Shown here one piece after another: positions 1-64,000 of a DNA stretch of 64,000 nucleotides; within the stretch, counting starts at the first letter, position 1, and each line of letters begins with the position of its first letter. Both the position numbers and the translations under genes were made by a program. The stretch covers positions 682,001 to 746,000 of the forward strand of contig CP142737.1 of assembly GCA_036630325.1 (NCBI GenBank). The letters are read 5' to 3'. The notes beneath the pieces are model-generated. The model was not told where the DNA came from and did no database searches. It was given only the letters and a program-made list of their open reading frames with translations. This DNA comes from Vairimorpha necatrix (lineage: Eukaryota).

Positions 1-1776
1 CTCCACATTTATATTAAATAAGAATCAGTCACATTTGGGGATTCTTATTGTCAGCGTAGGTTCGTCGCCTGACATTATCAAAAGTACAAGTGCAAGCGTA
101 GAGTGATTATAATGTGTAATGGGACAATTAAAGCGTGCGGCGAACACAATTGTTACAGGATGATAATCTAGTTACTGAGATTATCCTGTAATTACTTTAT
201 TGTGAAAACTTACCCAAAGTATCTACTGTAAAATATTTACTATAAATAATAAATAAATCTTTTACCCATCTAAAAATATTATGAAAAGGAAGGAGAAACT
301 TTATTTAACAACAATCATTCAGGAGATGCAGCTAAAGTCGAAGCCGATAAAATATATGCAAATGTTCGAGACTTGGCAAAAACCTCTAGAGAAGCGCCAC
401 AATCAATTATATTAGATTGTTTGTCCCTATGCAGCCAAGCCGCAGCTCCCAAACTGCCATCGATTGACAATATGAAGCGTAGCATTTATATTCGACAAAT
501 TGCAGAACCCGGCCCGCACTCCCAAATTCAAAGCAAAAATTAAATTCACGGACGAATTTAAAGAAACGATAAGAGGTGAACCCTTTATACTGTATGATTC
601 TGGAGCAGATGAAAACAGAATTTTAATTTTTTCGACGAATCATAATTTACGGCTTTTGGCAGATAGTCAACTTTGGTACACAAATGGCACCTTTAAAACC
701 GTACCATTATTATTTCATCAATTGTACACAATTCACGGTCTAGAACAAAGTGCTTCTATTCCCTTGGTCTTCGCTTTATTGCCAAATAAATTAGAGCAAA
801 TCTATTCTAAATTTCTTTGCATTTTAAAAAAAATGGAACCATCATTAAATCCGCAATCCATAACTGTAGATTTTGAAAAAGCCATGATGAATGCTATTTC
901 AGTACATTTAGCTGGTGCAAGTGTAAAAGGATGCTTTGTTCATTTCTCACAGTGCATTTTTCGAGCCGTTCAAAATCATGGATTCAAACTACTGTACGAT
1001 ACAGAACCTGAATTTGCACTGCAAATAAGATCGCTGGCAGCGATCGCATTTGTACCTTCCAATGTTGTTGTTGAAGTTTTTGAAGAACTGTGGGACAGAA
1101 TACTGCCCATCGAAGCTCTGGCCGTCTTAGATTATTTTGAAGATACTTGGATTGGCCGCCCAAACCGAAGACGACGTCGAGCCTCGAAATTTATATAGCA
1201 CATATGGAATATGTACTCCAGAACAATAGATGGTCTTCCGAGGACCAACAACACGGCCGAAGGTTTACATCGTGGGTTCGAGTCGCAAGCTGGTGGTACT
1301 CTTCTGAATATTTGGAAGTTTATAAATTGCTTAAAAAAAAACAATCTATAATGAAGTTCGAATAGAACAATTACCGTCTGGCTTTAAAGCTCCTTCTTCT
1401 GAAAAAAGTATCGCGATTGCAGAACAAGAATTCTAAATGTAGTGTCCAATTTTAATCAAGAAAATATTTTAGAATTTTTTCGTGCCATTGCCCATAAACT
1501 GACATTTTAATATTAAATTAAATAGATTTTTATATTTAATGTTATTTTTTTTATTTTTATAAACATTCTGATACTTTTTACATTTTTTAATTCAAAAAGT
1601 GATATAAATATATTAATATTCAAATGCTATATTGCACAAGATATATGATACATACATAAAAAAAAAAATTTAAAATGAAATATATATATATCATGAATAT
1701 CCTTATAAAAATATATATTTTAATTTTTCGGTGAATTATTTTCGGAGAATTGCTGTCGGGGAATTCTCCGGACACC
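1..1776 (+). mobile_element. Mutator-like (MULE) DNA transposon, defective; left end not seen
   Basis: MULE transposase pseudogene followed by GC-rich subterminal repeats (tttcggtgaatt / tttcggagaatt / gtcggggaatt) ending ...ccggacacc at ~1776, interpreted as the right TIR. Confidence 0.75.
500..1510 (+). pseudogene. MULE transposase pseudogene
   Basis: Motifs (D->N)GTFKTVP..QLYTIHG, PLVFALLPNK, DFEKAMMNA, GCFVHFSQC. After TAG at 1196-1198 the frame continues HIWNMY..LPRTNNTAEGLH. Confidence 0.85.
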
Positions 1777-1779
1777 ATA

Positions 1780-4700
1780 AATTTCTTTACTTAGTTAAAT
1801 TTAACTATGTAGCGCTTTTCTTTATCAACTATAAAGTTACCTCCATTTTCTTTGAGACAACATTCTTGGTTAGTTTAATGATTTTTTAGTGATTATTGTT
1901 TTCATTATTTTCGATTCCAATGAAATTTCTTGATAGGTTATATGCTATACAATTTTTATTTCCATCTATATGATTTAGTGAAAAACTAAATTCATTTAAC
2001 AACAATTTCCATCTATTAATTCTTGATGTTTCTATTTTATTTTCATAGATACGATTTTTACTATCAGTATAAATCATTACATAAGATCCTTGAATTATGT
2101 TTTTAAAATTAAGCATAGATAAAACTATTGCCAAAAATTCCTTCTCAACAATACTGTAATTTAATTCTGGACCAGAAAATTTTTTACTATAATATCTAAT
2201 GATTTTATTCTTTTGTGTTAGCGTACTTCCTAACCCTATTTCCCTACGACAACTTGTAATGTAAATTTGCTATCGTAATCGGGAAATAATAATTGTGATT
2301 ACCCAGAATCCACTTTTTAATTCTGTCAACTTCCTTTCTCATTTCGGTCGTTATTTTAATTTTATTTTCATTCTTGTTTTTTAACATATCTGTTAATTTA
2401 TTAATCCTTATCGATAGATCTGGAATAAACCTTCTGTACCAGTTTATTACTCCTAACAGTTTTTGAAAATCCTGTTTCGTTTTTATTTCTTCTCGAATAC
2501 AATATTAATTAAATAATTAATTTTTGAGAAAATTTCTTTGTGTTTTATTTTGTAACCCAAAATTCAATTTAATGTCCAAATAAATTTCGATTTTTCGAAA
2601 TTTATTTGGACATTTTTGCTGAATAATATTTCTAGTATTTTTTCTAAGGGAATTAAATGACTTCCCTTTGTTTTATTATAAATCACAATATCATCTATAA
2701 AAACAAATACATTATCTAAATCTCCTAAAATGTTTGAAATATTCCTTTGAAATAATTTTGGACGGGCTTAATCCGAAAGGAAATTCAATTGTATTGCAAC
2801 TGTCGTCCTAATAAAAAAACGATGTATATTTCTAAATTTTTTCATCTATTTTTATCTGATTAAATCCGTTACCCAAATCAATCTGCGTAAAAAATTTGTT
2901 AGATCCCATTATTGTTAGACAATCCTCAATTTTGGGTATAATTTATGGGTCATCTTGCAAGGCTTTAATTACTTCTTTATAATCTACTACTAAACGCAAA
3001 TCCTTATTTTTTTTTTCTATGGAAAATGCAGGGCTTATTATATCAAAAAAACCTTTTTCAATTATATCTGCATTTAAAAGTCTTTTAATTCCCATTTTCG
3101 CCTTTTCAATATGTTTAAATGAAACTGTATAGGTAATCTTTTGTGTTTTTAAAACTGGTCGTATTACATTAAAGGAAGCTAGGTTTGCTTTCATAAAGGT
3201 AAATTTTGTGTTTTCATTAATATAGAAGTCTAATAGTTTATTATTCTATGCTTTCGCTAACCCGACATAATTAATTAACTATTTCTTTATTTAGCAATTC
3301 GTCCTCATTTCCCTCTTTATGTACCATGTCATTTCGTAGTCCATCTAATTCTACCGTTCCTTCAGCGTAATCTAACTTTGCACAATAAATGTCAAGAAAT
3401 TCGTTTCCTAGAACAAGATTAACGGGTAATTTTTCTAAAACGCAAAATTTTACTTCAAAAGGGGTTTCTTTTATCGTAACAACAGTATTGATTATTTCAC
3501 TAGATTTTTCTGTTTCATTAATTCCAACTATGGTTTCAATTTGCGCACCTTCTTCTTTCTTAAATTGAATTCATAACTGCTCTTTTAAAAATATAATTTC
3601 TCCTTGATCCGCTATCTAATATCATTTCCGCATCCTTATTACCTATTTTTCCATTACAGTAATGTCTTCAGAACATTGTCCACGTAGTTTTATAATCATA
3701 TTTTTATCCTTATGATCTGCAAATTCAGGCAATCTTTTTTTATTCTGTAAGGCGTATCGACGCTTAAAACCATGAGTACAGTTACTCTTATGAAGTTAAC
3801 ACCATTTCGGGCTATTAAGTTGAGTATTTCTGTCATTATCAAATTTTTTTTTTTCATAATGGGTATTAGGTTTCTCGACTTAAGTTACAATTTCATTTTC
3901 TATTAGAACAAGGTGATTATAAATGTATACTGTTGTTGGTCCAACAGTCTGTAAAGAAGGGTTACTATTAAATTGTAATTTTATCTTTCTCATCTTCATA
4001 CCCTTATGAGAATGATTTTCTTTTATATTTATGGGCGGGAAATCTGGTCTATTTCCCCGCCAAAAACATGAATAATACAAAGGTGGAGAATATCTACTTA
4101 ATGGTATTCTCTAGTTTCCAGAGCCATCTGAGGACCACTGAAGAGCTGTCCCTTGACAATAAATTTTATAGATTTCCTTACTGATCATATTTTGTCTTGT
4201 TAATTCTAAATAAGTGAAATCTCCTAGTCCCTTTAAAAACACTTCTTTCATTTTATGCAGAGCTTCTCTTTTTTAGATCATTATAATATGAATAACTATT
4301 AAGTATTTCCTCGATTGTTTCAAATATTCTTTGATACTAAAATAACATATTTGGCTTGTACTATCTAATTTATGTATAGCACGTCTTTTTTGTTCCGGTG
4401 GCTAAATAAAATTTAACAGTGACATTCTTAATGCAACATAAGAATCTGATGGTAAATAATCCTTTCTTGGATCGTGCATGAAAACCATGTAAATCAAAGC
4501 CATTTGTTCGTCATTCTAATCATTTGCTTGAGCTAACATCTCAAATTTTTGGAGTTGATTTATGGTTAAATCTTATTGGATCTCATAAATGTTATAAATT
4601 TTTACTTTATTCTTAACTGCAGTTCCTTGTATATTTTTTCAAATTCTGTATGTTCTTTTTCTTTCTTTTGATCTTTGATATGAGTTTTCCTCGTTGAATT

Positions 4701-4938
4701 CAACTTGAGGTGGTCACGAGGGATGAACCCTCGTTGATAGTAGGCTTCTGGTAAGCTACTTATAATAGACTCCTTGGGCTTTTTTTATAAATAAATCGTT
4801 TATTGTTTGCGTCCTTTGTCTGCATCTCTTTTTCCTTTTTGTTGGGGAGAAAAACAAATTTTTTTTAAAATATTTAAGAAATTCCATTTTGGGAATAATG
4901 GAATTTTACATGTGGTCGTAATACCACGGGGCAATACA
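1780..4938 (-). mobile_element. Degenerate Ty3/gypsy LTR retrotransposon (5' LTR ~4706-4938, gag-pol remnants, 3' part lost)
   Basis: Fragments SPAFSIEKKNKDLRLVVDY (RT) and YTDSKN..RINRWKLL (RNase H) with many stops. Putative LTR TGT...TCA is followed by the same GTTGAATTCAAC motif as the 28798-33016 element. Confidence 0.8.
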
Positions 4939-6358
4939 ACTATTGCTTAAAGTTTATTAAAAACCATTTTACTACTGAACAAGAGCTGCTAGAGTTATAA
5001 AATCGATTCAATACCTCAGAGAATATCTATTATTAGGAAAATTTACATTAAAAACGGATCATCGGGCTTTGGAATATTTGTTTAAGTCTATTGATGTAAA
5101 AGCTAGGTTTGCTAGATGGTCATTACTGCTACAAGAATATGATTTCGATATTAAATACATTACGGGACCATCAAACTATACAAATCGCCTAAGCAGAGAA
5201 TTTAAAAAACATGAGGAGACTGTTTTAGAAATAAATTCAATACAAAAGAAAAAAATCAAAACAGATAGGAGGTTAGTATTATTAAAATTTTATCATGATT
5301 TATCAGGGCATGGATCAAAACAGAATATGAAATATAATATTGGATGAAAATATACTTAGAAGAATATAGGCAAAGACATAAAAATTACGTAGATAAATGT
5401 GAACGTGTTAAAAAGAAAAGCCTCTGAGGAAATTCGGAGATATGGTGGTATTAGTATCAAAGACAATAGGAGAAATTTAGGAAATAGTCATATTAGGGCC
5501 CTTGAGAGAAAACGAGCAAGGATATAAATTCTTATGACAACGATTGACCACTTTTCGAAAGTTGCTGAGGCGGTGCCGATTTATACAAAAGACAAGAACA
5601 CGGTAATTTATTTTGTAGATAAACATATAATCAGGAAGTATGGTATGAAAAAATCTATTTTTTTCATAATGGCAAAGAATTCAAAAATTATATATGTGAG
5701 GAATATGCGAAGACCAAAAAAATTCAAGGGAACATGGCTCACCTAATAAACCTACAACTACGGGGCTTGTTGAGAGGTTTAATAGAACTTTATCCATAAA
5801 ATTAAGGAATGTTACAGAATTTGGGGAAATTTGATTGGGTAAAAGATGTTCCTAAAGTAGTCAGAGTCTATATGCAATCATATCATAGGGCAATGGGGTT
5901 TGCACCAAGAATTCTTAACAGGAAGAGCTTCAAATAGGATAGATATAAAGAGGGAATGCATCTCCCAAAAGATAAGAAGGAGTTTCAGGAGCAGGCGATT
6001 AAAAACTTGGATGTTTACAGACGAGAAAACGACCCTAGTAAAAAGCTAATTCCGGTAACAGGATGCCATTAAGGTGGGAAATAGAGTTTGGTATTATTTA
6101 ATTCTACCGTTTAGAAAAAAATTCAAACCAAAATGGGAAGAAAAAGGAACGGTTGTAGAACTGCGATTCAATTCATTTGAAGTGATGCTCGATATGGGAA
6201 AAACGGTTATGGCAAGTCGAAATCACGTTAAGCTTTTAAGGTAGGTTAGTATAGGAAGTGTAACACATGTCAAATCCTGCAGTGGCCATTCAAAGATATT
6301 TGACATGTTGTTCTTTAAATATTTTATAATAAATAAACCTATGTTTTCATTCCAACAA
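4939..6358 (+). mobile_element. Ty3/gypsy remnant (RNase H-integrase, probable 3' LTR ~6259-6358)
   Basis: KTDHRALEYL..RFARWSLLLQEYDFDIKY, HDLSGH and TIDHFSK motifs; purine tract at ~6238-6258; frameshifted; LTR limits approximate. Confidence 0.75.
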
Positions 6359-6566
6359 TAAGATTTATATGACATAAAAAATCGACTTTGAACATTCTAA
6401 TTATTCCTTATAAGTAAAAAGTTATCAAAATATTTTCTTAATACTCGTATGTTTGTTTTAAGAAATTTGTTGATTCAATTGTTTAAGTTTGTTAATTCAC
6501 AATGTTTTCTTGTAGTGTAAATAAACATGTAAAATATAAATAAAATTTTTATGAGGGTAAATAAAA

Positions 6567-7181
6567 ATGGACCTGCAACTTCTAGTATTCATATTCAACA
6601 ATGTTAGTCTTAAAGAACAGCTGGACATACACGTTGAAGAATTGATCAATCTAACAGACAATATGGCTTATTCTATAAAGACTGATGGTAGAGGAGGAAT
6701 AGAAATTAAATCAAAGGGGCCAAATGATAATGAATGGAGTATGCCTAAGAAAATTACTGTACATGAAAACGCCGGAGAATTACTTGATAGTGGAGCTCTT
6801 ATTGTCAAGACTGAAGGTAACAAATACATGCTTGCATATGCCCCAACACCGAATGATTTTCAGTTAAAACCAGAAAAATTTAATTATATCATACAAGAAT
6901 ACAATGAAATGGCTAATGACGAAAAAACAATCGAAGCTGTTTATAATTCCAAACCTAGGTTTATAGATGGATTACAGACCGACAAAAGGTCTACCTTTTA
7001 TGAGTATAAACCAACCTCTCAACAAAAGAATGTAGCTTCTAGCCCGCAAACGAAAAAAAAGAATACGAAAGTAAAAAACGACGATAAAAACGTTGATGAA
7101 GATTCTGTAAGTAGCAATGCAGACAAAGTATTGGTGTCTATTTCTGTCATTGGATTTACATTACTACTAATCGCGTTATAA
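6567..7181 (+). CDS. Hypothetical secreted/surface protein, probable signal peptide and C-terminal hydrophobic (GPI-anchor-like) tail
   Basis: Intact 204-aa ORF; GGG motif just upstream of ATG (microsporidian start context); SSNAD followed by VLVSISVIGFTLLLIAL; AATAAA right at the stop. Confidence 0.75.
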   Translation: MDLQLLVFIFNNVSLKEQLDIHVEELINLTDNMAYSIKTDGRGGIEIKSKGPNDNEWSMPKKITVHENAGELLDSGALIVKTEGNKYMLAYAPTPNDFQLKPEKFNYIIQEYNEMANDEKTIEAVYNSKPRFIDGLQTDKRSTFYEYKPTSQQKNVASSPQTKKKNTKVKNDDKNVDEDSVSSNADKVLVSISVIGFTLLLIAL

Positions 7182-8101
7182 ATAAATTCTTACAAGTGAT
7201 TTTTCTATTTGTATATATTTTATTTATTCTACATTTTTTATAAGACTATTATTTTTTTTGAAGAAATAAATATTAATAATGTTTTTCAGTTCTTATACAT
7301 ATAATAATAATTTTGGAACAAAAATCTTCCATTGTAAATAGTCAATTAGTTTTGGTGCAATAAGTCGGCATTGTTAAATGATGTTATGTGATGTTTTTGT
7401 ATTGAACAGTTATAGGCAAACTGAATTTAATCTATATGTTGCTGCATGCAGATTCACATTTTTTAATAATAAAAAACTGAAGATTTTTTAGTGCAAAAAG
7501 TCCTACCAACATCTGATAAAATTAGAGCGGAAATTTGACCAAAATTAATATTTTTTTTTCATAATAGTTTAGATTTTGTAATTACAAAAAATTATCGAAT
7601 ATCTTCCACAAATATACTACGATACAACATCAACTTATAGCTAAAGGTCCAAAACTTTTAAACCGGAAATATTAAATCGACGTAAAACAATTTATTCAAA
7701 AATCTGGTTCTAATCAGTACACTTTTACATAAAAAGTCATAGATTGGCGTTGTATCACATCAACATTACAAAAAAAATTGAACGTATTATATCACTAAGT
7801 TGAATCCTATCTACTCATAATCCAAAAAATACATAGAAGATATTGGTGAAATAAAAACACAGAGCAATGAATTTTTTGAAAACTTTCAACAGAAAAGGTA
7901 TAATATCAAATCTACTAGTCTCTGATGTTTTTTCTTTAAAGCATTTAGTACAGATTAAACAAAAATAAAGCTATTTTTAAATAGTAATTTATTATTTCAT
8001 ATGAAGATATTTGGTCAATAATATAGCTTTTTTTACAAGTATGTGAATGCACAGTTTACAATACGATTATGTGTATTTTTTTCTGTCGTTAATGACAAAA
8101 T

Positions 8102-9310
8102 GGTTAAATTGCGATGTTACCCCCCACCCCTAAAAAAATAAAAAAAAAGGGGAAAAAATAAAAAAAAGGGGAAAAAATAAAAAAGGGGAAAACTAAAATT
8201 TATTCAATTAATTCAAAATCAAATCCAGGGGTTAAATCGTAATTTAAAAACCATATATTTTGAACTTCAAAAAAGCATAACATTCTTTCAAGTAGTGATT
8301 CTCTATAAATTAACTTAAAACGAGCTATATAAAGTTTTCGAATTAAATTCATTAAAGAACCATGGCTTGTTCCTTCTTTGCGCAATTCCCTTTTAATTAC
8401 AGACCACATTCCCTCAATTGTTTGGGTGTGGGCGCCTGTTGTTGGATTTACAAAATTTTGGCTATGATTTACTTTTAAATGTAAATAGTAATAATCCGGA
8501 CATAGTTCCGAAAACCCTTCATAACCTCGCCAACAATCAGTAATATTTGTAGATCCAGGTGCGATTTTTCGTTTTATTAATTCGACAAGAGTATTTCTTG
8601 ATCGATTTTCAACAATTTCGAAAAAAAAAGAATTGCTGTCTCCTCTTACAACTCCACCAACGGCCCAAACTTGGTATTGAAGGATTCTACCGTTATGGTT
8701 TTTACTTTTAACAAGCAATGTCTCGTCTATTTCAACTACGCAGTTTAAACCTCCTATGATTTTGTTTTTTATGTAGTTGAAATAGGATAAGAATACAGCG
8801 TTATTAAAACGCGTAAACCAGCGAGATACGGTACTACTATCTATATCCAATTCGATAGTAGCCGAAACATTGCTTACACCTTTAACCCATTCACACAGCA
8901 AAATTAAAAGATCTTCGATATCTAATCTAGAACTTTTAAAAATGCTTTCTTTGTAAATGTTACCCTTGTTTGAGCATTTTCTCCCATTTCGTCGTAAGTA
9001 ACAACGATATTTGTCCAAATTATTTCTAATTTTGGTCATGGGAGTCATGCACTTATTGCACATTGGTACCTTTAATATATTTTTTTCAAGAAGAAATAAT
9101 AATAATTCCTCTTTTTTATATATTAATTTTCTAAAATTCTTTATGTTCATTTTAGGGGTATAATTTTTCCTCTTTTTTTTTATTTTCCCCCTTTTTTTAT
9201 TTTTTTCCCCTTTTTTATTTTTTCCCCTTTTTTATTTTTTCCCCTTTTTTTTATTTTTTCCCCTTTTTTTTATTTTTTTAGGGGTGGGGGGGTAACATCG
9301 CAATTTAACC
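8102..9310 (-). mobile_element. Merlin (IS1016/IS1595-like) DNA transposon, apparently intact
   Basis: TIR ggttaaattgcgatgttacccccc / ggggggtaacatcgcaatttaacc; 8-bp TSD gacaaaat at 8094-8101 and 9311-9318; subterminal A-tract/GGGG minisatellites. Confidence 0.95.
8200..9150 (-). CDS. Merlin DDE transposase, 316 aa
   Basis: N-terminal Cys motif CNKC..C; VEIDET, ITDCWRGY, VNHSQNFV, HTQTIEGMWS; CCC motif before ATG. Confidence 0.93.
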   Translation of the reverse strand: MNIKNFRKLIYKKEELLLFLLEKNILKVPMCNKCMTPMTKIRNNLDKYRCYLRRNGRKCSNKGNIYKESIFKSSRLDIEDLLILLCEWVKGVSNVSATIELDIDSSTVSRWFTRFNNAVFLSYFNYIKNKIIGGLNCVVEIDETLLVKSKNHNGRILQYQVWAVGGVVRGDSNSFFFEIVENRSRNTLVELIKRKIAPGSTNITDCWRGYEGFSELCPDYYYLHLKVNHSQNFVNPTTGAHTQTIEGMWSVIKRELRKEGTSHGSLMNLIRKLYIARFKLIYRESLLERMLCFFEVQNIWFLNYDLTPGFDFELIE

Positions 9311-12300
9311 GACAAAATTTATCAAATTTAGGAAACGACTTTTTTATATCAATTCCCATTATAACAGCAGTAAAACCTCATTATTGTCTTATATTGTCAA
9401 CTTATCTCCATATTTATATGAGGAAATTGAATTCTAAAACGTCGCACTTACTTAATTGTTGACTTTTAACAGGATTAATTGATACAATTGCTTAAACTAA
9501 TCATGAATTTTTCGATTTTAAATCCAAAATTGCATTTGACCTCTATATTATGTATTTATTTTAAAATTTGTGTCGATATTATTTTTTTCATGTATATATA
9601 TATTTCAAAGTCCAAAAAAAAATATGTTCTAATCTTTGTTGTCGTTTAGAATATGAACAATGCCCTGATAATAGTGTTCGCCCCGAAAACCAGGTACCGA
9701 TATATATATATATATAGCAATAACTTGCCGGATTAGGACATATCTTGAAAACTCGCTCTCAAATCTCTTATTAAATATTATATAATTTTTCAAAGACGAT
9801 TATAATATCATAACCACATAGTAATGGGCGCGAATGTTTTTTTTTCAAACGAATGGTTAGCAAAAAAAATATATTAGAATCTTACTTATTAAATCACATC
9901 CTGATTATATGAGAAAATTTTTGAAGAAATATATTAAAAAATTTAACTTCTTTTTAGAGCACTAAGTGAAATAAATAGGACAAATTTGTGAATTTCCAAT
10001 AAATTTACCCTTATAAACATCATAAAGTTAATTTGGGGCTGTATTGTGTACTGCCTAAGAATAAAAGGCATCAATTTAAAAAAGAGTAATGACCACGATA
10101 CCTCTTAAATTTTAAATCTTACTAACTCATTTATGTGTTTTTTAAAAAATTGGAATAAACCCCAATTAAAAAATGAAGTAACAATGTTCTATCGACTTGA
10201 AACCAAGGACTAAACACATAAGATATTATATACCTTTTATGATACTTCTAACTCTTCTTGGATCGTATAAAAAATTAAATGGAATATAAAGCGGTTGTAT
10301 CTGTATTTTTGGACAAATCATCTTTAATATAACATTAATATTTCTTGTTAAGGTACAATTGTATATTTTATTCTATTCATATTAATATTCCGGTTGTAAA
10401 GTAATTTTGGACTTTATCTTATTCTTCAACAAGCCTATAAAATATTTTTGTTAAGACATAAAGTACTTTTCATATATATATTAGAAAAACTGTTTTAGCT
10501 AGGGGCGTTTATTAGAAATGATTAATATATTATCAATTGGGTTTATAATTGAAAAAATCTATTCTTTAAGAAACTATAATAATTAAAGATTATATTAGTA
10601 CAAAAAAATTGTATTTTTGTAAATAAAAGAAACATCTAGATTGAAACCGCACAATTAAAACTTAATAGCTATAACAATTTAAGAAATATAAATGTGAAAT
10701 TTAAACCTTTCTTTCACTCTGTATTGTAATCCACCTGATGGTATAATTTGTAATATATTTTAGCATGAAAAAGTACTTCGTACTTGTATTTCGTGAAAAG
10801 ATTTTAGATCTAACATAAAGCATATATTCGTAAAAAGTTCTTGTGAACTATTGCAAGCATCAGTTTTTTTATTTTTTCTATAAAAAATTACTATATTTCA
10901 AAGGTATTCTCATATAATTTCTGGATAAATACATCATTATAAAGATAAACGAAATAATATGCACAGAAGCGACTTTTCTATAAATCCATGATACTTAACT
11001 CTATAACAACTCTTGATTCATTTTTACACAAACTAGTAGTCCGTAACGTCTGATATAAAATCGATCTCGACCTAACTAATATCTTTAGAAATATGAAATT
11101 AAGCAATAATTGAACTAATTTCAGACAACTAATGATATCAATGGTGATGAAAACATTCATATCTTTATAGCATTATCCTTGGATATAGTAGACACAAGTT
11201 TGTTTATTCGTGCAGCTTTCAGACTTTTAGGAATTTTTAAATATATATAATAGTTAAATAAAATATTGTTTTCCTGAAATAAGAATAGTAGTAGAATTAA
11301 TAATTCTATTTAGCTAATTTACAAAGCCATCGTTACTAGAGAAGAGATGTTTAGATGCCTTTATAATATATATACAAGATATAAATAGATTCTCGATGTA
11401 CACAAACCATATTACTGATAATTATTTAGAATTCACAAAATAGAAGAGATATTAAATATTATTTCAATAAAAAATCTAAAAATGCTTTTTCGTCATTTTT
11501 ATAGTACTGTTTTGATTATATCAAATTATAATACAAAAACTATATACTAAAGCGTAAGTATTTCTCTTTTGGCGTAAAGTTTTATAATTAAATGTTACTT
11601 ATAGACTGAAATTCATCTCTAATTTAATATGAAAAGTTTGCAGCTAGTAAATTTTGTTTATGTTACAAAGCTATATCTTATGAGAACATAAAAATGAAAA
11701 TGAATGAGTAAAGATAATCATAATTTAGATTTGAGTAACTTCTATGCAACTGCCAAATCATGAAAGCGGGAATCTCCTTATGAGCTAGATATATTTGACG
11801 AGAGGTAAGACATCTTATATTTTAAAAAACAAATTTCATATTATATTTAAATTATCAAAATTATACATAGAATTTTTAAAACAAAGCGATATTTTCTCAC
11901 ATAGATAATCCTTTTTGCCACAAATAAAAAGATAGAATATTGTTAGGAATGACAAATGAAAAAAAACAAAAATACTTATCTAAGATGACAATTCCACGTG
12001 TTTTCAACAAAAATAACTATTTTAGAACTAAAAGTTGATAATATGTTACATAAAAATTAATGAATAAAAAACATGCGGAAGAATATTCGATAAGCCCTTT
12101 ATCTACTTTTAATCAAAGTATTTATGAGTTTTTTATGTTTGTCTGGTTAAATAATGATTTCCCTTCGTTTTATTCGTTAGAGACAAATACATAAGTTTCA
12201 AGGGCATGGAATTTAAAATACATCGTACTCTTTTTTACCGATATTTCATCATAAATTCAGGCGACCTTTATAAATGAAATAATGATTGCAAAGTTCTTTT

Positions 12301-15300
12301 ATAAAACTAATAAAATGAAATAGAATATAACAACGTGTTCATATTTGTGAGACTACGATAATATCATGGGAATACGGAAATATAGCGTGAAGTACTTGAT
12401 TTTAATCTGGGTATTTATCAAAGGGGATTTAATATGTAACTTACATTCTTACATTGCTTTGTAAGTGGCCATCAAATTTTAAAATTCCAGAGTTGATTAA
12501 AAAAAATATACAATAAAACACACAGAAAAGCAAACAAGGCAATTAGATCCCGTAAACGATATAAGCTTTTGTTAAAGATATTTTCCCCGTGATTGTAATA
12601 CAAAATCAAAAAGGAACACGCCAACGAAGTAATAACAGATACTAAATTACAATTATTCGTATCACAATATCAAAGATGGAGAAGATGATTTTTTTTGTAT
12701 TAGACAAGTGATAATTTGAGAAATTAGAGATATTTGTTAAGATTTGAATAGTTCAAAATTAATATAAATGTTCTTATATAGTATAAACAACCCGCATTAT
12801 ATTAGAGATTTGAATATAAGACGCAATCTGTGGCAACATGATAAACCCCCTATCGCTGTTTCAACTCCCAAATTTATAATGATGGAATATGCTTCTATTT
12901 CTTTGAATCTAATGAAATTATCTAAGAATATACTTTCTAAGATTTTTAACATAAAAACAGAAAGATCAACATTTAAAAAACTAAGACACCTCTACTCTGT
13001 ATGTATTTATGTCGTTACTCGAACATATAATGGCCAATATGCCGAAGTGTTCTTTAGAATATTGTTGTTAACGGATAATTTTAATTATTCCGTTTGAATT
13101 CAACCCAGACACTATCGCGATTTGGGCAGGAGGAATGTAAAATCTTGTTTTGATGAGCTCCCGTCATATATTTGTATAAAACAGATAGATATTTAATAAA
13201 ATCGGTAGCAAAAACTGACAATCTGTGTAAAGGCAAGAAAGCTATTCATTGCAGCAATAATGTTGGGCTTAATATAGAATACAATAACAGTAAACGTTTT
13301 AATAAAAATCATAACTATTACTTTTGATCGACATTCATAAAAATGCAACAGCCAAGAGACTACAATGCAATTGTGAGAAAGAGAACCCTTTCCTTGCAAA
13401 AAAACCTTCATTACTATTAAATGCCAAATTTAATGTTAGTATATGAAAAGGGCTGTGACATATCTTTTTTTCAAATGTAATTATATGCAATCATCTTGTT
13501 TACAAGGCTACAAATAATTTTTATTTAAACGATTTTGTATGTTTTTACAACTTTTACTTTAAATTCTTATGGGTATTCTGCCACAATTTTTTTATAAAAT
13601 ATTTGTACTTCATTTTCGGCAAATATCACTTATATTTTTTTATAATCCTTTCATTAGTTTGTTTCAACTTTTATGATTGCATGTTCGCATAAATATTAGT
13701 GCATAAATCAATATGCCCTACGTATTTTTAACATATTGAACAAAATCAGTCCTACAGAAATATTCTAAATATCTATGTATTCACCAAAAACAAAAAATCA
13801 ATAAATTATTGAATATTCTTATTCGATCATACAACTATACCTAAACATAAATAAAGCAGGCATAATTTACAATATATACTATATGTAAAATCTTTTTCTT
13901 TGGGAACAATTCATTGAACTTTGAATTGAACCTAAAAAAACTAGCACACTAATAAAACATCTTGTGCAAATAAGTTAATATATAATTAAGTCATGTTTAA
14001 AAATTAATTACATTATGTAATTCACCTTTAAAACAGACATAAAGGTATTATAGTATGCTTTTGGGGTTTTAACTTGTGTTTCGACTCTATGCTTCAAATA
14101 TTTACTTTGTTGTTTTTGTTTTCATGTAATTTTTTACTGTTTTGTAATTTTAGAATCAAAAATCAAAGACAATAATTAATTCTGTTTAAGTGTACACGAT
14201 CATAGTTTTTTGAAATTCTTTTACAAGAATATTTAAGTATCATTTTTTTTTTTTGCAATCCATCCTAATTTAACTAGCAAAAAAAACCTCGATTTTTATA
14301 TTAGAAGAACCCCCAGATTCCATTTTTTTCTATTATCATTCAGGAAATAATGTAAAACAAATTGATAGATAACTATATTGTAAAAGAAGGTACGATATTC
14401 TTAATTTTGTAATATTTATGAGATACAGCCCTTACTTTTTTATTAGCTCTTGAAAAATACATATATAATTTTTTATCCTGTGTAAGGTGTGAAACTAATT
14501 TCTGCAATATCATGCATTTATTGGCTTAATTATGTTTTTTTAGTACTTATAAAGAATTATGATATAGAAATGGGCCAAATAAACTCTTACGGCATTTTTA
14601 TTATTATCTATGAAGCACGTTGGTGAATTATACTTAACAAACAGCCCCTTGTAAAATAATTACAGATGAGTGTAATGATACGTAAAAATGAAGCACTGAA
14701 AAGAAAAATTCGTCATATTAAAAACAATAGGCAGGAGGAATTATGTGGATAATATCGATATTTAAATGATTTTGAAATAAGGCTCGAATGTTTTAAAGAA
14801 ATGCAATATTTGAAGGTCTACATAACAGTTACAAAAAATAATTATTGGTGCCATTACTAAAGGCTTATTCGTAGTTAGCTGCTATTTCTTGGATGTACAA
14901 GAAAATAAATGAAAGACATTATGTACGATATTGAGTATTTGTTTGGAAAAAAACATAATTTTTGAGCTATAACTACATCTAACGTTCCACAAGAATATCA
15001 CATAAATATATGATGATCTAAAATATCACGGAAAATAGTTTTTATGAGTCCTAAATTTTTGATGAGTTTGTTTTAAATAAAAGAAATTCAATTACTCTAA
15101 TTTGAAAAATGAATTGGAAATTGATTTTAAACATTAAGGGGGAAAAAGATAATTATTCAAAGACATAAACTGGATAAATTTTGAAAATCTAATACAGAAA
15201 AAAAGCAACTTTCATAAATCCGCATAAGTTGATTTTTTATATTTAAGAATAGTTCTAAAGTTTTCTAGGCTACCAACGACGCATAAAGAGATAATCTGAT

Positions 15301-15569
15301 ATACATGAGAAATTGAAAAAACAAGACATATCTTAATATGAACTGGTTCAGATTTCATTTGTAGTATACATTGCATCATATAATAGCCTCATGCTTTTAC
15401 CGTGTCATGAACATTGATATCTAGACTCTGGCCCTTTCATAATTTTTAATAATTTTTTTCTTTTTATATTTTTTAAATTCATGGAACGTTCGTTAAACAA
15501 CAAAGTCCTCGAAAAAAACCACTTAACAAAATTTTTAATTATACTTTTAAAACTAAATTACCAAAAAAT

Positions 15570-15870
15570 AAATAAAAATAAAAATGTTTATTGTAAAAGA
15601 GACGGAATTGTAAAAAATAAAATTATAATATTTATGCAAAAAAGACACAATCAGCTAAGAAAGAAAAGCTCCGAGTAGATAAAAACTTATCCTAAAAAAG
15701 AAAAATCATTAATAATTGCATTATATGCCAGCATGCCTTCACGGCCTCTCCTGTAGTCAAAAGTTATTCCCGTGGTCTGTAATCCTAAAAATAAAATAAA
15801 AATTTAAAGTGTAAAAAACCGAATTAGCAAAGACAAGAAAACCCACCGGACATTAAAAATTCATGTTTTT
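15570..15870 (-). repeat. Diverged older copies of the rDNA-downstream repeat 3' end
   Basis: aaaatgtttattgtaaaagagacggaat, aaagacacaatcagc..gccagcatgccttcacggcctc and gtgtaaaaaaccgaattagcaaa align loosely with the 16815-18665 units. Confidence 0.7.
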
Positions 15871-16549
15871 CTTTGCTTGTAAGAGGTAGATATAAACCAT
15901 GCCCTGGACCAGAATTATTTGAGTGTGACCCTTTCAGAACGGTGACGTTTGATTCTTGTTCACTATACATCCCATATACATGTCGGTGTAGCAATCTCCG
16001 CCGTAACCATTAGACTTGGCTTTAGGAGAATGATTCATTTAAGCCTCAAATCGCGTCTTGAATGACCTTTCGGTGAAAAACTTAAAGGAAAATATTTTAA
16101 TAACTTGAATGGAGACATTGTCGTACAAGCTTAAAGGTGTATACAATTATCTGTATCCGCACACGCCTCCTATACTCCGTCACATTGCCAGCTCAGCATT
16201 TTATTGGGCTCCGTTGAACATTAGTCTTTACTACTTTTGGTCCCGTGTTACAGAATACGATAGAATGGGGTTCGGGGTAAGATTTTGCTCCACTTCGTTA
16301 AACTTTTAGGTTTACTTTGGAAACACATTTTAGATGCACCTGCCATAGTCCAAACTAGACTATGCGTTGCAGATATTTTTATGTATTGATACTTTATCAC
16401 AAGCGTAATGTTGTTTTTGGTCGTAAGATTGTTTCAACACATGATTATTATCTCCTTATTGCTATAAGCATTTAATTTCATTAAATAAATTAATTGTTGT
16501 CGTGTACATTTTCTAAATCCCGACTGTTCCAACTGCATCATATTAAACC

Positions 16550-16621
16550 CCTTAAAGCCACATGTATTCGAACCTGACACGTCAATGGCGAGCTCCGCCT
16601 CTGACCACTAAACTAAAGCTC
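16550..16621 (-). pseudogene. tRNA-like remnant or tRNA-derived SINE head
   Basis: A-box-like TAGTTTAGTGG (16605-16615) and B-box-like GGTTCGAATAC (16564-16574), 30 nt apart; cloverleaf poorly paired. Confidence 0.4.
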
Positions 16622-16814
16622 TTTTAAAGATAAAATACTTTGTTGCTTCTTATTTCATTTTATTCAATCTTCACTTTATGTTATACACTTAAAGACAATA
16701 TTAACATCTGTTTCTATTAAAATGCTCTGTATCTATCTGTGTTATTAATTTAAAATTTAGTTTAATAGACAAATACACATATGCCTGCATTTTTTATTAA
16801 TTCAAAATATGAGA

Positions 16815-18665
16815 TAAAATAAAAAATAAAAATGTTTATTGTAAAAAGACAGAATCAGCAAAACGAAGAAAAGCCACCAAGCCACCAAAAACTCCACCAA
16901 CCAGAAAAACATCAATAATTGCGTTTACACGCCAGCATACCTCAACGACCTCGCTTGTGGGAGAAAAATTTGTTCCCGTAAGTAACAGATCCTTAGTCAT
17001 TTCTGACTAAAAAAAAAAAAAAAAAAATTAAAATAAAATTATTTATTGTAAAAAGACAGAATCAGCAAAACGAAGAAAAGCCACCAAGCCACCAAGCCAC
17101 CAAAAACTCCACTAATAAAAAAAAAATCATCAATAAGTGCGCTTACACGCCAGCATACCTTAACGGCCTCGCTTGTAGGAGAAAAGTTTGTTCCCATAGG
17201 ATACATCCTTAGTCATAATATGACTAGAGACCCACTTTCATGGGTAAAAAATTAAAATTGTTTATTGTAAAAAAGACAGAATCAGCAAAACGAAGAAAAG
17301 TCACCAAGCCACCAAAAACTCCACCAACCAGAAAAACATCAATAATTGCGATTACGCGCCAGCATACCTCAACGGCCTTGCTTGTAGGAGAAAAATTTGT
17401 TCCCGTAGGTAACAGATCCTTAGTCATCTCTGACTACATATTTCGCGGACCTGACGAAAACACAACGCCTGGTTCAATACACCATTTAAGAACACGACTC
17501 AGTTCAGCGGAACAATACAGCTTCAGTATCATGCAGCATCTCCCAGGTTAAAAATATGAAGAATGACTCGAAAGTTAACGGTGTCCTTCTCGCCAGCAAT
17601 GGGTCTCCCACCCCTAGAGTATAGCTGGCCCTACTTACCAACCAGCAGCCGAAGGTTGGTAAGACTTAGAGATCTGCACCAAAAAATAAAAAAAATAAAA
17701 TTGTTTATTGTAAAAAAAAGACAGAATCAGCAAAACGAAGAAAAGCCTCCAAGCCACCAAAAACTCCACTAATAAAGAAAAAATCATCAATAAGTGCGCT
17801 TACACGCCAGCATACCATAACGGCCTCGCTTGTAGGAGAAAAGTTTGTTCCCATAGGATACATCCTTAGTCATAATATGACTAGAGACCCACTTTCATGG
17901 GTAAAAAATTAAAATTGTTTATTGTAAAAAAGACAGAATCAGCAAAACGAAGAAAAGTCACCAAGCCACCAAAAACTCCACCAACCAGAAAAACATCAAT
18001 AATTGCGATTACACGCCAGCATACCTCAACGGCCTTGCTTGTAGGAGAAAAATTTGTTCCCGTAGGTAACAGATCCTTAGTCATCTCTGACTACATATTT
18101 CGCGGACCTGACGAAAACACAACGCCTGGTTCAATACACCATTTAAGAACACGACTCAGTTCAGCGGAACAATACAGCTTCAGTATCATGCAGCATCTCC
18201 CAGGTTAAAAATATGAAGAATGACTCGAAAGTTAACGGTGTCCTTCTCGCCAGCAATGGGTCTCCCACCCCTAGAGTATAGCTGACCCTACTTACCAACC
18301 AGCAGCCGAAGGTTGGTAAGACTTAGAGATCTGCACCAAAAAATAAAAAAAATAAAATTGTTTATTGTAAAAAAAAGACAGAATCAGCAAAACGAAGAAA
18401 AGCCTCCAAGCCACCAAAAACTCCACTAATAAAGAAAAAATCATCAATAAGTGCGCTTACACGCCAGCATACCTTAACGGCCTCGCTTGTAGGAGAAAAG
18501 TTTGTTCCCATAGGATACATCCTTAGTCATAATATGACTAGAGACCCACTTTCATGGGTCTGATGAAAAACGAAAACGCCTGGCTCAATACACCATTTAA
18601 GAACACGACTCAGTTCAGCGGAACAATACAGCATCAGTATCATGCCCGACCTCTCCCAGGTCAAA
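16815..18665 (-). repeat. Tandem array of six units of two subtypes (A/B), includes a 657-bp higher-order repeat
   Basis: Units ~16815-17008, 17009-17244, 17245-17680, 17681-17901, 17902-18337, 18338-18665. Each begins on + with an A-tract then TGTTTATTGTAAAAAGACAGAATCAGC and ends at variable points. Confidence 0.95.
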
Positions 18666-19125
18666 TATATTTATTATATAAGTTTTCTTGTTAATAAATC
18701 AACGTCTCTTTCTTCTATTTCTAGATCTTCATTTTTTTAATTATTCTATATTAATTACCTTGTTTCGTTATCTCCTTAAGTTTCTTTTCAAATATAATTC
18801 TTCTAGAGACAACCATTCTATCTAAGAACTCTATAGTCCAACAAAGTTCTTTTATCTTATCTGGGTTATTTTTTAGTCCGATTTTATTACCAAGGAGTTG
18901 TTTGGTTTTTTCTCGGATATTTGTTTTTGAACAAGTCAGTAGAGGCAGTTTATTTTCAAAAGATGTTCTAATGTCAGTAAAACAGACGCACTCCAACAGA
19001 AAGTGTTCTAAATTTTCTTGTGGCCCATCACACAAAAAGCATTTGTTTCTATAACTCATTGTTGTGACATTCTCATGTCATTGTTTACTTTATATTTTTA
19101 TTATTAAATACCCCTTAACTTGGAT

Positions 19126-19755
19126 ATGTCTAACATGGTGGAGAATATTTCAAAACAAGACATAGTGAAGTTACTGGCTGATCTCACCATACAAATAACT
19201 GGTAAAGATCTGGAAGCCACTTTAAAAAAACTAGAAAGAAAGAAAGTTTTCAAATCCTTAACGGATGAAGAAAAAATTGAGGAAATTTTGGACAAAGCAG
19301 ATGTGGCTATAATCGAAGCCCATGAACGTTTAGAAAGGGATAAAAAACTAAGAAAGATTTCTTACGAAGCATGGAAGGAAATTATGTTTTCCATTTTTAA
19401 CAAAAAAATATCTAAAAGAGAATTCTTGAGAGAATTCCAGAAAAAGGAAGAAACCTGTCATGAATTTTTTATAAGGATGAGAAAATTGGGAGAGGCTATT
19501 ATTGATGATGATGAGCTTATATTAGAGATTAGTTACCTCGGATTGAGGAAGTTGAGAGAGGAGTGTGAACAAGCAACACTTAAGTTTAAAAAAATTGATG
19601 AAGAATTCCTAGATACTATAAGGAAAATGGAGGTAATTAAGAGAGAAGCTTATTTCAGAAGACTAAATACAAAACCAAGCGGCGCAACGAGAACAGACCA
19701 AAAAAGACAGCTGAATAACGTCGAACGGTCGATGAAATTATTAAAGAAAATTTAG
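19126..19755 (+). CDS. Gag-like protein; first ATG lies inside the 5' LTR
   Basis: ORF upstream of pol, QKKEETCHEFFIRMRKL gag-like motif; ATG at 19126 follows a CCCC motif. Confidence 0.8.
   Translation: MSNMVENISKQDIVKLLADLTIQITGKDLEATLKKLERKKVFKSLTDEEKIEEILDKADVAIIEAHERLERDKKLRKISYEAWKEIMFSIFNKKISKREFLREFQKKEETCHEFFIRMRKLGEAIIDDDELILEISYLGLRKLREECEQATLKFKKIDEEFLDTIRKMEVIKREAYFRRLNTKPSGATRTDQKRQLNNVERSMKLLKKI
19136..19146 (+). promoter_or_regulatory. Primer-binding site, probably tRNA-Ala
   Basis: TGGTGGAGAAT directly after the LTR is complementary to ...AUUCUCCACCA, the typical eukaryotic tRNA-Ala 3' end. Confidence 0.7.
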
Positions 19756-22346
19756 TTTATATCAAGGGTCTTCAGTTTAGGGCTATTTTTGATACAGGAT
19801 CGGAATATAGTTTTATAACAAAACCGATACAAGCACTCTTGCAGATTAGAGCATCTTTTTTGAAAACGCCGATAACTTTATACACCTGCCTATTAGAAGA
19901 GTTTACGATAGATAAATATGTGGAAATAGAATTTGAGCACAGCAAAGAACGCTACAAAGAGAAGTTTTATATTTTACCAAAGCGGAATGATAAGACGGTG
20001 ATAATAGGACGTAAATGGATGAGAACACCAAAGACCTTAAATCCTATCAGTGTAGTAACCGATTTTAATGAAGAAATAAATAAATTATGTGCGTGGAAGA
20101 ACGAAGGAATAAAGGGATTTGAATGTAATATAGATACTGAGGATGGTAAAAAGGTTGTAGATAAGTCATACCGAATACCCCAAGCATGGGAAGGGAAAAT
20201 TGAAAAAGAAATACAGAGATTATTATCCAACAACTATATTAGAGAATCTCACTCTACGTGGTTAAATAACGTTAGACCCGTCGAAAAAAAAGATGGAAGT
20301 ATAAGGCTTACAATAAATTTAATCAAACTGAACAAAATAGTGGCTCTAGATAGTTATACGCTACCAAGGATAGAAGAGCTTATTTACCGCCTGGGAAAAA
20401 GCAGATATTTTACTAAGATAGATTTGAAGGAGGCATTCTTTCAGGTAAAGCTAAAAGAGGACGACATGATGAAAACGGCTTTCAGGATAAAAAACAGGAC
20501 ATATGAATACACTAGGATGCCTATGGGGTTCAAGAACTCCCCAGCAATATTTCAAAGAATAGTTGATAAAGTTCTTAAGCAAGAAATTGGGAGATGTTGT
20601 TTCGCCTATGTGGATGATATTCTAATTTATACTGAAACAATTGAAGAGCATAAAAAGGCTGTGGGAAGAGTTTGTAAACTACTTAACAACGCAGGATTCT
20701 CAGCAAACAGGGAAAAAATGGAAATAATGAAAAAAGAGATAAATTTTTTAGGTCACAATATAACATATAATAAGATAACTCCATTGACAGATAATACTGA
20801 AGGTATAAAAAAATATACAACCCCGAGGAATGTAGATGAGGTACGAAAATTTTTAGGCATTGTTAATTATTACAGAAAATTTATAAAGGATTGCGCAGAG
20901 ATATGCTACCCACTAGTGATATTATTAAAAAAGAAACAACCGTTCATTTGGGAAAAAGAGCAAGAAACGGCATTTCAAACTTTGAAAGATGCATTAATAT
21001 CGGATTTATGCTTGTATCAACCTGACTTTACACGAGACTTTGTTTTAACAACAGACGCATCGAACACGGGATTAGGTGCCGTACTTAGCCAGGAAATAGA
21101 CGGGCAAGAAAGGCCAATTGCCTTCGCCTCAAGGCAATTACGGCAGGCTGAAGGAAATTATACGATCACAGAAAAGGAAATGTTAGCCACACTTTGGGCA
21201 ATGGAACATTTTAAATATTTCCTCCTCGGAAGGAAATTTACAATTTACACGGATCATAAGGCACTGGAAGCCTTAAACTGTAAGGGAGAGATAAATTCTC
21301 CTAGGATAATAAGATGGATAGAACGATTACAGATGTACGATTTTATAATACGATACAAAACACCTACCGATTTGGAGCACGTTGATGCTCTCTCGAGGCA
21401 TTACGGGACAATAAATGTTATTGAAGAAAAGGAAATTGTTGATATGATCATGAAGGTACACGAAAAATTAGTTCATAGAGGCGCAAAAGCTACTCATGAA
21501 CAAATAAATAAAGAACAATGTAATCAAAGTATAACACTAAAGAAGGTAGGAGATGTTTTAAAAAGATGTTATAAATGCAAAGAGTATAATCCGGCGAGAA
21601 TTAAAGGATTCAGGCATGTGGAAGCATTTGAACCCGGAGAAAAAGTCGCTTTTGACATCATAGGACCGATAGAAGATAGATTTATATTCACGGCTATAGA
21701 CTATTTCTCAAGATTCGCATTTGCAAAAGTATTCAAGACGAAAAGTAGTGATAACATATTGATGTTTTTGGAAATTGTACACAAAAAGGTGAATATACAG
21801 ACACTGATATCAGACGGCGCAAAAGAAAATATAAGTAAAAAGATACGAAATTGGTCATTAGAGAATAAAATAAGACAACATATTACCTCGCCCTACCATC
21901 ATTGTTCAAATGGTAGAATAGAGAGATTTAATAGAACTGTGGGCGAAGGAATAAATAAGCAGGATAAGAGCACCAGACTGTCTAAAAGAGTCGATAAGAT
22001 GATTAAGGCGTATAATTGTATAAGTCATAGAGCAACGGGGATGCCCCCAATAGAAGCATTAGATCTAGAAAATATCCCAGAAGTTAAAAGGAAACATTTT
22101 GAAAACCGAATAAATAGATACAAGAGTTTATTCAAGAAACCTAAATATAAAAAGTTAGAACTTAGAGATTTGTTCATTATACAAGACCATATACACAAAT
22201 ACAAAGGACAACCAAAGTTTGTAGGAACAGGAGAAGTTATAGGCATTTTGACTAACGATACATATGAAATCAATAGTAAAGGGAAAATAAGTAAAAGGCA
22301 CGCTACGCAGCTGAAAAAAATCGACGAAGACGATTATTTCTTATAG
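19720..22346 (+). CDS. Pol (PR-RT-RH-IN), uninterrupted, in the -1 frame relative to gag
   Basis: Frame is open from ~19720 with IFDTGS protease upstream of the listed ORF start; YVDDIL, TDASNTG, HEKLVHRG..CYKC, DYFSR, SDGAKE. Confidence 0.93.
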
Positions 22347-25300
22347 AGGGAGGGATGTTGTGACATTCTCATGTCATTGTTTACTTTATATTTTTATTAT
22401 TAAATACCCCTTAACTTGGATATGTCTAACACTCATTGGTATTCTTTTTGAATATGCTATTGCTGAGGACCACTTTACTAGATTACATCTCAATCTAGTA
22501 TATGTTCTAATTTTTCTATTGTTTATTTTGTTCATGACATATTTTATTTGTGAATTTCTTATGTCATATTGGTTTGCTATTGATGCAGCTAAAGAAGTAT
22601 TTAGAGTTCTTCGACTTCTTAGTACATCAATTATTTTTGTAGTGATAAATCTACTATCACTTGATTCATAATCGTTGCCGACAAATCGTTTTAACCATCT
22701 TTTGTTCTTGAACACCAGGAAGTTTTTCTTTCTTTCGGATTAATTGAAATTATATCCAATATGATTGTCTTATTGTGTTTCCACTTGTTGTATGCTCTAA
22801 ATCTACTTAGAGCTGCTTGTATATGAATTCGTTCGATACTGAACTCGTCCATTACTCTATCTAGTGGAACTAATACTCTTTTGAATATCATTCTGATAGA
22901 TTTTCTTAAGATCCTGTTAATCTTACCTGCTCTTGTACTTGACATTCCCCACAATTCACTGCCATACATTAATGTGGGTACTAGTACACATTTTATTAAG
23001 ATCGCCTTGAAGTAGAGATTGATGCTGCTATTCATCAACTTGGGCATCACTGCGTCTAAGGCTTTCTTGCCACGCATTGCTGCGTCTTTGACCAAGTGTT
23101 CTTCTAGCGTGTTTCTTTTAATTAAGACACCTAGATATCTGTATTCAGTGACTTCCTCAATCACACCAAAGTCTGTACTGAGAGAATACAAACTTCGGAA
23201 TTCTTGTATGTTAGAATGAGCATTCCATTCTAATATTCCGCTTTTTGTGCAGTTAATCTTCATTCTGTTATTAACCGCCCAATTAGAAATTCTATTGATC
23301 TTATTATTAAGATCATCAATGTTGTTTCCGAAGACAACAATATCATCTGCGAACATCAGTCCCGGAACTCTAGTATTTGGTCTTGGGATCAAAACTCCTT
23401 CTCTGCCGTCAAAAATATCATTGATGAATATATTGAATAGCATTGGAGAACAAGGGCACCCTTGTCTCACTCCTTTTTTGTAGCTATAACCACTTGACGT
23501 GTCACCACCAATTTTCACACGCATGGTGGTATATTTATAAATATCCTTTATTGTATTGATTAAATACAATGGGATATTAAGTTTTGTAAGCTTCTCAAAT
23601 AATAAGTCATGACTTACATTATCATAAGCTTTTTCAAAGTCAATGAAACACATTATTGTGTTCAGGCCTCCGAATTCTCTTCTTCTCACTATTTCTAGTA
23701 AAGATGTAATCTGATTCATACACTCTTCACCTGCTCGGAATCCTGCTTGGTATCTAGAGAGTATATCTTGTTCTTCGACAAATTGAGTTAACCTGTCATT
23801 TATTATCTTGAGATAGATCTTACTAATTGTGTTAATTAAAGAGATTCCCCTATAATTATTCAGATCTGTCTCATCTCCTTTTTTGTGAAGGCAAATTATG
23901 TTTGCCATGCTCCAATATTCAGGAGTACTATTTCCACAAATATATTTATTAAATTCATGTAGCACGAATTTAAAGAATTTATCTTCTACTGCTCTAGTCA
24001 GTAAGTGTTTGTATAGCTCGGTTGGAATCTCATCAGGACCGGCTGCTTTGTTATTTCCACATTTCTTCAGTGCGGATAGAAATTCTTCATCTGTTATCTC
24101 TGGGGGAAGATCAACAAGATCTACTTTATCATAGACATTGACATCTATATCATTCTCTGACGCCAATTCGGCGTAAAATTTATTCGCTATTTCTAGCTTT
24201 TTTGCTCGGCAAGTCTGAAGAAGCTTATTGTGGTCAATTAGAGCCACTTGATCCAAACGAATGGAAACACTTCTATTTTTCAGCCATTGCAGAATTCTCG
24301 GGATCTGTTACTTTTAAAGAGCTTTATTCCTCTTAAAGCCCAAAGTTTCGATCTATCTTTGCGAATCAACTTTTTAGTTTCGTCAACTCTCTTTTTGAGA
24401 TATTCGAATCTAATTGAGTTGATTTCATTGTAATTTTTCATAACAGCTCTTGCTGCTAGACGTTTTTCTTTGAAGACTTTTAAATATCTCCATCTCATTG
24501 TAAGTCCAGTATGGACTCTTCTCTTTTTGTAAATCTTCAAAGATGTACAAACTTTTTGAATAATCTCAGGAAGATTATTCATGTTTAATTGTTGATTACA
24601 CAACTTCTTTTTAAGCTTTTTAATCACTTTTGGATTTTCCAGCATCTTCTTATCATAAACTAGTTGATCTGAGATCTTATCAACGGCAAGTTTAATTTTT
24701 CTTTTGAGCACTAAGTGATCACTTAATACCCAAGACTTGGATATAATGATCTTCTCATTATCATTACTTTTTAGTCGAAAGATGGTATCAGTTTTCCTCT
24801 TAGATCTTTTACCATCTTTGAGGATCCTTGTACCATCGTTGCTGTTATATTTTATTGTAACTGGCAAACCAACTACATTTAGTTTTTTCTTGAGACTAGA
24901 ACTCTGCATATTCATATCTCCCATCACTATGATCTCACTATAGTTATTTCTGAAATTCTCTTTTTCTAAGAGAAATAATAATCTGGCCAAGACTTCTCTC
25001 TTGAGATCCTTGTCTTGTGGTACGTAGACATTTAAGATTAGATACTTAATCCAATTGCCTGCTGACCTAAACTCAACTTCAGTTTGCAGAATATTTGAGT
25101 CGGTGCCTTTTTTGGAACATCTGATTGCTCCATTATTTCTAACCAGAGTTATTAATCCTGGTTTATTTTTCCCACCACTAGGTGTTTCAACTGTAGCGTA
25201 TTTTTCAAGTTTCAAAGGTCTTGTAGATTGTCTCCAAGTTTCTTGTAAACACAAAATTTCTGGTTTCTCCTTCTTAAGAAAAAACTCAAGTTCTTCTCTC

Positions 25301-28300
25301 TTATTAGAGAGATGATTAATGTTTAGACTTAAGAGTTTTATGTTATCTTTATTCTTTTTATTTACTTTACTAGATTTCATTAGTTCTTTTCTATTATCAT
25401 TTAAACTTTAAAGCCTTTAGCTTCAACTGTCTTAATCAATAAATTTGCGTATAGTTTTTCAACTATTATTTTTGTAAAAGAAGTGTCTCTTCGTCTATAC
25501 TTTCTTGCTGTAATGATGGAATTCTCCAAGGAGAGTTCTTCTTACATAAGTCTTTAAGGAGATCTTTCACTCCATAAGGAATTCTTTGTATCTTGACAAT
25601 ACAATATTGTTCTTGTACTTTCTTCCACCACATATTCTTTCTAATAGAAAAATATTTGAGACTATTTAGTCTTGTTGGCGTTTTAAAAGTATTTTTAATC
25701 TGATTAAATCCAATTGAATTATGAATTTTTTTATTTAAAGATTTAAAAATAGATTTTCTGTTATAAGAAAATAGTTTCCTATAATAGCAGGACTTTAGTA
25801 AAGATACATTATTCATTATTAAAGTCCTTGGATTCTCGGGCAGGCTCACCCATCATATTTTCTAAATAAATGAAAGATTCATGGTTTGGTTTTTCTTTAT
25901 TTAATTCTTTAGTTATGTACCTACATGCTTTCACAAGTGGTACAAACTTTTTATGTGTTCCGGAGAGTCTCAGTAGTTCTCCTAGAACAATTTATTTATT
26001 AGAAGATAAGAATCCAGCGAAGAATTCTTCATCATCGCAGATGTCGGAACCTACAAATCTTTATTTAATTTTTTTAAGTACCTTTTGGCACACGTTTTCT
26101 CTAATCATCATGAGTACTACTTCTGACTCTTTAAATTGTTTTATAAGAGTGATATCTTTGCTTTGCACTTCCATCATCGCTGCCCAGGCATCTCTAGATT
26201 GGGGTTTCCCGTCCAAACCGAGTCCAGACACAAGAGCTAACTTGAACTTGCATTTAGAGATGTATCTACCACCCTTAATAATTTTCATGAGAGCTTCGTC
26301 TGATAGCCCCTCAGCCCAGTTTTTCTTTGGTAAAACTGAGCTTCCCCTTTTCTGAGATTTCTCACCTTTTTTGTTCTCCATTTTGGGGGTATAATTTTTT
26401 TTACGATTTTGTAATCTTTCTTTTTTCATGATCTTTTTTAGGAATGATAAATTTTCTCCTTAAAACTTCATAAATAGTATTTTTGGGCACTTTTAAATTG
26501 CCACTAGTTTCTACTTCAAGTGATTTAAATCTATTAAAGTTGGTTTTATTTGTGGTTTTACCACTTCTGTTTTTCTTCAAGTCTATCTGGACTTTGGGCT
26601 TGAATGTGTGTTTGACAGATGTCCATCCGTCTTCATTTGTATGGTAAAGTTTTACTCCATTCTTAGGAGCTTTTCTTTTACCAGCTATAATAGCAGAGAT
26701 AGTTGACAGATGTCTAACTACTGCTTTTTACTTAAAAGAAGCTATATCTAGCTTAACATCTTTTGTTTTAATATTTTTATTAATTATAGTATTTGTAGAT
26801 GTCTTTGAAACATCTATACATTTTCATTTGCCATCTTCGGACAATCGATCTTCTTCTTCTACTTTGACAGTAGAGTCGATGTTTTTGACATTAATCAAAA
26901 AATCTTCCTTTATAATTTCTAATTTAGAAATATCATTATTTCCAGTAGCTAACTGAAAAGTTTCGCTACTGGTATCATTTGGAACATCGGAGTTATTATC
27001 CTTTTGTTCTACACATTCTTTTGAGTGATTCTCAATCATTATGTGGTATAATGGATCATACCACATGATTGTTAAAAACCAATAAATACTTAAACGCTGA
27101 TGCTTCTTCGGAACGATCAGTTATGGTCGACTATTATTGGTCAGCCAAATCTTATTTCTTCCTATTGGTTACCATGTATATAAATAAAGAAATTCCATGA
27201 ACAAACATGGTACAACTACAAACACTCTTCCTTCTACAAATCAGATAAATAAAACTCTTTCCATAACAATAAACAATCCTTTCACTCTAACTCTTTTAAC
27301 TCCGGTTTTCACGGCTCCCCAAACCGTAGCATCATTGAATGCTTTCTTTCTACAGGCAAGCTCCCCGGTAAACACGCCACATTATCTCAATTTTATTTTT
27401 TGATGCTTCAGTAATTTGATCACTGTCATCCATCAGATTATTTTTAATAAAATTTTTTAGTTTGATGTTTAGTCTTTCTAGCTCGTCATGGAAGAGCTCT
27501 GTTGTACCTCCTGCGGAAGTACAACTCCAATAAAGATAAGTTAAACCTATAATGTTTATTTCTTATATCTTCCATACCCCTAAGTATGGAATTTTCTTTT
27601 ATATTTTTTTATTGTTTATTTACAGGGCAAACAAATCAAGAAATGTCAAAAATGATATGTTTGACATGTGGGGTACCACATCCTACCCTCTTCTTTTAAT
27701 GTCTTTTATGTGGATCCAATTTCCTCCTTCGTTCACTCTGGCCCAGATTCCCTTGTTTCCAATTTCTTTGATTGTGTGTGGTCCTTTATACTGTTCATCC
27801 ATCTTACCTGCGTTGAATTCTTTAATAAATACTTTTTCGTTTATTTGTAATTTTTTATCATTATTAAGGTTTGGTATAATGGGAGTTGTTTTATTTTTAG
27901 GCTCTTTGTTGGTGGTTTGCCTTTTGAATGGGTCAAAGAAACTGTATTTTTTCTCCAGTTCGAATGGTGAGCATCCGATTTTTCTTTTATAATTGACGTT
28001 TAGCTTGATGTTGATTTTATTTGTTGTTTCTCTGATGTTATTAGATCTATTCATTCTTAAGCACTCAGCTATTATGCTGTTTTGTCTTTCGGCCATTCCG
28101 TTACTTTGTGGATGATATATTGGGGTGTTTATAAGTTTAATTCCCCTACAGTTTCCGTATTTTTCTTTTAGTTTTTTGCCTGTGAATTGAGTGCCGTTGT
28201 CCATGATAATTTTTTCCGGCTGTTGGAATTCTTGTATCCATTTATCTATACATTTTATTATGGTATCTTCCGTGATGTTTTACAGTAGGTATACCCTTGA

Positions 28301-28797
28301 GACTCTTGAATAGACATCTGTTATGGACAGATAATATGCCTTGTGATGAATATCTTCATAAATGAAGTTTTCGAGTTCAAATGGTCCAAATATGTCCATT
28401 GCAACCGTTCCGTACATTTTATCGGAGGTTATTTGTAATTTCTGAATTTTTACTTTTTCTTTCTTGTTTAGGTTGCATATTTTGCAGTTTTTTGTTACAT
28501 TAATTATCTTGCTTTTTATTCCGTTGATGCTGTAAAAGGGAGATAAATTTTTGTTCAATACGACTATTCCTGGGTGACCAGCAATTTCATGTATCTTTTT
28601 TAGAAAGTTTTCGGATTCGGAGTTTTTAATTATTATTTTATCATCTTTGTTCTTTTTCCAGTTTTTTGTCCCAGATTTATTTTCAGATATTTTCTCTGCA
28701 TATAAGTCTATTGTATTTATTAGATCGTTTTCGTACTTAGCTTTTTCTGTTCTGAAACATCTTGATAGATGATCTGCTACGGTGTTGTCTTCATTAG

Positions 28798-31700
28798 TGT
28801 GATGACTTTTATTAATGAATGTGAAACATCATCACATTAATCATTTAGTTTATAATATTTTCTCAAACTAAATGTCATTCATTTGTTTGTTTGTTTACAA
28901 ACAATTAAATATTTAAAATATTTAAAAATAGCCCCTCACCAAAAAAAAAAAGGATGATGAACCATAAAAATAATAAATCTCAAAATAGTAAAAATAACAT
29001 GTACAAACAACAATTAAATAATCTCATTGAGACGTACCTCCGCTTGGGGTACGTCAAGTTGAATTCAACGAGTGAAATCCCAAGCAAGGTGAAACTGTCG
29101 AAATACCAAGGGAAGCAGGCAGAAAAACTAAAAGGAAAATATATTACATTTGAAACCAAAATAGAAGGTTTAGAACAAAGGTTCACTACAGACATCTATT
29201 ACATTGAAGATATACGGTCAATAGATATTATAGAATGGTTAAAAGAGATCGAGAAAATCTCAGAAGAAAACCAATGGAATTCTAAACAGCTCATGATGGT
29301 AATTAGGAAAATGAGTAAAGACTCATTGATCGAGCAAGAGAGGATAGTGGAAGATTTTTTCTCCACACGCGATTATCTGATCGGTCTTAGATTTCCGATA
29401 GAACATAGCAGAAGCATATTAACAGAACTAGCTTCTATTAAACAATTAAGCTATGAAACCATCCAAGAATACATCCAAGAAATTAAAGAACTAGTTAACA
29501 TTTATGCCGTAATAAATAAACTCTCAAAAACAGAGTTCAATAGACGAGTAGAAGAGACTTTTTACAATGGACTTGGTCCATATACAGATGGAGAGCTTTT
29601 CAAGCATGATTTTAAAGACTATAAAGATGCAATTAGATTTCTTTACACGTTAGAAAAGAAAATAGTATCTAAACAAGTAATACTAGAGAAGAAAGTTTTA
29701 GATCCTATAAGGAAAGAACCCTATAAAGGGACTTTAGAGGTAGTAAGCAATAACAAGTGGTGCAAATACCACAAGAAGAATGATCACGATTCAAAGGATT
29801 GCGAGACTTACCAGAAATTTATAAACGAAAAAATTAAGAATAGGGATGAAAAACAGAAAGGAGAGACTAGGAACTTGATTATTAGCGAGAAAGGAATAAA
29901 TACTAAAACACCCGAACTACAAGGGGTAATTAAAAAATACCAAACGTCATTTTTTATGGACTCGGGAGCTTCAAGGAACTTCATAAAAAGAGAAGTTGCC
30001 CTTAAGCTAAAAATACCTATCGTCGAGGATTCTCCAATAACTATAAAATACGGAAATGATGACATGGAAGAGTGTACTGAGACAGTTAATGAGGAAATTA
30101 AAATAATAGGAGCTAAGTCAAGCCACGTAGTTAAATTTTACTTACTGAATAACTTACCAGTCGAATTTGTATTAGGAAACGAATTTCTTAGTAGTAACGA
30201 AGTAATAATGAATTATAAGAATCAGACTATAATAATCAACGGTGATGTGATCAGTACAAAGAACCAAGAAGACAGTGAATCAGACATCGAAGATTTAGAT
30301 AAAATTTTAATTGAAAGCCTGTGTCTGTCTTTAGAAAATCTTAATAACGACGAATTAAAACGTTATATTTATTCATATGTAAAAACCAATTCTTCTTATA
30401 AACAAATAAAAATAGCACCGATAGAAATAAGGATGAGACAAGACATTAAAACACCTAAACCAAAATTCTACAGTGTTCCACATAAACATACAGTCGGAGC
30501 TAAACGAGAACTACGAAGGTTACTAGAAAATGATATAATCGAACTCTCAGATTCGCCATATGCCAGCCCGGCATTTTTAATAGAAAAAAAGAATAAAGAT
30601 TTGAGACTGGTGGTCGATTATAGAGAAATAAACGAATATGTCATAGATGAGGTTGCGGCAATACCCAATATAACAGAAAATATTATGCAAATGGGAAGCG
30701 CTAAATGGTATACAAAAATCGATCTGAAGAACGGTTTCAACCAACTATACATAAAACCCGAAAGTCGGAAATTTACGGCGTTTACATTATTGGGAAGACA
30801 ATACCAATACAAAAGGGTCCCATTTGGAATTCGTTCAGGACCTTAAATTTTTCAAAAAACAATCATCAAAATACTAGAAGACATAGATAATATATTTGTT
30901 TACATTGATGATATAATAGCCTTTTCACCAGACCTTAAAAGTCATATAAAAACCGTGTCAAAAATTTTAAGAAGACTCAAAAGTTATGAAGTAGCAATAA
31001 ATTTTGAAAAAAGCGAGTTTTTTACTAATAATACCACGATACTAGGAAACGTGATTTGTGAAAATACTATGAAACCAGAACTAACGAGCATTCAGAAATT
31101 GTTAGCACTCAGAAACCCTAAATCAAAAAAGGAGCTGCAAAGAATAATTGGCATAATGAACTGGTACAGACCTTATGTTTCTAACTTGAGTGATAAAATT
31201 GCGAACATTACAGAACTGCTTAAGAACACAAATACAGGAATACTTTGGACTGACAAACACAAAGATATAGTAGCGCAAATCGCAGTTGATATTAGTAAAG
31301 CTACACTTAAGTTACCAGACTACACGAAGAAATTTGTTATACAGTGCGACGCTTCGAATAATGGCATAGGAGGTGTACTCTTTCAAGAAGGAGGAATACT
31401 TGGATACTACAGCAAAAGCTAAACAGTACCGAAAAGAACTATTCAATAGTCGAAAAGGAATTATTTGCTATTATTAAGACGTTAAATCATTTCAGAAATA
31501 TCATATTAGGTTACTATGTAGAGGTATCTACTGATAATAAAAACTGTTTACTACCGAACAAGCAAATATCTAGCAGGATTGAAAGGTGGAAGTTAATATT
31601 GAACCAGTTCAATATCAAAATAACGTCCATATCTGGCACAAAGAACGTAATAGCTGACAGCTTATCTAGAAATTTGATATTAACGACAAGTCAAGAAGTT

Positions 31701-33016
31701 ATAGACAAAACGAGATACTTAAATGAACTTAATCAGTTCGTTATGAAAACAAAAGAAACCCCCAATATTTGGGCTAAAGACAAGAAAAACAGAATAATAA
31801 TAGATAATGATCAGTCAAGGAATTTTTTGGATTATATGCATCGAAGAACTATACACGTTGGATCTACAATTCTTTACAATAATATTAAGCATATATTCAA
31901 AGTTACAGGTGTAAAAAAGTTAATTAAAGAAATTACAAGTAACTGTATCAATTGCATCAGAACGAAAAATAATAAGAAAAAAAACCGATCTTATAATAGT
32001 ATTGTAGCCTCTGCACCATTCGAAAAGATATCGAGTGACATCTATGGACCATTTAGTCTAGAGAACTACATACATAACGGTACATGTCATAAGGGATATT
32101 ATATCACTATTATAGACGTATATACGAGAACGCTAAGAGTATACTTTACATATAAGGTTACAGCGGAGCGTATAATTACATGTATTAAAGACTGGATAGA
32201 AGTTTATGGAAGGCCTAAGACCTTTATATCTGATAATGGAACTCAATATGATTCAGAGAAGTTAATTAAATATTGTGCAGAGCACGAAATACAAAAGATA
32301 GCAACTCCTATATATCACCCAAGTAGTAATGGTATCAGTGAGAGGCTGAACCAAACAATCACGCAATGCCTCAGGTTATATAAAGGTAGAAATCTGAAAT
32401 CAGTATCAGAAGGAATCCACATAAGACATAACCACAACTATAATACTGCACTTAAAGTATCTCCAACTACCTTTTTAATAGGACACAGTCCATATGATCC
32501 TTTCGGGATTAAAAGTGATAAATTACAAACTAGCTGTAGAGAAAATACCGAGAAGTCGGGCGGAAATAGGAAGTCCCCAGTTTTCAAAATAGGTCAACAA
32601 GTTTTCGTGAGAAACTTTAAAGCAAAGAAATTAGATGATCAATATTTAGGACCGGTGACAGTAACTAACGCAGGAAAGAAAGGAAAGTGGTATAAGTTAG
32701 AGGGATTTGAAAATGAAATACATGAAGATGACATCAAATTCGGCGGAGTGGGCAGGATGTGATGACTTTTATTAATGAATGTGAAACATCATCACATTAA
32801 TCATTTAGTTTATAATATTTTCTCAAACTAAATGTCATTCATTTGTTTGTTTGTTTACAAACAATTAAATATTTAAAATATTTAAAAATAGCCCCTCACC
32901 AAAAAAAAAAAGGATGATGAACCATAAAAATAATAAATCTCAAAATAGTAAAAATAACATGTACAAACAACAATTAAATAATCTCATTGAGACGTACCTC
33001 CGCTTGGGGTACGTCA
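28798..33016 (+). mobile_element. Ty3/gypsy LTR retrotransposon nested in the 27500-35822 element
   Basis: Identical 259-bp LTRs 28798-29056 and 32758-33016 (TG..CA); TSD attag 28793-28797 and 33017-33021; PPT ggagtgggcagga. Confidence 0.97.
28954..32762 (+). pseudogene. Gag-Pol of the 28798-33016 element
   Basis: WCKYHKKNDHDSKDC, MDSGA, VDYREIN, YIDD, QCDASNNG, HRRTIHVG..CINC, SDNGTQY; in-frame TAA 30844-30846 and frameshift ~31420. Confidence 0.93.
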
Positions 33017-35869
33017 ATTAGCTATTTGTTTTATACTGTAGTTGTATTCTAGCATCATCGCGTCCCATCTTTCTATTCTTCTGCTTATTTTGCTTTTAAA
33101 AAGGCAGTTCCTATTATCCGTGTGTATTTCTACATAATTTCCAAGTATAATGTTTCTACATTTGTCCATTGCGTAGACTATCGCGAAGTATTCTTTCTCT
33201 ACTATTGTGTAGTTTCTTTCTGTTTTATTGAACTTCATGCTTATATTTAGTATTATTCCGTGTTCCTGTGATAATACTGCTCCCATTCCGAGTTCTGAGG
33301 CGTCGCAGTGTAGTGTAAATTTTTTGCTATAGTCTGGTAGTACTAGGTAGCTTTTATTTTTTAGTTTGTCTATTAGCTTATTTATCGTTGAATTGTCTTC
33401 TTTAGTTAGTTTAACTATCTGTTCTTTCCCTTTTAGTTTTTCTGTTAAATTTAAAATTTCTAAGCTTAAATTTGGGATGTATTTCCTATACCAATTGAAT
33501 ATTCCTATTATTTTCTGTAGGTCTTTTTTGGTTTTACATTTCATGTTTTCGATTAGTTTACTGTCTTTAGTGAGAGGGTACATTTTACCGTTAAAGATTC
33601 TTGTTCCTAGAATTTCTGTGTCTTTGGTGCAGAATTCTGATTTAGCGAAGTTTACAATTACGTTGTGCTTCTGTAGCCTTGTAAATAATTCTTTGAGTGT
33701 GTTCAGATGAGACTCGTAGTCCTTCGTGGCTATAATTATGTCGTCTATGTATACCGATATATTTTTGATTCCGAAGAGTATTTTGGTTCATTGTTTTCTG
33801 GAATGCTTTGGGGCCATTTTTTAATCCGAAAGGGAGTCTTTTGTATCTGAATGTTTTGCCGAATATAGAGAATGCTGTCCATTTCCTGCTTTCTTCTGTT
33901 AGGAGTAATTGGTTAAATCCATTCGTCAGGTCCAATTTGCTTATTACTTCGCTTTTTCCGATTTGATAAATGATATCGTCCATCTTTGGAATTATTTCTA
34001 CTTCGTCTTCGATAAAGTTATTAATTTCTCTGTAGTCTATTACTAGTCTTATCTTGCCGTTTTTCTTTTTCTTAAAGAATGCGGGGCTGGTGTTCCTTTC
34101 GTTGCATTCCTCGATTATATTAGAGTCCAATAGTCGTTCTATTTCTAGTATTGCGTCTTCTTTGTAGTTTGAAGGTACTGCATAATTAATTTTCTTAAGC
34201 TTTATGTTGTTTTTAGACACTTGTAATTTGACTTGATCTGTGTTTATTGGGTCGCTTTCTTTAATTTTGCTTTTATAGTCATCTATGATTTTATGTAATC
34301 TTGCTTCATCTTTTGTAATGAGTGTTTTCTCAAAAGGTTTTTGGAATTCTGTTTCTTCTTGATTAGTTTTCATACTCATGGTTGAGTTGTTCCAAATTAT
34401 TTTCCTTCTTGTAAAGTCAAGTATAATTTCATTTCTCGATATAAAGTCTCTGCCAAGTAATATATTAACCGGTAAGTTTTGTAATAGATATAATTCTATT
34501 TTACATGTTTCGTTTTTCCCCTTCGGCTGTAATTCTAATTCTATTAACGTACTGGTGGTTTCGTTTGATTTATTTCCAAACATTACCTGGATCTCTTTAC
34601 TTTCTCTGGTGGTAAGATTCCATTGTTCTACGAGGTCTGCTTTGATGAAGTTTAATCCTGCTCCACAGTCTAGAGTTCCTGTTGACTCGTGTTTCTTATT
34701 GATTATGAGTGGAATGTCGAGTTGTTCGACAATAGTAGGATTTTCTAAAATAACGTAGTTTAAAGAGTTTTTATTTTCTCTGGGTTCTGAAATCTTCCTC
34801 GTTGTATTCTTTAGGTTCAAGTTGGTATCGGGAGCTACTGTCTTCTTGTTGAGGTTAAATTTTTCGTTTTTAACTTTGCTAATATTTGATCGATTTGTTT
34901 CGTTGCTTTGCCCGCAATCTCTCGTTGTATGTCCCAGAGTTTTGTGGACTTTACACCACTTTTTCATGAATCTTATACTTGAGATGTTGTTTATCTTCCT
35001 CGGTATGTTAAATCTTGTTATGATGTTTTCTTCCATTCTTTTCAGGGCTAATATGATTTCAAGTGGTGTTTCGAGGTTTTGTATCTCAAGATATCTTACC
35101 GTTTCTAAGTTAAGTCCTCTGTAAATGGATTCCTTTGATCTTCGTTCGTATTCTTTCTGGCTGCAATTAGATACCTTACTGTAGATGGTTACTCGTTTCA
35201 TGATTTCGTTTATGTAGTTATCAAAGAAAATGTAGTCAGTTTGTTTTAGATTATCCAGTTCTACTATTAAGTTCTCGACTCTCTTCTGTGAGAACACCTG
35301 TGAAATGATGTAGTTCTTGTTTTCTTCGTAGTTATCTTTCAAATTGGCTTTGTCTATAATCTGATCTTCAATGAGATCGAATAAAAATAGCTTTTTTGTC
35401 TCTTCGTTCCATTGATTCCTTTGGAAAATTTCTTCAATTTTCTTAAACCATCCTAGTAGATCGATTTCGTAGATATCGTCAATCATTTCTACATTTTTGG
35501 TGATTCCTAGGTCCACTTCACCTGTCTTAATTCTTATAGAGACTACTTTTGCTTCTTGAGTTTTAGAATTGTGTCCTGCGATTTCTTTTCCTCGCGTGGG
35601 TTGGAGTTCATGATGTTTGTACTCTCTTATTGAATTCAATCTGTCGTACCTCCTGCGGAAGTACAACTCCAATAAAGATAAGTTAAACCTATAATGTTTA
35701 TTTCTTATATCTTCCATACCCCTAAGTATGGAATTTTCTTTTATAATTTTTTATTGTTTATTTACAGGGCAAACAAATCAAGAAATGTCAAAAATGATAT
35801 GTTTGACATGTGAGATACCACAAGCTCCAAATATGTCTGCTGAATCAATACTAATTCAGTAGTGCTGGA

Positions 35870-37152
35870 TAAAAAAATAAAATAAAATAAAATTGTTTAT
35901 TGTAAAAAAAAGACAGAATCAGCAAAACGAACAAAAGCTTCCAAGCCACCAAAAACTCCACTAATAAAGAAAAAATCATCAATAAGTGCGCTTACACGCC
36001 AGCATACCTTAACGGCCTCGCTTGTAGGAGAAAAGTTTGTTCCCATAGGATACATCCTTAGTCATAATATGACTAGAGACCCACTTTCATGGGTCTGATG
36101 AAAAACGAAAACGCCTGGCTCAATACACCATTTAAGAACACGACTCAGTTCAGCGGAACAATACAGCATCAGTATCATGCCCGACCTCTCCCAGGTCAAA
36201 AGGTTGGTAAGACTTAGAAATTTGCACCTAAAAAAAAATTAAAATTAAAATTGTTTATTGTAAAAAAGACAGAATCAGCAAAACGAAGAAAAGCCACCAA
36301 GCCACCAAAAACTCCACCAACCAGAAAAACATCAATAATTGCGATTACACGCCAGCATACCTCAACGGCCTCGCTTGTAGGAGAAAAATTTGTTCCCGTA
36401 GGTAACAGAACCTTAGTCATCTCTGACTACAAATTTCGCGGACCTGACGAAAACACAACGCCTGGTTCAATACACCATTTAAGAACACGACTCAGTTCAG
36501 CGGAACAATACAGCTTCAGTATCATGCCCAACCTCTCCCAGGTTAAAAATATGAAGAATTACTCGAAAGTTAACGGTGTCCTTCTCACCAGCAATGGGTC
36601 TCCCACCCCTAGAGTATAGCTAAAAAAAAAATAAAAAAATAAAATTGTTTATTGTAAAAAAAAGACAGAATCAGCAAAACGAAGAAAAGCCTCCAAGCCA
36701 CCAAAAACTCCACCAACCAGAAAAACATCAATAATTGCGATTACACGCCAGCATACCTCAACGGCCTCGCTTGTAGGAGAAAAATTTGTTCCCGTAGGTA
36801 ACAGATCCTTAGTCATCTCTGACTACATATTTCGCGGACCTGACGAAAACACAACGCCTGGTTCAATACACCATTTAAGAACACGACTCAGTTCAGCGGA
36901 ACAATACAGCTTCAGTATCATGCCCAACCTCTCCCAGGTTAAAAATATGAAGAAATACTCGAAAGTTAACGGTGTTCTTCTCACCAGCAATGGGTCTCCC
37001 ACCCCTAGAGTATAGCTGACCCTACTTACCAACCAGCAGCCGAAGGTTGGTAAGACTTAGAGATCTGCACCAAAAAAAAAAAAATAAAATTGTTTATTGT
37101 AAAAAAGACAGAATCAGCAAAACGAAGAAAAGCCACCAAGCCACCAAAAACT
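35870..37152 (-). repeat. Tandem array of four units, rDNA-proximal part of the same repeat family
   Basis: Units ~35870-36228, 36229-36621, 36622-37071 and 37072-37152, near-identical to the 16815-18665 units. Confidence 0.95.
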
Positions 37153-37154
37153 TT

Positions 37155-37250
37155 AGAGATCTGCACCTAGTTAAAAAACATCGGTCCCACCCTCCGCGAC
37201 GTGGACGCTCTCTTATAGTATACAACACCTACTATGCATACAAAAAAAGC
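37155..37250 (-). ncRNA. Putative HDV/CPEB3-like self-cleaving ribozyme at the LSU rRNA 3' end
   Basis: P1 GCUUUUU/GGAGGGU, P2 AGAGA/UCUCU, P3 GCG/CGC, L3 UCCACGU, P1.1 CC/GG, P4 ACC..GUU-UUUU-AAC..GGU, J4/2 G-C-A-G-A; every element is in canonical order. Confidence 0.8.
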
Positions 37251-37471
37251 AGTAACCTCAAAATGTCGGCATACACCTTCATTCTTACAGTTCTGCTTAA
37301 AAGAGTAGCATTCTCCTATATATATCTTTGAGCTACGCTTCAGGCTTAAGAGGCTTTCAGCCTTAATCGAAACGACGTAGCTAAGCAACATAACTTAATA
37401 GTTAATCGCACTACCAGTGGTCATCACTTAGAGTTCCTCTCGTACTATCAAAGTTCACTCAAAAATACTTA

Positions 37472-37513
<42 letters not shown>

Positions 37514-37948
37514 TCTCACGTTCCTCATTACCGGGTGAACAATCCAACACTTCGTAACATATACACTACGATGATCAGAAGAGACGACATCGAAGAATCA
37601 AAAAGCAGAGTCGCTATGATCGCTTGCCTGCTACAAGCCAGTTATCCCTGTGGTAACTTTTCAATCACCCAATACATAATGAATGTAATTGGGATCGCTA
37701 GGCCAAGGTTTCCCTACTAAATACAGTCATATGCATAAAGTAAAGCAGATTTATTCCCTTATAATAAACTGATGGTTACCATCCATCATTCATCTACCTT
37801 AGGACAGCTGTGTTACTTTTTAACAGCTGTACCGCCCCAGCCAAACTCCCCATATATTCTAATAAATAAATATTCAAACATACTAGTGGTTTCACAATAC
37901 TTCTCCCACCTCTCTACAATATACCGAATATTTATTAAAACATACTAA

Positions 37949-37980
<32 letters not shown>

Positions 37981-38079
37981 GATAAATAACAAGCCCGTTC
38001 CCTTGTCTCGTGGTTTCACAAAATTGTAAGTAGGGACAGTAGGAATCTCGTTGCTCCATTCATGCGCGTCACCAATTAA

Positions 38080-38132
<53 letters not shown>

Positions 38133-39726
38133 ATTCGCTTACACAACTTTAACAATAAATGCACTGGGCAGAATTCACTTCTTGTAAATACAAAAAGCTA
38201 TGTTTTTAATAAACAGTCAGATTCCTTACATAGTAAAAGTTCTAGCATGCTAGAGCCAATCTTTATCCCAAAGTTACAGATCTAATTTGCCGAATTCCCT
38301 TACTTACTTTAATTTAAAATATTTGTTATGATACAAAGACACCTGATGCGGTATAGGTACGGTTAAAATTATTTTATTTTTATCAAGTATATATAATTAA
38401 CTATTTCTTATCATGACAATCCATAGTTAAAATAAAATTTAATTCATTTATCTTAAATTTATTGAAATATACTGTCATTATCAAGTTGCCTTATAATAAT
38501 TTAATAAAGAATTATTAATCTTTTTTGTTTTTAAAAATAACACCGATTCACTTCAATAATAATTGAAAACCCTAGTCTATATCTATACAAATATATTGTT
38601 ACTGCCTCCAAGATCGGCTCATTTGTTTCTTCTATATATACTCACATATATACTTCAATACAAACAAATTGCACAGCTACCTAAATATTCATTAGAAACA
38701 TCTCATAAAAGTAGTAATCTTCTTCCATTTTATACAATAATACATTCGGTAGGTACGTTGTAACACGTTTCTTAGCGGATTTCTACTTCCATAACAACCG
38801 CCCTACTGTCTCAATGTATTCATCATATTTATGGTATAATATCTACTATTTAGAATATTTAATGTTTCATAAGGTTCATCCCTTTTTGCACATCATTCTT
38901 ACAATCATGTGCCCACTAGTTATACAATAGATTCATTATATAAATTTAATTTATATAATTCCATAGAATTAAAGATTTTTCATAGTTAAAAAACTATAAC
39001 AGTGTCCTACATCTATGTCCTATATAATAATAACTGCTGTCCTGAGAGACATTTCGCTGTGAACCAGCTACCACACAGTTCGATTGGTCTTTCGCCACTA
39101 TACACATCTTAAATCATCGATTTGCACGTCAGAATGATTATGGTCTTCCAATAAACTGTTGTTTATCTTCAACCAGAACATGTATAGTTCACTGTGTTTC
39201 GGGTCTTATAATTATAACTAATCAAGTTAATAAAGATTAAAAAATTTAATTTTTATCTTGCTATAATTATAATCTCCTTGGTCCGTGTTTCAAGACGGGT
39301 CCTTAAAAATAAGGCTAAACTCCACACATTTTCACAAGTTCCTTCGCAGTACTTATTTTCTATCGGTATACCATTATATTTAACCTTAGATATTTCATTC
39401 TACCTTTATTCAAACTGCACTACCAAGCAGCTCTACTCAAGTACATTATTCTATTCTATTAATAACGAATATAATATTCTCTATAAATATAATTAATAGA
39501 ATAAACCATTTACAACTCCAATTAAGGATTACAATGGAGGGTCTTTTCTTGTTCACTCGCTGCTACTAAAGAAATCCTAGTTAGTTTCTTTTCCTCCTTT
39601 TAATGATATGCTTAAGTTCAAAGGGTTATCAATACATTATAAATATATTAATTAGGTAAATAATATAATTTCGTATTCTATTACGACCTTCATCGTTATG
39701 GTATCCTATTGATCCCATGTGTGGGT
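37251..39726 (-). rRNA. Large-subunit rRNA with 5.8S-equivalent fused at the 5' end (reduced microsporidian type)
   Basis: Conserved cores GAACTTAAGCATATC, GACCCGTCTTGAAACACGGACCAAGG, CTCTCTTAAGGTAGCCAAA, GGGATAACTGGCTTG, GGGTTTAGACCGTCGTGAGACAGG and sarcin-ricin loop AGTACGAGAGGAAC; ends approximate. Confidence 0.97.
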
Positions 39727-39762
39727 AAAGTAATAATCACTAATCAATTTAAATTTAACTTA
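39727..39762 (-). other. Very short internal transcribed spacer (~36 nt)
   Basis: AT-rich gap between the SSU end (GGATCATAA) and the 5.8S-like start (ACCCACACATGGGATC). Confidence 0.8.
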
Positions 39763-41009
39763 TTATGATCCTGCTAATGGTTCTCCAACAGCAACCATGT
39801 TACGACTTATATCAGATCTAATACATATTGTTCAAGTAGTTTTCACTAATTTCACAACACATATCATCTTAGATAGCGACGGGCGGTGTGTACAAAGAAC
39901 AGGGACACATTCAATTCTACTTATTTAATAAAATTTACTAGCAATTCCAAGTTCAAATATCTCTTACAAAATATTATCCCATAAAGATTATATATCTATT
40001 GTATTGCGCGTGCAGCCCAAAATGTCTGAGGGCATAACGGACCTGTTTTAATCCTTTCCTTCCTACACTGATTGTGTCTGTCTATTAATAAAAGGGTCTC
40101 ACGTCTTGTTGAAATTAATCAAAACTTCACAGCATCCATTGAAAACGGCCATGCACCACTATTATCATTCTCAGATTATATATCTTCTCTGAATAATAAA
40201 ATATTGGTAAGTTACCTCGCGTTGAGTCAAATTAAGCCGCACAATCCACTCCTTGTGGTATTCTTCCGTCAATTTCTTTAATTTTCAATCTTGCGATCAT
40301 ACTATCCCCAGAGCCAAAAAACTCAAATTTCTATCATCTAATACAATTAATATCATATCACATCGTCGGCATAGTTTACTGCTGGAACTACAATGGTATC
40401 TAATCATCTTCGCTCCTCCAGCTTACGTCCTTGTTCAAAAAATACATACAAGTGTACAGCTTTCGCTTCTGTTCGTCCAGTCAGGGTCGTCACATTTCAT
40501 CTCTCTCCCAACTATACAGTACACCTCATATTGCTTCTTAAATATAAACTACGGACTTTTTAACTGCATCAATCATCATACACACTCTTGGAACAAGTAT
40601 TACCGCGGCTGCTGGCACTTGATTTGCCCTCCAATTAATCACCTCATATACTTTTACAATATGAAACAATAGAATATTACTTCCCATAACTGCCTCAGAT
40701 AAAATCCATAGGTCAAGTTTCGCCCCTGCTGCAATCCTTAGACTTAGTAGCCGTCTCTCAGGCTCCTTCTCCGGAATATTACAAAGTAATACCGTTACCC
40801 GTCATTGCCTTGTTAAGCCATTACCTTAACAACTAGCTGATAGGTCTCACTCTTACTGTATATGTCTTATGCTACACTTTAACGCAGCTATACTAATTTA
40901 ATACATTAAATAAAATGAGTATTACTGAGCAGTCCATTTTTCCATATCAAAAACATGCATGGGTTAATCTTAAGGAATAGCGTCTACGTCAGGCAGAATC
41001 AACCTGGTG
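39763..41009 (-). rRNA. Small-subunit rRNA (~1247 nt), Vairimorpha/Nosema-type
   Basis: Starts CACCAGGTTGATTCTGCCTGACG; contains GTGCCAGCAGCCGCGGTAA, GTACACACCGCCCGTCG, AAGTCGTAACATGG; ends GCAGGATCATAA. Confidence 0.99.
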
Positions 41010-44000
41010 TTGTGTAAAAAAATTAATATATTTGATTTTAATCAGTATTTATGAAAATATTAGAAATAAATATATTTCTTAATACAAATTCTTATAATAT
41101 AAAATATGAAAACTATAATTGTTTAAAAATACTTAAAAAATGATATAATATCAGATTGGATGAAATAAAATTTTACAAGGGTAAAAAATTATTTTAATAA
41201 ATCAGCAAATGATTGATTAATCACTGATTCACTGATCAAAATTGTGATCTGAGATTAGCAACATTTATAATTGTGTAAAAATTGTATAAAAAACATGAAA
41301 TCTAAATGATGCTTTATAAAGAGTTGAATCTACATGATACTACAGTATTATACATAACACAACTTATACTGACAATTTATCTTAAATCATGATAATTCTG
41401 ATAATTAAATGATTTAATATCTAATTCTCATATATAAAATTATATTGTCTATTATACATACGTTTTGTTTATTTGTCGACCAAACAACAAAACAAGAAAC
41501 TTGACATCTATATATGATATCCCAAATATCATAAAAATGGTTTAGAAATATTTCCCGCCAAATTCTTCCAGTTTTCCCTCCAACATTTATTTAATCATTT
41601 TATCCGGAGAGGGGTACGGAGTAATGGAAAGAAAATTTAAAATTAACAATAAAAACATTTTACATACTTTCCTCAGTGGTGGATACCACACTATATAATG
41701 ATAGATGCCAAATTGACGTCGACTTATACATAATAAAAATATTATATAAACTTTTCCATGGTGAGTTTGTGATGTATAATACAAATAAATGCATCATGTA
41801 TAATTGTATATTAATTTATGTAGTATAAAGTACATATGCTCTTAAAATATATTTTTATTTCTTCACTTACTGATAGCTTCATTGGCCTTGTTCCTATTTG
41901 ATTACATGCACTTCTTTTTTTATTTTTAATGTATGTTTTAACAAGAATACTTATTGTTTGTATTTTACATTATAAATATATTCCTAAAGTTTTTTTATTG
42001 ACTTTTGCCGGTCAGTGATAAGATGTTTGACAGATTTATTTTATGTGATATGTCATTATGACATTACAGTAGACCTACAAAAATATAAAGTTATACAGGT
42101 TTATTTTGTTAGCTTTTGATAAATACAAACAAAAGTAGTGGATTTTCTTAAATATAAACATTGAGCCACAAAATTAACATATAAAACGATGAAACACATA
42201 AAAAAATTATAAATCAACATACCATCATGACCAGTCCACTTATTTGGCCGCGACAAAAAGATTAATATTTTTTTTGGGGGATAATTTTTAAGACATTTAC
42301 ATATAATTTTACTTAAAGAGGTGTTGTAAATGTATATAACCAACGTGGGAAATCGATGTAGCTGTTACAAGAATTGTAAATTTTTTAAAGTAATATCTCA
42401 TCCTTTTTTGAAAATGTTTTTAATGATTTATGCAGGCAAACAAATCTCTACTTGTAAAAATATGTTTCGTCAATATTTGATCGGATACTATAGCAAGAAA
42501 TTATAAAAAAACATATATTTCTAAAATATTGAGTTTCTCATTGATATATATGTTTTAAACTATTTAAATACTCAAGAATAACATTAAATTATTTTTTCTC
42601 TCGGTGATCTATTTAATTTGACTGTAATTAACAATATTTACAAGTAACCCCCGTTTAGTGAAAACTTCAATTTAAATTTATAAGATTATGTTTCTGAATT
42701 TGTAAAACGTCTTTGTGTCTCTCGGGATATATTGTCTCCAACAAAAAATTAGAAAATATTAACAAAATGCATTTTAATGTCTAAAAAAAGAAAACAATAA
42801 TTTTTTAGAAATAGGCTCTTGATTTAATAAAGAAAATTTTTTTTGTCAAAAACAGTCGTATAAATATAAAATAAATAGATTCCGATTATAAATTAAAAAT
42901 ATGAAAATAATTTTTGCATTAGATTAGTGAAATAAAAAAATATACAATTGAGAATTGTCTCATGGCTTTAGGTTTTTTGCGAAGCGACCCAAAAAACTCT
43001 AGAATTGGGCTATAAGGGCTTATTTCTACTTCCGTACTTTATTTTCTAAATTTTCTCTGGGTTCCAAATTCATTTTATGTATGTTGTCTGTATCATGTCT
43101 CACTGCAGTCTTCTAGCTCTAGTTCAATTGCATATATACTGTGGTGTTTGAACAATAACATATAACGTATTTTACAGTTCATACGTTTTCTATAAGCTTT
43201 ATTTATTTTTGCTATAAACAATGACAACTAAATATGGTTTCAATAGCTAAAGAAATCATTGTATCGTTAATCTTTTTGTCGCAATGTATGAGATACAGAA
43301 CTTACAACCGAGTTTTGATTTCTAATAAAACACTAGTAGAATCTGATTCTATTTTCATTTAGATTAAAACCAATCCAAAATGTTTTTAGGTCTTTATTAT
43401 CGTAAAAAATCTAATACTTCATTTTAAACTATAATTAATTTCATTTATGCGAAATTATTATACGCCATATAAAATGTGTAAACTTCGTGCTCTTTTTAAT
43501 TTATACGTCAATATGTTACAGTATAGTAGAATTTGAATTATGGATTTTTATATTATAAATTATAATTTTTTCTGGATTATTTTTATATTGGCGATAATTA
43601 TATTATAGATATTTGGCTTTTGTGTAACATATCTTTACATTGAAATACGAAGAAGTAAAAAACAATGACAGAATGTACATAGTTGTTTGTCTAAACACCC
43701 TAACGGTTTCAGGCATTTAATAGGATGCTTAAACTTCCTATTTGAGTTCAGATTTATGTGGTTCGTGTTAAAAATCTTTCCAAAATAAAAATTACTGCAA
43801 TATCTTTTTTATCTAAATTTTTTTTAGACATAAAGAGCCGATTCGATTATTTTTAAAAAAATATTTGTTTTAGAAACAGGATCAATTACATTGTATTGTC
43901 CAGACAAACATAAACACCTTATGTTGGACTTCCAATATCTATTTACATATAACATTTATGCATTTTCTCATATTATAAAGTTTTTCTTGAATAAAGTAGT

Positions 44001-45529
44001 CATTATTCATCATATAAAAACAATAATCGTGTAAGACACTCCCGTTACTAGTATTTTAATTCCCTTTGTACAACTCGACTTTCATCATCTTCAATAAGAC
44101 CTTTGCATCCTTTTAAAAAATTTGAAATATCCTGGATAAATTTTCAATTTGTTATTTTTATATTTTTTTTATGATAGTATTATTGTTTTAATTTTTAATT
44201 ATTGTTTTTTCTTAATATTTTAAAAGTACACTAGCGTATGCATTCTTTTTTTTATAAAGCTATCAACTTGATTCGTTCTTCTTCTTGTTTTTTATTTAAA
44301 CTTCTACCTGTGCTGGGTGAATTTAAAAAGGAAAGATCATGGTTTCTAAAAAAGTAGAAATTACATCTAAGCAAAACTTAAATAGAAAATTAAATCATAC
44401 CAACCTAAAAACAATAATAAGGTATCTTTTAAATGTTTTAGGTTCAATTGTTTTATACTAATTATACACATTTTTATGAGTAATATGTTTTCGTTTTTTT
44501 TGTGGAAATGTTAAAAAAATTCTAAAAAATGTCTTTATGATATATTGGATTTAAGTTTTACAAAAACATAATTCGAATAAAGATGTATAAAAATATAATA
44601 CATGCTCTTCGAAAAATCAGTTTGAGAATCTCAACTAGATTAAATCTTAATGACACAATAAGTATGAAGTTATAAAATTGGTGTGTATTGAAAGACGAAA
44701 AAAATAAAAACCATTTAACAATATTGGTGTAATATAGTAGAAGTAGATATATAAAAAATATAATGCCATCATTGACTTTATAGCCACAAAAATGGGTTTG
44801 TATAAAAATAAAAAGTTTAATCAGAGTTTGTTAATCTGAAATAGATGTGACTTATAGTAATAATGATCTAAAGGTGAAATGAATCCAAAATATATCATAT
44901 CCTAATTTGTAAGTACAAAAAACTTATACCTTAATGCCGATGCTTTTAAGTCTCATGATATGATGTATACCCTGGTCCCTACGAAATATATCATAAAATA
45001 TATCGTAGAACTCATTCAAAACGAATTAAAACATAAAATTTAAATTTAATTGATATATTACTGTACATAACGAACTGTCAATTACAAAATACAAAATGAT
45101 GATTTAAAATAAATATATCATTTCTAAATCTTTCTAATTTCATTTAATTTTACGTCTAGTAATACGTAGACCTTTTACAACAAAAAAATGATTTTATAAG
45201 TATATAAGCCAAGAAAAAAAAATATGATTAAGATAAATTTTAGTAAAAAATATGCTAAACGAAGTTTTTATGTAGATTAGTATTATTATGTTTGTTCGAG
45301 CAAATATCAATTAGAAATAAACTCTATTAATAATGATTTTCATAAAAAATAAATAGTGCATATTTCACGCTTGTAAACGACATGAGTTCTTTACAAAGAC
45401 ACATTATTATAAGATTCAAATTCAAACTTTTAAGTTATTACTTTAATAGTAATATATCAGAAAAAAAAGAAGTGTTAAAGAAAAGTGTTTTTTTGTGTAT
45501 TGAGAAAATATGTTACACTAAGTATTTAT

Positions 45530-46966
45530 TTAATTTCTAAATCTTATGAGATGCAATTGAAGCATTTCCTTATCTTTATTACATACTTCTTCAAGTACTA
45601 ACTTTCTACATGTTATGTCAACGTGATACATCTTATGATTTATCATCACAAATAATAAATCATCGTCAGTTATATATAGACACACGGGCATATGATGCTT
45701 GGAACTGAGTTTACTAGTAATTTGATAGAGTAGGAATGGATCATATAATTTTCTAGGAATTTTCAACAGTTTACCATCACATTTGTCAATTACTATTTCT
45801 TTTTTTGTGTGTTGATATGTGTGTTCATTTTCTGCTAAAGAAATATTATCATCTTCGACTGTCTTAAATTCAAAAGATTTTGATTTTATTGTCGTCGTTT
45901 TATTTTTTCTTTCTTCATCGGCATAAAAAAATTCTTGAAAATATTCATTATGTTCGATAGTAGGAGGTACTAAGCAATTATCTATTTTCACGTCACAATA
46001 TTCTTCCGAGGTTTGAATATAAATGTCGGAAGAAGACTCGCTTTCTTGTCTTGATCCATGAGATTCTTCGTAGTGTTCATTATCACAACATGATCGTGAG
46101 GATAAGCAATATGAGCGATTATCACAAGGTCGTCGCTTATGATACTTATCATTGTATGAGTTTTTATCAATACAACATCTTTTTGTTTTAAAACAATGCT
46201 GTTTATAATCATAACTGCAGCACGGTCTTTTATTTAAATGACATCTACAATTATTTTTACGATCATTGGTGCAAGCTCTCGGTCGTGTCTGTTTACAGCA
46301 CGATCTCTTGTCAATGTAACAGCATGAACCTTTATATCTTTCAAATTGACGGGGCGCTGAATCTTGAGTTAGAAAACACTTTTTGGATTCTGTCATTTTA
46401 CCTTCATGATCTTTAATGTTACAGAATGATGTTGTTTCTTGCGTATTACAACACGACACGTGAGGTTGGCTTTTCATTGTAAAACCAGATTTGTTGACTA
46501 GCATCTGATTGCACGAGCATGGGCTTTCGGCAATTTTATCTGCACTACAACAGGTCTTGGATTCTATATTCTTTGCTCCGCAACATGATTTAGGTCTCTC
46601 TTCCTTAATAGCACAACATTCTTTAGTAGATTCACCTAGTATTTTAGGTCTACATGGACAATCTCCTATGCACATTGCGTATTTACTACTGATTCTGTCT
46701 TTGATGTATGGGACAAGAGCTCCATTAGAATACAATACCATGGTCTCGGGGCAATCTTCCCACCCAAATACATAGGCCTTTTCAATGTTCATTTTATTCA
46801 ATAAGTTTACCATGGCATTGATATTTGTAGAATTAGCTACAACCCCTCGTCTACCTACAGCCTTACAAATATCTTCGGGTATTTGTTCGCATGTTCCTTC
46901 TGCAATGACAGCAGTAAATGGTCTTATTGTTTCAATGAAAACAATGAGCAAGTTCACGAAAAACAT
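45530..46966 (-). CDS. EnP1-like endospore/spore-wall protein, cysteine-rich, signal peptide
   Basis: N-terminal NINAMVNLLNKMNIEKAYVFGW..MVLYSNGALVPY..KYAMCIGDCPC and C-terminal VCLYITDDDLLFVMI resemble my recollection of Encephalitozoon EnP1; CCCC motif before ATG; orthologue versus paralogue unresolved. Confidence 0.8.
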   Translation of the reverse strand: MFFVNLLIVFIETIRPFTAVIAEGTCEQIPEDICKAVGRRGVVANSTNINAMVNLLNKMNIEKAYVFGWEDCPETMVLYSNGALVPYIKDRISSKYAMCIGDCPCRPKILGESTKECCAIKEERPKSCCGAKNIESKTCCSADKIAESPCSCNQMLVNKSGFTMKSQPHVSCCNTQETTSFCNIKDHEGKMTESKKCFLTQDSAPRQFERYKGSCCYIDKRSCCKQTRPRACTNDRKNNCRCHLNKRPCCSYDYKQHCFKTKRCCIDKNSYNDKYHKRRPCDNRSYCLSSRSCCDNEHYEESHGSRQESESSSDIYIQTSEEYCDVKIDNCLVPPTIEHNEYFQEFFYADEERKNKTTTIKSKSFEFKTVEDDNISLAENEHTYQHTKKEIVIDKCDGKLLKIPRKLYDPFLLYQITSKLSSKHHMPVCLYITDDDLLFVMINHKMYHVDITCRKLVLEEVCNKDKEMLQLHLIRFRN

Positions 46967-46999
46967 ATTGGGGTTAAATTTTTTTCTTTATTTATAGTT

Positions 47000-47172
47000 T
47001 TATTTGTTTGTTTAAATAACTTTTTAATCAACAAACTTAAACAATTTTACATATAAACTCAAACAATTTTACAATATTACAAACAAACTCAAACAATATT
47101 GCAAACAAACTTAAACAATTTTACAATGGAACTTAAACAATATCGCACACAAACATAAACAATGAAACAAAT
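47000..47172 (-). promoter_or_regulatory. Repeated (ATT)GTTT(A/G)AGTTT motifs upstream of the EnP1-like gene
   Basis: About 5-6 imperfect copies of AAACT(T/C)AAACAAT within 200 bp of the ATG. Confidence 0.5.
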
Positions 47173-49573
47173 TTATTAATACAAAAGATTATAATGTAGA
47201 TATAAATTTAACGGGACAAATATGACAAGTCATGTTTTTAACATGATAACAAAAGTAAAATAAGTGATGTTATGAAAAACGATTCCCACCACCAAGTTGA
47301 TATTGTCGGTATTTATCCTTAATTCTATTTAAAGAAATTATTGTGCTAGTTGACAACATAAATTTTAGTTAATTATTGAGTTCTGTACGTCTATGATATT
47401 TTAAAGAATAAATTCCTGATGAATCTCTATTGTTGTGACTATATGTATGTTATTTTTGTACCATACAACACACAATGAATGTTTATTGTTTATTTCGCAT
47501 CATTTTTTAATTTTTCAAAGAACCAAAACAAAGAAATGATAGCTATAGATCTGTGTACATATAATTATACGAGTTAGAATTAAAATTAAATTAAACTAGA
47601 AAGATACTACAAAATCAAATATTGATTCGATGTATAAATCAAACATTGTAGAATCTGAAATATTTTAATCGATACATGACCGCCAGGAACCTGCATTTAA
47701 AATTAAAAAAAGGAAAAATAAAAAAATTTATACAAAAAGACTTGCGATTTATTTTAGATCAAAAAAAGATCTTGATTTATACATCGATTTTTGGTATTTT
47801 TTAAGACAGAAGCACATTAAAAGGTACTCATAGTGTTCGTCCTATTTATTCCATTCCTATCGAATATATTTCTTGAAACGAAAACAAATTCTTATTGTTT
47901 GGTATTGTGTCTCGGGATCGTATAAGTAAACGAAATTGACGGCGTGGTTTATAGTCCTGAGCTTATCAGCGCGATTTGTCTATGCAGCAACATATGTTCT
48001 CCATTGATCAGTAACCACAATAGAACATGATAATATATTATATTACATTACCTCAAGGAGAAAAGCCGCATTTATACAGCAAACAAAACAAGTAAGGGAC
48101 CCGCCATTTATGCATTATTCAATTCTTTTAAATGTACTTTAATTTTTTTCCATGTAAAAAAACTCATCTGTTTTTCAAATATTGGTTTTTTTTGTATAAA
48201 GGGTCGTTTCAAATTTTCAATGCGGGTTCCAAACGGTAGTGTACCATTTTTTCTTCTCCTTGTGTTTTTTTGATTACATTGACAAGGTTTACGATGTTTA
48301 AGACATTGAACAATTGATTCGTTTTATTTGGGCCATTGATATTTACCTTTTATAGCATGAAGCATTGTAGCTTTTCCACCATGGTTTGTAAGCTTTTTAT
48401 ATGCATCCTAAGGAAGCGCTGGCCTATCTTCGACTGGCGATAAGTTCTTTGTTTTTGTGTCATTTACTTAATAATACTGTGTACTTTTAGAATCGATGAG
48501 CTCATCTTTTGGGCACTTCAAATCGTTAGTTCGGTTTGACGGTTCATAAATTCTATTTAATACATCAGCCTCAATGATTTTTGTGCCTTTCTTGTAGTGT
48601 ATCGGGGAACCAAAGCTTTAAAGTTTTTACCCTATGTTCTAATTTCATATTATATAATATATGTTTAGTTTAGGAACTGTGTGGGCAGTGTATTTGATTA
48701 TTAATTTAAAACCAAGTCCAAGGATATAGTTTATAGTGCTATATTCCCCAAGCCATTGCTAGATATTTTTCATAGTTAATAAGTATTTTATTCGCTTCAG
48801 GCAGTTTTTTAGATCCCCAATCAATAGTCATAAGTTCACCAACTTTTAATTCTTTAAGGCCGCACTTGATTCCGTTATTAGAAGTAATTTTTGTAAGAAC
48901 AATAAGTTTTGTAAAGTCTGTTACGTTTTTTGCTATGACAGAATTTATCTATAGTTTTATGTTGCAAAATGCGTCTCACATTCTTCATTCCATTAAAATT
49001 AATCTTTGTTTTAAAGACCATCAAGTGCATCATATAATGGTTGCGAAATTGTTGCTAGCCGTACAAATATTTCGTATGGTAATTAGCAAATCCTAGTTTT
49101 TTTTGTAGGTTTTTCTTATTTTTGGTACTTTAAAATCTAAAATCTTTCTCTGATGTTCTCTTTTTGGTCTTTGAGTTGACTCGTTGATCTTAGATGCCAA
49201 AAGTTTACTTTTGTACATTTATAATGCATTTTTTTCCACAACTTATTGTAGAACTTCTAAAAAGCTCTAATCAGCTCTTTTTCGGATCGCCATATACAAT
49301 TATGTCGTCTATATAGGCCTTTTATTCATTTTTCATGATATCGCATAAGATGTTGTCCATTATCTTATGAAAAATTGCATGTAAATTCTTAAAACCTTAT
49401 GGCATTTTAGCACTTTGATACAAATTGTTCTTAAATAAAGGGATGTTTTAAATTTATCCTTAGGATCAATTTAAATTTGGAAAAATTTATCCGTTAGGTT
49501 TAATACTGTGAAAATCTTTTTGCTCTGTGTCATATCGATAGCATCATTTATTTTTGGGATCGAGTAATTCTTG

Positions 49574-51046
49574 AGTTAAGTTGCGATGTTACCACCCCAC
49601 CCCCCTAAAAAAATAAAAAAAAGACAAAACTAAAATTTATTCAATCAATTCAAAATCAAATTCGGGCGCTAAATCGTAATTTAAAAATGATATATTATCA
49701 ATCTCAAAAAAGCATAACATTCTTTCAAGTAGTGATTCAATATGAATTAACTTAAAACGAGCTATATAAAGTTTTCGAATGAGATTCTTTAAAGAACCAT
49801 GGCTTGTTCCTTCTTTGCGCAATTCCCTTTTAGTTACAGACCACATTCCCTCAATTGTTTGGGTGTGGGCGCCAGTTGTTGGATTTACAAAATTTTGGCT
49901 ATGATTTACAGTTAAATGTAAATAGCTATAATCCGGACATAGTTCCGAGAACCCTTCATAACCCCGCCAACAATCAGTAATAATTGTAGATCCGGGTGCG
50001 ATTTTTCGTTTTATTAATTCGACGAGAGTATTTCTTGATCGATTTTTAACAATTGCGAAAAAAAAGAATTGCTGTCTCCTCTTACAACTCCACCAACAGC
50101 CCAAACTTGGTATTGAAGGATTCTACCGTTATGGCTTTTACTTTTAACAAGCAATATCTCGTCTATTTCAACTACGCAATTTAGACCTCCTTTGGTTTTG
50201 TTTTGAAGGTAGTTGAAATAGGATAAGAATACAGCGTTATTAAAACGAGAAAACCAGCGAGATACGGCACTACTATCTATATCCAATTCGATAGTAGCCG
50301 AAACATTGCTTACCCCTTTAACCCATTCACACAGCAAAATTAAAAGATCTTCGATATCCAATCTAGAACTTTTAAATGCTTTCTTTGTAAATGTTACCTT
50401 TGTTTAACCATTTTCTCCCATTTCGTCGTAAGTAACAACGATATTTGTCCAAATTATTTTTAATTTTGGTCATGGGTTTTATGCACTAATTGCACATCGA
50501 TACCCTTAATATATTTTTTTCAAGAAGAAATATAAATAATTCCTCTTTTTTATATATTAGTTTTCATAAAATTTTTGAAGTTCATTTTAGGGGTATAATT
50601 TTATTCCTTTTTTATTTTTTCCCCTTTTTTTATTTCCCCCCTTTTTTTTATTTTTTTAGGGGGGGTAACATCACAACTTAACCCTTAATAGCCTGATTTA
50701 CGAAAAAGTTTTTTTTTATATAACTGTATTTGCTTGATGGTCTAGATGAAGGGAAAAATAGCTAAAAAAATCACAATATTTATTTTACATATTTATTTAG
50801 AACAAAAAACAGGTCTCAATTTTGATACTTCAGGCATTAACCCTTAATAACAGAGAGTTTCAATTTTAAAACAAATCTTTTAAACCGAATGTTCACATTA
50901 CTATTCGTTTTTTTATGGGTTGGCTGTACGTATTTTACTGTTGTTTAATATTTTTCAACGTAATTAAAAAAAACGAATAGTAATGTGAACATTCGGTTTA
51001 AAAGATTGGCATCAAATTTGAAACTCTAGATTATTAAGGGTAAACC
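49574..51046 (-). mobile_element. Second Merlin copy, frameshifted, with MITEs inserted in its terminal repeat
   Basis: Closely similar to 8102-9310; transposase split into 49637-50104 and 50014-50361; near-match 8-bp TSD aattcttg (49566-49573) / aattctta (51047-51054). Confidence 0.9.
50682..51040. mobile_element. piggyBac-type MITEs (50682-50840 and palindromic 50841-51040)
   Basis: TTAA|CCCTTAAT starts and ATTAAGGG end; ~40-bp inverted repeat 50875-50914 / 50966-51007. Confidence 0.75.
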
Positions 51047-53399
51047 AATTCTTATCCTCTACGATTTTATTTACACCATCTGTTGTTACAGATATTCTAT
51101 ATTTCCATCGGGGGTTTTTTACTGGGGGCATGATTGCATCATGGCCAGGTTGTCTTTTTATATAACCTGAATTTAGTAGCTTTGTAAATGGTTTTTAGTT
51201 ACCTTCTATGTCAAATTTGGCATATTTCTTTTTTTAATATTGACTTAGGTCCCTTCTTTTGTATTTATTGTGGTTATTATTTTATTAGAACCTTCTGATG
51301 GTTCATATTAAAGACTTTTCAACATTCTTCCCAAGTTCACCTATCTCATGTTTCAATTTTTTTACATTTACAATAAATGGGTTATTAATCAAAAGAGGAA
51401 CTAATTATTGGTCATAATGTTGATGTTGGTCGTTATTTGGATGTTATATAAGTTGCAAATATTTCTACGTATTCCGTTAAAATGTTTTCTTTTCCAAAAA
51501 TATTTGTTACAGTATTCACTTTTATTTTGTTGTTAAGAAATCTCTTTTCTTCTACCAGCTTCCTACTACAAAAATTATAATTACTTCCTATATCTACTAC
51601 TGCATTAATTTTATCGCATGCAATACATACTTTCGTTGTCTTGACTTCTCCTAGTGGTGATGGAGAATTTAATTAAATTTTTTTTGAATACATTTTAGAT
51701 CTTCTTCCAAGAGATATTTGTTAATTCTTTTCTGCTTAATGCTAAACCTATGGAATTTTCATTTTTTATAATTTTCTTTTTTTCATTATGTATTCTCTCC
51801 TCCTTAATAATTCTATCTTATATAAGTAATCCTTGTATAGAGACTGGTTATAAAAGTAGCCTCTAAATGTTATAAATTCCTTTATAATTAAAAATGCCCT
51901 TAAATTTTTTAATTGGCGATCTCTTCCTCATACCCAAATCATTAGCAATAGTTATAATTCTTGCTAATCATTCACTCACTGGTTCATTTAACTTTTGTCT
52001 AGCTTCTAGTAATTTAAAAAGTGTAATTTTTCTTTGTCATTTTTTTCAATTGCCCTTTTAGTTAACTTCAATTTACGTTTATAGATTTTTCTATTTGTGT
52101 AAGTAGTATTTGGGCCTCCCTCTCAAAAATCATAAGAAGATTGAAATCTTCTTTTTGTCTTGGATAATATTATGGGGTTATACTGTAACTTCAAATATTT
52201 CAGGTCTGCCTTGGCCTTAACAATTCTGAATGTTAATCCTTTCATTTCCAGTTCCGTACCAGTGCCATGTTGAGGGAGTATACAAGCGAAAGAGGTTTAT
52301 TTATTATATAGTATTGTTAAAGATAATTGTAAGTTAAGGGTTAAATTTATTAAATATATATTTTCAACATCCCCTCGCTAAATTTAGAATTGGGCGATGA
52401 AATTATTTTTACTACTTCCTACGCCTACTACTTGGCTCTCATAATTAAATTGCATTTTTATGTTAACTGACCATGGGCTGCGCTTTACTCCATCGCGTCT
52501 TACTATCCCTTCTAGTACTGGTCTTCGCGGTACTTTTTTTCCCTGTTATAATACATAAAGTCTATGGGCATGTGATTATTCTTTACACATGTCTTCTCAA
52601 CAATGGAATCGAAATTTCCCCGCCTATATCATTCTTCGACTACAACACAATTTCTTTTTGATTTTCTTCTCTTTTATATCTCTCTGGATTTTTGAACATT
52701 GGTGGTTCAGCTATCTTGCCACGATAGCTTTAATGTGAATAATGGGATTACCACTACACTCAATCTCGACAATTCTTATGCCAGATCTTATTACAGTCAA
52801 TACTGTTTCTCCATAACTCTTCATAGCTACTCTACGTCTTCACCTATCCGGGTTCCTCGAACGATGCAGCCATCACCTTCTCTTCTGTTAGACAACCAAC
52901 CATCCCCATTCTAACCTAAACTGCATTTTTTTACGTCTCATGCCTTGACGTAACTTACAACCTCTTTTTTTGTTTTTGTTTAAATTCAATAATTTTATTC
53001 TAAACCACGCTAAAGATAATTGTAAGTTAAGGGTTAATTTTATTAAATATATATTCTCAACACAGTTGATTAAATTGTAACTGGCTCTACTTTTAATCCA
53101 TTCAATCTTTCTCTCGTCATCCATATTCTTAAGGAATAATAACAACTCAAGTCTTCGTATCTTATTTACAATGTTAACTTCAAATCTTTTTATATGGGTT
53201 TTAACTCATCCTTCACCATGTTAATATGTTAATTGTTGTTATTCATCCAAAAAATCCGAGGGTACATATACAATATTTAAACTTGTAAAAACACATGCGA
53301 AGAAAGATAAAGAACATAATTATATAAAGAACGAATTGTTGCGTTTTTAAAAACTTTGGGTCTAAATTATTAATAGTAAAGTCTAATATAAAAATTGGA

Positions 53400-55485
53400 T
53401 GAAGTTATATCATTAAGAGTTAGTGTGAATAGTGATTATAGAATAATCTAAAATTAAATGTGATGAAGTATTAATATATAAAATACCAGAAAATGTTAAC
53501 GAGCTACGTAAATTTTAATTTTGCCAGGATGTTGTAGAAAGTTTTTAGGAAATTATGTTATGATGACAATAGCGCTTACGCCCCCACTGAAAAATAGAAG
53601 AAACGGGATTGGACTGAATAAACAAAATGCATATTAAATGAATTGGAGGGCGAATTGAAAAATATGAAAGAGTGAAAATTTTTTGATTATACAGGGTATT
53701 CCGCCCGAGAACTGATGCTGCAGATGCGTAAATTTGTGCAATATAATTACAAACAAAAAAAGAAGGTAAATGGGAACCTATTCAGTGGGCTTCTAAAAAT
53801 TTGAGACCACCAAAAAGAAAATACGGTGTTTTAAAAAAGAAATGTTAAAGGGGGGGGGGTTAGAAAAGGTTAAATAAGAATAAGAGGTAGAAAATTTGAA
53901 CTACAGAAAGATCATAAATTTTAGCTGTAATCAAATCTAAAAATTGTTTTAATAATAAAATAATCCGCTAAATGTGAAACTTCTAGATAACAACCTTACA
54001 TTTAAAACATTCATAGATGAATCAATGACGGGGAAATTCTTAAGCAAACAATTTAACTATGAAGCTAATAAATAAAATAAAAGATTATTGTCGATATTTA
54101 ATAGTTTATTAGATTTTTCGTCTCTTCCTCCCATCTTGCTTGGGGGTAAAATATTTAAGTTTAAAATATTAAAATATTGATAAATGTCAAACATGTCAGA
54201 TAATAGAAGCCCTTGAGCTTCTACGACAATTATAATAAAACAAATTTTAGGTAAAGAAGTCAAAAATATTAAAGAAGTAAATGAAATAAATTTGTGGGAA
54301 TATCATCTGAACAAATAACGATAGTCTCAACTTGGAAACAGGAGATGAGTTAATTAATAATAAACATTCGGAGCTCAATCACAGATGAATAAATGGTACT
54401 TCTCATGAGTTTAAAAGAAATGCATTTGTTGGGATAAAAACATGGGTTTAATTATTATAAAATATTTAAAGAAACGACATGTCAAATATGTCAAAACAAT
54501 GACACCATATATTTGACATGTGTAGCACTTCTTACAGCATTAATTAGATATGCAAGAAAACACAAATAATATATTGAGAGCATGCGAAACGTACAGGCAG
54601 ATTTACGGAAAAAACGGAGGAAAGTTAGAGTTTTTGACACCACAAGAACAGCAGAAAACTTTAGTATTAATATCATGGGAATAGGAGATTTAAAAACCAA
54701 TGTTCTTATAGGAATTTTCTTTTATACGTGCTATGCGTATAATACCGTGTTTGATAGAAGAATTAGTAGTAATGTAGTAAAGACAATGGAAAACTGGTTT
54801 AAAGGTGGGGAGGGGTGTACCTGAGGAGATAATTAGTTTATGTAAAAAGCATTTATTAGTTTAGAATTTGAAAGATTTTGTAGTGTTAATAAGATATGAT
54901 ATCAAAAGAATAAGGTTGAAAGTCATGATAGCAATGGAAGAAATGTTTAACAGAGCTGTGCGAGAATATATACTTATGTAAACTTAAGGTAAAAAAAAGA
55001 AATTGAAAACGCAAAAATGTATATAACATAACGAACCACAGTGGGTAAAATGTAGTCAAACAATAAAATGGGGAATGTACAGTTTCGAAAAGCCATGAAT
55101 GCAAAATTAAAGGTTGTGAGTATTAAAAAAGTTTAAGAAGAGATTAAAAAAAGACTTGTAGCGTGAGATGAGATTCTTGTAGCGAAGAGAGAATGTTTAT
55201 CAGGCGAATAAAGATGATAAAGGAAGATAGATGAACAATTCAGTGAAAATAGAAGATGACAATGATGCGTATTTATAAGGTACTAGGATTGTACAGAAAG
55301 AAATAGTAGAAATTTAGTTTTATAAGGTCTGTGTTAAAACACAAAAAGGTTGTAAGGTAAATGTCGATGAGCTAACCGTCTTGAGATGGGGATGTGGGGT
55401 TTAACCACAAAATATACAGGTAAACATTAATAACAAAATTCAACTCTGTATTCTGTCAGGCGAACCACCCGAGTTTATTTCAACA
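53400..55485 (+). mobile_element. Highly decayed gypsy remnants
   Basis: RNase H-like TDAAD..WEPIQWASK near 53710-53800; purine tract plus TGT..ACA segment 55393-55485. Confidence 0.45.
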
Positions 55486-57153
55486 TGTGTAAAGTAGACT
55501 AAGTCCTTATACAAGAAAATTGCACGAAATTTTTATAAGGGTAGACAAAACAAAGAAAATTTCTATGGGAAGCCAATCTACAGAAGATCTTTGGGCCGAA
55601 ATGATGTTTGTAAAAAAAACATAATAGCTAACAAAAAAGAATAAAAATGTAGGGTATATTAATAATAACAAACATTATAAAATTACAGTACCACCGACAG
55701 TTTAATATATCTCAATGTTAAAATTATAATGTTGTGGCAGTATAAATTTTAGATCCTTCTGTATCGCCTCATGAAAACATTCTAAAAAACTAACTTTCCT
55801 CGATCTACTAATTCGCCACTGACAGTGCCGCATACTAATTAGACACAGTTAGTTTGTTTTTAAAGATCTGTTATCATGTAGACTATCAAAAGAGGACGAA
55901 CAATCAGGGGTTTAAAATAAGGCCAATTGTAGCTGAATTAGCAATATGAATCTTTAAACTACAATTGGGTTAACTATGTAATGTAATCGCAGAGAGTACT
56001 AATTTGTTACGTCTTTCGTAGGGAAACCCTTAGGCAGAATTTTCTTATATAGATTCTGTAAATAGAACCTAAAAAGCTTGTACAACAAAAAAAACTTGTC
56101 TCAAATACCTCAAATTACAATTTTTTTAAATGTAAGTCGTTTTGATACCTTTTATATGTAAAATGGACTTTTGTGCATTTTTAAGGCAATTTTGTTGTCA
56201 ATTGTTGTGTCAACTCCTAAAAATTTATTTTTCACATAAATGCTGTCGGAATCGAACTAAGACAAAAAATGTTTAAACATTTCTTTGTTTTCATCCCAAA
56301 AGTGCACAATTTTTTATTATCGGCGCATCTATAAGTAAAAAACAACGAAACTGTCAAAAATATTTTTATATACGCTGTACCATTAATTGTTTTTTATAAT
56401 TTTTGATATGATCGATTTGTATTGGAAATTTTCTAAAACTTTTAAAAGGCAATTTTTAATTTTATGTTGTAATTTCTAAAGCAATTTATTTTTTCGCATT
56501 ATAATGTCGCACACTGGTATATCGTAATTGACTGAGAATGTAAAACTAAAAGAAAATGTTGTAAATTCTTTTGTAAATAAAAATATATTTTAAATACTTT
56601 CAGAAAAAAAGTCTGTTAATATAATAAAAAATAGCAGATTTTTCAGTAGGTCTATGTCTTTCTAGTAATTTCCATAAATAATAATAATAAATTCTCAACC
56701 AGGACTTTAAATGAATGCTAGGATCTAGTTGTTCATAATGTTTATCAAAGAATGTGATTGTGGTAAAATATAATTGTTGATGTTGCATGTAAAATTAATC
56801 AAGCATTCACTAAAGCTTCAATTGTCTTTTAACAGTAAGACATCACATTTTAAAAGATTGATTTGATTAATAACAATGGCGATAACTAGCTTATTTATTT
56901 TTTTGGTTATAAGGGATATTTAATGCAGTTGAATTATAAGCAAAGTCTTGAAGAATCTTTTTTACAAATAATTTAAGTTGTAATTAGCTAAAAGTTGTTA
57001 TTAAAATTACTTATATCAATTGTAAATTTGCGTAAGTATCTCACAAATTATTTATTTGACAAAAAATACAGCTATGGTCCAAAACTAATGAGTGATATGA
57101 TTTTTTGCTAAAAATTGATATTAGACTTTACTATGGCTTATTTTAACATACTT

Positions 57154-57801
57154 TTATTTAAATCTTTTTCCTATAATACTTTCTTTCATAACTTCAGAAA
57201 ATTCTATCCAGGCACTGAATACTCCGAAGAAAAAATATAAAAAGAATATAGGAAACACGAGTTCAATATTCATTTCTAAATTTTTCATATCTTTGACTTC
57301 TTCGTCGTATTCTTCCCCGCTAAATTTTATGCCCATAAATATATCTCTTGCATGTTTCATAAAAAATTGAATCTTAGGTGGAATATTAACGACGAAACTC
57401 AATTTATATTTAGCCCAATCGGTTTCGTATTTAATATGTTCCTGAAAATAATCATAAAGATCTCCTTCTAAAGGTATAGTATACCTGTGGTCAAACCCCT
57501 TTAAACATTGTTCCAAATTTGCTATATGCTTTTTTAGCATTTCTTTCTTAATATTTGGTCTCCTGGCTGTTTTTACAGTAAAAAGAAAAAGGCATAAAGT
57601 ATCCATTTGTTGGGATGATATGTCATGTCTTTTAAATATCATTTTAAATTGACATTTATGCAAAATATGATAATTACATCTGTCAGAAATATGATCATAA
57701 GGATATAGTTATTTATGAAAAGTATAATAGTATATTCTAAAATCAAAAGTAATATCTACACAATGATGGCGAAAACAATGATTAGATACATAATATTTCA
57801 T
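57154..57801 (-). pseudogene. Probable host gene or pseudogene of unknown function, hydrophobic C-terminus
   Basis: 169-aa open frame lacking an ATG at its start; the same frame extends to an upstream ATG across one TAA. Confidence 0.35.
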
Positions 57802-59989
57802 TACATTTATATATGTATCTAAGTCTTATCAAGTTTACGTTCCTACATTCAATTTTTATTATTTTTTAATTCTTGATGTGCTGCTCTAAATTATTTCACA
57901 ATAGTTTAAAATCATTACAATGATGTTTTTTTACTCATCGTCACGTTTGTATTTAATCAAAAAGTGTTCTTGTAAAAAAAAATCAAATTACTTGATACCA
58001 TTATACAACATTTTCTTAGTTATATAAAATTGATTGCAAAAAATCGTAGTTTTGGCTTTATAATGCCTATTTAGATGATAATGTATTATAATTTATAGCT
58101 TTCGAACGACTGAAGGTAAAATCTTAAACTTAATTACAACCAAACGTTTATATAATATTAACATTCTCTAGACCTCCAATTTCTTTGTAATTCTAAAATG
58201 ACGGTATGCTTGACACAATTTATACGATAATGTTGATTTTATGCAAATTTTATTGAATTTTCTAGTATGAGATGAAAATGAACCTCACATAAGGAACATA
58301 AAATTCTATAATTAAAGCCAAACAAATATACGGTATAAAAATTTTTAAATTTTTTTAACTTGCCTAGACGCATGTTTTAAGATACCACTAGACTTGGCTA
58401 CATAAATTGATCGTTGTTTATCTATATAGGTTTCTGATGTGATTAAGAGCATATAAATTTTTAAGCACAATTTATATGCAGAATTGACATCCTCTTTTTT
58501 TTTAACTACATGTTTTCACTAACAACTCTGCATTTAGAGTACTTTTTTTTGCAGTCACAACATCACGATCATTTTGTAAAGGATACTATCTGTATAACAC
58601 ATGTTTTATTAAACTTACGCACTACAAATGTGCATATAATACTCGAGTCTTCCCATTTTAGGCAGTTGTCATAGGCACCTAACAGAGTCTTAGAATAAAA
58701 CTAAACACAAAGTAATTTTATACACTAGACCGTTTTTTAGTATTTTAATTAGTCTCAATGTAAATAATTATTAATTGTGAGACGTTTTTTAGACGTAAAT
58801 CTTGCGTATATGCAAGTCACATAATTTTATGATTTAACTTAATAATATTTGTAAACAGTTTCTTTTAATAAGGTTTTTTTTAAACATCATATAAAAATCT
58901 AAAAAATACTCATCAGAATATTAAACAGCTTTTTACGCTCATTCTTACTTTCGCATACGTAGCCACGAGTCTAGCAATATTCAATTTATCTTTGTTGATC
59001 ATATTTTTACCTCGATTACAAAGACGAACTACTTAGGTGGTTTCAGCACATTGCAAAGATGCATTGAGGTCAAGATTGACATTCACAATCCGTATTCTTT
59101 AACCATTTTGTTACAGCCCTATTTTATGTCAAAACACAAAGATCTATTTTTTCTGGGATATGCAGTTAATAAATTGTATTTTTCTAAAAAAAAAACTTCT
59201 TCAGATTTTTATTTTTTGCTATTTTTTTCTCTGGTTTTTTACAAGCATTTCGACAATGTTTCTCTTTTATCTTAGTAAACACAATGATATTTGCTTATGT
59301 ATTGTGTATTTATTTCAAAAGAAATGTTTTTGGTAGTTTTATATTGGCTCAAGCATTTTCAATGCTTCTTAAAACATTGTTAATTATCCTTTTGAGGCCA
59401 TATTTATTATGTAGTAGAAAATAAATATAATAACTAAAATGTCTTTTTGTATAACTAAACCTAACATTAAACCACTTATATAGGATTTGCAGGGTTCTGG
59501 TTCTACTATTCAAGCAACCCGATTCGTGCGCCAAGTTTCGACATAAAAAAAATTTAATATTAAGCAACCGTTTTTATCAGGCAACGAAAAACTTACATTC
59601 CCGATTTACGACATGTACTCGTTTCTTTATGTAACGTTAAGAGCCCAACCCTGTATTTATAATAAGATTTACTATAAATAAAATACTATAGACGCAATAC
59701 ATATAAAAGAAGAGACAACAGATGAAAGGGATTTTAACACAAAAAAGCACACAATCGGCCACCAATCATATCATAAAGTGTGGTACCCTCTAGTAAGGAA
59801 GCCAAAAGAAAATATTACAAAAATAGGGATCGAAAGTAAGTTTGTGTTTTAACTGTTTTATTTATGTTGGATCATTTTTTATGGTTCCCATATTAGTTGT
59901 ATTGTCATATTGATGTTTTCTGTCCTTTCCATTTTATTGTATCCTTCTTTAAATATTTTTTTATTAATAAAAAAATAATTTCTAGAAAA

Positions 59990-62900
59990 TGGAAAAATGA
60001 GGGTAAAGAGAGAGCAGGAGAAAAAAACCAACAAAAATTTAATACAAACCTCCGAAGCAAACGGGGACAAATTAGAACAGGAAACAAAGAGCAGGGGCCA
60101 GAACACACTAGTGGGCCACTCTCTCCACTTCTGAGACTCTTGCAACAGTACTTGTGAGTACCGAGGCGAGTGAAGAAGAGTGGCCACAAAGAGTATTTCT
60201 ATCAATTTTAAATAGATTTGGTAGAATGCCAAGAGGAGGGTGGAATAAAGCTACCAGGTTCTTCTGTAAAAAATTTGGGTCTAACATGAGTTCACTAGAA
60301 TTCAAGGGCAAAGCGAAGAAAGCGCTCACTAGTAATAGTGGTAGACAAATGACGGCCCGGGAATTCACAGTGAACCCTACCAAAAGAAGAAAAGCCGAAA
60401 CTGTCTCGAAAGAAGAGAATAGTTTTTTTGAAACCGAGCTTTTCCTGAAAGCACAAATATTGTTCTTGGAGAAACTTAGTTGTATTCGGAACACATGTGT
60501 GGACCAGGTAGAAAGAACAATAAAAATTCATTCCTTGAAGGTTGATCTGTTGAAACTTGATGCTACAGTCAAGGCGGTAGATAGTCATGTTAGATATCAT
60601 CCCTCTCATAACATGACAGAGATAAAAAGGATACTGCAAGCTGCACAGATCTGCCATCAGAAATTGCGAGTAAGAAGCATAAACCTTCGTCTTGGAAAGA
60701 AAGTATCTTGAAAAAGATTACTGAGATCGAAGACAAGGTAGTGCTTATCTAAAAAGCCAAGGCTTTTGATAAACTCTCAAATGAGATAGAGCGTGAAGTC
60801 AAAAAGGTAATGCGTGAACTCAACATGCTTGCATGTTTACACCAAGATACCCTGAAGCTATTGCTATACTCAACGAGAGGAAAGCCATATACTCAAAAAA
60901 ACTAGAGGGCGCAGACCGACGCAGAGAGTATAGGCGTTTAAAATCAAAACTTTGAACTATATAGAAGCAATTTCTATTGAAAACTCAAGTGTGCCAATGA
61001 GGTTACTCATAATGTAAGCAAAGAAGATATTAGCTCATTCTGGTCTACCATATGAAATAAGAAAGAGCAATCCGAAGACTGCAATAGTTTCGAGGAGTAT
61101 CTTCTAGAATACATTCCCGATAGCCAAGATCAGATCACTTTCCCAACCTTGCTTAAATTTGTAGATATTATTAAATATTTACCAAATTGGAAGGCTGCAC
61201 GCCGTGATGGAATCTTCAATTTCTTTATTAAGAAGTGTGAGCTCTACATCCTTTCTTTTACAAGATTGTTAAGGAAGTATGCCCGGATGGGGAAGAACCC
61301 GAAGCTTGGTTCTACAAAGGGATTACTTATTTAATACCCAAAAGTACCTCGAATAGTGGTAACGACTTCAGACCTATTACCTGTATGTCGAATCTCTACA
61401 AGCTTACAACGAAATGCACTGCGAAAGTAATGCAGCTAATTGTAGAAAGTAGAGGGCTACTAGCAGAGAACCAACTTGGGGCAGTTAGACAAGTTTAAGG
61501 AGCAAAAGAACAAGCTATGATTAATATAGCAGTTAATAAGGAGCATGATAACATGTTGAAGCCATGTGGATAGATGTAAGGAAAGCCTACGACTCCGTAG
61601 ACCATTATTATCTATTAACGTGCATTAGCAAGTTAAATCTCCCCCAATGAATAAGTAAATTCTTAGAAGTCACTGTTAAAAGATGACACGTTGAGATAAA
61701 ATCAGGATCGGAAACGATACTGAATAAGAAGATTGAAAAGGGCATACTACAAGGTGATTCCTTGTCGCCGCTTTTGTTTGTACTATGTATGGACCGTTGA
61801 GCAGGAAACTCTATTCAACTTACCCAAAAGTAGGAATACAGACTCACGAATTTGTTTATGTAACAAACCATCTTCTATTTATTGATGATCTTAAGCTCTT
61901 CGCAGAGAACGATGACGTTTTAAAACTGATGAAAGAGGAAACTAAAAAGGGTTTCTCATCTGTAGATTTAGAAATGAACAGAAGTAAGTCTGCAACTAAC
62001 TGTAGTGATTGTAGTGAAGATGCAGTAGTACTAGAAGGGCATCAAGGATACAAATACCTTTGAATAACAGAGGATGCCTCTAGTGCTGTCAAAAGAGAGA
62101 CTTTTGAAAAAGTAAGAAATGAGATCCTACAGAGGGTTGAAAAACTGTGCAAGACTCAATTAAATGGTAAGAATATGATTCGAGCTATAAACGAGCGTGC
62201 AATAATAGTAACAAACTATCATGTAGAATTAAAATTAGAACCAATAGATTTCAAAAATCTTGATTTTGATATCCGACTGGTATGTATTAAGTACAAGTTT
62301 TATCTACAGCCATTTTGCAAGGAAAGAACATGCATACTCTTATCCGAAAAAGAAAAACCCTTTATAATTATAAGAGAAAAGCGAAAATATGCTTCTGAAT
62401 ATTTATAAAACATTAGAGGGGTCTAGAAATAGCACACTAAGGCGGGCAGCGATACTTAAAGTAGAGGCGAAAGCAAATCCCACTTGTTTACAATTAACGA
62501 GCATCTAAGGATTAGGTATAGCTTTGTAGGAGAGATAACCCAGAAGATGCTAATCGAATTCCAAAATGAAGCGCGTTACAACAAAATTAACATAAGGACA
62601 AACCATGGAAAGTTGTCTGAAGCTAGGGACAATGATTTAGTAAGCTTTAGGGAGTTTCTACCTTTCTGGTTAAAGGAAACAATCAGGCTAGATTCGAAGC
62701 AATTTATTGCTTCCTACAGGATAAAAATATCTTCTGTGGACAAGAGGGGTAATGTCCATATTGCGGATCTCACAGGAAGACCGTATATCATTTAGCTACC
62801 AAGTGCGATCGAATGCTGGGTTTTGATTATATGAAAAGACACAATGAGGTAGTTAGATGCATTCATCTCTTACTATGTATTAAATATGGGGTTAAGAAGA

Positions 62901-63557
62901 CAAAGAAAATACGTGGACACTTAGTACAAGAGATCATGGAAAATGATCGTGCAGAAATAAGAGTAGATACTAGAATATTCACTAGTATAAAGGTGATCCA
63001 TGAGAAGCCATGATATTCTTGTGTTTGACAAGAATAAGAAAGAAATTTTAATAGTTGAAGTTGGTATAACCAACCAGGGTCGACTTACTATAGTTGAGAA
63101 TAAAAAACTAAGAAAATATGACCTTTTTGCAAATGAACTGGGACTAATACATAAATTCCGGACTAGAATAGTTCCTTATGTAATGACATGGGATGGAGTA
63201 GGGGCGAAATATCACAGAAAGTACATCAGGGAGCTAGAAATCCAACCCTACCTGGAAGCATACATCCAGTCTATTGTGATGAAGAAGACTCTAGAGTCCA
63301 TCTCTTTGGAACGACGACGAGGATACGATCAGGAGGATGCAGGAGAAGAAGAAGTGGCCAGAGCTGTAGCCGCACTAGCAAATATGGCGACTGTTAAAGA
63401 AATGGTGTCGGCAAAGGGGAATGAAGCTGAAAAAGTAAAGTTTGAAAACATTAATAATTCCACAGAAACCAAAGTCTATGAAGAGCTAAATCCCATGAGC
63501 GATACCGGGGAAAGCTGTGCTATAATATCTAATTTTAATGACAAATTAACTCAATAA
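59990..63557 (+). mobile_element. RLE-type non-LTR retrotransposon (R4/Dong-like), degenerate
   Basis: DFRPITCMSNLYK, WIDVRKAYDSV, GILQGDSLSPLLF, LFIDDLKL, KRHNEVV, (KP)DILVFD..IVEVG..KLRKYD restriction-like endonuclease; many stops and frameshifts. Confidence 0.88.
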
Positions 63558-64000
63558 ATCTTTTATATTATCTAGAAAATGCATTATTATGCAATCTTGA
63601 AATAAATTAAAAAAGAAAAGAAATTTAACAATTATGTGGTAGAATATCACATCAAGATAGCAAAAAGAAACGATAAACATCAACCCTATCATAACTGAAG
63701 GATTGGAAATCTTGACGACGCAATCGTGCTCTTAATTATGCTTCTAACATGGCTTATCGAGCGATATCAAATTCGTTCCACTTTTATAGCCATGCGTATC
63801 TTTTTTTGTAAGTAAAAGAAGATGAGGTTTTTTGATACAATGCAGAAGTTTTTATGTACAGAGTTTTCCTCTAACTGATATTCCAAGATCTTACCCATCT
63901 AAACATCATTTATAAATATAAAATATTTTATTTGGGCATAATAATATCTTACTTACTAAGCACTTTTCACAAGATGTCTTACACGTCTCGTCTTACAGTT

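Follow-up and report, generated by a model that had tools for sequence, protein, structure and literature searches.

Three LTR retroelements in a 64,000-nucleotide stretch of the Vairimorpha necatrix genome (contig CP142737.1; hereafter the window) carry a perfect 12-nt palindrome at the position of the tRNA primer-binding site (PBS). In each of these elements, which we call A, B and C, the palindrome begins one base past a terminal CA, which is the established LTR end in A and B and the putative one in C (positions +2 to +13 relative to the LTR end). Comparison with LTR elements of Anncaliia algerae strongly supports the conclusion that selection at this place acts on self-complementarity, the central base pairs included, and not on the letters themselves or on the encoded protein. 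We propose that a microsporidia-specific Ty3/gypsy group uses the palindrome as its minus-strand priming site and would prime there by sense-sense RNA pairing instead of with a tRNA, and from the sequence comparisons we judge the odds of this reading to be about even (a probability of roughly 0.5). Position and pairing logic suggest that priming takes place at the palindrome and that the partner RNA of a genomic dimer may be the primer.

A palindrome at the primer-binding-site position

Element A lies on the + strand and is an insertion nested in element B. Its two LTRs (28798-29056 and 32758-33016, +; 259 bp, TG..CA) are identical at 259/259 positions and are flanked by the target-site duplication ATTAG (28793-28797 and 33017-33021). 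The Gag ATG at 28954 sits within the 5' LTR and opens a frame for Gag, protease and the N-terminal part of reverse transcriptase (RT) (28954-30846, +; gag-asp_proteas, RVP_2 and RVT_1 by Pfam) that ends in an in-frame stop. The integrase (31599-32762, +; rve and Integrase_H2C2 by Pfam) is in a different frame from the RT part, and a polypurine tract read from the sequence, GGCGGAGTGGGCAGGA, occupies 32742-32757 (+). The terminal CA of the 5' LTR (29055-29056) is followed by a spacer A (29057) and then by the palindrome GTTGAATTCAAC (29058-29069, +), and spacer and palindrome together are translated as K-L-N-S-T in Gag. Just upstream, the end of U5 can be read as a hairpin, GACGTACC ... GGTACGTC (29031-29055, +), to which the predicted minimum-energy fold is an alternative; in that fold GCTTGGGG pairs with a downstream CCCAAGC and the palindrome is enclosed.

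Element B lies on the - strand, with a 181-bp 5' LTR (35642-35822) and a 3' LTR (27500-27680) that are identical at 177/181 positions (98%) and a target-site duplication, GAGCT, at 35823-35827 and 27495-27499. Its Gag ATG (35717) is likewise within the 5' LTR. The Gag-protease-RT frame (33642-35717, -), which is 29-31% identical to that of element A, is interrupted by the insertion of A, and an integrase remnant (27686-28786, -) lies 3' of RT and, together with a purine tract, precedes the 3' LTR. A U5 hairpin (35643-35667, -) is followed by a spacer G (35641) and the palindrome ATTGAATTCAAT (35629-35640, -), translated as R-L-N-S-I. We compared four public sequencing runs, all as Logan contigs and none recorded as RNA. 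A contig of run X1 represents the exact empty site of element B, joining 27494 to 35823 and skipping 8328 nucleotides with five shared letters, and loose contig ends at 29056, 32758 and 35641 coincide with the LTR borders of A and B to within one base. Among the matches listed from these contigs, none is a strand-changing joint at the palindrome.

Element C, also on the - strand, is a decayed copy whose protease and RT remnants (2769-3807) contain stops and are 27-41% identical to element A by tblastn. A hairpin, ACGAGGG..CCCTCGT (4716-4734, -), lies upstream of a ...CTCA, a spacer A (4705) and the palindrome GTTGAATTCAAC (4693-4704, -), the reading frame of which is broken by stops; no second LTR of C is found within the 64-kb window. 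For A and B, the LTR end is anchored by the LTR pairs and target duplications and by the empty site of B, and that of C is placed by analogy, at the position before the spacer.

In several respects these are ordinary Ty3/gypsy (Metaviridae-type) elements: A and B have direct TG..CA LTRs with 5-bp target duplications, and the gene order is protease, reverse transcriptase, integrase (by Pfam in A, from remnants in B). What they lack is the usual Ty3/gypsy PBS for a tRNA 3' end (TGG...). A preliminary description of this DNA had reported the three palindromes and the lack of a TGG one base after the 5' LTR; the palindromes are present at the coordinates given above, and no TGG follows the LTR end in A, B or C. 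It had also described the element at 19060 as apparently tRNA-type, in agreement with the TGG that we find at 19136, directly behind the 76-bp LTR of that element. The change of the outer pair from G-C to A-T, described there as preserving self-complementarity, is real, and it is non-synonymous (K to R and T to I). No tRNA gene was found within the window, where the Rfam matches consist of the rRNA unit only.

The palindromes of A and B have TTGAATTCAA in common although their Gag-PR-RT sequences are only about 30% identical, so that the shared ten-letter core is explained neither by common descent nor by chance. For the exact 12-mer, 0.007 occurrences would be expected in the window. The count of perfect 12-nt palindromes, whatever their sequence, is 46, versus 35.8 ± 6.0 in Markov simulations, and since such a palindrome starts at only about 6 in 10,000 positions, three of them at a homologous place and with one core are far beyond chance. 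Given L-N-S, the probability of TTG AAT TCA is 0.016 by the elements' own codon usage.

Two other sites in the window deserve mention. The flanks of a fourth TTGAATTCAA copy, at 13094, are not complementary, and no LTR accompanies it. At 48495, GATGAGCTCATC also fits the palindrome formula; its surroundings contain neither retroelement coding sequence nor an LTR or open frame, and the site is unexplained.

Searches for relatives yielded little. An alignment of A and B gave 567 pattern matches in metagenome contigs and 335 in viral contigs, of which none was confirmed in either set, and a word-based protein search returned just two distant matches, both uninformative. In the literature covered, which included Nosema bombycis and did not extend to Xu et al. 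2006 on Nbr, we found no description of a palindromic primer site in microsporidian LTR elements, and the matches to "PBS" refer to the buffer, as checked in PMC13174016.

Self-complementary sites in Anncaliia algerae

The preliminary description had called for a survey of covariation at the palindrome, which we carried out by eye on 51 LTR-element 5' ends of A. algerae, using the published consensus sequences (Parisot 2014 supplement), which contain Ns and have imprecise LTR ends; by the authors' lengths, the LTR ends 0-3 letters beyond the CA in several families and within the palindrome in retroK. The main text of Parisot 2014 contains no occurrence of PBS, primer binding, tRNA or palindrom. 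At the PBS place, a palindrome is present in 32/51 of the 5' ends, a TGG site in 9/51 and an interrupted hairpin in 10/51. Given that TGG elements coexist with palindrome elements in both genomes, the hosts offer tRNA priming, and the palindrome group leaves it unused.

Among the 32 palindromes, 29 are perfect, one contains two Ns, one has a single T.G pair (retro_BO) and one has two mismatches. The distance from the CA is 1 nt in 27/32, 2 nt in 3/32 and 3 nt in 2/32. Twelve distinct perfect 12-mers occur, and compensated changes, tallied by family and not as independent events, are seen at four of the six pair positions, both central pairs included. All four Watson-Crick pairs occur at pair 1/12; T-A, A-T and C-G at pair 2/11; A-T and C-G at pair 5/8; and A-T, G-C and T-A at pair 6/7. 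The centres AATT, AGCT, CTAG and CATG are each self-complementary. Positions 3-4 (TG) and 9-10 (CA) do not vary, and GAATTC predominates. The flanks extend the symmetry to 14-22 nt with added letters that differ by family, and TTGAATTCAA has complementary flanks in 17/17 copies at the PBS place in the supplement and 3/3 in the window, compared with 0/4 and 0/1 elsewhere.

The reading frame across the palindrome could be determined for the ten families with both table and sequence data, and two frames are used: eight families encode L/M-x-S and two (retroF and retroK) encode I-E-F-N. The caveat, raised in the preliminary description, that the motif encodes L-N-S is correct insofar as the motif lies in the Gag frame. 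As the cause of the motif, coding does not hold up, because the variants that share the frame of the window elements encode L-S-S, L-L-A, L-H-A and M-N-S while the palindrome stays.

The interrupted hairpins (among them retroA, B, E, M, Q, AL, AU, BL and CA) form a separate class that starts at +1 behind the LTR end and has a stem of 5-7 bp and a loop of 4-8 nt of unrelated letters.

Proposed sense-sense pairing and its alternatives

The 12-mers are predicted to form homodimers of -14.0 kcal/mol in element A, versus -1.1 kcal/mol for a hairpin, and of -10.8 kcal/mol in element B, for which no hairpin is predicted. When 5' regions are allowed to homodimerize, A, B and C are each predicted to pair palindrome to palindrome, gaining -10 to -12 kcal/mol; since any palindrome would pair in this way, the prediction is consistent with the model and is not independent support for it. 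Under the proposed mechanism, the palindrome would pair two co-packaged genomic RNAs over 12 bp, or over up to 22 bp where the flanks extend it. One strand would be cut where the palindrome has its 3' border, or close by, possibly by the element's own RNase H, by analogy with Tf1, and the new 3'-OH would be extended on the partner RNA via the spacer base into U5 and R, yielding strong-stop DNA. The 12 copied letters could then provide the overlap for the second strand transfer. Because the cut RNA loses its link to gag-pol, the model requires that the partner RNA remain intact. Within this scheme, we infer the RNA-to-RNA nature of the pairing, the occurrence and place of the cut, and the priming that would ensue. 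The invariant TG/CA and the dominant GAATTC are not required by pure pairing, which hints that a protein or nuclease recognises the specific sequence, or that the primer ends in CA.

Two self-contained arrangements were sought as well and rejected. For a Tf1-type complement in the LTR, which the preliminary description had found not evident, shuffled LTRs match the best real LTR-PBS duplex in fractions of 0.33, 0.82 and 0.23 for the three elements, so the real LTRs offer no better pairing, and they hold no further copy of the palindrome. For a GalEa-type partner downstream, the fractions of shuffles that do as well are 0.82, 0.45 and 0.21 for A, B and C, respectively. The earlier suggestion of tRNA-independent priming is upheld in part, namely that the site is not a PBS for a tRNA 3' end, that it does not pair with the LTR in the Tf1 manner and that its self-complementarity is kept, as in the 12 perfect A. 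algerae palindromes.

The palindrome could be a dimerisation or packaging signal only, like the retroviral DIS or the PAL sequences of Ty1 and Ty3, with a different primer, for example a host small RNA ending in ...CA, seated on the invariant TG at the same place. We regard this as unlikely, if worth serious attention: the TG/CA invariance could indeed mark a separate primer contact, the covariation of the central pairs demands a two-strand duplex, which is exactly what a dimer site is, and the available part of a study of Ty3 describes short palindromes of the 5' region (PAL6), gag-coding ones included, that drive genome dimerisation (PMC11381356). However, the scheme of reverse transcription puts the primer directly behind U5, and it is the palindrome that occupies that place, with no second candidate site between it and the LTR. 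Furthermore, the dimer sites known so far consist of a 6-nt palindrome in the loop of a hairpin, next to a separate PBS, which is absent here, and two invariant base pairs would be too short a primer contact for specificity. A less probable arrangement is fold-back priming within one molecule, in which the right half of the inverted repeat would fold on the left and the RNA, cut behind it, would prime itself. The interrupted hairpins of A. algerae make a cis hairpin at this place viable in relatives, and stable hairpins could arise from those palindromes that extend to 18-22 nt. Bare 12-mers, in contrast, are predicted to gain almost nothing (-1.1 or 0 kcal/mol) by folding, and the central four letters remain self-complementary through change, which would be pointless in a loop. 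Given that pairs 6/7 and 5/8 cannot form in one hairpin, the selected pairing needs two strands, which argues against a one-molecule hairpin and leaves pairing between two sense RNAs as our preferred reading.

Twofold symmetry, the half-site look of the invariant TG...CA and the dominant GAATTC core would also suit a double-stranded DNA site for a dimeric protein, be it a protein of the element or a host transcription factor that acts just downstream of the promoter in the LTR. We rate such a site as slightly less probable still than fold-back priming, because positions that a protein does not contact need no complementarity, yet every varying position is compensated, over up to 22 nt and with arbitrary letters. 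A fixed one-base distance to the LTR end would be meaningless for a transcription factor, and the T.G pair of retro_BO, which speaks against a protein site, fits pairing at the RNA level. An ordinary PBS for an internal part or a fragment of a host tRNA, in the style of copia and Ty5, is very improbable. A shared host primer would be expected to preserve one 10-nt core across families that are 30% identical in protein. Nevertheless, no single RNA matches the 12 different perfect palindromes of one genome, so that a single host tRNA is indirectly excluded; the loops of tRNA arms are 7 nt or longer, and such arms are not perfect palindromes of 12-22 nt, and a primer fitting element A would mismatch element B at the primer's 3' end. 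As for chance, or a by-product of a conserved L-N-S peptide, the motif falls within the Gag frame, and A and B have similar residues next to it. We assign this explanation a negligible probability in view of the rarity of 12-nt palindromes, the codon-choice P of 0.016 for each family, the persistence of the palindrome while the peptide varies and the use of the other frame by two families.

Known systems and significance

The closest printed precedent for the microsporidian palindrome is the "Conserved Hairpin Site" (CHS) seen in the fungal GalEa copia elements, which, in the available part of a 2017 report, stands in place of a PBS in elements that lack a tRNA PBS (PMC5445492). As described there, the GalEa palindrome is 9 bp long (CTGATCAGT or CTAATTAGT), is palindromic together with the last A of the LTR, is better conserved than the LTR and has no complement in U5. 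A second conserved segment 12-41 bp downstream is inverse complementary to it, and the two form a hairpin in cis that has a fixed A/A mismatch; the authors propose that the palindrome replaces the PBS and state that no known model fits (PMC5445492). So far as that account goes, elements A, B and C resemble GalEa in having a palindrome at the border of LTR and internal region instead of a PBS. They differ in their gypsy gene order, with integrase after RT, in having no downstream partner segment, and in a palindrome that is 12-22 nt long, is coding and starts one base past the LTR, whereas that of GalEa overlaps the last LTR base.

In self-priming of the Tf1/Tj1 type, the PBS is complementary to the mRNA 5' end in the LTR (PMC4600332; cited in PMC5445492). 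According to the accessible text of PMC4600332, such priming shares with our model that it is tRNA-independent, that the element's own RNA primes and that an RNA cut makes the primer end; further points in common are a single Gag-Pol frame and Ty3/gypsy relatives in fungi. Unlike in Tf1/Tj1 as described there, the LTRs of A, B and C contain no complement and the site pairs with itself. Dimerisation through PAL6 of Ty3 is likened, in the part of PMC11381356 available, to that of HIV-1 and Ty1. For MMTV and HIV-2, palindromes within the tRNA-type PBS have led to a proposal of sense-sense RNA pairing, and those of MMTV were found to be dispensable for dimerisation (PMC8096270). With such retroviral and Ty palindromes, in the accounts available, the microsporidian site shares self-complementarity within the 5' part of the genomic RNA, gag included, and its perfect 12-mers likewise permit sense-sense pairing. 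At the retroviral and Ty sites, the palindromes measure 6 nt, or are overlapping 6-mers, and lie next to or inside a true tRNA-complementary PBS; here the palindrome is the whole site, with no tRNA complement, and in place of a short loop-exposed palindrome beside a separate PBS the entire 12-22 nt are self-complementary. In Ty1 of Saccharomyces, the Gag frame begins inside the 5' LTR and the PBS region is translated, as is the sequence at the PBS place of A and B. Ty1 primes with initiator tRNA-Met at a TGG site, a site that A, B and C do not have.

To our knowledge, the textbook mode of LTR-element priming is by a host tRNA, and Tf1-type self-priming is the sole proven exception. A self-complementary site at the primer place in 32/51 families of one species, and in at least three families of the window, would add a new solution to the priming problem. 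More tentatively, and at somewhat less than even odds, we suggest that a large microsporidia-specific gypsy group may prime from its own nicked genome dimer, as a third kind of minus-strand priming beside the tRNA and Tf1 types. Dimerisation and priming would then be fused in one 12-nt signal within the gag frame, and its one-molecule version would be represented by the interrupted hairpins that sister families carry and perhaps by the GalEa CHS. Elements of the palindrome class will be ranked wrongly or overlooked by LTR-finding programs that score a tRNA PBS; for this class, "LTR end, one base, NNTGNNNNCANN" offers a simple annotation mark in microsporidian genomes. If true, the proposed mechanism would explain the unexplained GalEa "hairpin site" of fungi, and it would illustrate how coding sequence comes to hold cis signals in organisms, such as microsporidia, that have next to no 5' leaders.

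Palindromes behind the 5' LTRs of three gypsy-type elements

Three elements, here called A (+), B (-) and C (-), are assigned to the Ty3/gypsy type, with lengths of about 4.1-4.2 kb, on the basis of the Pfam domain order of A (protease, RT, integrase) and the matches of the RTs of B and C to that of A. A pairwise LTR comparison places the 259-bp LTRs of A at 28798-29056 and 32758-33016 (+); they begin with TG, end with CA and are identical at 259/259 positions. Element A has a purine tract at 32742-32757 (+) and a 5-bp duplication, ATTAG, on both sides. Although its LTRs are identical, the coding region of A is interrupted by an in-frame stop behind the RT start (30844-30846) and changes frame ahead of the integrase part (about 31362-31422). 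Contigs of two public sequencing runs, X1 and X2, hold one extra base after 31413, so either this copy of A or this assembly differs there from other copies.

Within 27495-35827, element A (4.2 kb) is nested in element B, whose 181-bp LTRs (35642-35822 and 27500-27680, -) are identical at 177/181 positions and whose target duplication is GAGCT. Over Gag-PR-RT, residue identity between A and B is only 29-31%. An X1 contig joins 27494 to 35823 with 5 letters shared, and since the 8328 bases skipped equal B (A included) plus one copy of the duplication, this joint is the empty site of B. Therefore, either the B insertion is polymorphic or run X1 comes from a relative without B. In an X2 contig, the B-like sequence lacks the A insertion (joint 28648 to 33024, with 151 other letters in between). 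Contig ends at 29056, 32758 and 35641 match LTR borders within a base. Element C is decayed, with stops in all frames, and no second LTR for it was found within the window.

In element A, the terminal CA of the 5' LTR (29055-29056) is followed by a single A and then by GTTGAATTCAAC (29058-29069, +). Likewise, element B has CA, G (35641) and ATTGAATTCAAT (35629-35640, -), and element C has CTCA, A and GTTGAATTCAAC (4693-4704, -). TGG is absent from the site behind the LTR in all three, as the preliminary description had reported together with the one-base spacing. The Gag ATG lies inside the LTR (28954 in A, 35717 in B), and the Gag frame crosses the palindrome, reading K/R-L-N-S-T/I. Just ahead of the LTR end, U5 closes with a hairpin, at 29031-29055 (+) in A and at 35643-35667 (-) in B; the hairpin of C is at 4716-4734 (-). 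An unrelated compact 3.4-kb gypsy element at 19060-22431, with 76-bp LTRs (19060-19135 and 22356-22431) and the duplication CTCAT, had been taken to be of the tRNA-primed type, and it does have TGG immediately behind its LTR. Thus, the classical tRNA-type site and the palindrome type coexist in one genome.

The window has a G+C content of 31%, and in such A+T-rich DNA perfect 12-nt palindromes, whatever their sequence, are not unusual (46 observed versus 35.8 ± 6.0 simulated). Yet they begin at only about 6 per 10,000 positions, so chance cannot account for three matches that share both a homologous position and a 10-nt core. The exact 12-mer is expected 0.007 times per 64 kb, and the probability that L-N-S would be spelled TTG AAT TCA is 0.016 given the codon usage of the elements themselves. 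The sole other TTGAATTCAA of the window, a fourth copy at 13094-13103, has non-complementary flanks (T..C) and no LTR context, and serves as an internal negative control. A further match to the family formula NNTGNNNNCANN, namely GATGAGCTCATC, stands at 48495-48506 with no LTR, no open frame and no similarity to retroelements in its surroundings; it is either a chance occurrence or a relic.

The retroelement cluster is flanked on both sides by tandem-like families of 110-300-nt repeats (16809-18699 and 35873-37178), the second of which abuts an rRNA unit in which Rfam identifies a microsporidia-type SSU rRNA (39763-41009, -) followed by an LSU rRNA (37108-39648, -). Beside the 19060 element is a non-LTR (LINE-like) retrotransposon, with an RVT_1 frame (22691-24256, -) adjoining an Exo_endo_phos frame (24280-25380, -). 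A DNA transposon is present in two copies, 85-95% alike (8172-9197 and 49609-50631); the frame at 8200-9150 (-) has an ISXO2-like (DDE_Tnp_IS1595) transposase domain, a type known in microsporidia as Merlin.

Covariation among the elements of Anncaliia algerae

Public metagenome and viral contig collections yielded no DNA relatives of A or B, and a protein word search for relatives was uninformative. Anncaliia algerae is a distant microsporidian. Its transposable element consensus sequences, from the supplement of Parisot et al. 2014 (PMC4202319), formed our comparison set; they were read by eye, so small counting errors are possible in what follows. TTGAATTCAA occurs 21 times in unbroken lines of that supplement. 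In 17 cases it is found 130-250 nt into an LTR-element consensus, with a complementary flanking pair in 17/17; the remaining four lie elsewhere, with a complementary pair in 0/4.

We then made an unbiased pass over all 54 Consensus_retro FASTA headers, leaving out three without a 5' LTR (n = 51). A 12-nt palindrome stands behind the 5' LTR in 32/51; 29 are perfect, retro_BC has two Ns, retro_BO one T.G pair and retro_AM two mismatches. Of these 32, 27 have 1 nt between a CA and the 12-mer, three (F, K, BE) have 2 nt and two (C, G) have 3 nt. All clean, visible consensus 3' ends (H, P, W, AA, AW, BB, BP) end at that CA; the 3' end of retroK runs on into a degenerate palindrome copy. The LTR end GGTACGACA is common to element B, retroP and retro_AC. 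An ordinary TGG-type site, mostly TGGCGTCACCGAC, is found in 9/51 (L, O, S, T, V, Z, AB, BN, CK). The other 10/51 (retroA, B, E, J, M, Q, AL, AU, BL, CA) have an interrupted hairpin that starts at +1 and replaces the PBS, behind LTRs ending in CCAACC or CCCAAGG. These hairpins, such as CAAGATT-ACGA-AATCTTG and CAAGACG-AAAG-CGTCTTG, have covarying stems and unrelated loops.

The perfect 12-mers comprise 12 distinct sequences: ATTGAATTCAAT, TTTGAATTCAAA, GTTGAATTCAAC, CTTGAATTCAAG, TTTGAGCTCAAA (retroP), AATGAGCTCATT (AQ, BJ), TATGAATTCATA (X, BY), GATGAATTCATC (AF, BD), ACTGAATTCAGT (BB), TCTGAATTCAGA (BP), TTTGCTAGCAAA (BA) and ATTGCATGCAAT (BF). Counted from the outside, pair 1/12 takes all four Watson-Crick forms, pair 2/11 is T-A, A-T or C-G (plus the T.G of BO), pair 3/10 is T-A only, pair 4/9 is G-C only, pair 5/8 is A-T or C-G, and pair 6/7 is A-T, G-C or T-A, giving the general form NNTGNN in the left half and NNCANN in the right. 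The G-C to A-T change of the outer pair in the window fits this compensated pattern, and self-complementarity is kept among the Anncaliia relatives as well. In several families, flanking letters that are family-specific lengthen the palindrome to 14-22 nt, as in ACATATTGAATTCAATATGT (retroW) and CACAAGTTGAATTCAACTTGTG (retro_AD), the left arm taking in the last LTR letters.

Explanations for the conserved self-complementarity

A single host primer, whether a tRNA or a tRNA fragment, is very unlikely, since one RNA cannot match 12 different sites of one genome. The preliminary description had cautioned that the motif also encodes L-N-S in Gag. That caveat falls away: translated in the frame used in the window, the variants give L-S-S, L-L-A, L-H-A and M-N-S. 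The ORFs and LTRs tabulated by the authors fix the frame in 10 families; eight of them (C, G, H, P, R, U, W, X) have palindrome position 2 as a first codon base, and the other two (F, K) retain the palindrome in a frame set one base earlier, where it encodes I-E-F-N.

A hairpin within one molecule is also rejected as the selected form. Positions 6 and 7 are adjacent and pair 5/8 would enclose two bases, so neither can pair in cis, yet all four centres (AATT, AGCT, CTAG, CATG) are self-complementary. This argues for a two-strand duplex of like strands as the selected state; for the window 12-mers, the predicted energies are -1.1 or 0 kcal/mol for the hairpin versus -14.0 or -10.8 for the duplex. 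Formally, the sole alternative left is a symmetric DNA site bound by a dimeric protein. It is unlikely, because base pairs outside the protein's contacts would be free to lose complementarity, palindrome lengths range from 12 to 22 nt, and a T.G pair occurs in one family.

A possible priming mechanism

In reverse transcription, the minus-strand primer lies directly behind U5, and the palindrome fills this place at a fixed one-base distance. In the simplest reading, the primer would be the same sequence on a partner RNA. Two sense genomic RNAs would pair via the palindrome, one would be cut at or near the palindrome's 3' border, its 3'-OH would be extended on the partner through the spacer into U5-R, and the copied palindrome would later provide the overlap for plus-strand transfer. 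Judging from sequence, we give a probability of about 0.5 to the palindrome being a priming site that acts by RNA pairing, and consider the specific dimer-primer version somewhat short of an even bet. Of the tRNA-independent or dimer priming originally proposed, tRNA independence and selection for self-pairing are well supported by the 12 Anncaliia variants, and priming by a dimer stands as a reasoned hypothesis. Homodimers predicted for the 5' regions of A, B and C pair palindrome to palindrome, but any palindrome would do so, and this lends no independent support. Pairing alone does not explain the invariant TG/CA, which may be a cut site, an RT/RNase H contact or a tRNA-like primer end in CA. 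The sister families, with their interrupted hairpins, point to a variant of this scheme that needs a single molecule.

Tf1/Tj1 self-priming offers a precedent for a primer made by cutting an RNA within an RNA duplex (PMC4600332). A, B and C lack what defines Tf1, complementarity of the PBS to the 5' end of the mRNA; shuffled LTRs give LTR-PBS duplexes as good as the best one of each element, in agreement with the initial view that they are not obviously of this type. The nearest printed counterpart is the GalEa Conserved Hairpin Site of fungal Ty1/copia elements, a 9-bp palindrome at the LTR border in place of a PBS, whose priming mechanism is there described as not known (PMC5445492). GalEa belongs to another superfamily, and its palindrome is accompanied by a second conserved arm, 12-41 bp downstream, that has no counterpart in A, B and C. 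In Ty3, Ty1 and retroviruses, dimer-site palindromes measure 6 nt and lie beside a true PBS (PMC11381356), and those of MMTV and HIV-2 lie within a tRNA-type PBS as by-products of the tRNA complement, being dispensable for dimerisation in MMTV (PMC8096270). The feature is undescribed in the literature covered on microsporidian elements, including Parisot 2014 and one recent genome paper searched by term. There is a fair chance that these elements use a new priming mechanism, related to the known kinds represented by PBS-replacing palindromes and self-priming LTR elements.

Follow-up and report, generated by a model that had tools for sequence, protein, structure and literature searches.

Downstream of an rRNA gene in the microsporidian Vairimorpha necatrix, a 15-nt sequence corresponding to the 3' half of a predicted HDV-like ribozyme occurs repeatedly, which raises the question of whether these ribozyme tails are kept for a function or are what insertion has left behind. 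We examined them in a 64,000-nt stretch of contig CP142737.1 (positions 682,001 to 746,000, hereafter the window) and in the genome that contains it (15.0 Mb on 12 contigs; G000 in coordinates). An initial annotation of the window had read the tails as target-site duplications, with each insertion leaving one intact ribozyme beside the rRNA, had suggested that nearby tails could serve as alternative 3' halves, and had taken a tail with two substitutions as support for the ribozyme.

The rDNA unit

Two rRNA genes of the unit are annotated on the minus strand of the window.

39763..41009, minus strand: SSU rRNA gene, microsporidian type (Rfam RF02542, 1052.8 bits)
37224..39648, minus strand: LSU rRNA gene (RF02543, 1340 bits; 3' end at ~37224 placed by model)

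The LSU 3' end is a model estimate, as the archaeal and eukaryote models differ: the alignment to the partial archaeal model RF02540 stops at 37224, and that to the eukaryote model RF02543 continues to 37108, 116 nt beyond. On the 5' side of the SSU gene, a ~180-nt repeat (window ~41500-41690) occurs at no fewer than 20 further genomic places with 86-94% identity. Retroposition of whole rDNA units was considered and dropped; the units have 0.8-1.8 kb upstream of the SSU in common.

A ribozyme-headed element and its partner LINE

The tails derive from a non-coding element of 485 nt (reference copy L016:182-666) that consists of the HDV-like ribozyme (nt 1-71), ~110 nt of further sequence, a LINE 3' UTR from ~nt 181 and a T-rich tail. 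Over its last ~305 nt the element corresponds to the 3' UTR of a 5.75-kb, two-ORF LINE of APE type (reference L019:760-6508), of which intact copies exist with an ORF1 of 557-558 aa and an ORF2 of 1242 aa. In an intact copy, ORF2 contains an APE domain (Pfam PF03372, Exo_endo_phos; aa 175-320; 25 bits against a cut-off of 24.5) followed by an RT domain (Pfam PF00078, RVT_1; aa 658-910), and this predicted order of endonuclease and RT identifies the partner as an APE-type LINE. A Pfam search with ORF1 gave no match, and its predicted structure has a pLDDT of 32. The LINE carries no ribozyme of its own and begins at its ATG. The 23 full-length starts (L019:760 and 22 others) lie at the ORF1 ATG or at most 4 nt away, with no 5' UTR, and the full-length copies include several 5' sequence variants. 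Target-site duplications of 15-18 bp were found at 9 of the 23 starts; those of element and LINE together range from 12 to 18 bp.

We classify the element as a non-autonomous, SIDE-like non-LTR retroposon because it combines a LINE-shared 3' end, a variable tail, target-site duplications and 5'-truncated copies with the absence of a sense-strand ORF. It lacks the Pol III head from tRNA, 5S or 7SL that strictly defines a SINE; ARAGORN detected no tRNA in it and Rfam gave no match. Genome searches with the ribozyme head as query returned element copies only. Element and LINE have their final 3' sequence in common and close with a T-rich tail that varies; these tails are sense-strand T runs interrupted by A that come after AATAAA and are not poly(A) (for example, window 35869-35888). 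Directly after the ribozyme, the element contains a perfect 10-bp hairpin (L016:252-285). The stability of whole-element and part folds did not exceed that of shuffles.

The LINE 3' module was also found by itself. Truncated modules start at nearly one base, ~310 nt from the 3' end, at a minimum of four unrelated junctions (window 36201, minus strand, and units C7:329k, C4:800k, C4:835k (two), C12:497k and C3:1034k), and this common start possibly reflects a short, discrete RNA or a site of strong reverse-transcription arrest. Over its first 90 nt, the module is conserved even among LINE copies that are just ~80% alike. A resemblance of the module to U1 snRNA was considered, but an Rfam search, without a match, gave it no support.

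Homologues of the LINE RT region among named entries come from Vairimorpha ceranae (67-69%) and Nosema granulosis (50%). In a metagenome scan the best 80 of 414 loci were all distant (22-37%), and the ribozyme model found nothing convincing there, with two matches at E 0.37 and 0.46. A dispersed, untargeted relative within the genome (G000:C3:786199-789475) is 69% alike in the RT yet 89% alike in the 3' module and would be useful for finding the determinants of targeting. An ORF fragment at window 62997-63557, which we take to resemble the restriction-like endonuclease of R4/Dong-type elements, was rejected as the partner; it has no Pfam match, and the common 3' end points to the APE LINE.

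Ribozyme tails in the window

The array downstream of the LSU gene reads as follows, from the rRNA outward.

37153..37167, minus strand: 5' copy of a 15-bp target-site duplication (ribozyme tail)
37072..37152, minus strand: 81-nt 5'-truncated insert (element nt 419-485 and T-rich tail)
37057..37071, minus strand: 3' copy of the 15-bp duplication, running on into element nt 72-485
36621..37056, minus strand: rest of this young A-type element copy and T-rich tail, 98% to L016:182-666
36232..36620, minus strand: second A-type segment (nt 111-485) and tail, a 396-bp tandem repeat of the first
36214..36230, minus strand: variant ribozyme tail, read as the displaced 3' half of an older resident copy; 5' partner absent from the window
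35869..36213, minus strand: short spacer, LINE-type 3' module (~310 nt) and T-rich tail, from sequence alignment
35823-35871 and 27380-27499: further LINE ORF1 pieces
22425..27042, minus strand: broken partner-LINE body (part of ORF1; APE and RT of ORF2), 95% to L019:760-6508
18338..19061, minus strand: 3' end of the partner LINE with 3' UTR and T-rich tail, severed from the body by an LTR element at 19060-22431
18323..18337, minus strand: ribozyme tail directly after the T-rich tail of the LINE; upstream partner not found
17666..17680, minus strand: DNA-level duplicate of the 18323 tail (657-bp tandem duplication, 654/657 identical, same T-rich junction)
16810..18322, minus strand: distal array of element bodies and truncated 3' modules

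The three exact 15-mers reported initially (17666-17680, 18323-18337 and 37057-37071) and the two-substitution variant at 36214-36228 are all present on the minus strand, and a fourth exact copy, at 37153-37167, belongs to the rRNA-adjacent ribozyme itself. Allowing up to 3 mismatches, the window holds 6 tail matches against 0.87 expected, a number reached in 0 of 100 shuffles; the sixth (33626, 3 mismatches) lies inside an LTR-element ORF. Genome-wide, a degenerate tail pattern gave 57 matches at no more than one mismatch and its reversed control gave none. Two details of the annotation need revision. The tail was placed at the 5' end of the repeat unit; it is nt 57-71 of a unit that starts 56 nt earlier, at the P1 strand. 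The tails at 17666 and 18323 were counted as separate instances and represent one event, duplicated in tandem.

The proposal that orphan tails arise by target-primed insertion with duplication agrees with the junctions. The copies at 37153-37167 and 37057-37071 flank the 81-nt truncated insert, and unit C12:497k has three occurrences of the variant tail, set around two full-length insertions whose duplications measure 16-17 bp. No target has been used more often than the ribozyme tail, which accounts for 10 of 63 distinct 3' junctions (11 of 69 before identical ones were merged) compared with 2 for the next sites. At 36214-36228 the variant tail is preceded by a T-rich tail and followed by the short spacer and the LINE-type 3' module, which is identical to the LINE 3' UTR in 295 of 311 aligned columns and to the A-type element in 272 of 315. 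This region matches the resident copy behind the C7:329k rRNA unit over 104 of the first 105 nt, junction included, and the variant tail is found within complete heads at C2, C4 (two), C7 and C12. As the upstream partners of the 36214 and 18323 tails are missing, the history of both is reconstructed, not read off.

Other mobile elements were observed in the window. LTR retrotransposons with gag/pol-type ORFs are nested inside the LINE at 27498-35822 and 19060-22431, bounded by 183- and 76-nt direct repeats, and a 260-nt repeat (28798, 32758) marks a further nested LTR-element copy. A DNA transposon, presumably Merlin-like, is present in two copies (8102-9310 and ~49575-50686) with ~90-nt terminal inverted repeats and a 343-aa transposase-like ORF.

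Element arrays behind LSU genes

The genome has 18 LSU 3' ends, and element/LINE arrays lie behind 17 of them; these counts are not independent, as the rDNA units have a common ancestry and some arrays are duplicates (the C4 pair and the C5 pair). The eighteenth end (C10:158k; G000:C10:158266-158447) lacks both its last ~24 nt and an array. Every element segment in the arrays (179 of 179) has the orientation of the rRNA. With 40 of 49 candidate RT-region matches scored, all 32 above 80% identity were downstream of an LSU end and the remaining 8, at 68-70% identity, were located elsewhere. The insertions have used diverse target sequences, among them LINE, element and unrelated DNA, which indicates a preference for place, not sequence. 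A few copies of the element, mostly older, occur outside the rDNA zones (C12:403k, C7:990k, C10:882k, C1:265k and C12:541k), so targeting is not absolute. Clustering could in part come from selection, which does not readily explain the orientation.

In all 9 units that have at least two RT regions, the distal LINE was more diverged than the proximal one; the corresponding Spearman coefficient was -0.52 (p 0.002, 31 copies). A cruder first age test, in which all 43 LINE segments were compared with a single reference, did not reach significance (rho -0.23, p 0.14). Since distal copies are more diverged, new insertions appear to land near the rRNA end and to push older ones outward. The zone may be recognized through tethering to Pol I or its termination complex, for which the interaction of TRE5 ORF1 with TFIIIB, as described in PMC5911963, offers an analogy.

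The ribozyme fold and the copy beside the rRNA

In intact heads the predicted pairing, in element nucleotides, is:

1-7 with 29-35: P1
11-15 with 65-69: P2
16-18 with 26-28: P3
20-21 with 36-37: P1.1
39-41 with 57-59: P4
61: catalytic C

The nested double pseudoknot of HDV (P1, P1.1, P2, P3 and P4 in order) is complete, with all 20 pairs, in 19 of 44 model hits, and the catalytic position, first in J4/2, is C in all 44. A catalytic C at this place is part of the definition of HDV-like ribozymes given in PMC10879173. We wrote a sequence-independent descriptor from the HDV topology alone and obtained 23 matches in 428,772 bases of rDNA-downstream sequence, compared with 0 in 5 shuffles; 22 of the matches are at element heads and one is an AT-rich chance match. 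The minimum free energy structure of the intact head includes P1, P3 and P4. The head matched no curated Rfam ribozyme family at E up to 10. Covariation in an alignment of 16 heads, in which four resident rows are one column off in P1, gave 3 pairs with two-sided change, a score reached by 172 of 500 shuffles; two changes are clearly compensatory (P1 pair 7 and P2 pair 13), and overall covariation does not exceed that of shuffles. We rejected a hammerhead-like CUGAUGA...GAAA (plus strand, 36096-36111) since its GAAA is missing from A-type copies.

The 5' ends of the element are more informative. All 28 full-length 5' junctions start at P1 nt 1 and follow 25 different 12-nt upstream flanks. At 13 of the 28, a duplication of 12 bp or more abuts P1 nt 1 without a gap; these measure 12-17 bp, apart from one that reads 25 and runs into the T-tail. 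Three other junctions gave gapped, AT-rich matches of 8-13 nt, and 12 gave no duplication. The search pattern was anchored on P1, making the start partly a matter of construction; the duplications and the unrelated flanks are not. Abutting duplications and unrelated flanks are the trace expected of an RNA cut at the HDV site and then retrotransposed. The best evidence for a ribozyme, although indirect, is therefore the full-length copies that start at the predicted cleavage site between duplications, not the two substitutions. Among 24 sequencing runs compared by shared words for RNA evidence, one unclassified run had a share of 0.73 and the other 23 had shares of 0.06-0.07, too small to speak either way.

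In the window, the head closest to the LSU gene is incomplete:

37153..37223, minus strand: rRNA-adjacent HDV-like head without the P1 5' strand, 100% identical to element nt 10-71
37213-37209, minus strand: P2
37208-37206, minus strand: P3
37205-37199, minus strand: L3
37198-37196, minus strand: P3'
37195-37189, minus strand: P1'
37188-37187, minus strand: P1.1'
37185-37183 with 37167-37165, minus strand: P4
37163, minus strand: catalytic C
37159-37155, minus strand: P2'

At the P1 position the 7-mer has two mismatches in place of a 7-bp P1, the minimum free energy structure of this head is another structure and not the ribozyme fold, and the sequence-independent descriptor found no complete ribozyme in the window. 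The expectation that every insertion leaves an intact ribozyme beside the rRNA thus fails here, where the copy has lost its P1 5' strand, and it fails more widely: a strict pattern detects an intact ribozyme in 13 of 17 units, no further than 470 nt away in 12 of them and at 7.1 kb in the other, and it detects none in the 20-41 kb examined of the remaining 4, the window included. Other units have a decayed ribozyme-like stretch after the LSU and a second head ~40 nt further. In the window these two are fused at the common AUAAGAGAGCGU stretch, so that its head has P2 onward and no P1 5' strand.

The variant tail and selection on the fold

Both substitutions in the variant are compatible with the fold, as the initial annotation had stated. 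G63A keeps a purine in J4/2, for which the consensus is CNRA, and C66U turns the P2 pair G14-C66 into G.U. The variant is a single inherited haplotype and does not serve as evidence of selection. The chance that both changes would be compatible is 0.06 over all 45 changes, 0.017 over the core 13 nt and 0.14 for G>A/C>T only, on our own assignment of roles to positions. CAAA is present in 12 of 44 model hits, old dispersed copies included, suggesting that CAAA is probably ancestral and CAGA derived; UUUCU is present in 5 of 44, mostly rRNA-proximal copies. Collecting the genomic tails, as had been proposed, gave a divided answer. All 44 retain the catalytic C, but invariance is not special to it, with 18 of 71 positions invariant and most copies young; among 8 substitution types in nt 57-69, 4 keep the fold and 4, in old copies, break it. 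Resident copies with the variant tail also have weakened P1 and P1.1. Taken alone, the duplicated tails and the two substitutions are ordinary insertion footprints.

Origin of the tails

We consider it very probable that the tails are by-products of a LINE and its non-autonomous partner inserting by target-primed reverse transcription just downstream of LSU genes. RNA polymerase I would read through the LSU end, the ribozyme would cut the element free at its 5' end, and LINE proteins would bind the common 3' module and copy the RNA back near an rRNA 3' end. As the insertion zone is full of earlier copies, new insertions split old ribozymes and leave the tail on the far side. In the window, a young copy would have inserted into an older resident copy, at the tail of the latter, and the 5' end of the young copy would have been joined at the common AUAAGAGAGCGU stretch beside the rRNA, removing the 5' half of the resident. 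This would have moved the variant tail of the resident ~940 nt outward, to 36214-36228, and deprived the head beside the rRNA of its P1. Tails displaced in this way are, in all likelihood, without function of their own.

The initial annotation held that the rRNA-adjacent ribozyme stays intact and that the tails are selected as alternative 3' halves through an expanded P4. We regard this as highly improbable. The tail at 37057-37071 is just 96 nt from the first, and the P1 strands of R2 ribozymes can be more than 700 nt apart (PMC3774820), but such halves are not called for in the window, where the nearest tail is complete and it is the local 5' strand of P1 that is lacking. A perfect P1 7-mer does exist at 39542, but 2.3 kb away inside the rRNA, where its use would cut the LSU, and nearby alternatives in the LSU pair weakly (-4.8 and -2.6 compared with -12.0 kcal/mol); we put down to chance both the long-range partner at 39542 and the weak ones at 37306 and 37250. 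The compatible substitutions and the unchanged catalytic C speak for selected halves, but the invariance is shared with other positions of mostly young copies and the variant is inherited by residents whose P1 and P1.1 are weakened. There is similarly very little to recommend a reading of the arrays as satellite-like repeats spread by recombination or gene conversion, with tails from unequal crossing over and no current retrotransposition. The 657-bp and 396-bp tandem repeats in the window, the upstream sequence common to the rDNA units and the near-identical C4 and C5 pairs would suit it, but it would not account for intact LINE ORFs, fixed 5' starts, T-rich tails that vary, or 12-18-bp duplications at numerous unrelated targets, and the duplications already largely refute it.

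A host origin of the ribozyme is unlikely in our view, yet deserves more weight. Here a natural HDV-like ribozyme of a eukaryote with no stand-alone Rnt1-type enzyme would cut, or have cut, pre-rRNA at the LSU 3' end on behalf of the host, as a substitute for Rnt1-type RNase III; a LINE homing to the Pol I read-through zone would have captured it when a truncated LINE tail landed ~180 nt behind, and the mobile element would now reseed a working cut behind most rRNA genes while the original decays. In 17 of 17 units the ribozyme-like head is placed so that its P1 nt 1 would coincide, to within 1 nt, with the first base beyond the modelled LSU end, and in two units a P1-like 7-mer and J1/2 persist there. 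The 17 units are copies of one ancestor, however, so the coincidence counts once; an insertion ratchet, in which insertions advance as far as the last position tolerated, would give the same picture, and the LSU end comes from the partial archaeal model, with the eukaryote model 116 nt further. In every one of the 17 units, this LSU-end head has decayed. A reseeded cut would fit the 12 of 17 units in which an intact ribozyme lies no further than 470 nt away, but not the 4 units without a strictly intact one in the 20-41 kb examined. No LSU terminal 12-mer is duplicated behind any tail, and the ribozyme is confined to the element, being absent from the LINE and returned by head searches in element copies only, as a host origin would have it. 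The sole RNase III match, a lower bound from a search in which few candidates were scored, is one Dicer-like ORF with two domains, but this enzyme or another nuclease could make the cut. As precedents, a ribozyme in place of the Rnt1 site terminates Pol I nearly as well in yeast (PMC3045592), and Theta ribozymes lie within 5 nt of tRNA 3' ends (PMC10879173). If the ribozyme produces or once produced the LSU 3' end, this would be the natural counterpart of the arrangement engineered in yeast, and the retroposon would have been born from, and would partly serve, rRNA processing.

Relation to known elements

The element resembles the R2/R1 hybrid SIDEs of Drosophila as described in PMC3414825, which are likewise non-coding, join an HDV-like ribozyme head to the 3' end of an APE-type LINE, have 14-bp duplications, are mixed with their LINE in tandem rDNA arrays and are presumed to be cut from an rRNA cotranscript. 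Those elements combine an R2-derived ribozyme and an R1 3' end with insertion at one fixed site, the R1 site within 28S (PMC3414825), whereas here insertions use many target sequences in a zone that lies downstream of the LSU gene and outside it, with 12-18-bp duplications and T-rich tails, in a microsporidian host with dispersed rDNA. The genome yielded no R2 donor for the ribozyme. In its targeting, the pair resembles TRE3 of Dictyostelium discoideum, a two-ORF non-LTR element with APE, RT and zinc finger. According to PMC5911963, TRE3 is co-oriented with the RNA gene downstream of which it inserts, its targets lie 40-150 bp behind tRNA genes transcribed by Pol III, and it has an oligo(A) end. 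The pair lies behind LSU genes, has a ribozyme-headed partner and uses a wider zone, in which the first full-length, duplication-flanked LINEs begin ~0.1-2.7 kb from LSU ends. Anchored to LSU 3' ends, it works like TRE3 and is not a member of that family. Its anatomy is that of an R2/R1 hybrid SIDE and its targeting that of TRE3, and it belongs to neither.

A 5' ribozyme that releases a retroelement from a cotranscript is also described for L1Tc/NARTc, RTE, baggins and SINE-associated HDV-like ribozymes (PMC6765202, PMC3383444, PMC4035085). As here, their copies conserve the sequence downstream and differ upstream. In L1Tc the autonomous element carries the ribozyme (PMC6765202), whereas here it is found in the non-autonomous partner only. 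The decayed head at the LSU end recalls Theta ribozymes, HDV-like, with their cut site at the 3' end of a stable RNA gene. These have a minimal fold, belong to phage tRNAs and were shown to be active (PMC10879173); the present case involves rRNA, a longer P4 and a decayed gene-end copy. For microsporidia, a review table of elements in rDNA lists MITEs only (PMC10946416), and the account of variable Nosema rDNA flanks in PMC3566094 names no such elements. Our search of titles and the beginnings of abstracts, in a collection with few subscription papers, gave no description of a LINE/ribozyme-headed pair and no paper with both microsporidia and an HDV-like ribozyme.

Non-LTR elements that choose a position are known from tRNA genes, and those that choose a sequence from sites within rRNA genes. 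If its insertion behind each dispersed rRNA gene is position- and orientation-specific, the LINE with its ribozyme-headed partner would be a Pol I counterpart of TRE3, and at 71 nt the ribozyme is easy to assay. Such a pair would be a safe-harbour strategy in a compact parasite genome.

Follow-up and report, generated by a model that had tools for sequence, protein, structure and literature searches.

A candidate HDV-like ribozyme in the rDNA spacer repeats of a microsporidian: a probable relic without P1 in Vairimorpha necatrix, with P1 intact in close relatives

The locus just downstream of the LSU rRNA gene of Vairimorpha necatrix raises the question of whether the rDNA spacer of this organism encodes a self-cleaving ribozyme of the HDV type, and whether such an RNA could make the 3' end of the rRNA that precedes it. 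HDV-like ribozymes fold as a nested double pseudoknot, with the strands in the order P1, P2, P3, L3, P3', P1', P1.1, P4, J4/2 and P2' (PMC4908430). In the window, by which we mean the whole stretch of 64,000 nucleotides that was analysed, a sequence-only reading of the locus had proposed exactly this order, and our analysis bears it out from the P2 to the P2' strand. All the letters that it had quoted, for the parts of the core as well as for a nearby hairpin, are in place on the minus strand, as follows.

37213-37155, minus strand: HDV-like core without P1, recognized by strand order and by a P1-less descriptor
37213-37209, minus strand: P2, AGAGA (letters checked)
37208-37206, minus strand: P3, GCG (letters checked)
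37205-37199, minus strand: L3, UCCACGU (letters checked)
37198-37196, minus strand: P3', CGC (letters checked)
37195-37189, minus strand: P1', GGAGGGU (letters checked)
37188-37187, minus strand: P1.1, GG, with partners C37204 and C37203 in L3 (the CC at L3 positions 2-3)
37185-37165, minus strand: P4, followed by G37164 (letters checked)
37163 onward, minus strand: J4/2, C37163-A-G-A, directly before P2', C37163 being the putative catalytic C at the sequence level
37159-37155, minus strand: P2', UCUCU (letters checked)
37235-37230 and 37220-37215, minus strand: hairpin AUAGUA/UACUAU (letters checked)

The P1-less HDV descriptor, run over both strands of the window, found a single match, located exactly at 37213-37155, and none of 300 dinucleotide-shuffled windows gave any; the string GCGTCCACGTCGC likewise occurs once in the window, against 0.01 occurrences expected. 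A rough analytic estimate puts the expectation for this descriptor at about 0.004 chance matches per window (about one window in 250), yet, with some 250,000 windows scanned, the descriptor match alone is not decisive. The consensus that we applied to J4/2 (CNRA) and to L3 is what we take to be that of the family, and the P3-L3 string is presumably one base away from that of CPEB3. P4 is weak in this copy, with 3+3 base pairs and a U-rich loop, and P2 has five pairs. Searches with the Rfam families of HDV type (HDV, CPEB3, drz and others) returned no match at E values up to 10, either in the 501 nt from 37,400 to 36,900 or in the whole window, nor did any other ribozyme family match the window at that threshold. 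At the level of sequence, the strand order supports the reading of 37213-37155 as an HDV-type ribozyme core, which immediately follows the LSU rRNA gene of a microsporidian.

Whether this core could shape the 3' end of the rRNA depends on where the rRNA ends. With the eukaryote LSU model the global match ran to 37108 and the local alignment ended at 37314 with 238 model positions skipped, and because this result was uninformative the archaeal LSU model was used instead. Positions 2797-2987 of the 2987 in the archaeal model align to 37400-37224 (43.1 bits, E 3.1e-11), which, given a modest score and an archaeal model, predicts a mature LSU 3' end at about 37224, give or take a few nucleotides. 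A search by RNAduplex for pairing between the LSU 5' region and the 3' tail was discarded, having given one long meaningless duplex. The features of this region are these.

37298-37247, minus strand: terminal LSU helix (H101-like), AAGCAG at 37298-37293 pairing with CUGCUU at 37252-37247, from the archaeal LSU model and standard pairs
37246-37224, minus strand: LSU 3' tail, with the closing-helix strand GUAU at 37241-37238 and the model end at 37224, from the archaeal LSU model
37250-37244, minus strand: GCUUUUU, the heptamer previously proposed as P1, with five G.U among its seven pairs and a duplex energy of -2.6 kcal/mol

The sequence-only reading had taken this heptamer as P1 and had placed the LSU 3' end at a cut between 37251 and 37250, and on both counts our results point elsewhere. 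The cut would fall within CUGCUU, the 3' strand of the terminal helix, and LSU homology reaches to about 37224. As for the heptamer, it lies within the LSU helix and does not exceed what chance provides: for 29% of all window positions, a heptamer that could form a duplex with GGAGGGU, G.U pairs included, starts in the 39 nt upstream. GCUUUUU itself occurs three times in the last 1 kb of the LSU (1000 nt upstream), including at 38198 and 37606, and among the 11 candidate heptamers found there it shares the last rank, eight of them binding P1' more strongly (e.g., ACTCTCT at 38110 and ACTCTTT at 37306). The fold calls for a stable P1 of about 6-7 bp, formed with the 7 nt next to P3' and beginning at the cleavage site. 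When the descriptor was made complete by demanding a 7-bp P1 with no more than two G.U pairs, it found no ribozyme in the window. We judge GCUUUUU at 37250-37244 to be a chance complement and not a functional P1.

It is barely credible, in our estimate, that the window copy is active all the same, with GCUUUUU in the LSU serving as P1, a J1/2 of 30 nt, and a cut at 37251/37250 that makes the LSU 3' end. Such an arrangement would have precedents, as R2 ribozymes take P1 from upstream 28S sequence, with a gap between P1 and P1' ranging from 23 to over 700 nt (PMC3774820), and in large HDV-like ribozymes a structured J1/2 domain has an activating effect (PMC4908430); the J1/2 here could fold as the hairpin AUAGUA/UACUAU, and all seven P1 positions can pair if the five G.U pairs are allowed. 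The pairing so obtained, however, is worth -2.6 kcal/mol against -12.3 and -12.0 kcal/mol for P1 of the intact relatives described below, and would have to compete for G37250-U37247, which the terminal LSU helix already occupies (folding energy of the hairpin 37300-37225, -19.9 kcal/mol). The cut would also take off about 26 nt of the LSU, including the conserved closing-helix strand, and the repeated occurrence of GCUUUUU and the greater strength of most other heptamers argue against it as well, as does the finding that relatives carry a proper P1 beside P2, in a segment deleted from the window copy.

That P1 was deduced before it was seen: from P1', the expected strand is (G/A)CCCUCC, which was then found in contigs of close relatives in three forms. 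The intact form is known from Logan contigs of the public runs X1 and X2, from at most 30-34 letters per contig end, among the pieces listed. The LSU of the window differs from every aligned contig at 37309 and 37319, so that these runs do not come from the strain of the window; in an RNA run, X18, the LSU contig ends at 37284, short of the ribozyme, and a second RNA run, X15, gave no contig that aligns. The three forms are as follows.

X2 record 12 (429 nt, depth 53.1): intact form 1, 34 extra letters, rRNA-sense end ACCCUCCAC
X1 joint 37214->37083 (depth 1491.7): intact form 2, GCCCUCCAC, with T-rich sequence before it
Four X1 contigs and X2 record 13: intact form 3, ACCCUCC(A)C, with different sequence upstream

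In these contigs the core is preceded by a perfect 7-bp P1 strand, GCCCUCC or ACCCUCC, three nucleotides before P2, for a total ribozyme length of about 69 nt; a J1/2 of 3 nt is compatible with activity (PMC4908430). By our own arithmetic, the chance of finding a 7-mer complement at 0-5 nt from P2 is about 7e-4, and the variation between G1 and A1 keeps the pair with U37189. Two helix-keeping changes were seen, this one-sided G/A at position 1 and, in X2 record 13 (depth 3), a different P4 hairpin that is rich in GC; covariation is minimal at the sequence level. X2 record 12 carries the LSU 3' region and the intact ribozyme on one contig, where the cut is predicted some 44 nt beyond the LSU end inferred at 37224; its core is 100% identical to that of the window over 62 nt (37153-37214) while the flanks differ, and past the ribozyme it runs on into the body of a repeat unit, as do the remnants in the window discussed below. 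The same ribozyme is found in at least three further contexts in X1 and X2. In X2, the LSU-linked contig has a uniform depth of 53.1 and the other ribozyme context a depth of 3, contig depths being a crude measure. Farther afield, a 22-nt core had no match in public genome contigs and none in viral contigs, and its one match in public metagenomes, in a high-GC bacterial contig without an Rfam match, was taken as chance.

Comparison with X2 also indicates how the window copy came to be without P1. The junction is a single line in the annotation.

37214-37205, minus strand: deletion junction AAGAGAGCGT, the sole remaining copy of a 10-nt direct repeat, from the X2 comparison

X2 has this 10-nt direct repeat twice with 34 nt between the copies, and the true P1 lies within those 34 nt. 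X2 record 12 aligns to 37153-37214 and again to 37205-37450, with 34 letters in between, and because it covers 37205-37214 twice, the window is short of 34 + 10 = 44 nt, P1 included. CCCTCCAC, moreover, has no match anywhere in the window. Activity of the window copy, as the earlier proposal had it, is therefore not supported: a core without P1 is most likely an inactive relic, and the window's own ribozyme copy is probably dead, as far as its sequence tells. In the organism from which the window comes, this loss of 44 nt might have become fixed, or something else might compensate for it.

The ribozyme core is adjoined by spacer repeats, which the window also holds at a distance from the rDNA, along with a non-LTR element.

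35871-37152, minus strand: spacer repeat array A, four units with start-to-start distances of 443, 396 and 356 nt, each with a T-rich end
37056-37071, minus strand: GGTGCAGATCTCTAAG, the final 16 nt of the ribozyme (3' strand of P4, J4/2 and P2'), joined to the T-run that heads a repeat unit
16814-18670, minus strand: spacer-type repeat array B, with no adjoining rRNA gene and with ribozyme remnants at 18337-18322 and 17680-17665
24280-25380 and 22691-23908, minus strand: endonuclease ORF and RT ORF, respectively, of a non-LTR element

Homology of array A to the other array begins at 37152, right past the ribozyme, and in an alignment of six sequences comparing the ribozyme with the repeat-unit interior the match is convincing only from 37152 downstream. 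With up to three mismatches allowed, the 16-nt remnant has five matches in the window against 0.24 expected, a number reached in none of 100 shuffles; one of them, at 36228-36213, is degenerate with two mismatches. Judged by their sequence, these 16-nt copies are 5'-truncated remnants of the ribozyme. They head repeat units at 37071, 18337 and 17680, array B lying about 19 kb from the rDNA, and they are all that the repeat units of the window have kept; in the relatives' contigs it is the ribozyme that heads spacer repeats of about 0.4-0.5 kb. In the X1 joint the full ribozyme directly follows the T-rich end of a unit, and at an X1 loose end a T-rich tract is joined at 37193, a further truncation point, which brings the different 5' limits to three, all of them preceded by T-rich sequence; the identical limit in three window units would also fit unequal crossing-over. 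Array A (35871-37152) has no ORF of 150 or more amino acids, and BLAST shows no similarity of the units to the non-LTR element or to any other sequence between 19 and 35 kb of the window. Two candidate identities for the unit were tried and set aside: a structured or viroid-like RNA (z = +0.71, with 77 of 100 shuffles folding as well) and a tRNA-derived SINE (there are no tRNAs in the window).

We consider it probable that what we describe is a genuine HDV-like ribozyme belonging to rDNA spacer repeats, which keeps an intact P1 in the relatives and of which the window holds a relic without P1. In intact copies, the 7-nt P1, GCCCUCC or ACCCUCC, three bases upstream of P2, would pair perfectly with GGAGGGU, and, going by the established chemistry of the family, in which scission depends on Mg2+ and is lost when the cytosine is mutated, the RNA would cut itself 5' of the first P1 base during transcription, so that the upstream RNA would end in a 2',3'-cyclic phosphate and a spacer RNA headed by the ribozyme would begin with a 5'-OH. 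In units of the X2 type, if co-transcribed with the rRNA, this cut would come some 44 nt beyond the LSU end predicted by homology and would sever the pre-rRNA from read-through spacer RNA; in tandem spacer units it would fall where the T-rich end of one unit gives way to the next. The copy in the window has lost 44 nt between the 10-nt direct repeats, and P1 with them. Of the role in LSU 3'-end formation first proposed for the ribozyme, the part that stands is its location, the core being directly downstream of the LSU and an intact copy being LSU-linked in X2, whereas the cut at 37251 as mature end does not stand. Given the X2 contig that joins LSU and ribozyme, a cut within the 3' external spacer is a live possibility in the X2 lineage, as judged from sequence.

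Who would benefit from such a cut is a matter on which several readings compete. One reading, rather unlikely on balance, would extend the possibility just raised to every functional rDNA unit of this microsporidian lineage: each would carry an intact ribozyme about 44 nt past the LSU, self-cleavage would be the primary 3'-ETS cut in place of the protein cut, of the RNase III type, that serves other eukaryotes, perhaps feeding Pol I termination, the spacer repeats and remnants would be duplicated terminator modules, and the unit in the window, lying among transposons and without P1, would be a decaying rDNA copy. A 3'-ETS processing signal, which in yeast is an Rnt1 stem-loop, should give a cut a few tens of nucleotides past the mature LSU end, on most rDNA units, that is needed to form the 3' end, and the predicted X2 cut position, at about +44 from the model end at 37224, fits this distance. 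Another reading, possible although we hold it to be unlikely, makes the ribozyme the 5' end of a selfish, non-autonomous retroelement (SINE/SIDE-like, or an HDV-type analogue of retrozymes) residing in tandem arrays next to the rDNA, co-transcribed by read-through and freeing its own 5' end, so that any effect on rRNA would be incidental. Most descriptions of HDV-like ribozymes in eukaryotes place them at the 5' ends of non-LTR retrotransposons (PMC4908430, PMC7761336). The varied 5' limits after T-rich tracts (full length with G1, 37193, and GGTGCAG) do resemble the truncations left by target-primed reverse transcription, and the non-LTR element of the window (22691-25380) could supply the enzymes; the shared truncation point in three window units, however, also fits unequal crossing-over, and the units have neither similarity to that element nor an ORF of the length searched for, end in T-rich and not in A-rich tracts, and give an RNA that is not unusually structured. 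Where the copies lie speaks in part for this reading, too. The sequence-only reading held that absence of the motif from most rDNA copies would indicate an element-borne ribozyme, and we do find at least three other contexts in X1 and X2, and remnants and a whole array (array B) some 19 kb away from the rRNA gene, but the X2 contig is LSU-linked, and its depth relative to the other context would suggest, as crude as such depths are, that copies in X2 are mostly linked to rDNA.

It is very unlikely, finally, that the core is ordinary spacer that happens to fit the HDV pattern and was never a ribozyme. A look-alike would account for the silence of the Rfam HDV families and for the short P4 and P2; a loose descriptor is expected, roughly, to match one window in 250 by chance, and very many windows were scanned. 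It would not account for a P1 that was predicted from P1' and then turned up in three contexts, correctly spaced, as a perfect 7-mer with a pair-preserving G/A, nor for a core of 62 nt fully conserved in X2 record 12 between flanks that differ, and not one of the 300 shuffles yields even the core without P1.

If the probable reading is correct, that of a genuine ribozyme of the spacer repeats, it may be compared with several known systems. With HDV and CPEB3 it shares the order of strands, a P3 of three GC-only pairs, a 7-nt L3 that starts with U and holds the P1.1 partners, a P1' ending in U, the C of J4/2 and, for intact copies, a length of about 69 nt; it differs in lacking an Rfam match and in its setting, which is an rDNA spacer instead of a viral genome or an intron. 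The ribozyme at the 5' end of R2 has a P1 of 6-7 bp, a P2 of at least 5 bp and a highly variable P4 (PMC3774820), and, like the one proposed here, it is a double pseudoknot of HDV type in an rRNA co-transcript, which frees the element RNA from LSU sequence and whose P1 may itself be LSU sequence (PMC3774820). R2, however, occupies a fixed site in the 28S gene and codes for a reverse transcriptase, while the ribozyme of the window is downstream of the LSU, is associated with non-coding repeats of about 0.4-0.5 kb, is missing its P1, and shows no similarity to the non-LTR element of the window.

The theta ribozymes of phages are reportedly minimal HDV-like ribozymes joined to tRNA 3' ends, and they offer the parallel, already drawn by the sequence-only reading, of a ribozyme just 3' of a stable RNA that trims this RNA by cutting at its own 5' side, which could apply to X2-type units. 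A theta ribozyme abuts the mature end, though, whereas an X2-type cut would come about 44 nt downstream and call for further trimming, and the context here is a eukaryotic host, presumably a Pol I transcript, and a full-size ribozyme with P4. Retrozymes and satellite hammerheads, in turn, consist of tandemly repeated units, each with its own ribozyme, from which unit-length or circular RNAs arise (PMC7761336). The likeness lies in non-coding tandem units of a few hundred nucleotides with a self-cleaving motif at the unit boundary, as seen in at least one X1 joint; the differences are that the motif is HDV-like and not a hammerhead, that window units keep only the 16-nt remnants, and that the unit is not strongly structured.

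In our literature search we found no published report of an HDV-like ribozyme in microsporidia, nor of a self-cleaving ribozyme in Nosema, although supplements of surveys might contain examples, and none of an HDV-like ribozyme in a eukaryotic 3' external spacer, the related literature being concerned, judging by titles, with R2, with reviews and with bacteria. HDV-like ribozymes are widespread, and few of them have a testable role. For the window, the message is one of correction, in that the copy here is a relic without P1 and the cut site proposed for it lies within the rRNA. Microsporidia are known for a stripped-down ribosome biogenesis, and, should intact copies indeed cleave the Pol I transcript just beyond the LSU, one step of eukaryotic ribosome biogenesis, otherwise driven by protein, would fall to a catalytic RNA; if, instead, the ribozyme heads a selfish tandem repeat, it would represent an HDV-type counterpart of the hammerhead retrozymes.

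The letters quoted by the sequence-only reading, which had proposed an HDV-like self-cleaving ribozyme at the 3' end of the LSU rRNA, are all present on the minus strand where it had placed them, and the core runs from P2 through P3, L3, P3', P1', P1.1, P4 and J4/2 (with C37163) to P2'. A descriptor lacking P1 (P2 of 5 bp; P3 of three Watson-Crick pairs; L3 of the form U-Y-C-N(1-2)-Y-G-N; P1' ending in U; two P1.1 pairs; P4 of at least 3 bp; C-N-R-A; P2'), whose L3 and J4/2 patterns we take to be the consensus of the HDV-like fold, found a single match on both strands of the window, at 37213-37155, and none in 300 dinucleotide shuffles. By rough arithmetic, about 0.004 chance matches are expected per window, so across a very large scan the descriptor match alone would be no proof of a ribozyme. 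Both GCGTCCACGTCGC and CGCGGAGGGTGGGACC are unique in the window. Rfam HDV-type families gave no match at E up to 10, either in 36900-37400 or in the whole window, and the likeness of the ribozyme to CPEB3 is one that we presume. When public collections were scanned for the 22-nt ribozyme core nothing related was found; the sole match, at 770-791 of metagenome contig L001 (1555 nt, high GC, bacterial in character and without Rfam match), was taken as chance.

The minus strand of the window holds a single microsporidian rDNA unit, alone amid transposon genes; the window also has two arrays of spacer-type repeats.

Features of the window
39763-41009, minus strand: SSU rRNA gene (Rfam SSU_rRNA_microsporidia, 1052.8 bits)
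From 39648 downstream, minus strand: LSU rRNA gene (LSU_rRNA_eukarya, 1340.2 bits)
35871-37152, minus strand: array A, unit spacing 443, 396 and 356 nt
About 16814-18670, minus strand: array B, 19 kb distant, without an adjoining rRNA gene
33642-35717, 28954-30846, 31743-32762 and 20019-22346: gypsy-type protease/RT/integrase ORFs
22691-25380, minus strand: non-LTR retrotransposon, endonuclease ORF 24280-25380 (Exo_endo_phos) and RT ORF 22691-23908 (RVT_1)
8200-9150: IS1595/Merlin-like DDE transposase

The rDNA unit sits in transposon-rich DNA and not in an rDNA tandem array, and between both repeat arrays and the rDNA lies the interval 19126-35717, crowded on its two strands with ORFs of gypsy-type LTR retrotransposons (protease, RT, RNase H, integrase).

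What did not survive was the P1 helix proposed for this copy, GCUUUUU at 37250-37244, and with it the cut at 37251/37250 that was to make the LSU 3' end. The archaeal LSU model aligns through its final position at 37224 (43.1 bits, E 3.1e-11), which is the mature 3' end predicted from that model, and in its alignment AAGCAG (37298-37293) and CUGCUU (37252-37247) form the terminal LSU helix, which places the proposed cut within the 3' strand of that helix; the closing-helix strand GUAU (37241-37238) and then the tail follow. The hairpin 37300-37225 has a predicted fold of -19.9 kcal/mol, and the GCUUUUU/GGAGGGU duplex reaches only -2.6 kcal/mol. In this T-rich window, 29% of positions have a heptamer able to pair with GGAGGGU (G.U allowed) that starts no more than 39 nt upstream. 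The 1000 nt upstream of P2 contain 11 such candidates, among which GCTTTTT, occurring three times (38198, 37606 and 37250), is tied for weakest. No complete ribozyme emerged from the window with a full descriptor that required a 7-bp P1 no more than 60 nt away and with two G.U pairs or fewer.

From P1', a P1 of the form (G/A)CCCUCC was expected before any contig comparison, and CCCTCCAC does not occur in the window. The intact form comes from one alignment of Logan contigs from four public runs to 37050-37450, with short stretches among the matches listed. In run X2, record 12 (429 nt, depth 53.1) matches the LSU from beyond 37450 to 37205 with four substitutions and one gap, continues with 34 letters that the window lacks, next follows 37214-37153 without a difference and runs on from the ribozyme into the spacer repeat body. 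On the rRNA strand these 34 letters end in ACCCUCCAC, which gives the relative a perfect 7-bp P1 three bases ahead of P2; according to passages of PMC4908430, a 3-nt J1/2 falls in the range that supports HDV-like ribozyme activity. The letters are flanked on both sides by the 10-nt AAGAGAGCGT (37214-37205), and relative to X2 a deletion between these direct repeats has cost the window 44 nt, P1 included. With P1', GCCCUCC gives -12.3 and ACCCUCC -12.0 kcal/mol.

Other contexts were seen as well. In run X1, one joint among the matches listed (depth 1491.7) passes from the T-rich end of a unit (37083) through GCCCUCCAC to 37214, and so has the canonical G1 form where a repeat begins. ACCCUCC(A)C follows other upstream sequence, resembling the repeat unit interior, in at least four X1 contigs and in X2 record 13 (depth 3), where P4 is replaced by a GC-rich hairpin, and in one X1 loose end among the matches listed a T-rich tract meets the ribozyme at 37193, which leaves that copy cut short within P1'. 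Every aligned contig of X1, X2 and X18 differs from the window at 37309 (C in the window, T in the runs) and 37319 (T versus A), and the runs therefore derive from relatives and not from the window's strain. Most also differ at 37322, and X2 has a further difference at 37236 and is one T short at 37242. The window's single rDNA unit may have diverged or be in decay, or may belong to another strain or species than the runs.

Homology to the repeat family begins exactly at 37152, downstream of the ribozyme. Past a T-run, the window's units start with GGTGCAGATCTCTAAG, the ribozyme's final 16 nt (3' strand of P4, J4/2 and P2'), found exactly at 37071, 18337 and 17680, with two mismatches at 36228, and once more inside the ribozyme, at 37167 (five matches against 0.24 expected in the window, allowing up to three mismatches). 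Its place at unit starts makes the ribozyme a component of the spacer repeat, and every copy in the window is 5'-truncated, one way or another. Directly after the remnant stands a perfect 10-bp hairpin, CTTACCAACC ... GGTTGGTAAG (37020-37055, 18286-18321 and 17629-17664, minus strand), after which each unit has another hairpin rich in GC (GGGTC...GACCC region); the unit-start hairpins have no Rfam match. Each unit closes with ACAATAAACAATTTTATT and a T-run of variable length (37081-37110 and equivalents), and this AATAAA plus T-rich end could be a termination or release signal. X1 contigs carry two or four extra bases at 37071, and in one X1 joint among the matches listed the full ribozyme begins straight after ...TTTTATT. 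The RNA structure of the units is not unusual (z = +0.71), the units contain no long ORF, and no tRNA was found in the window. The units share no DNA similarity with the window's non-LTR element, upstream of which (22691-25380) descriptors found no HDV-like ribozyme.

If the established chemistry of the fold applies, intact copies would cut themselves during transcription 5' of the first P1 base, so that the upstream RNA would end in a 2',3'-cyclic phosphate and the downstream RNA begin with a 5'-OH; the copy in the window is most likely inactive. In X2, the predicted cut falls 44 nt into the 3' spacer, counted from the LSU model end at 37224, and in rDNA units of this type one cut would detach the pre-rRNA about 44 nt beyond the LSU and also make the 5' end of a spacer RNA. 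Where one repeat unit meets the next, the cut would come just after the T-rich tract.

Such a cut might be employed by the host as its 3'-ETS cut, which we consider unlikely; in its favour, the X2 LSU is joined to an intact ribozyme in one contig of uniform depth (53.1, against 3 for the other context). Alternatively, a selfish retroelement or retrozyme-like repeat might exploit rRNA read-through, as R2 does according to parts of PMC3774820; this we hold to be about equally unlikely. In its favour are the multiple contexts of the ribozyme, the varying 5' limits of its copies and the presence of arrays away from the rDNA, and PMC4908430, PMC7761336 and PMC3774820 describe eukaryotic HDV-like ribozymes as usually tied to non-LTR elements.

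The HDV-like fold itself is already known. In the papers searched, no HDV-like ribozyme was found that lies right behind the LSU gene of a microsporidian and heads spacer repeats, and by title they held nothing relevant beyond R2 and retrozyme work. The finding is of moderate interest, and would be of high interest only if the 3'-ETS role holds true.
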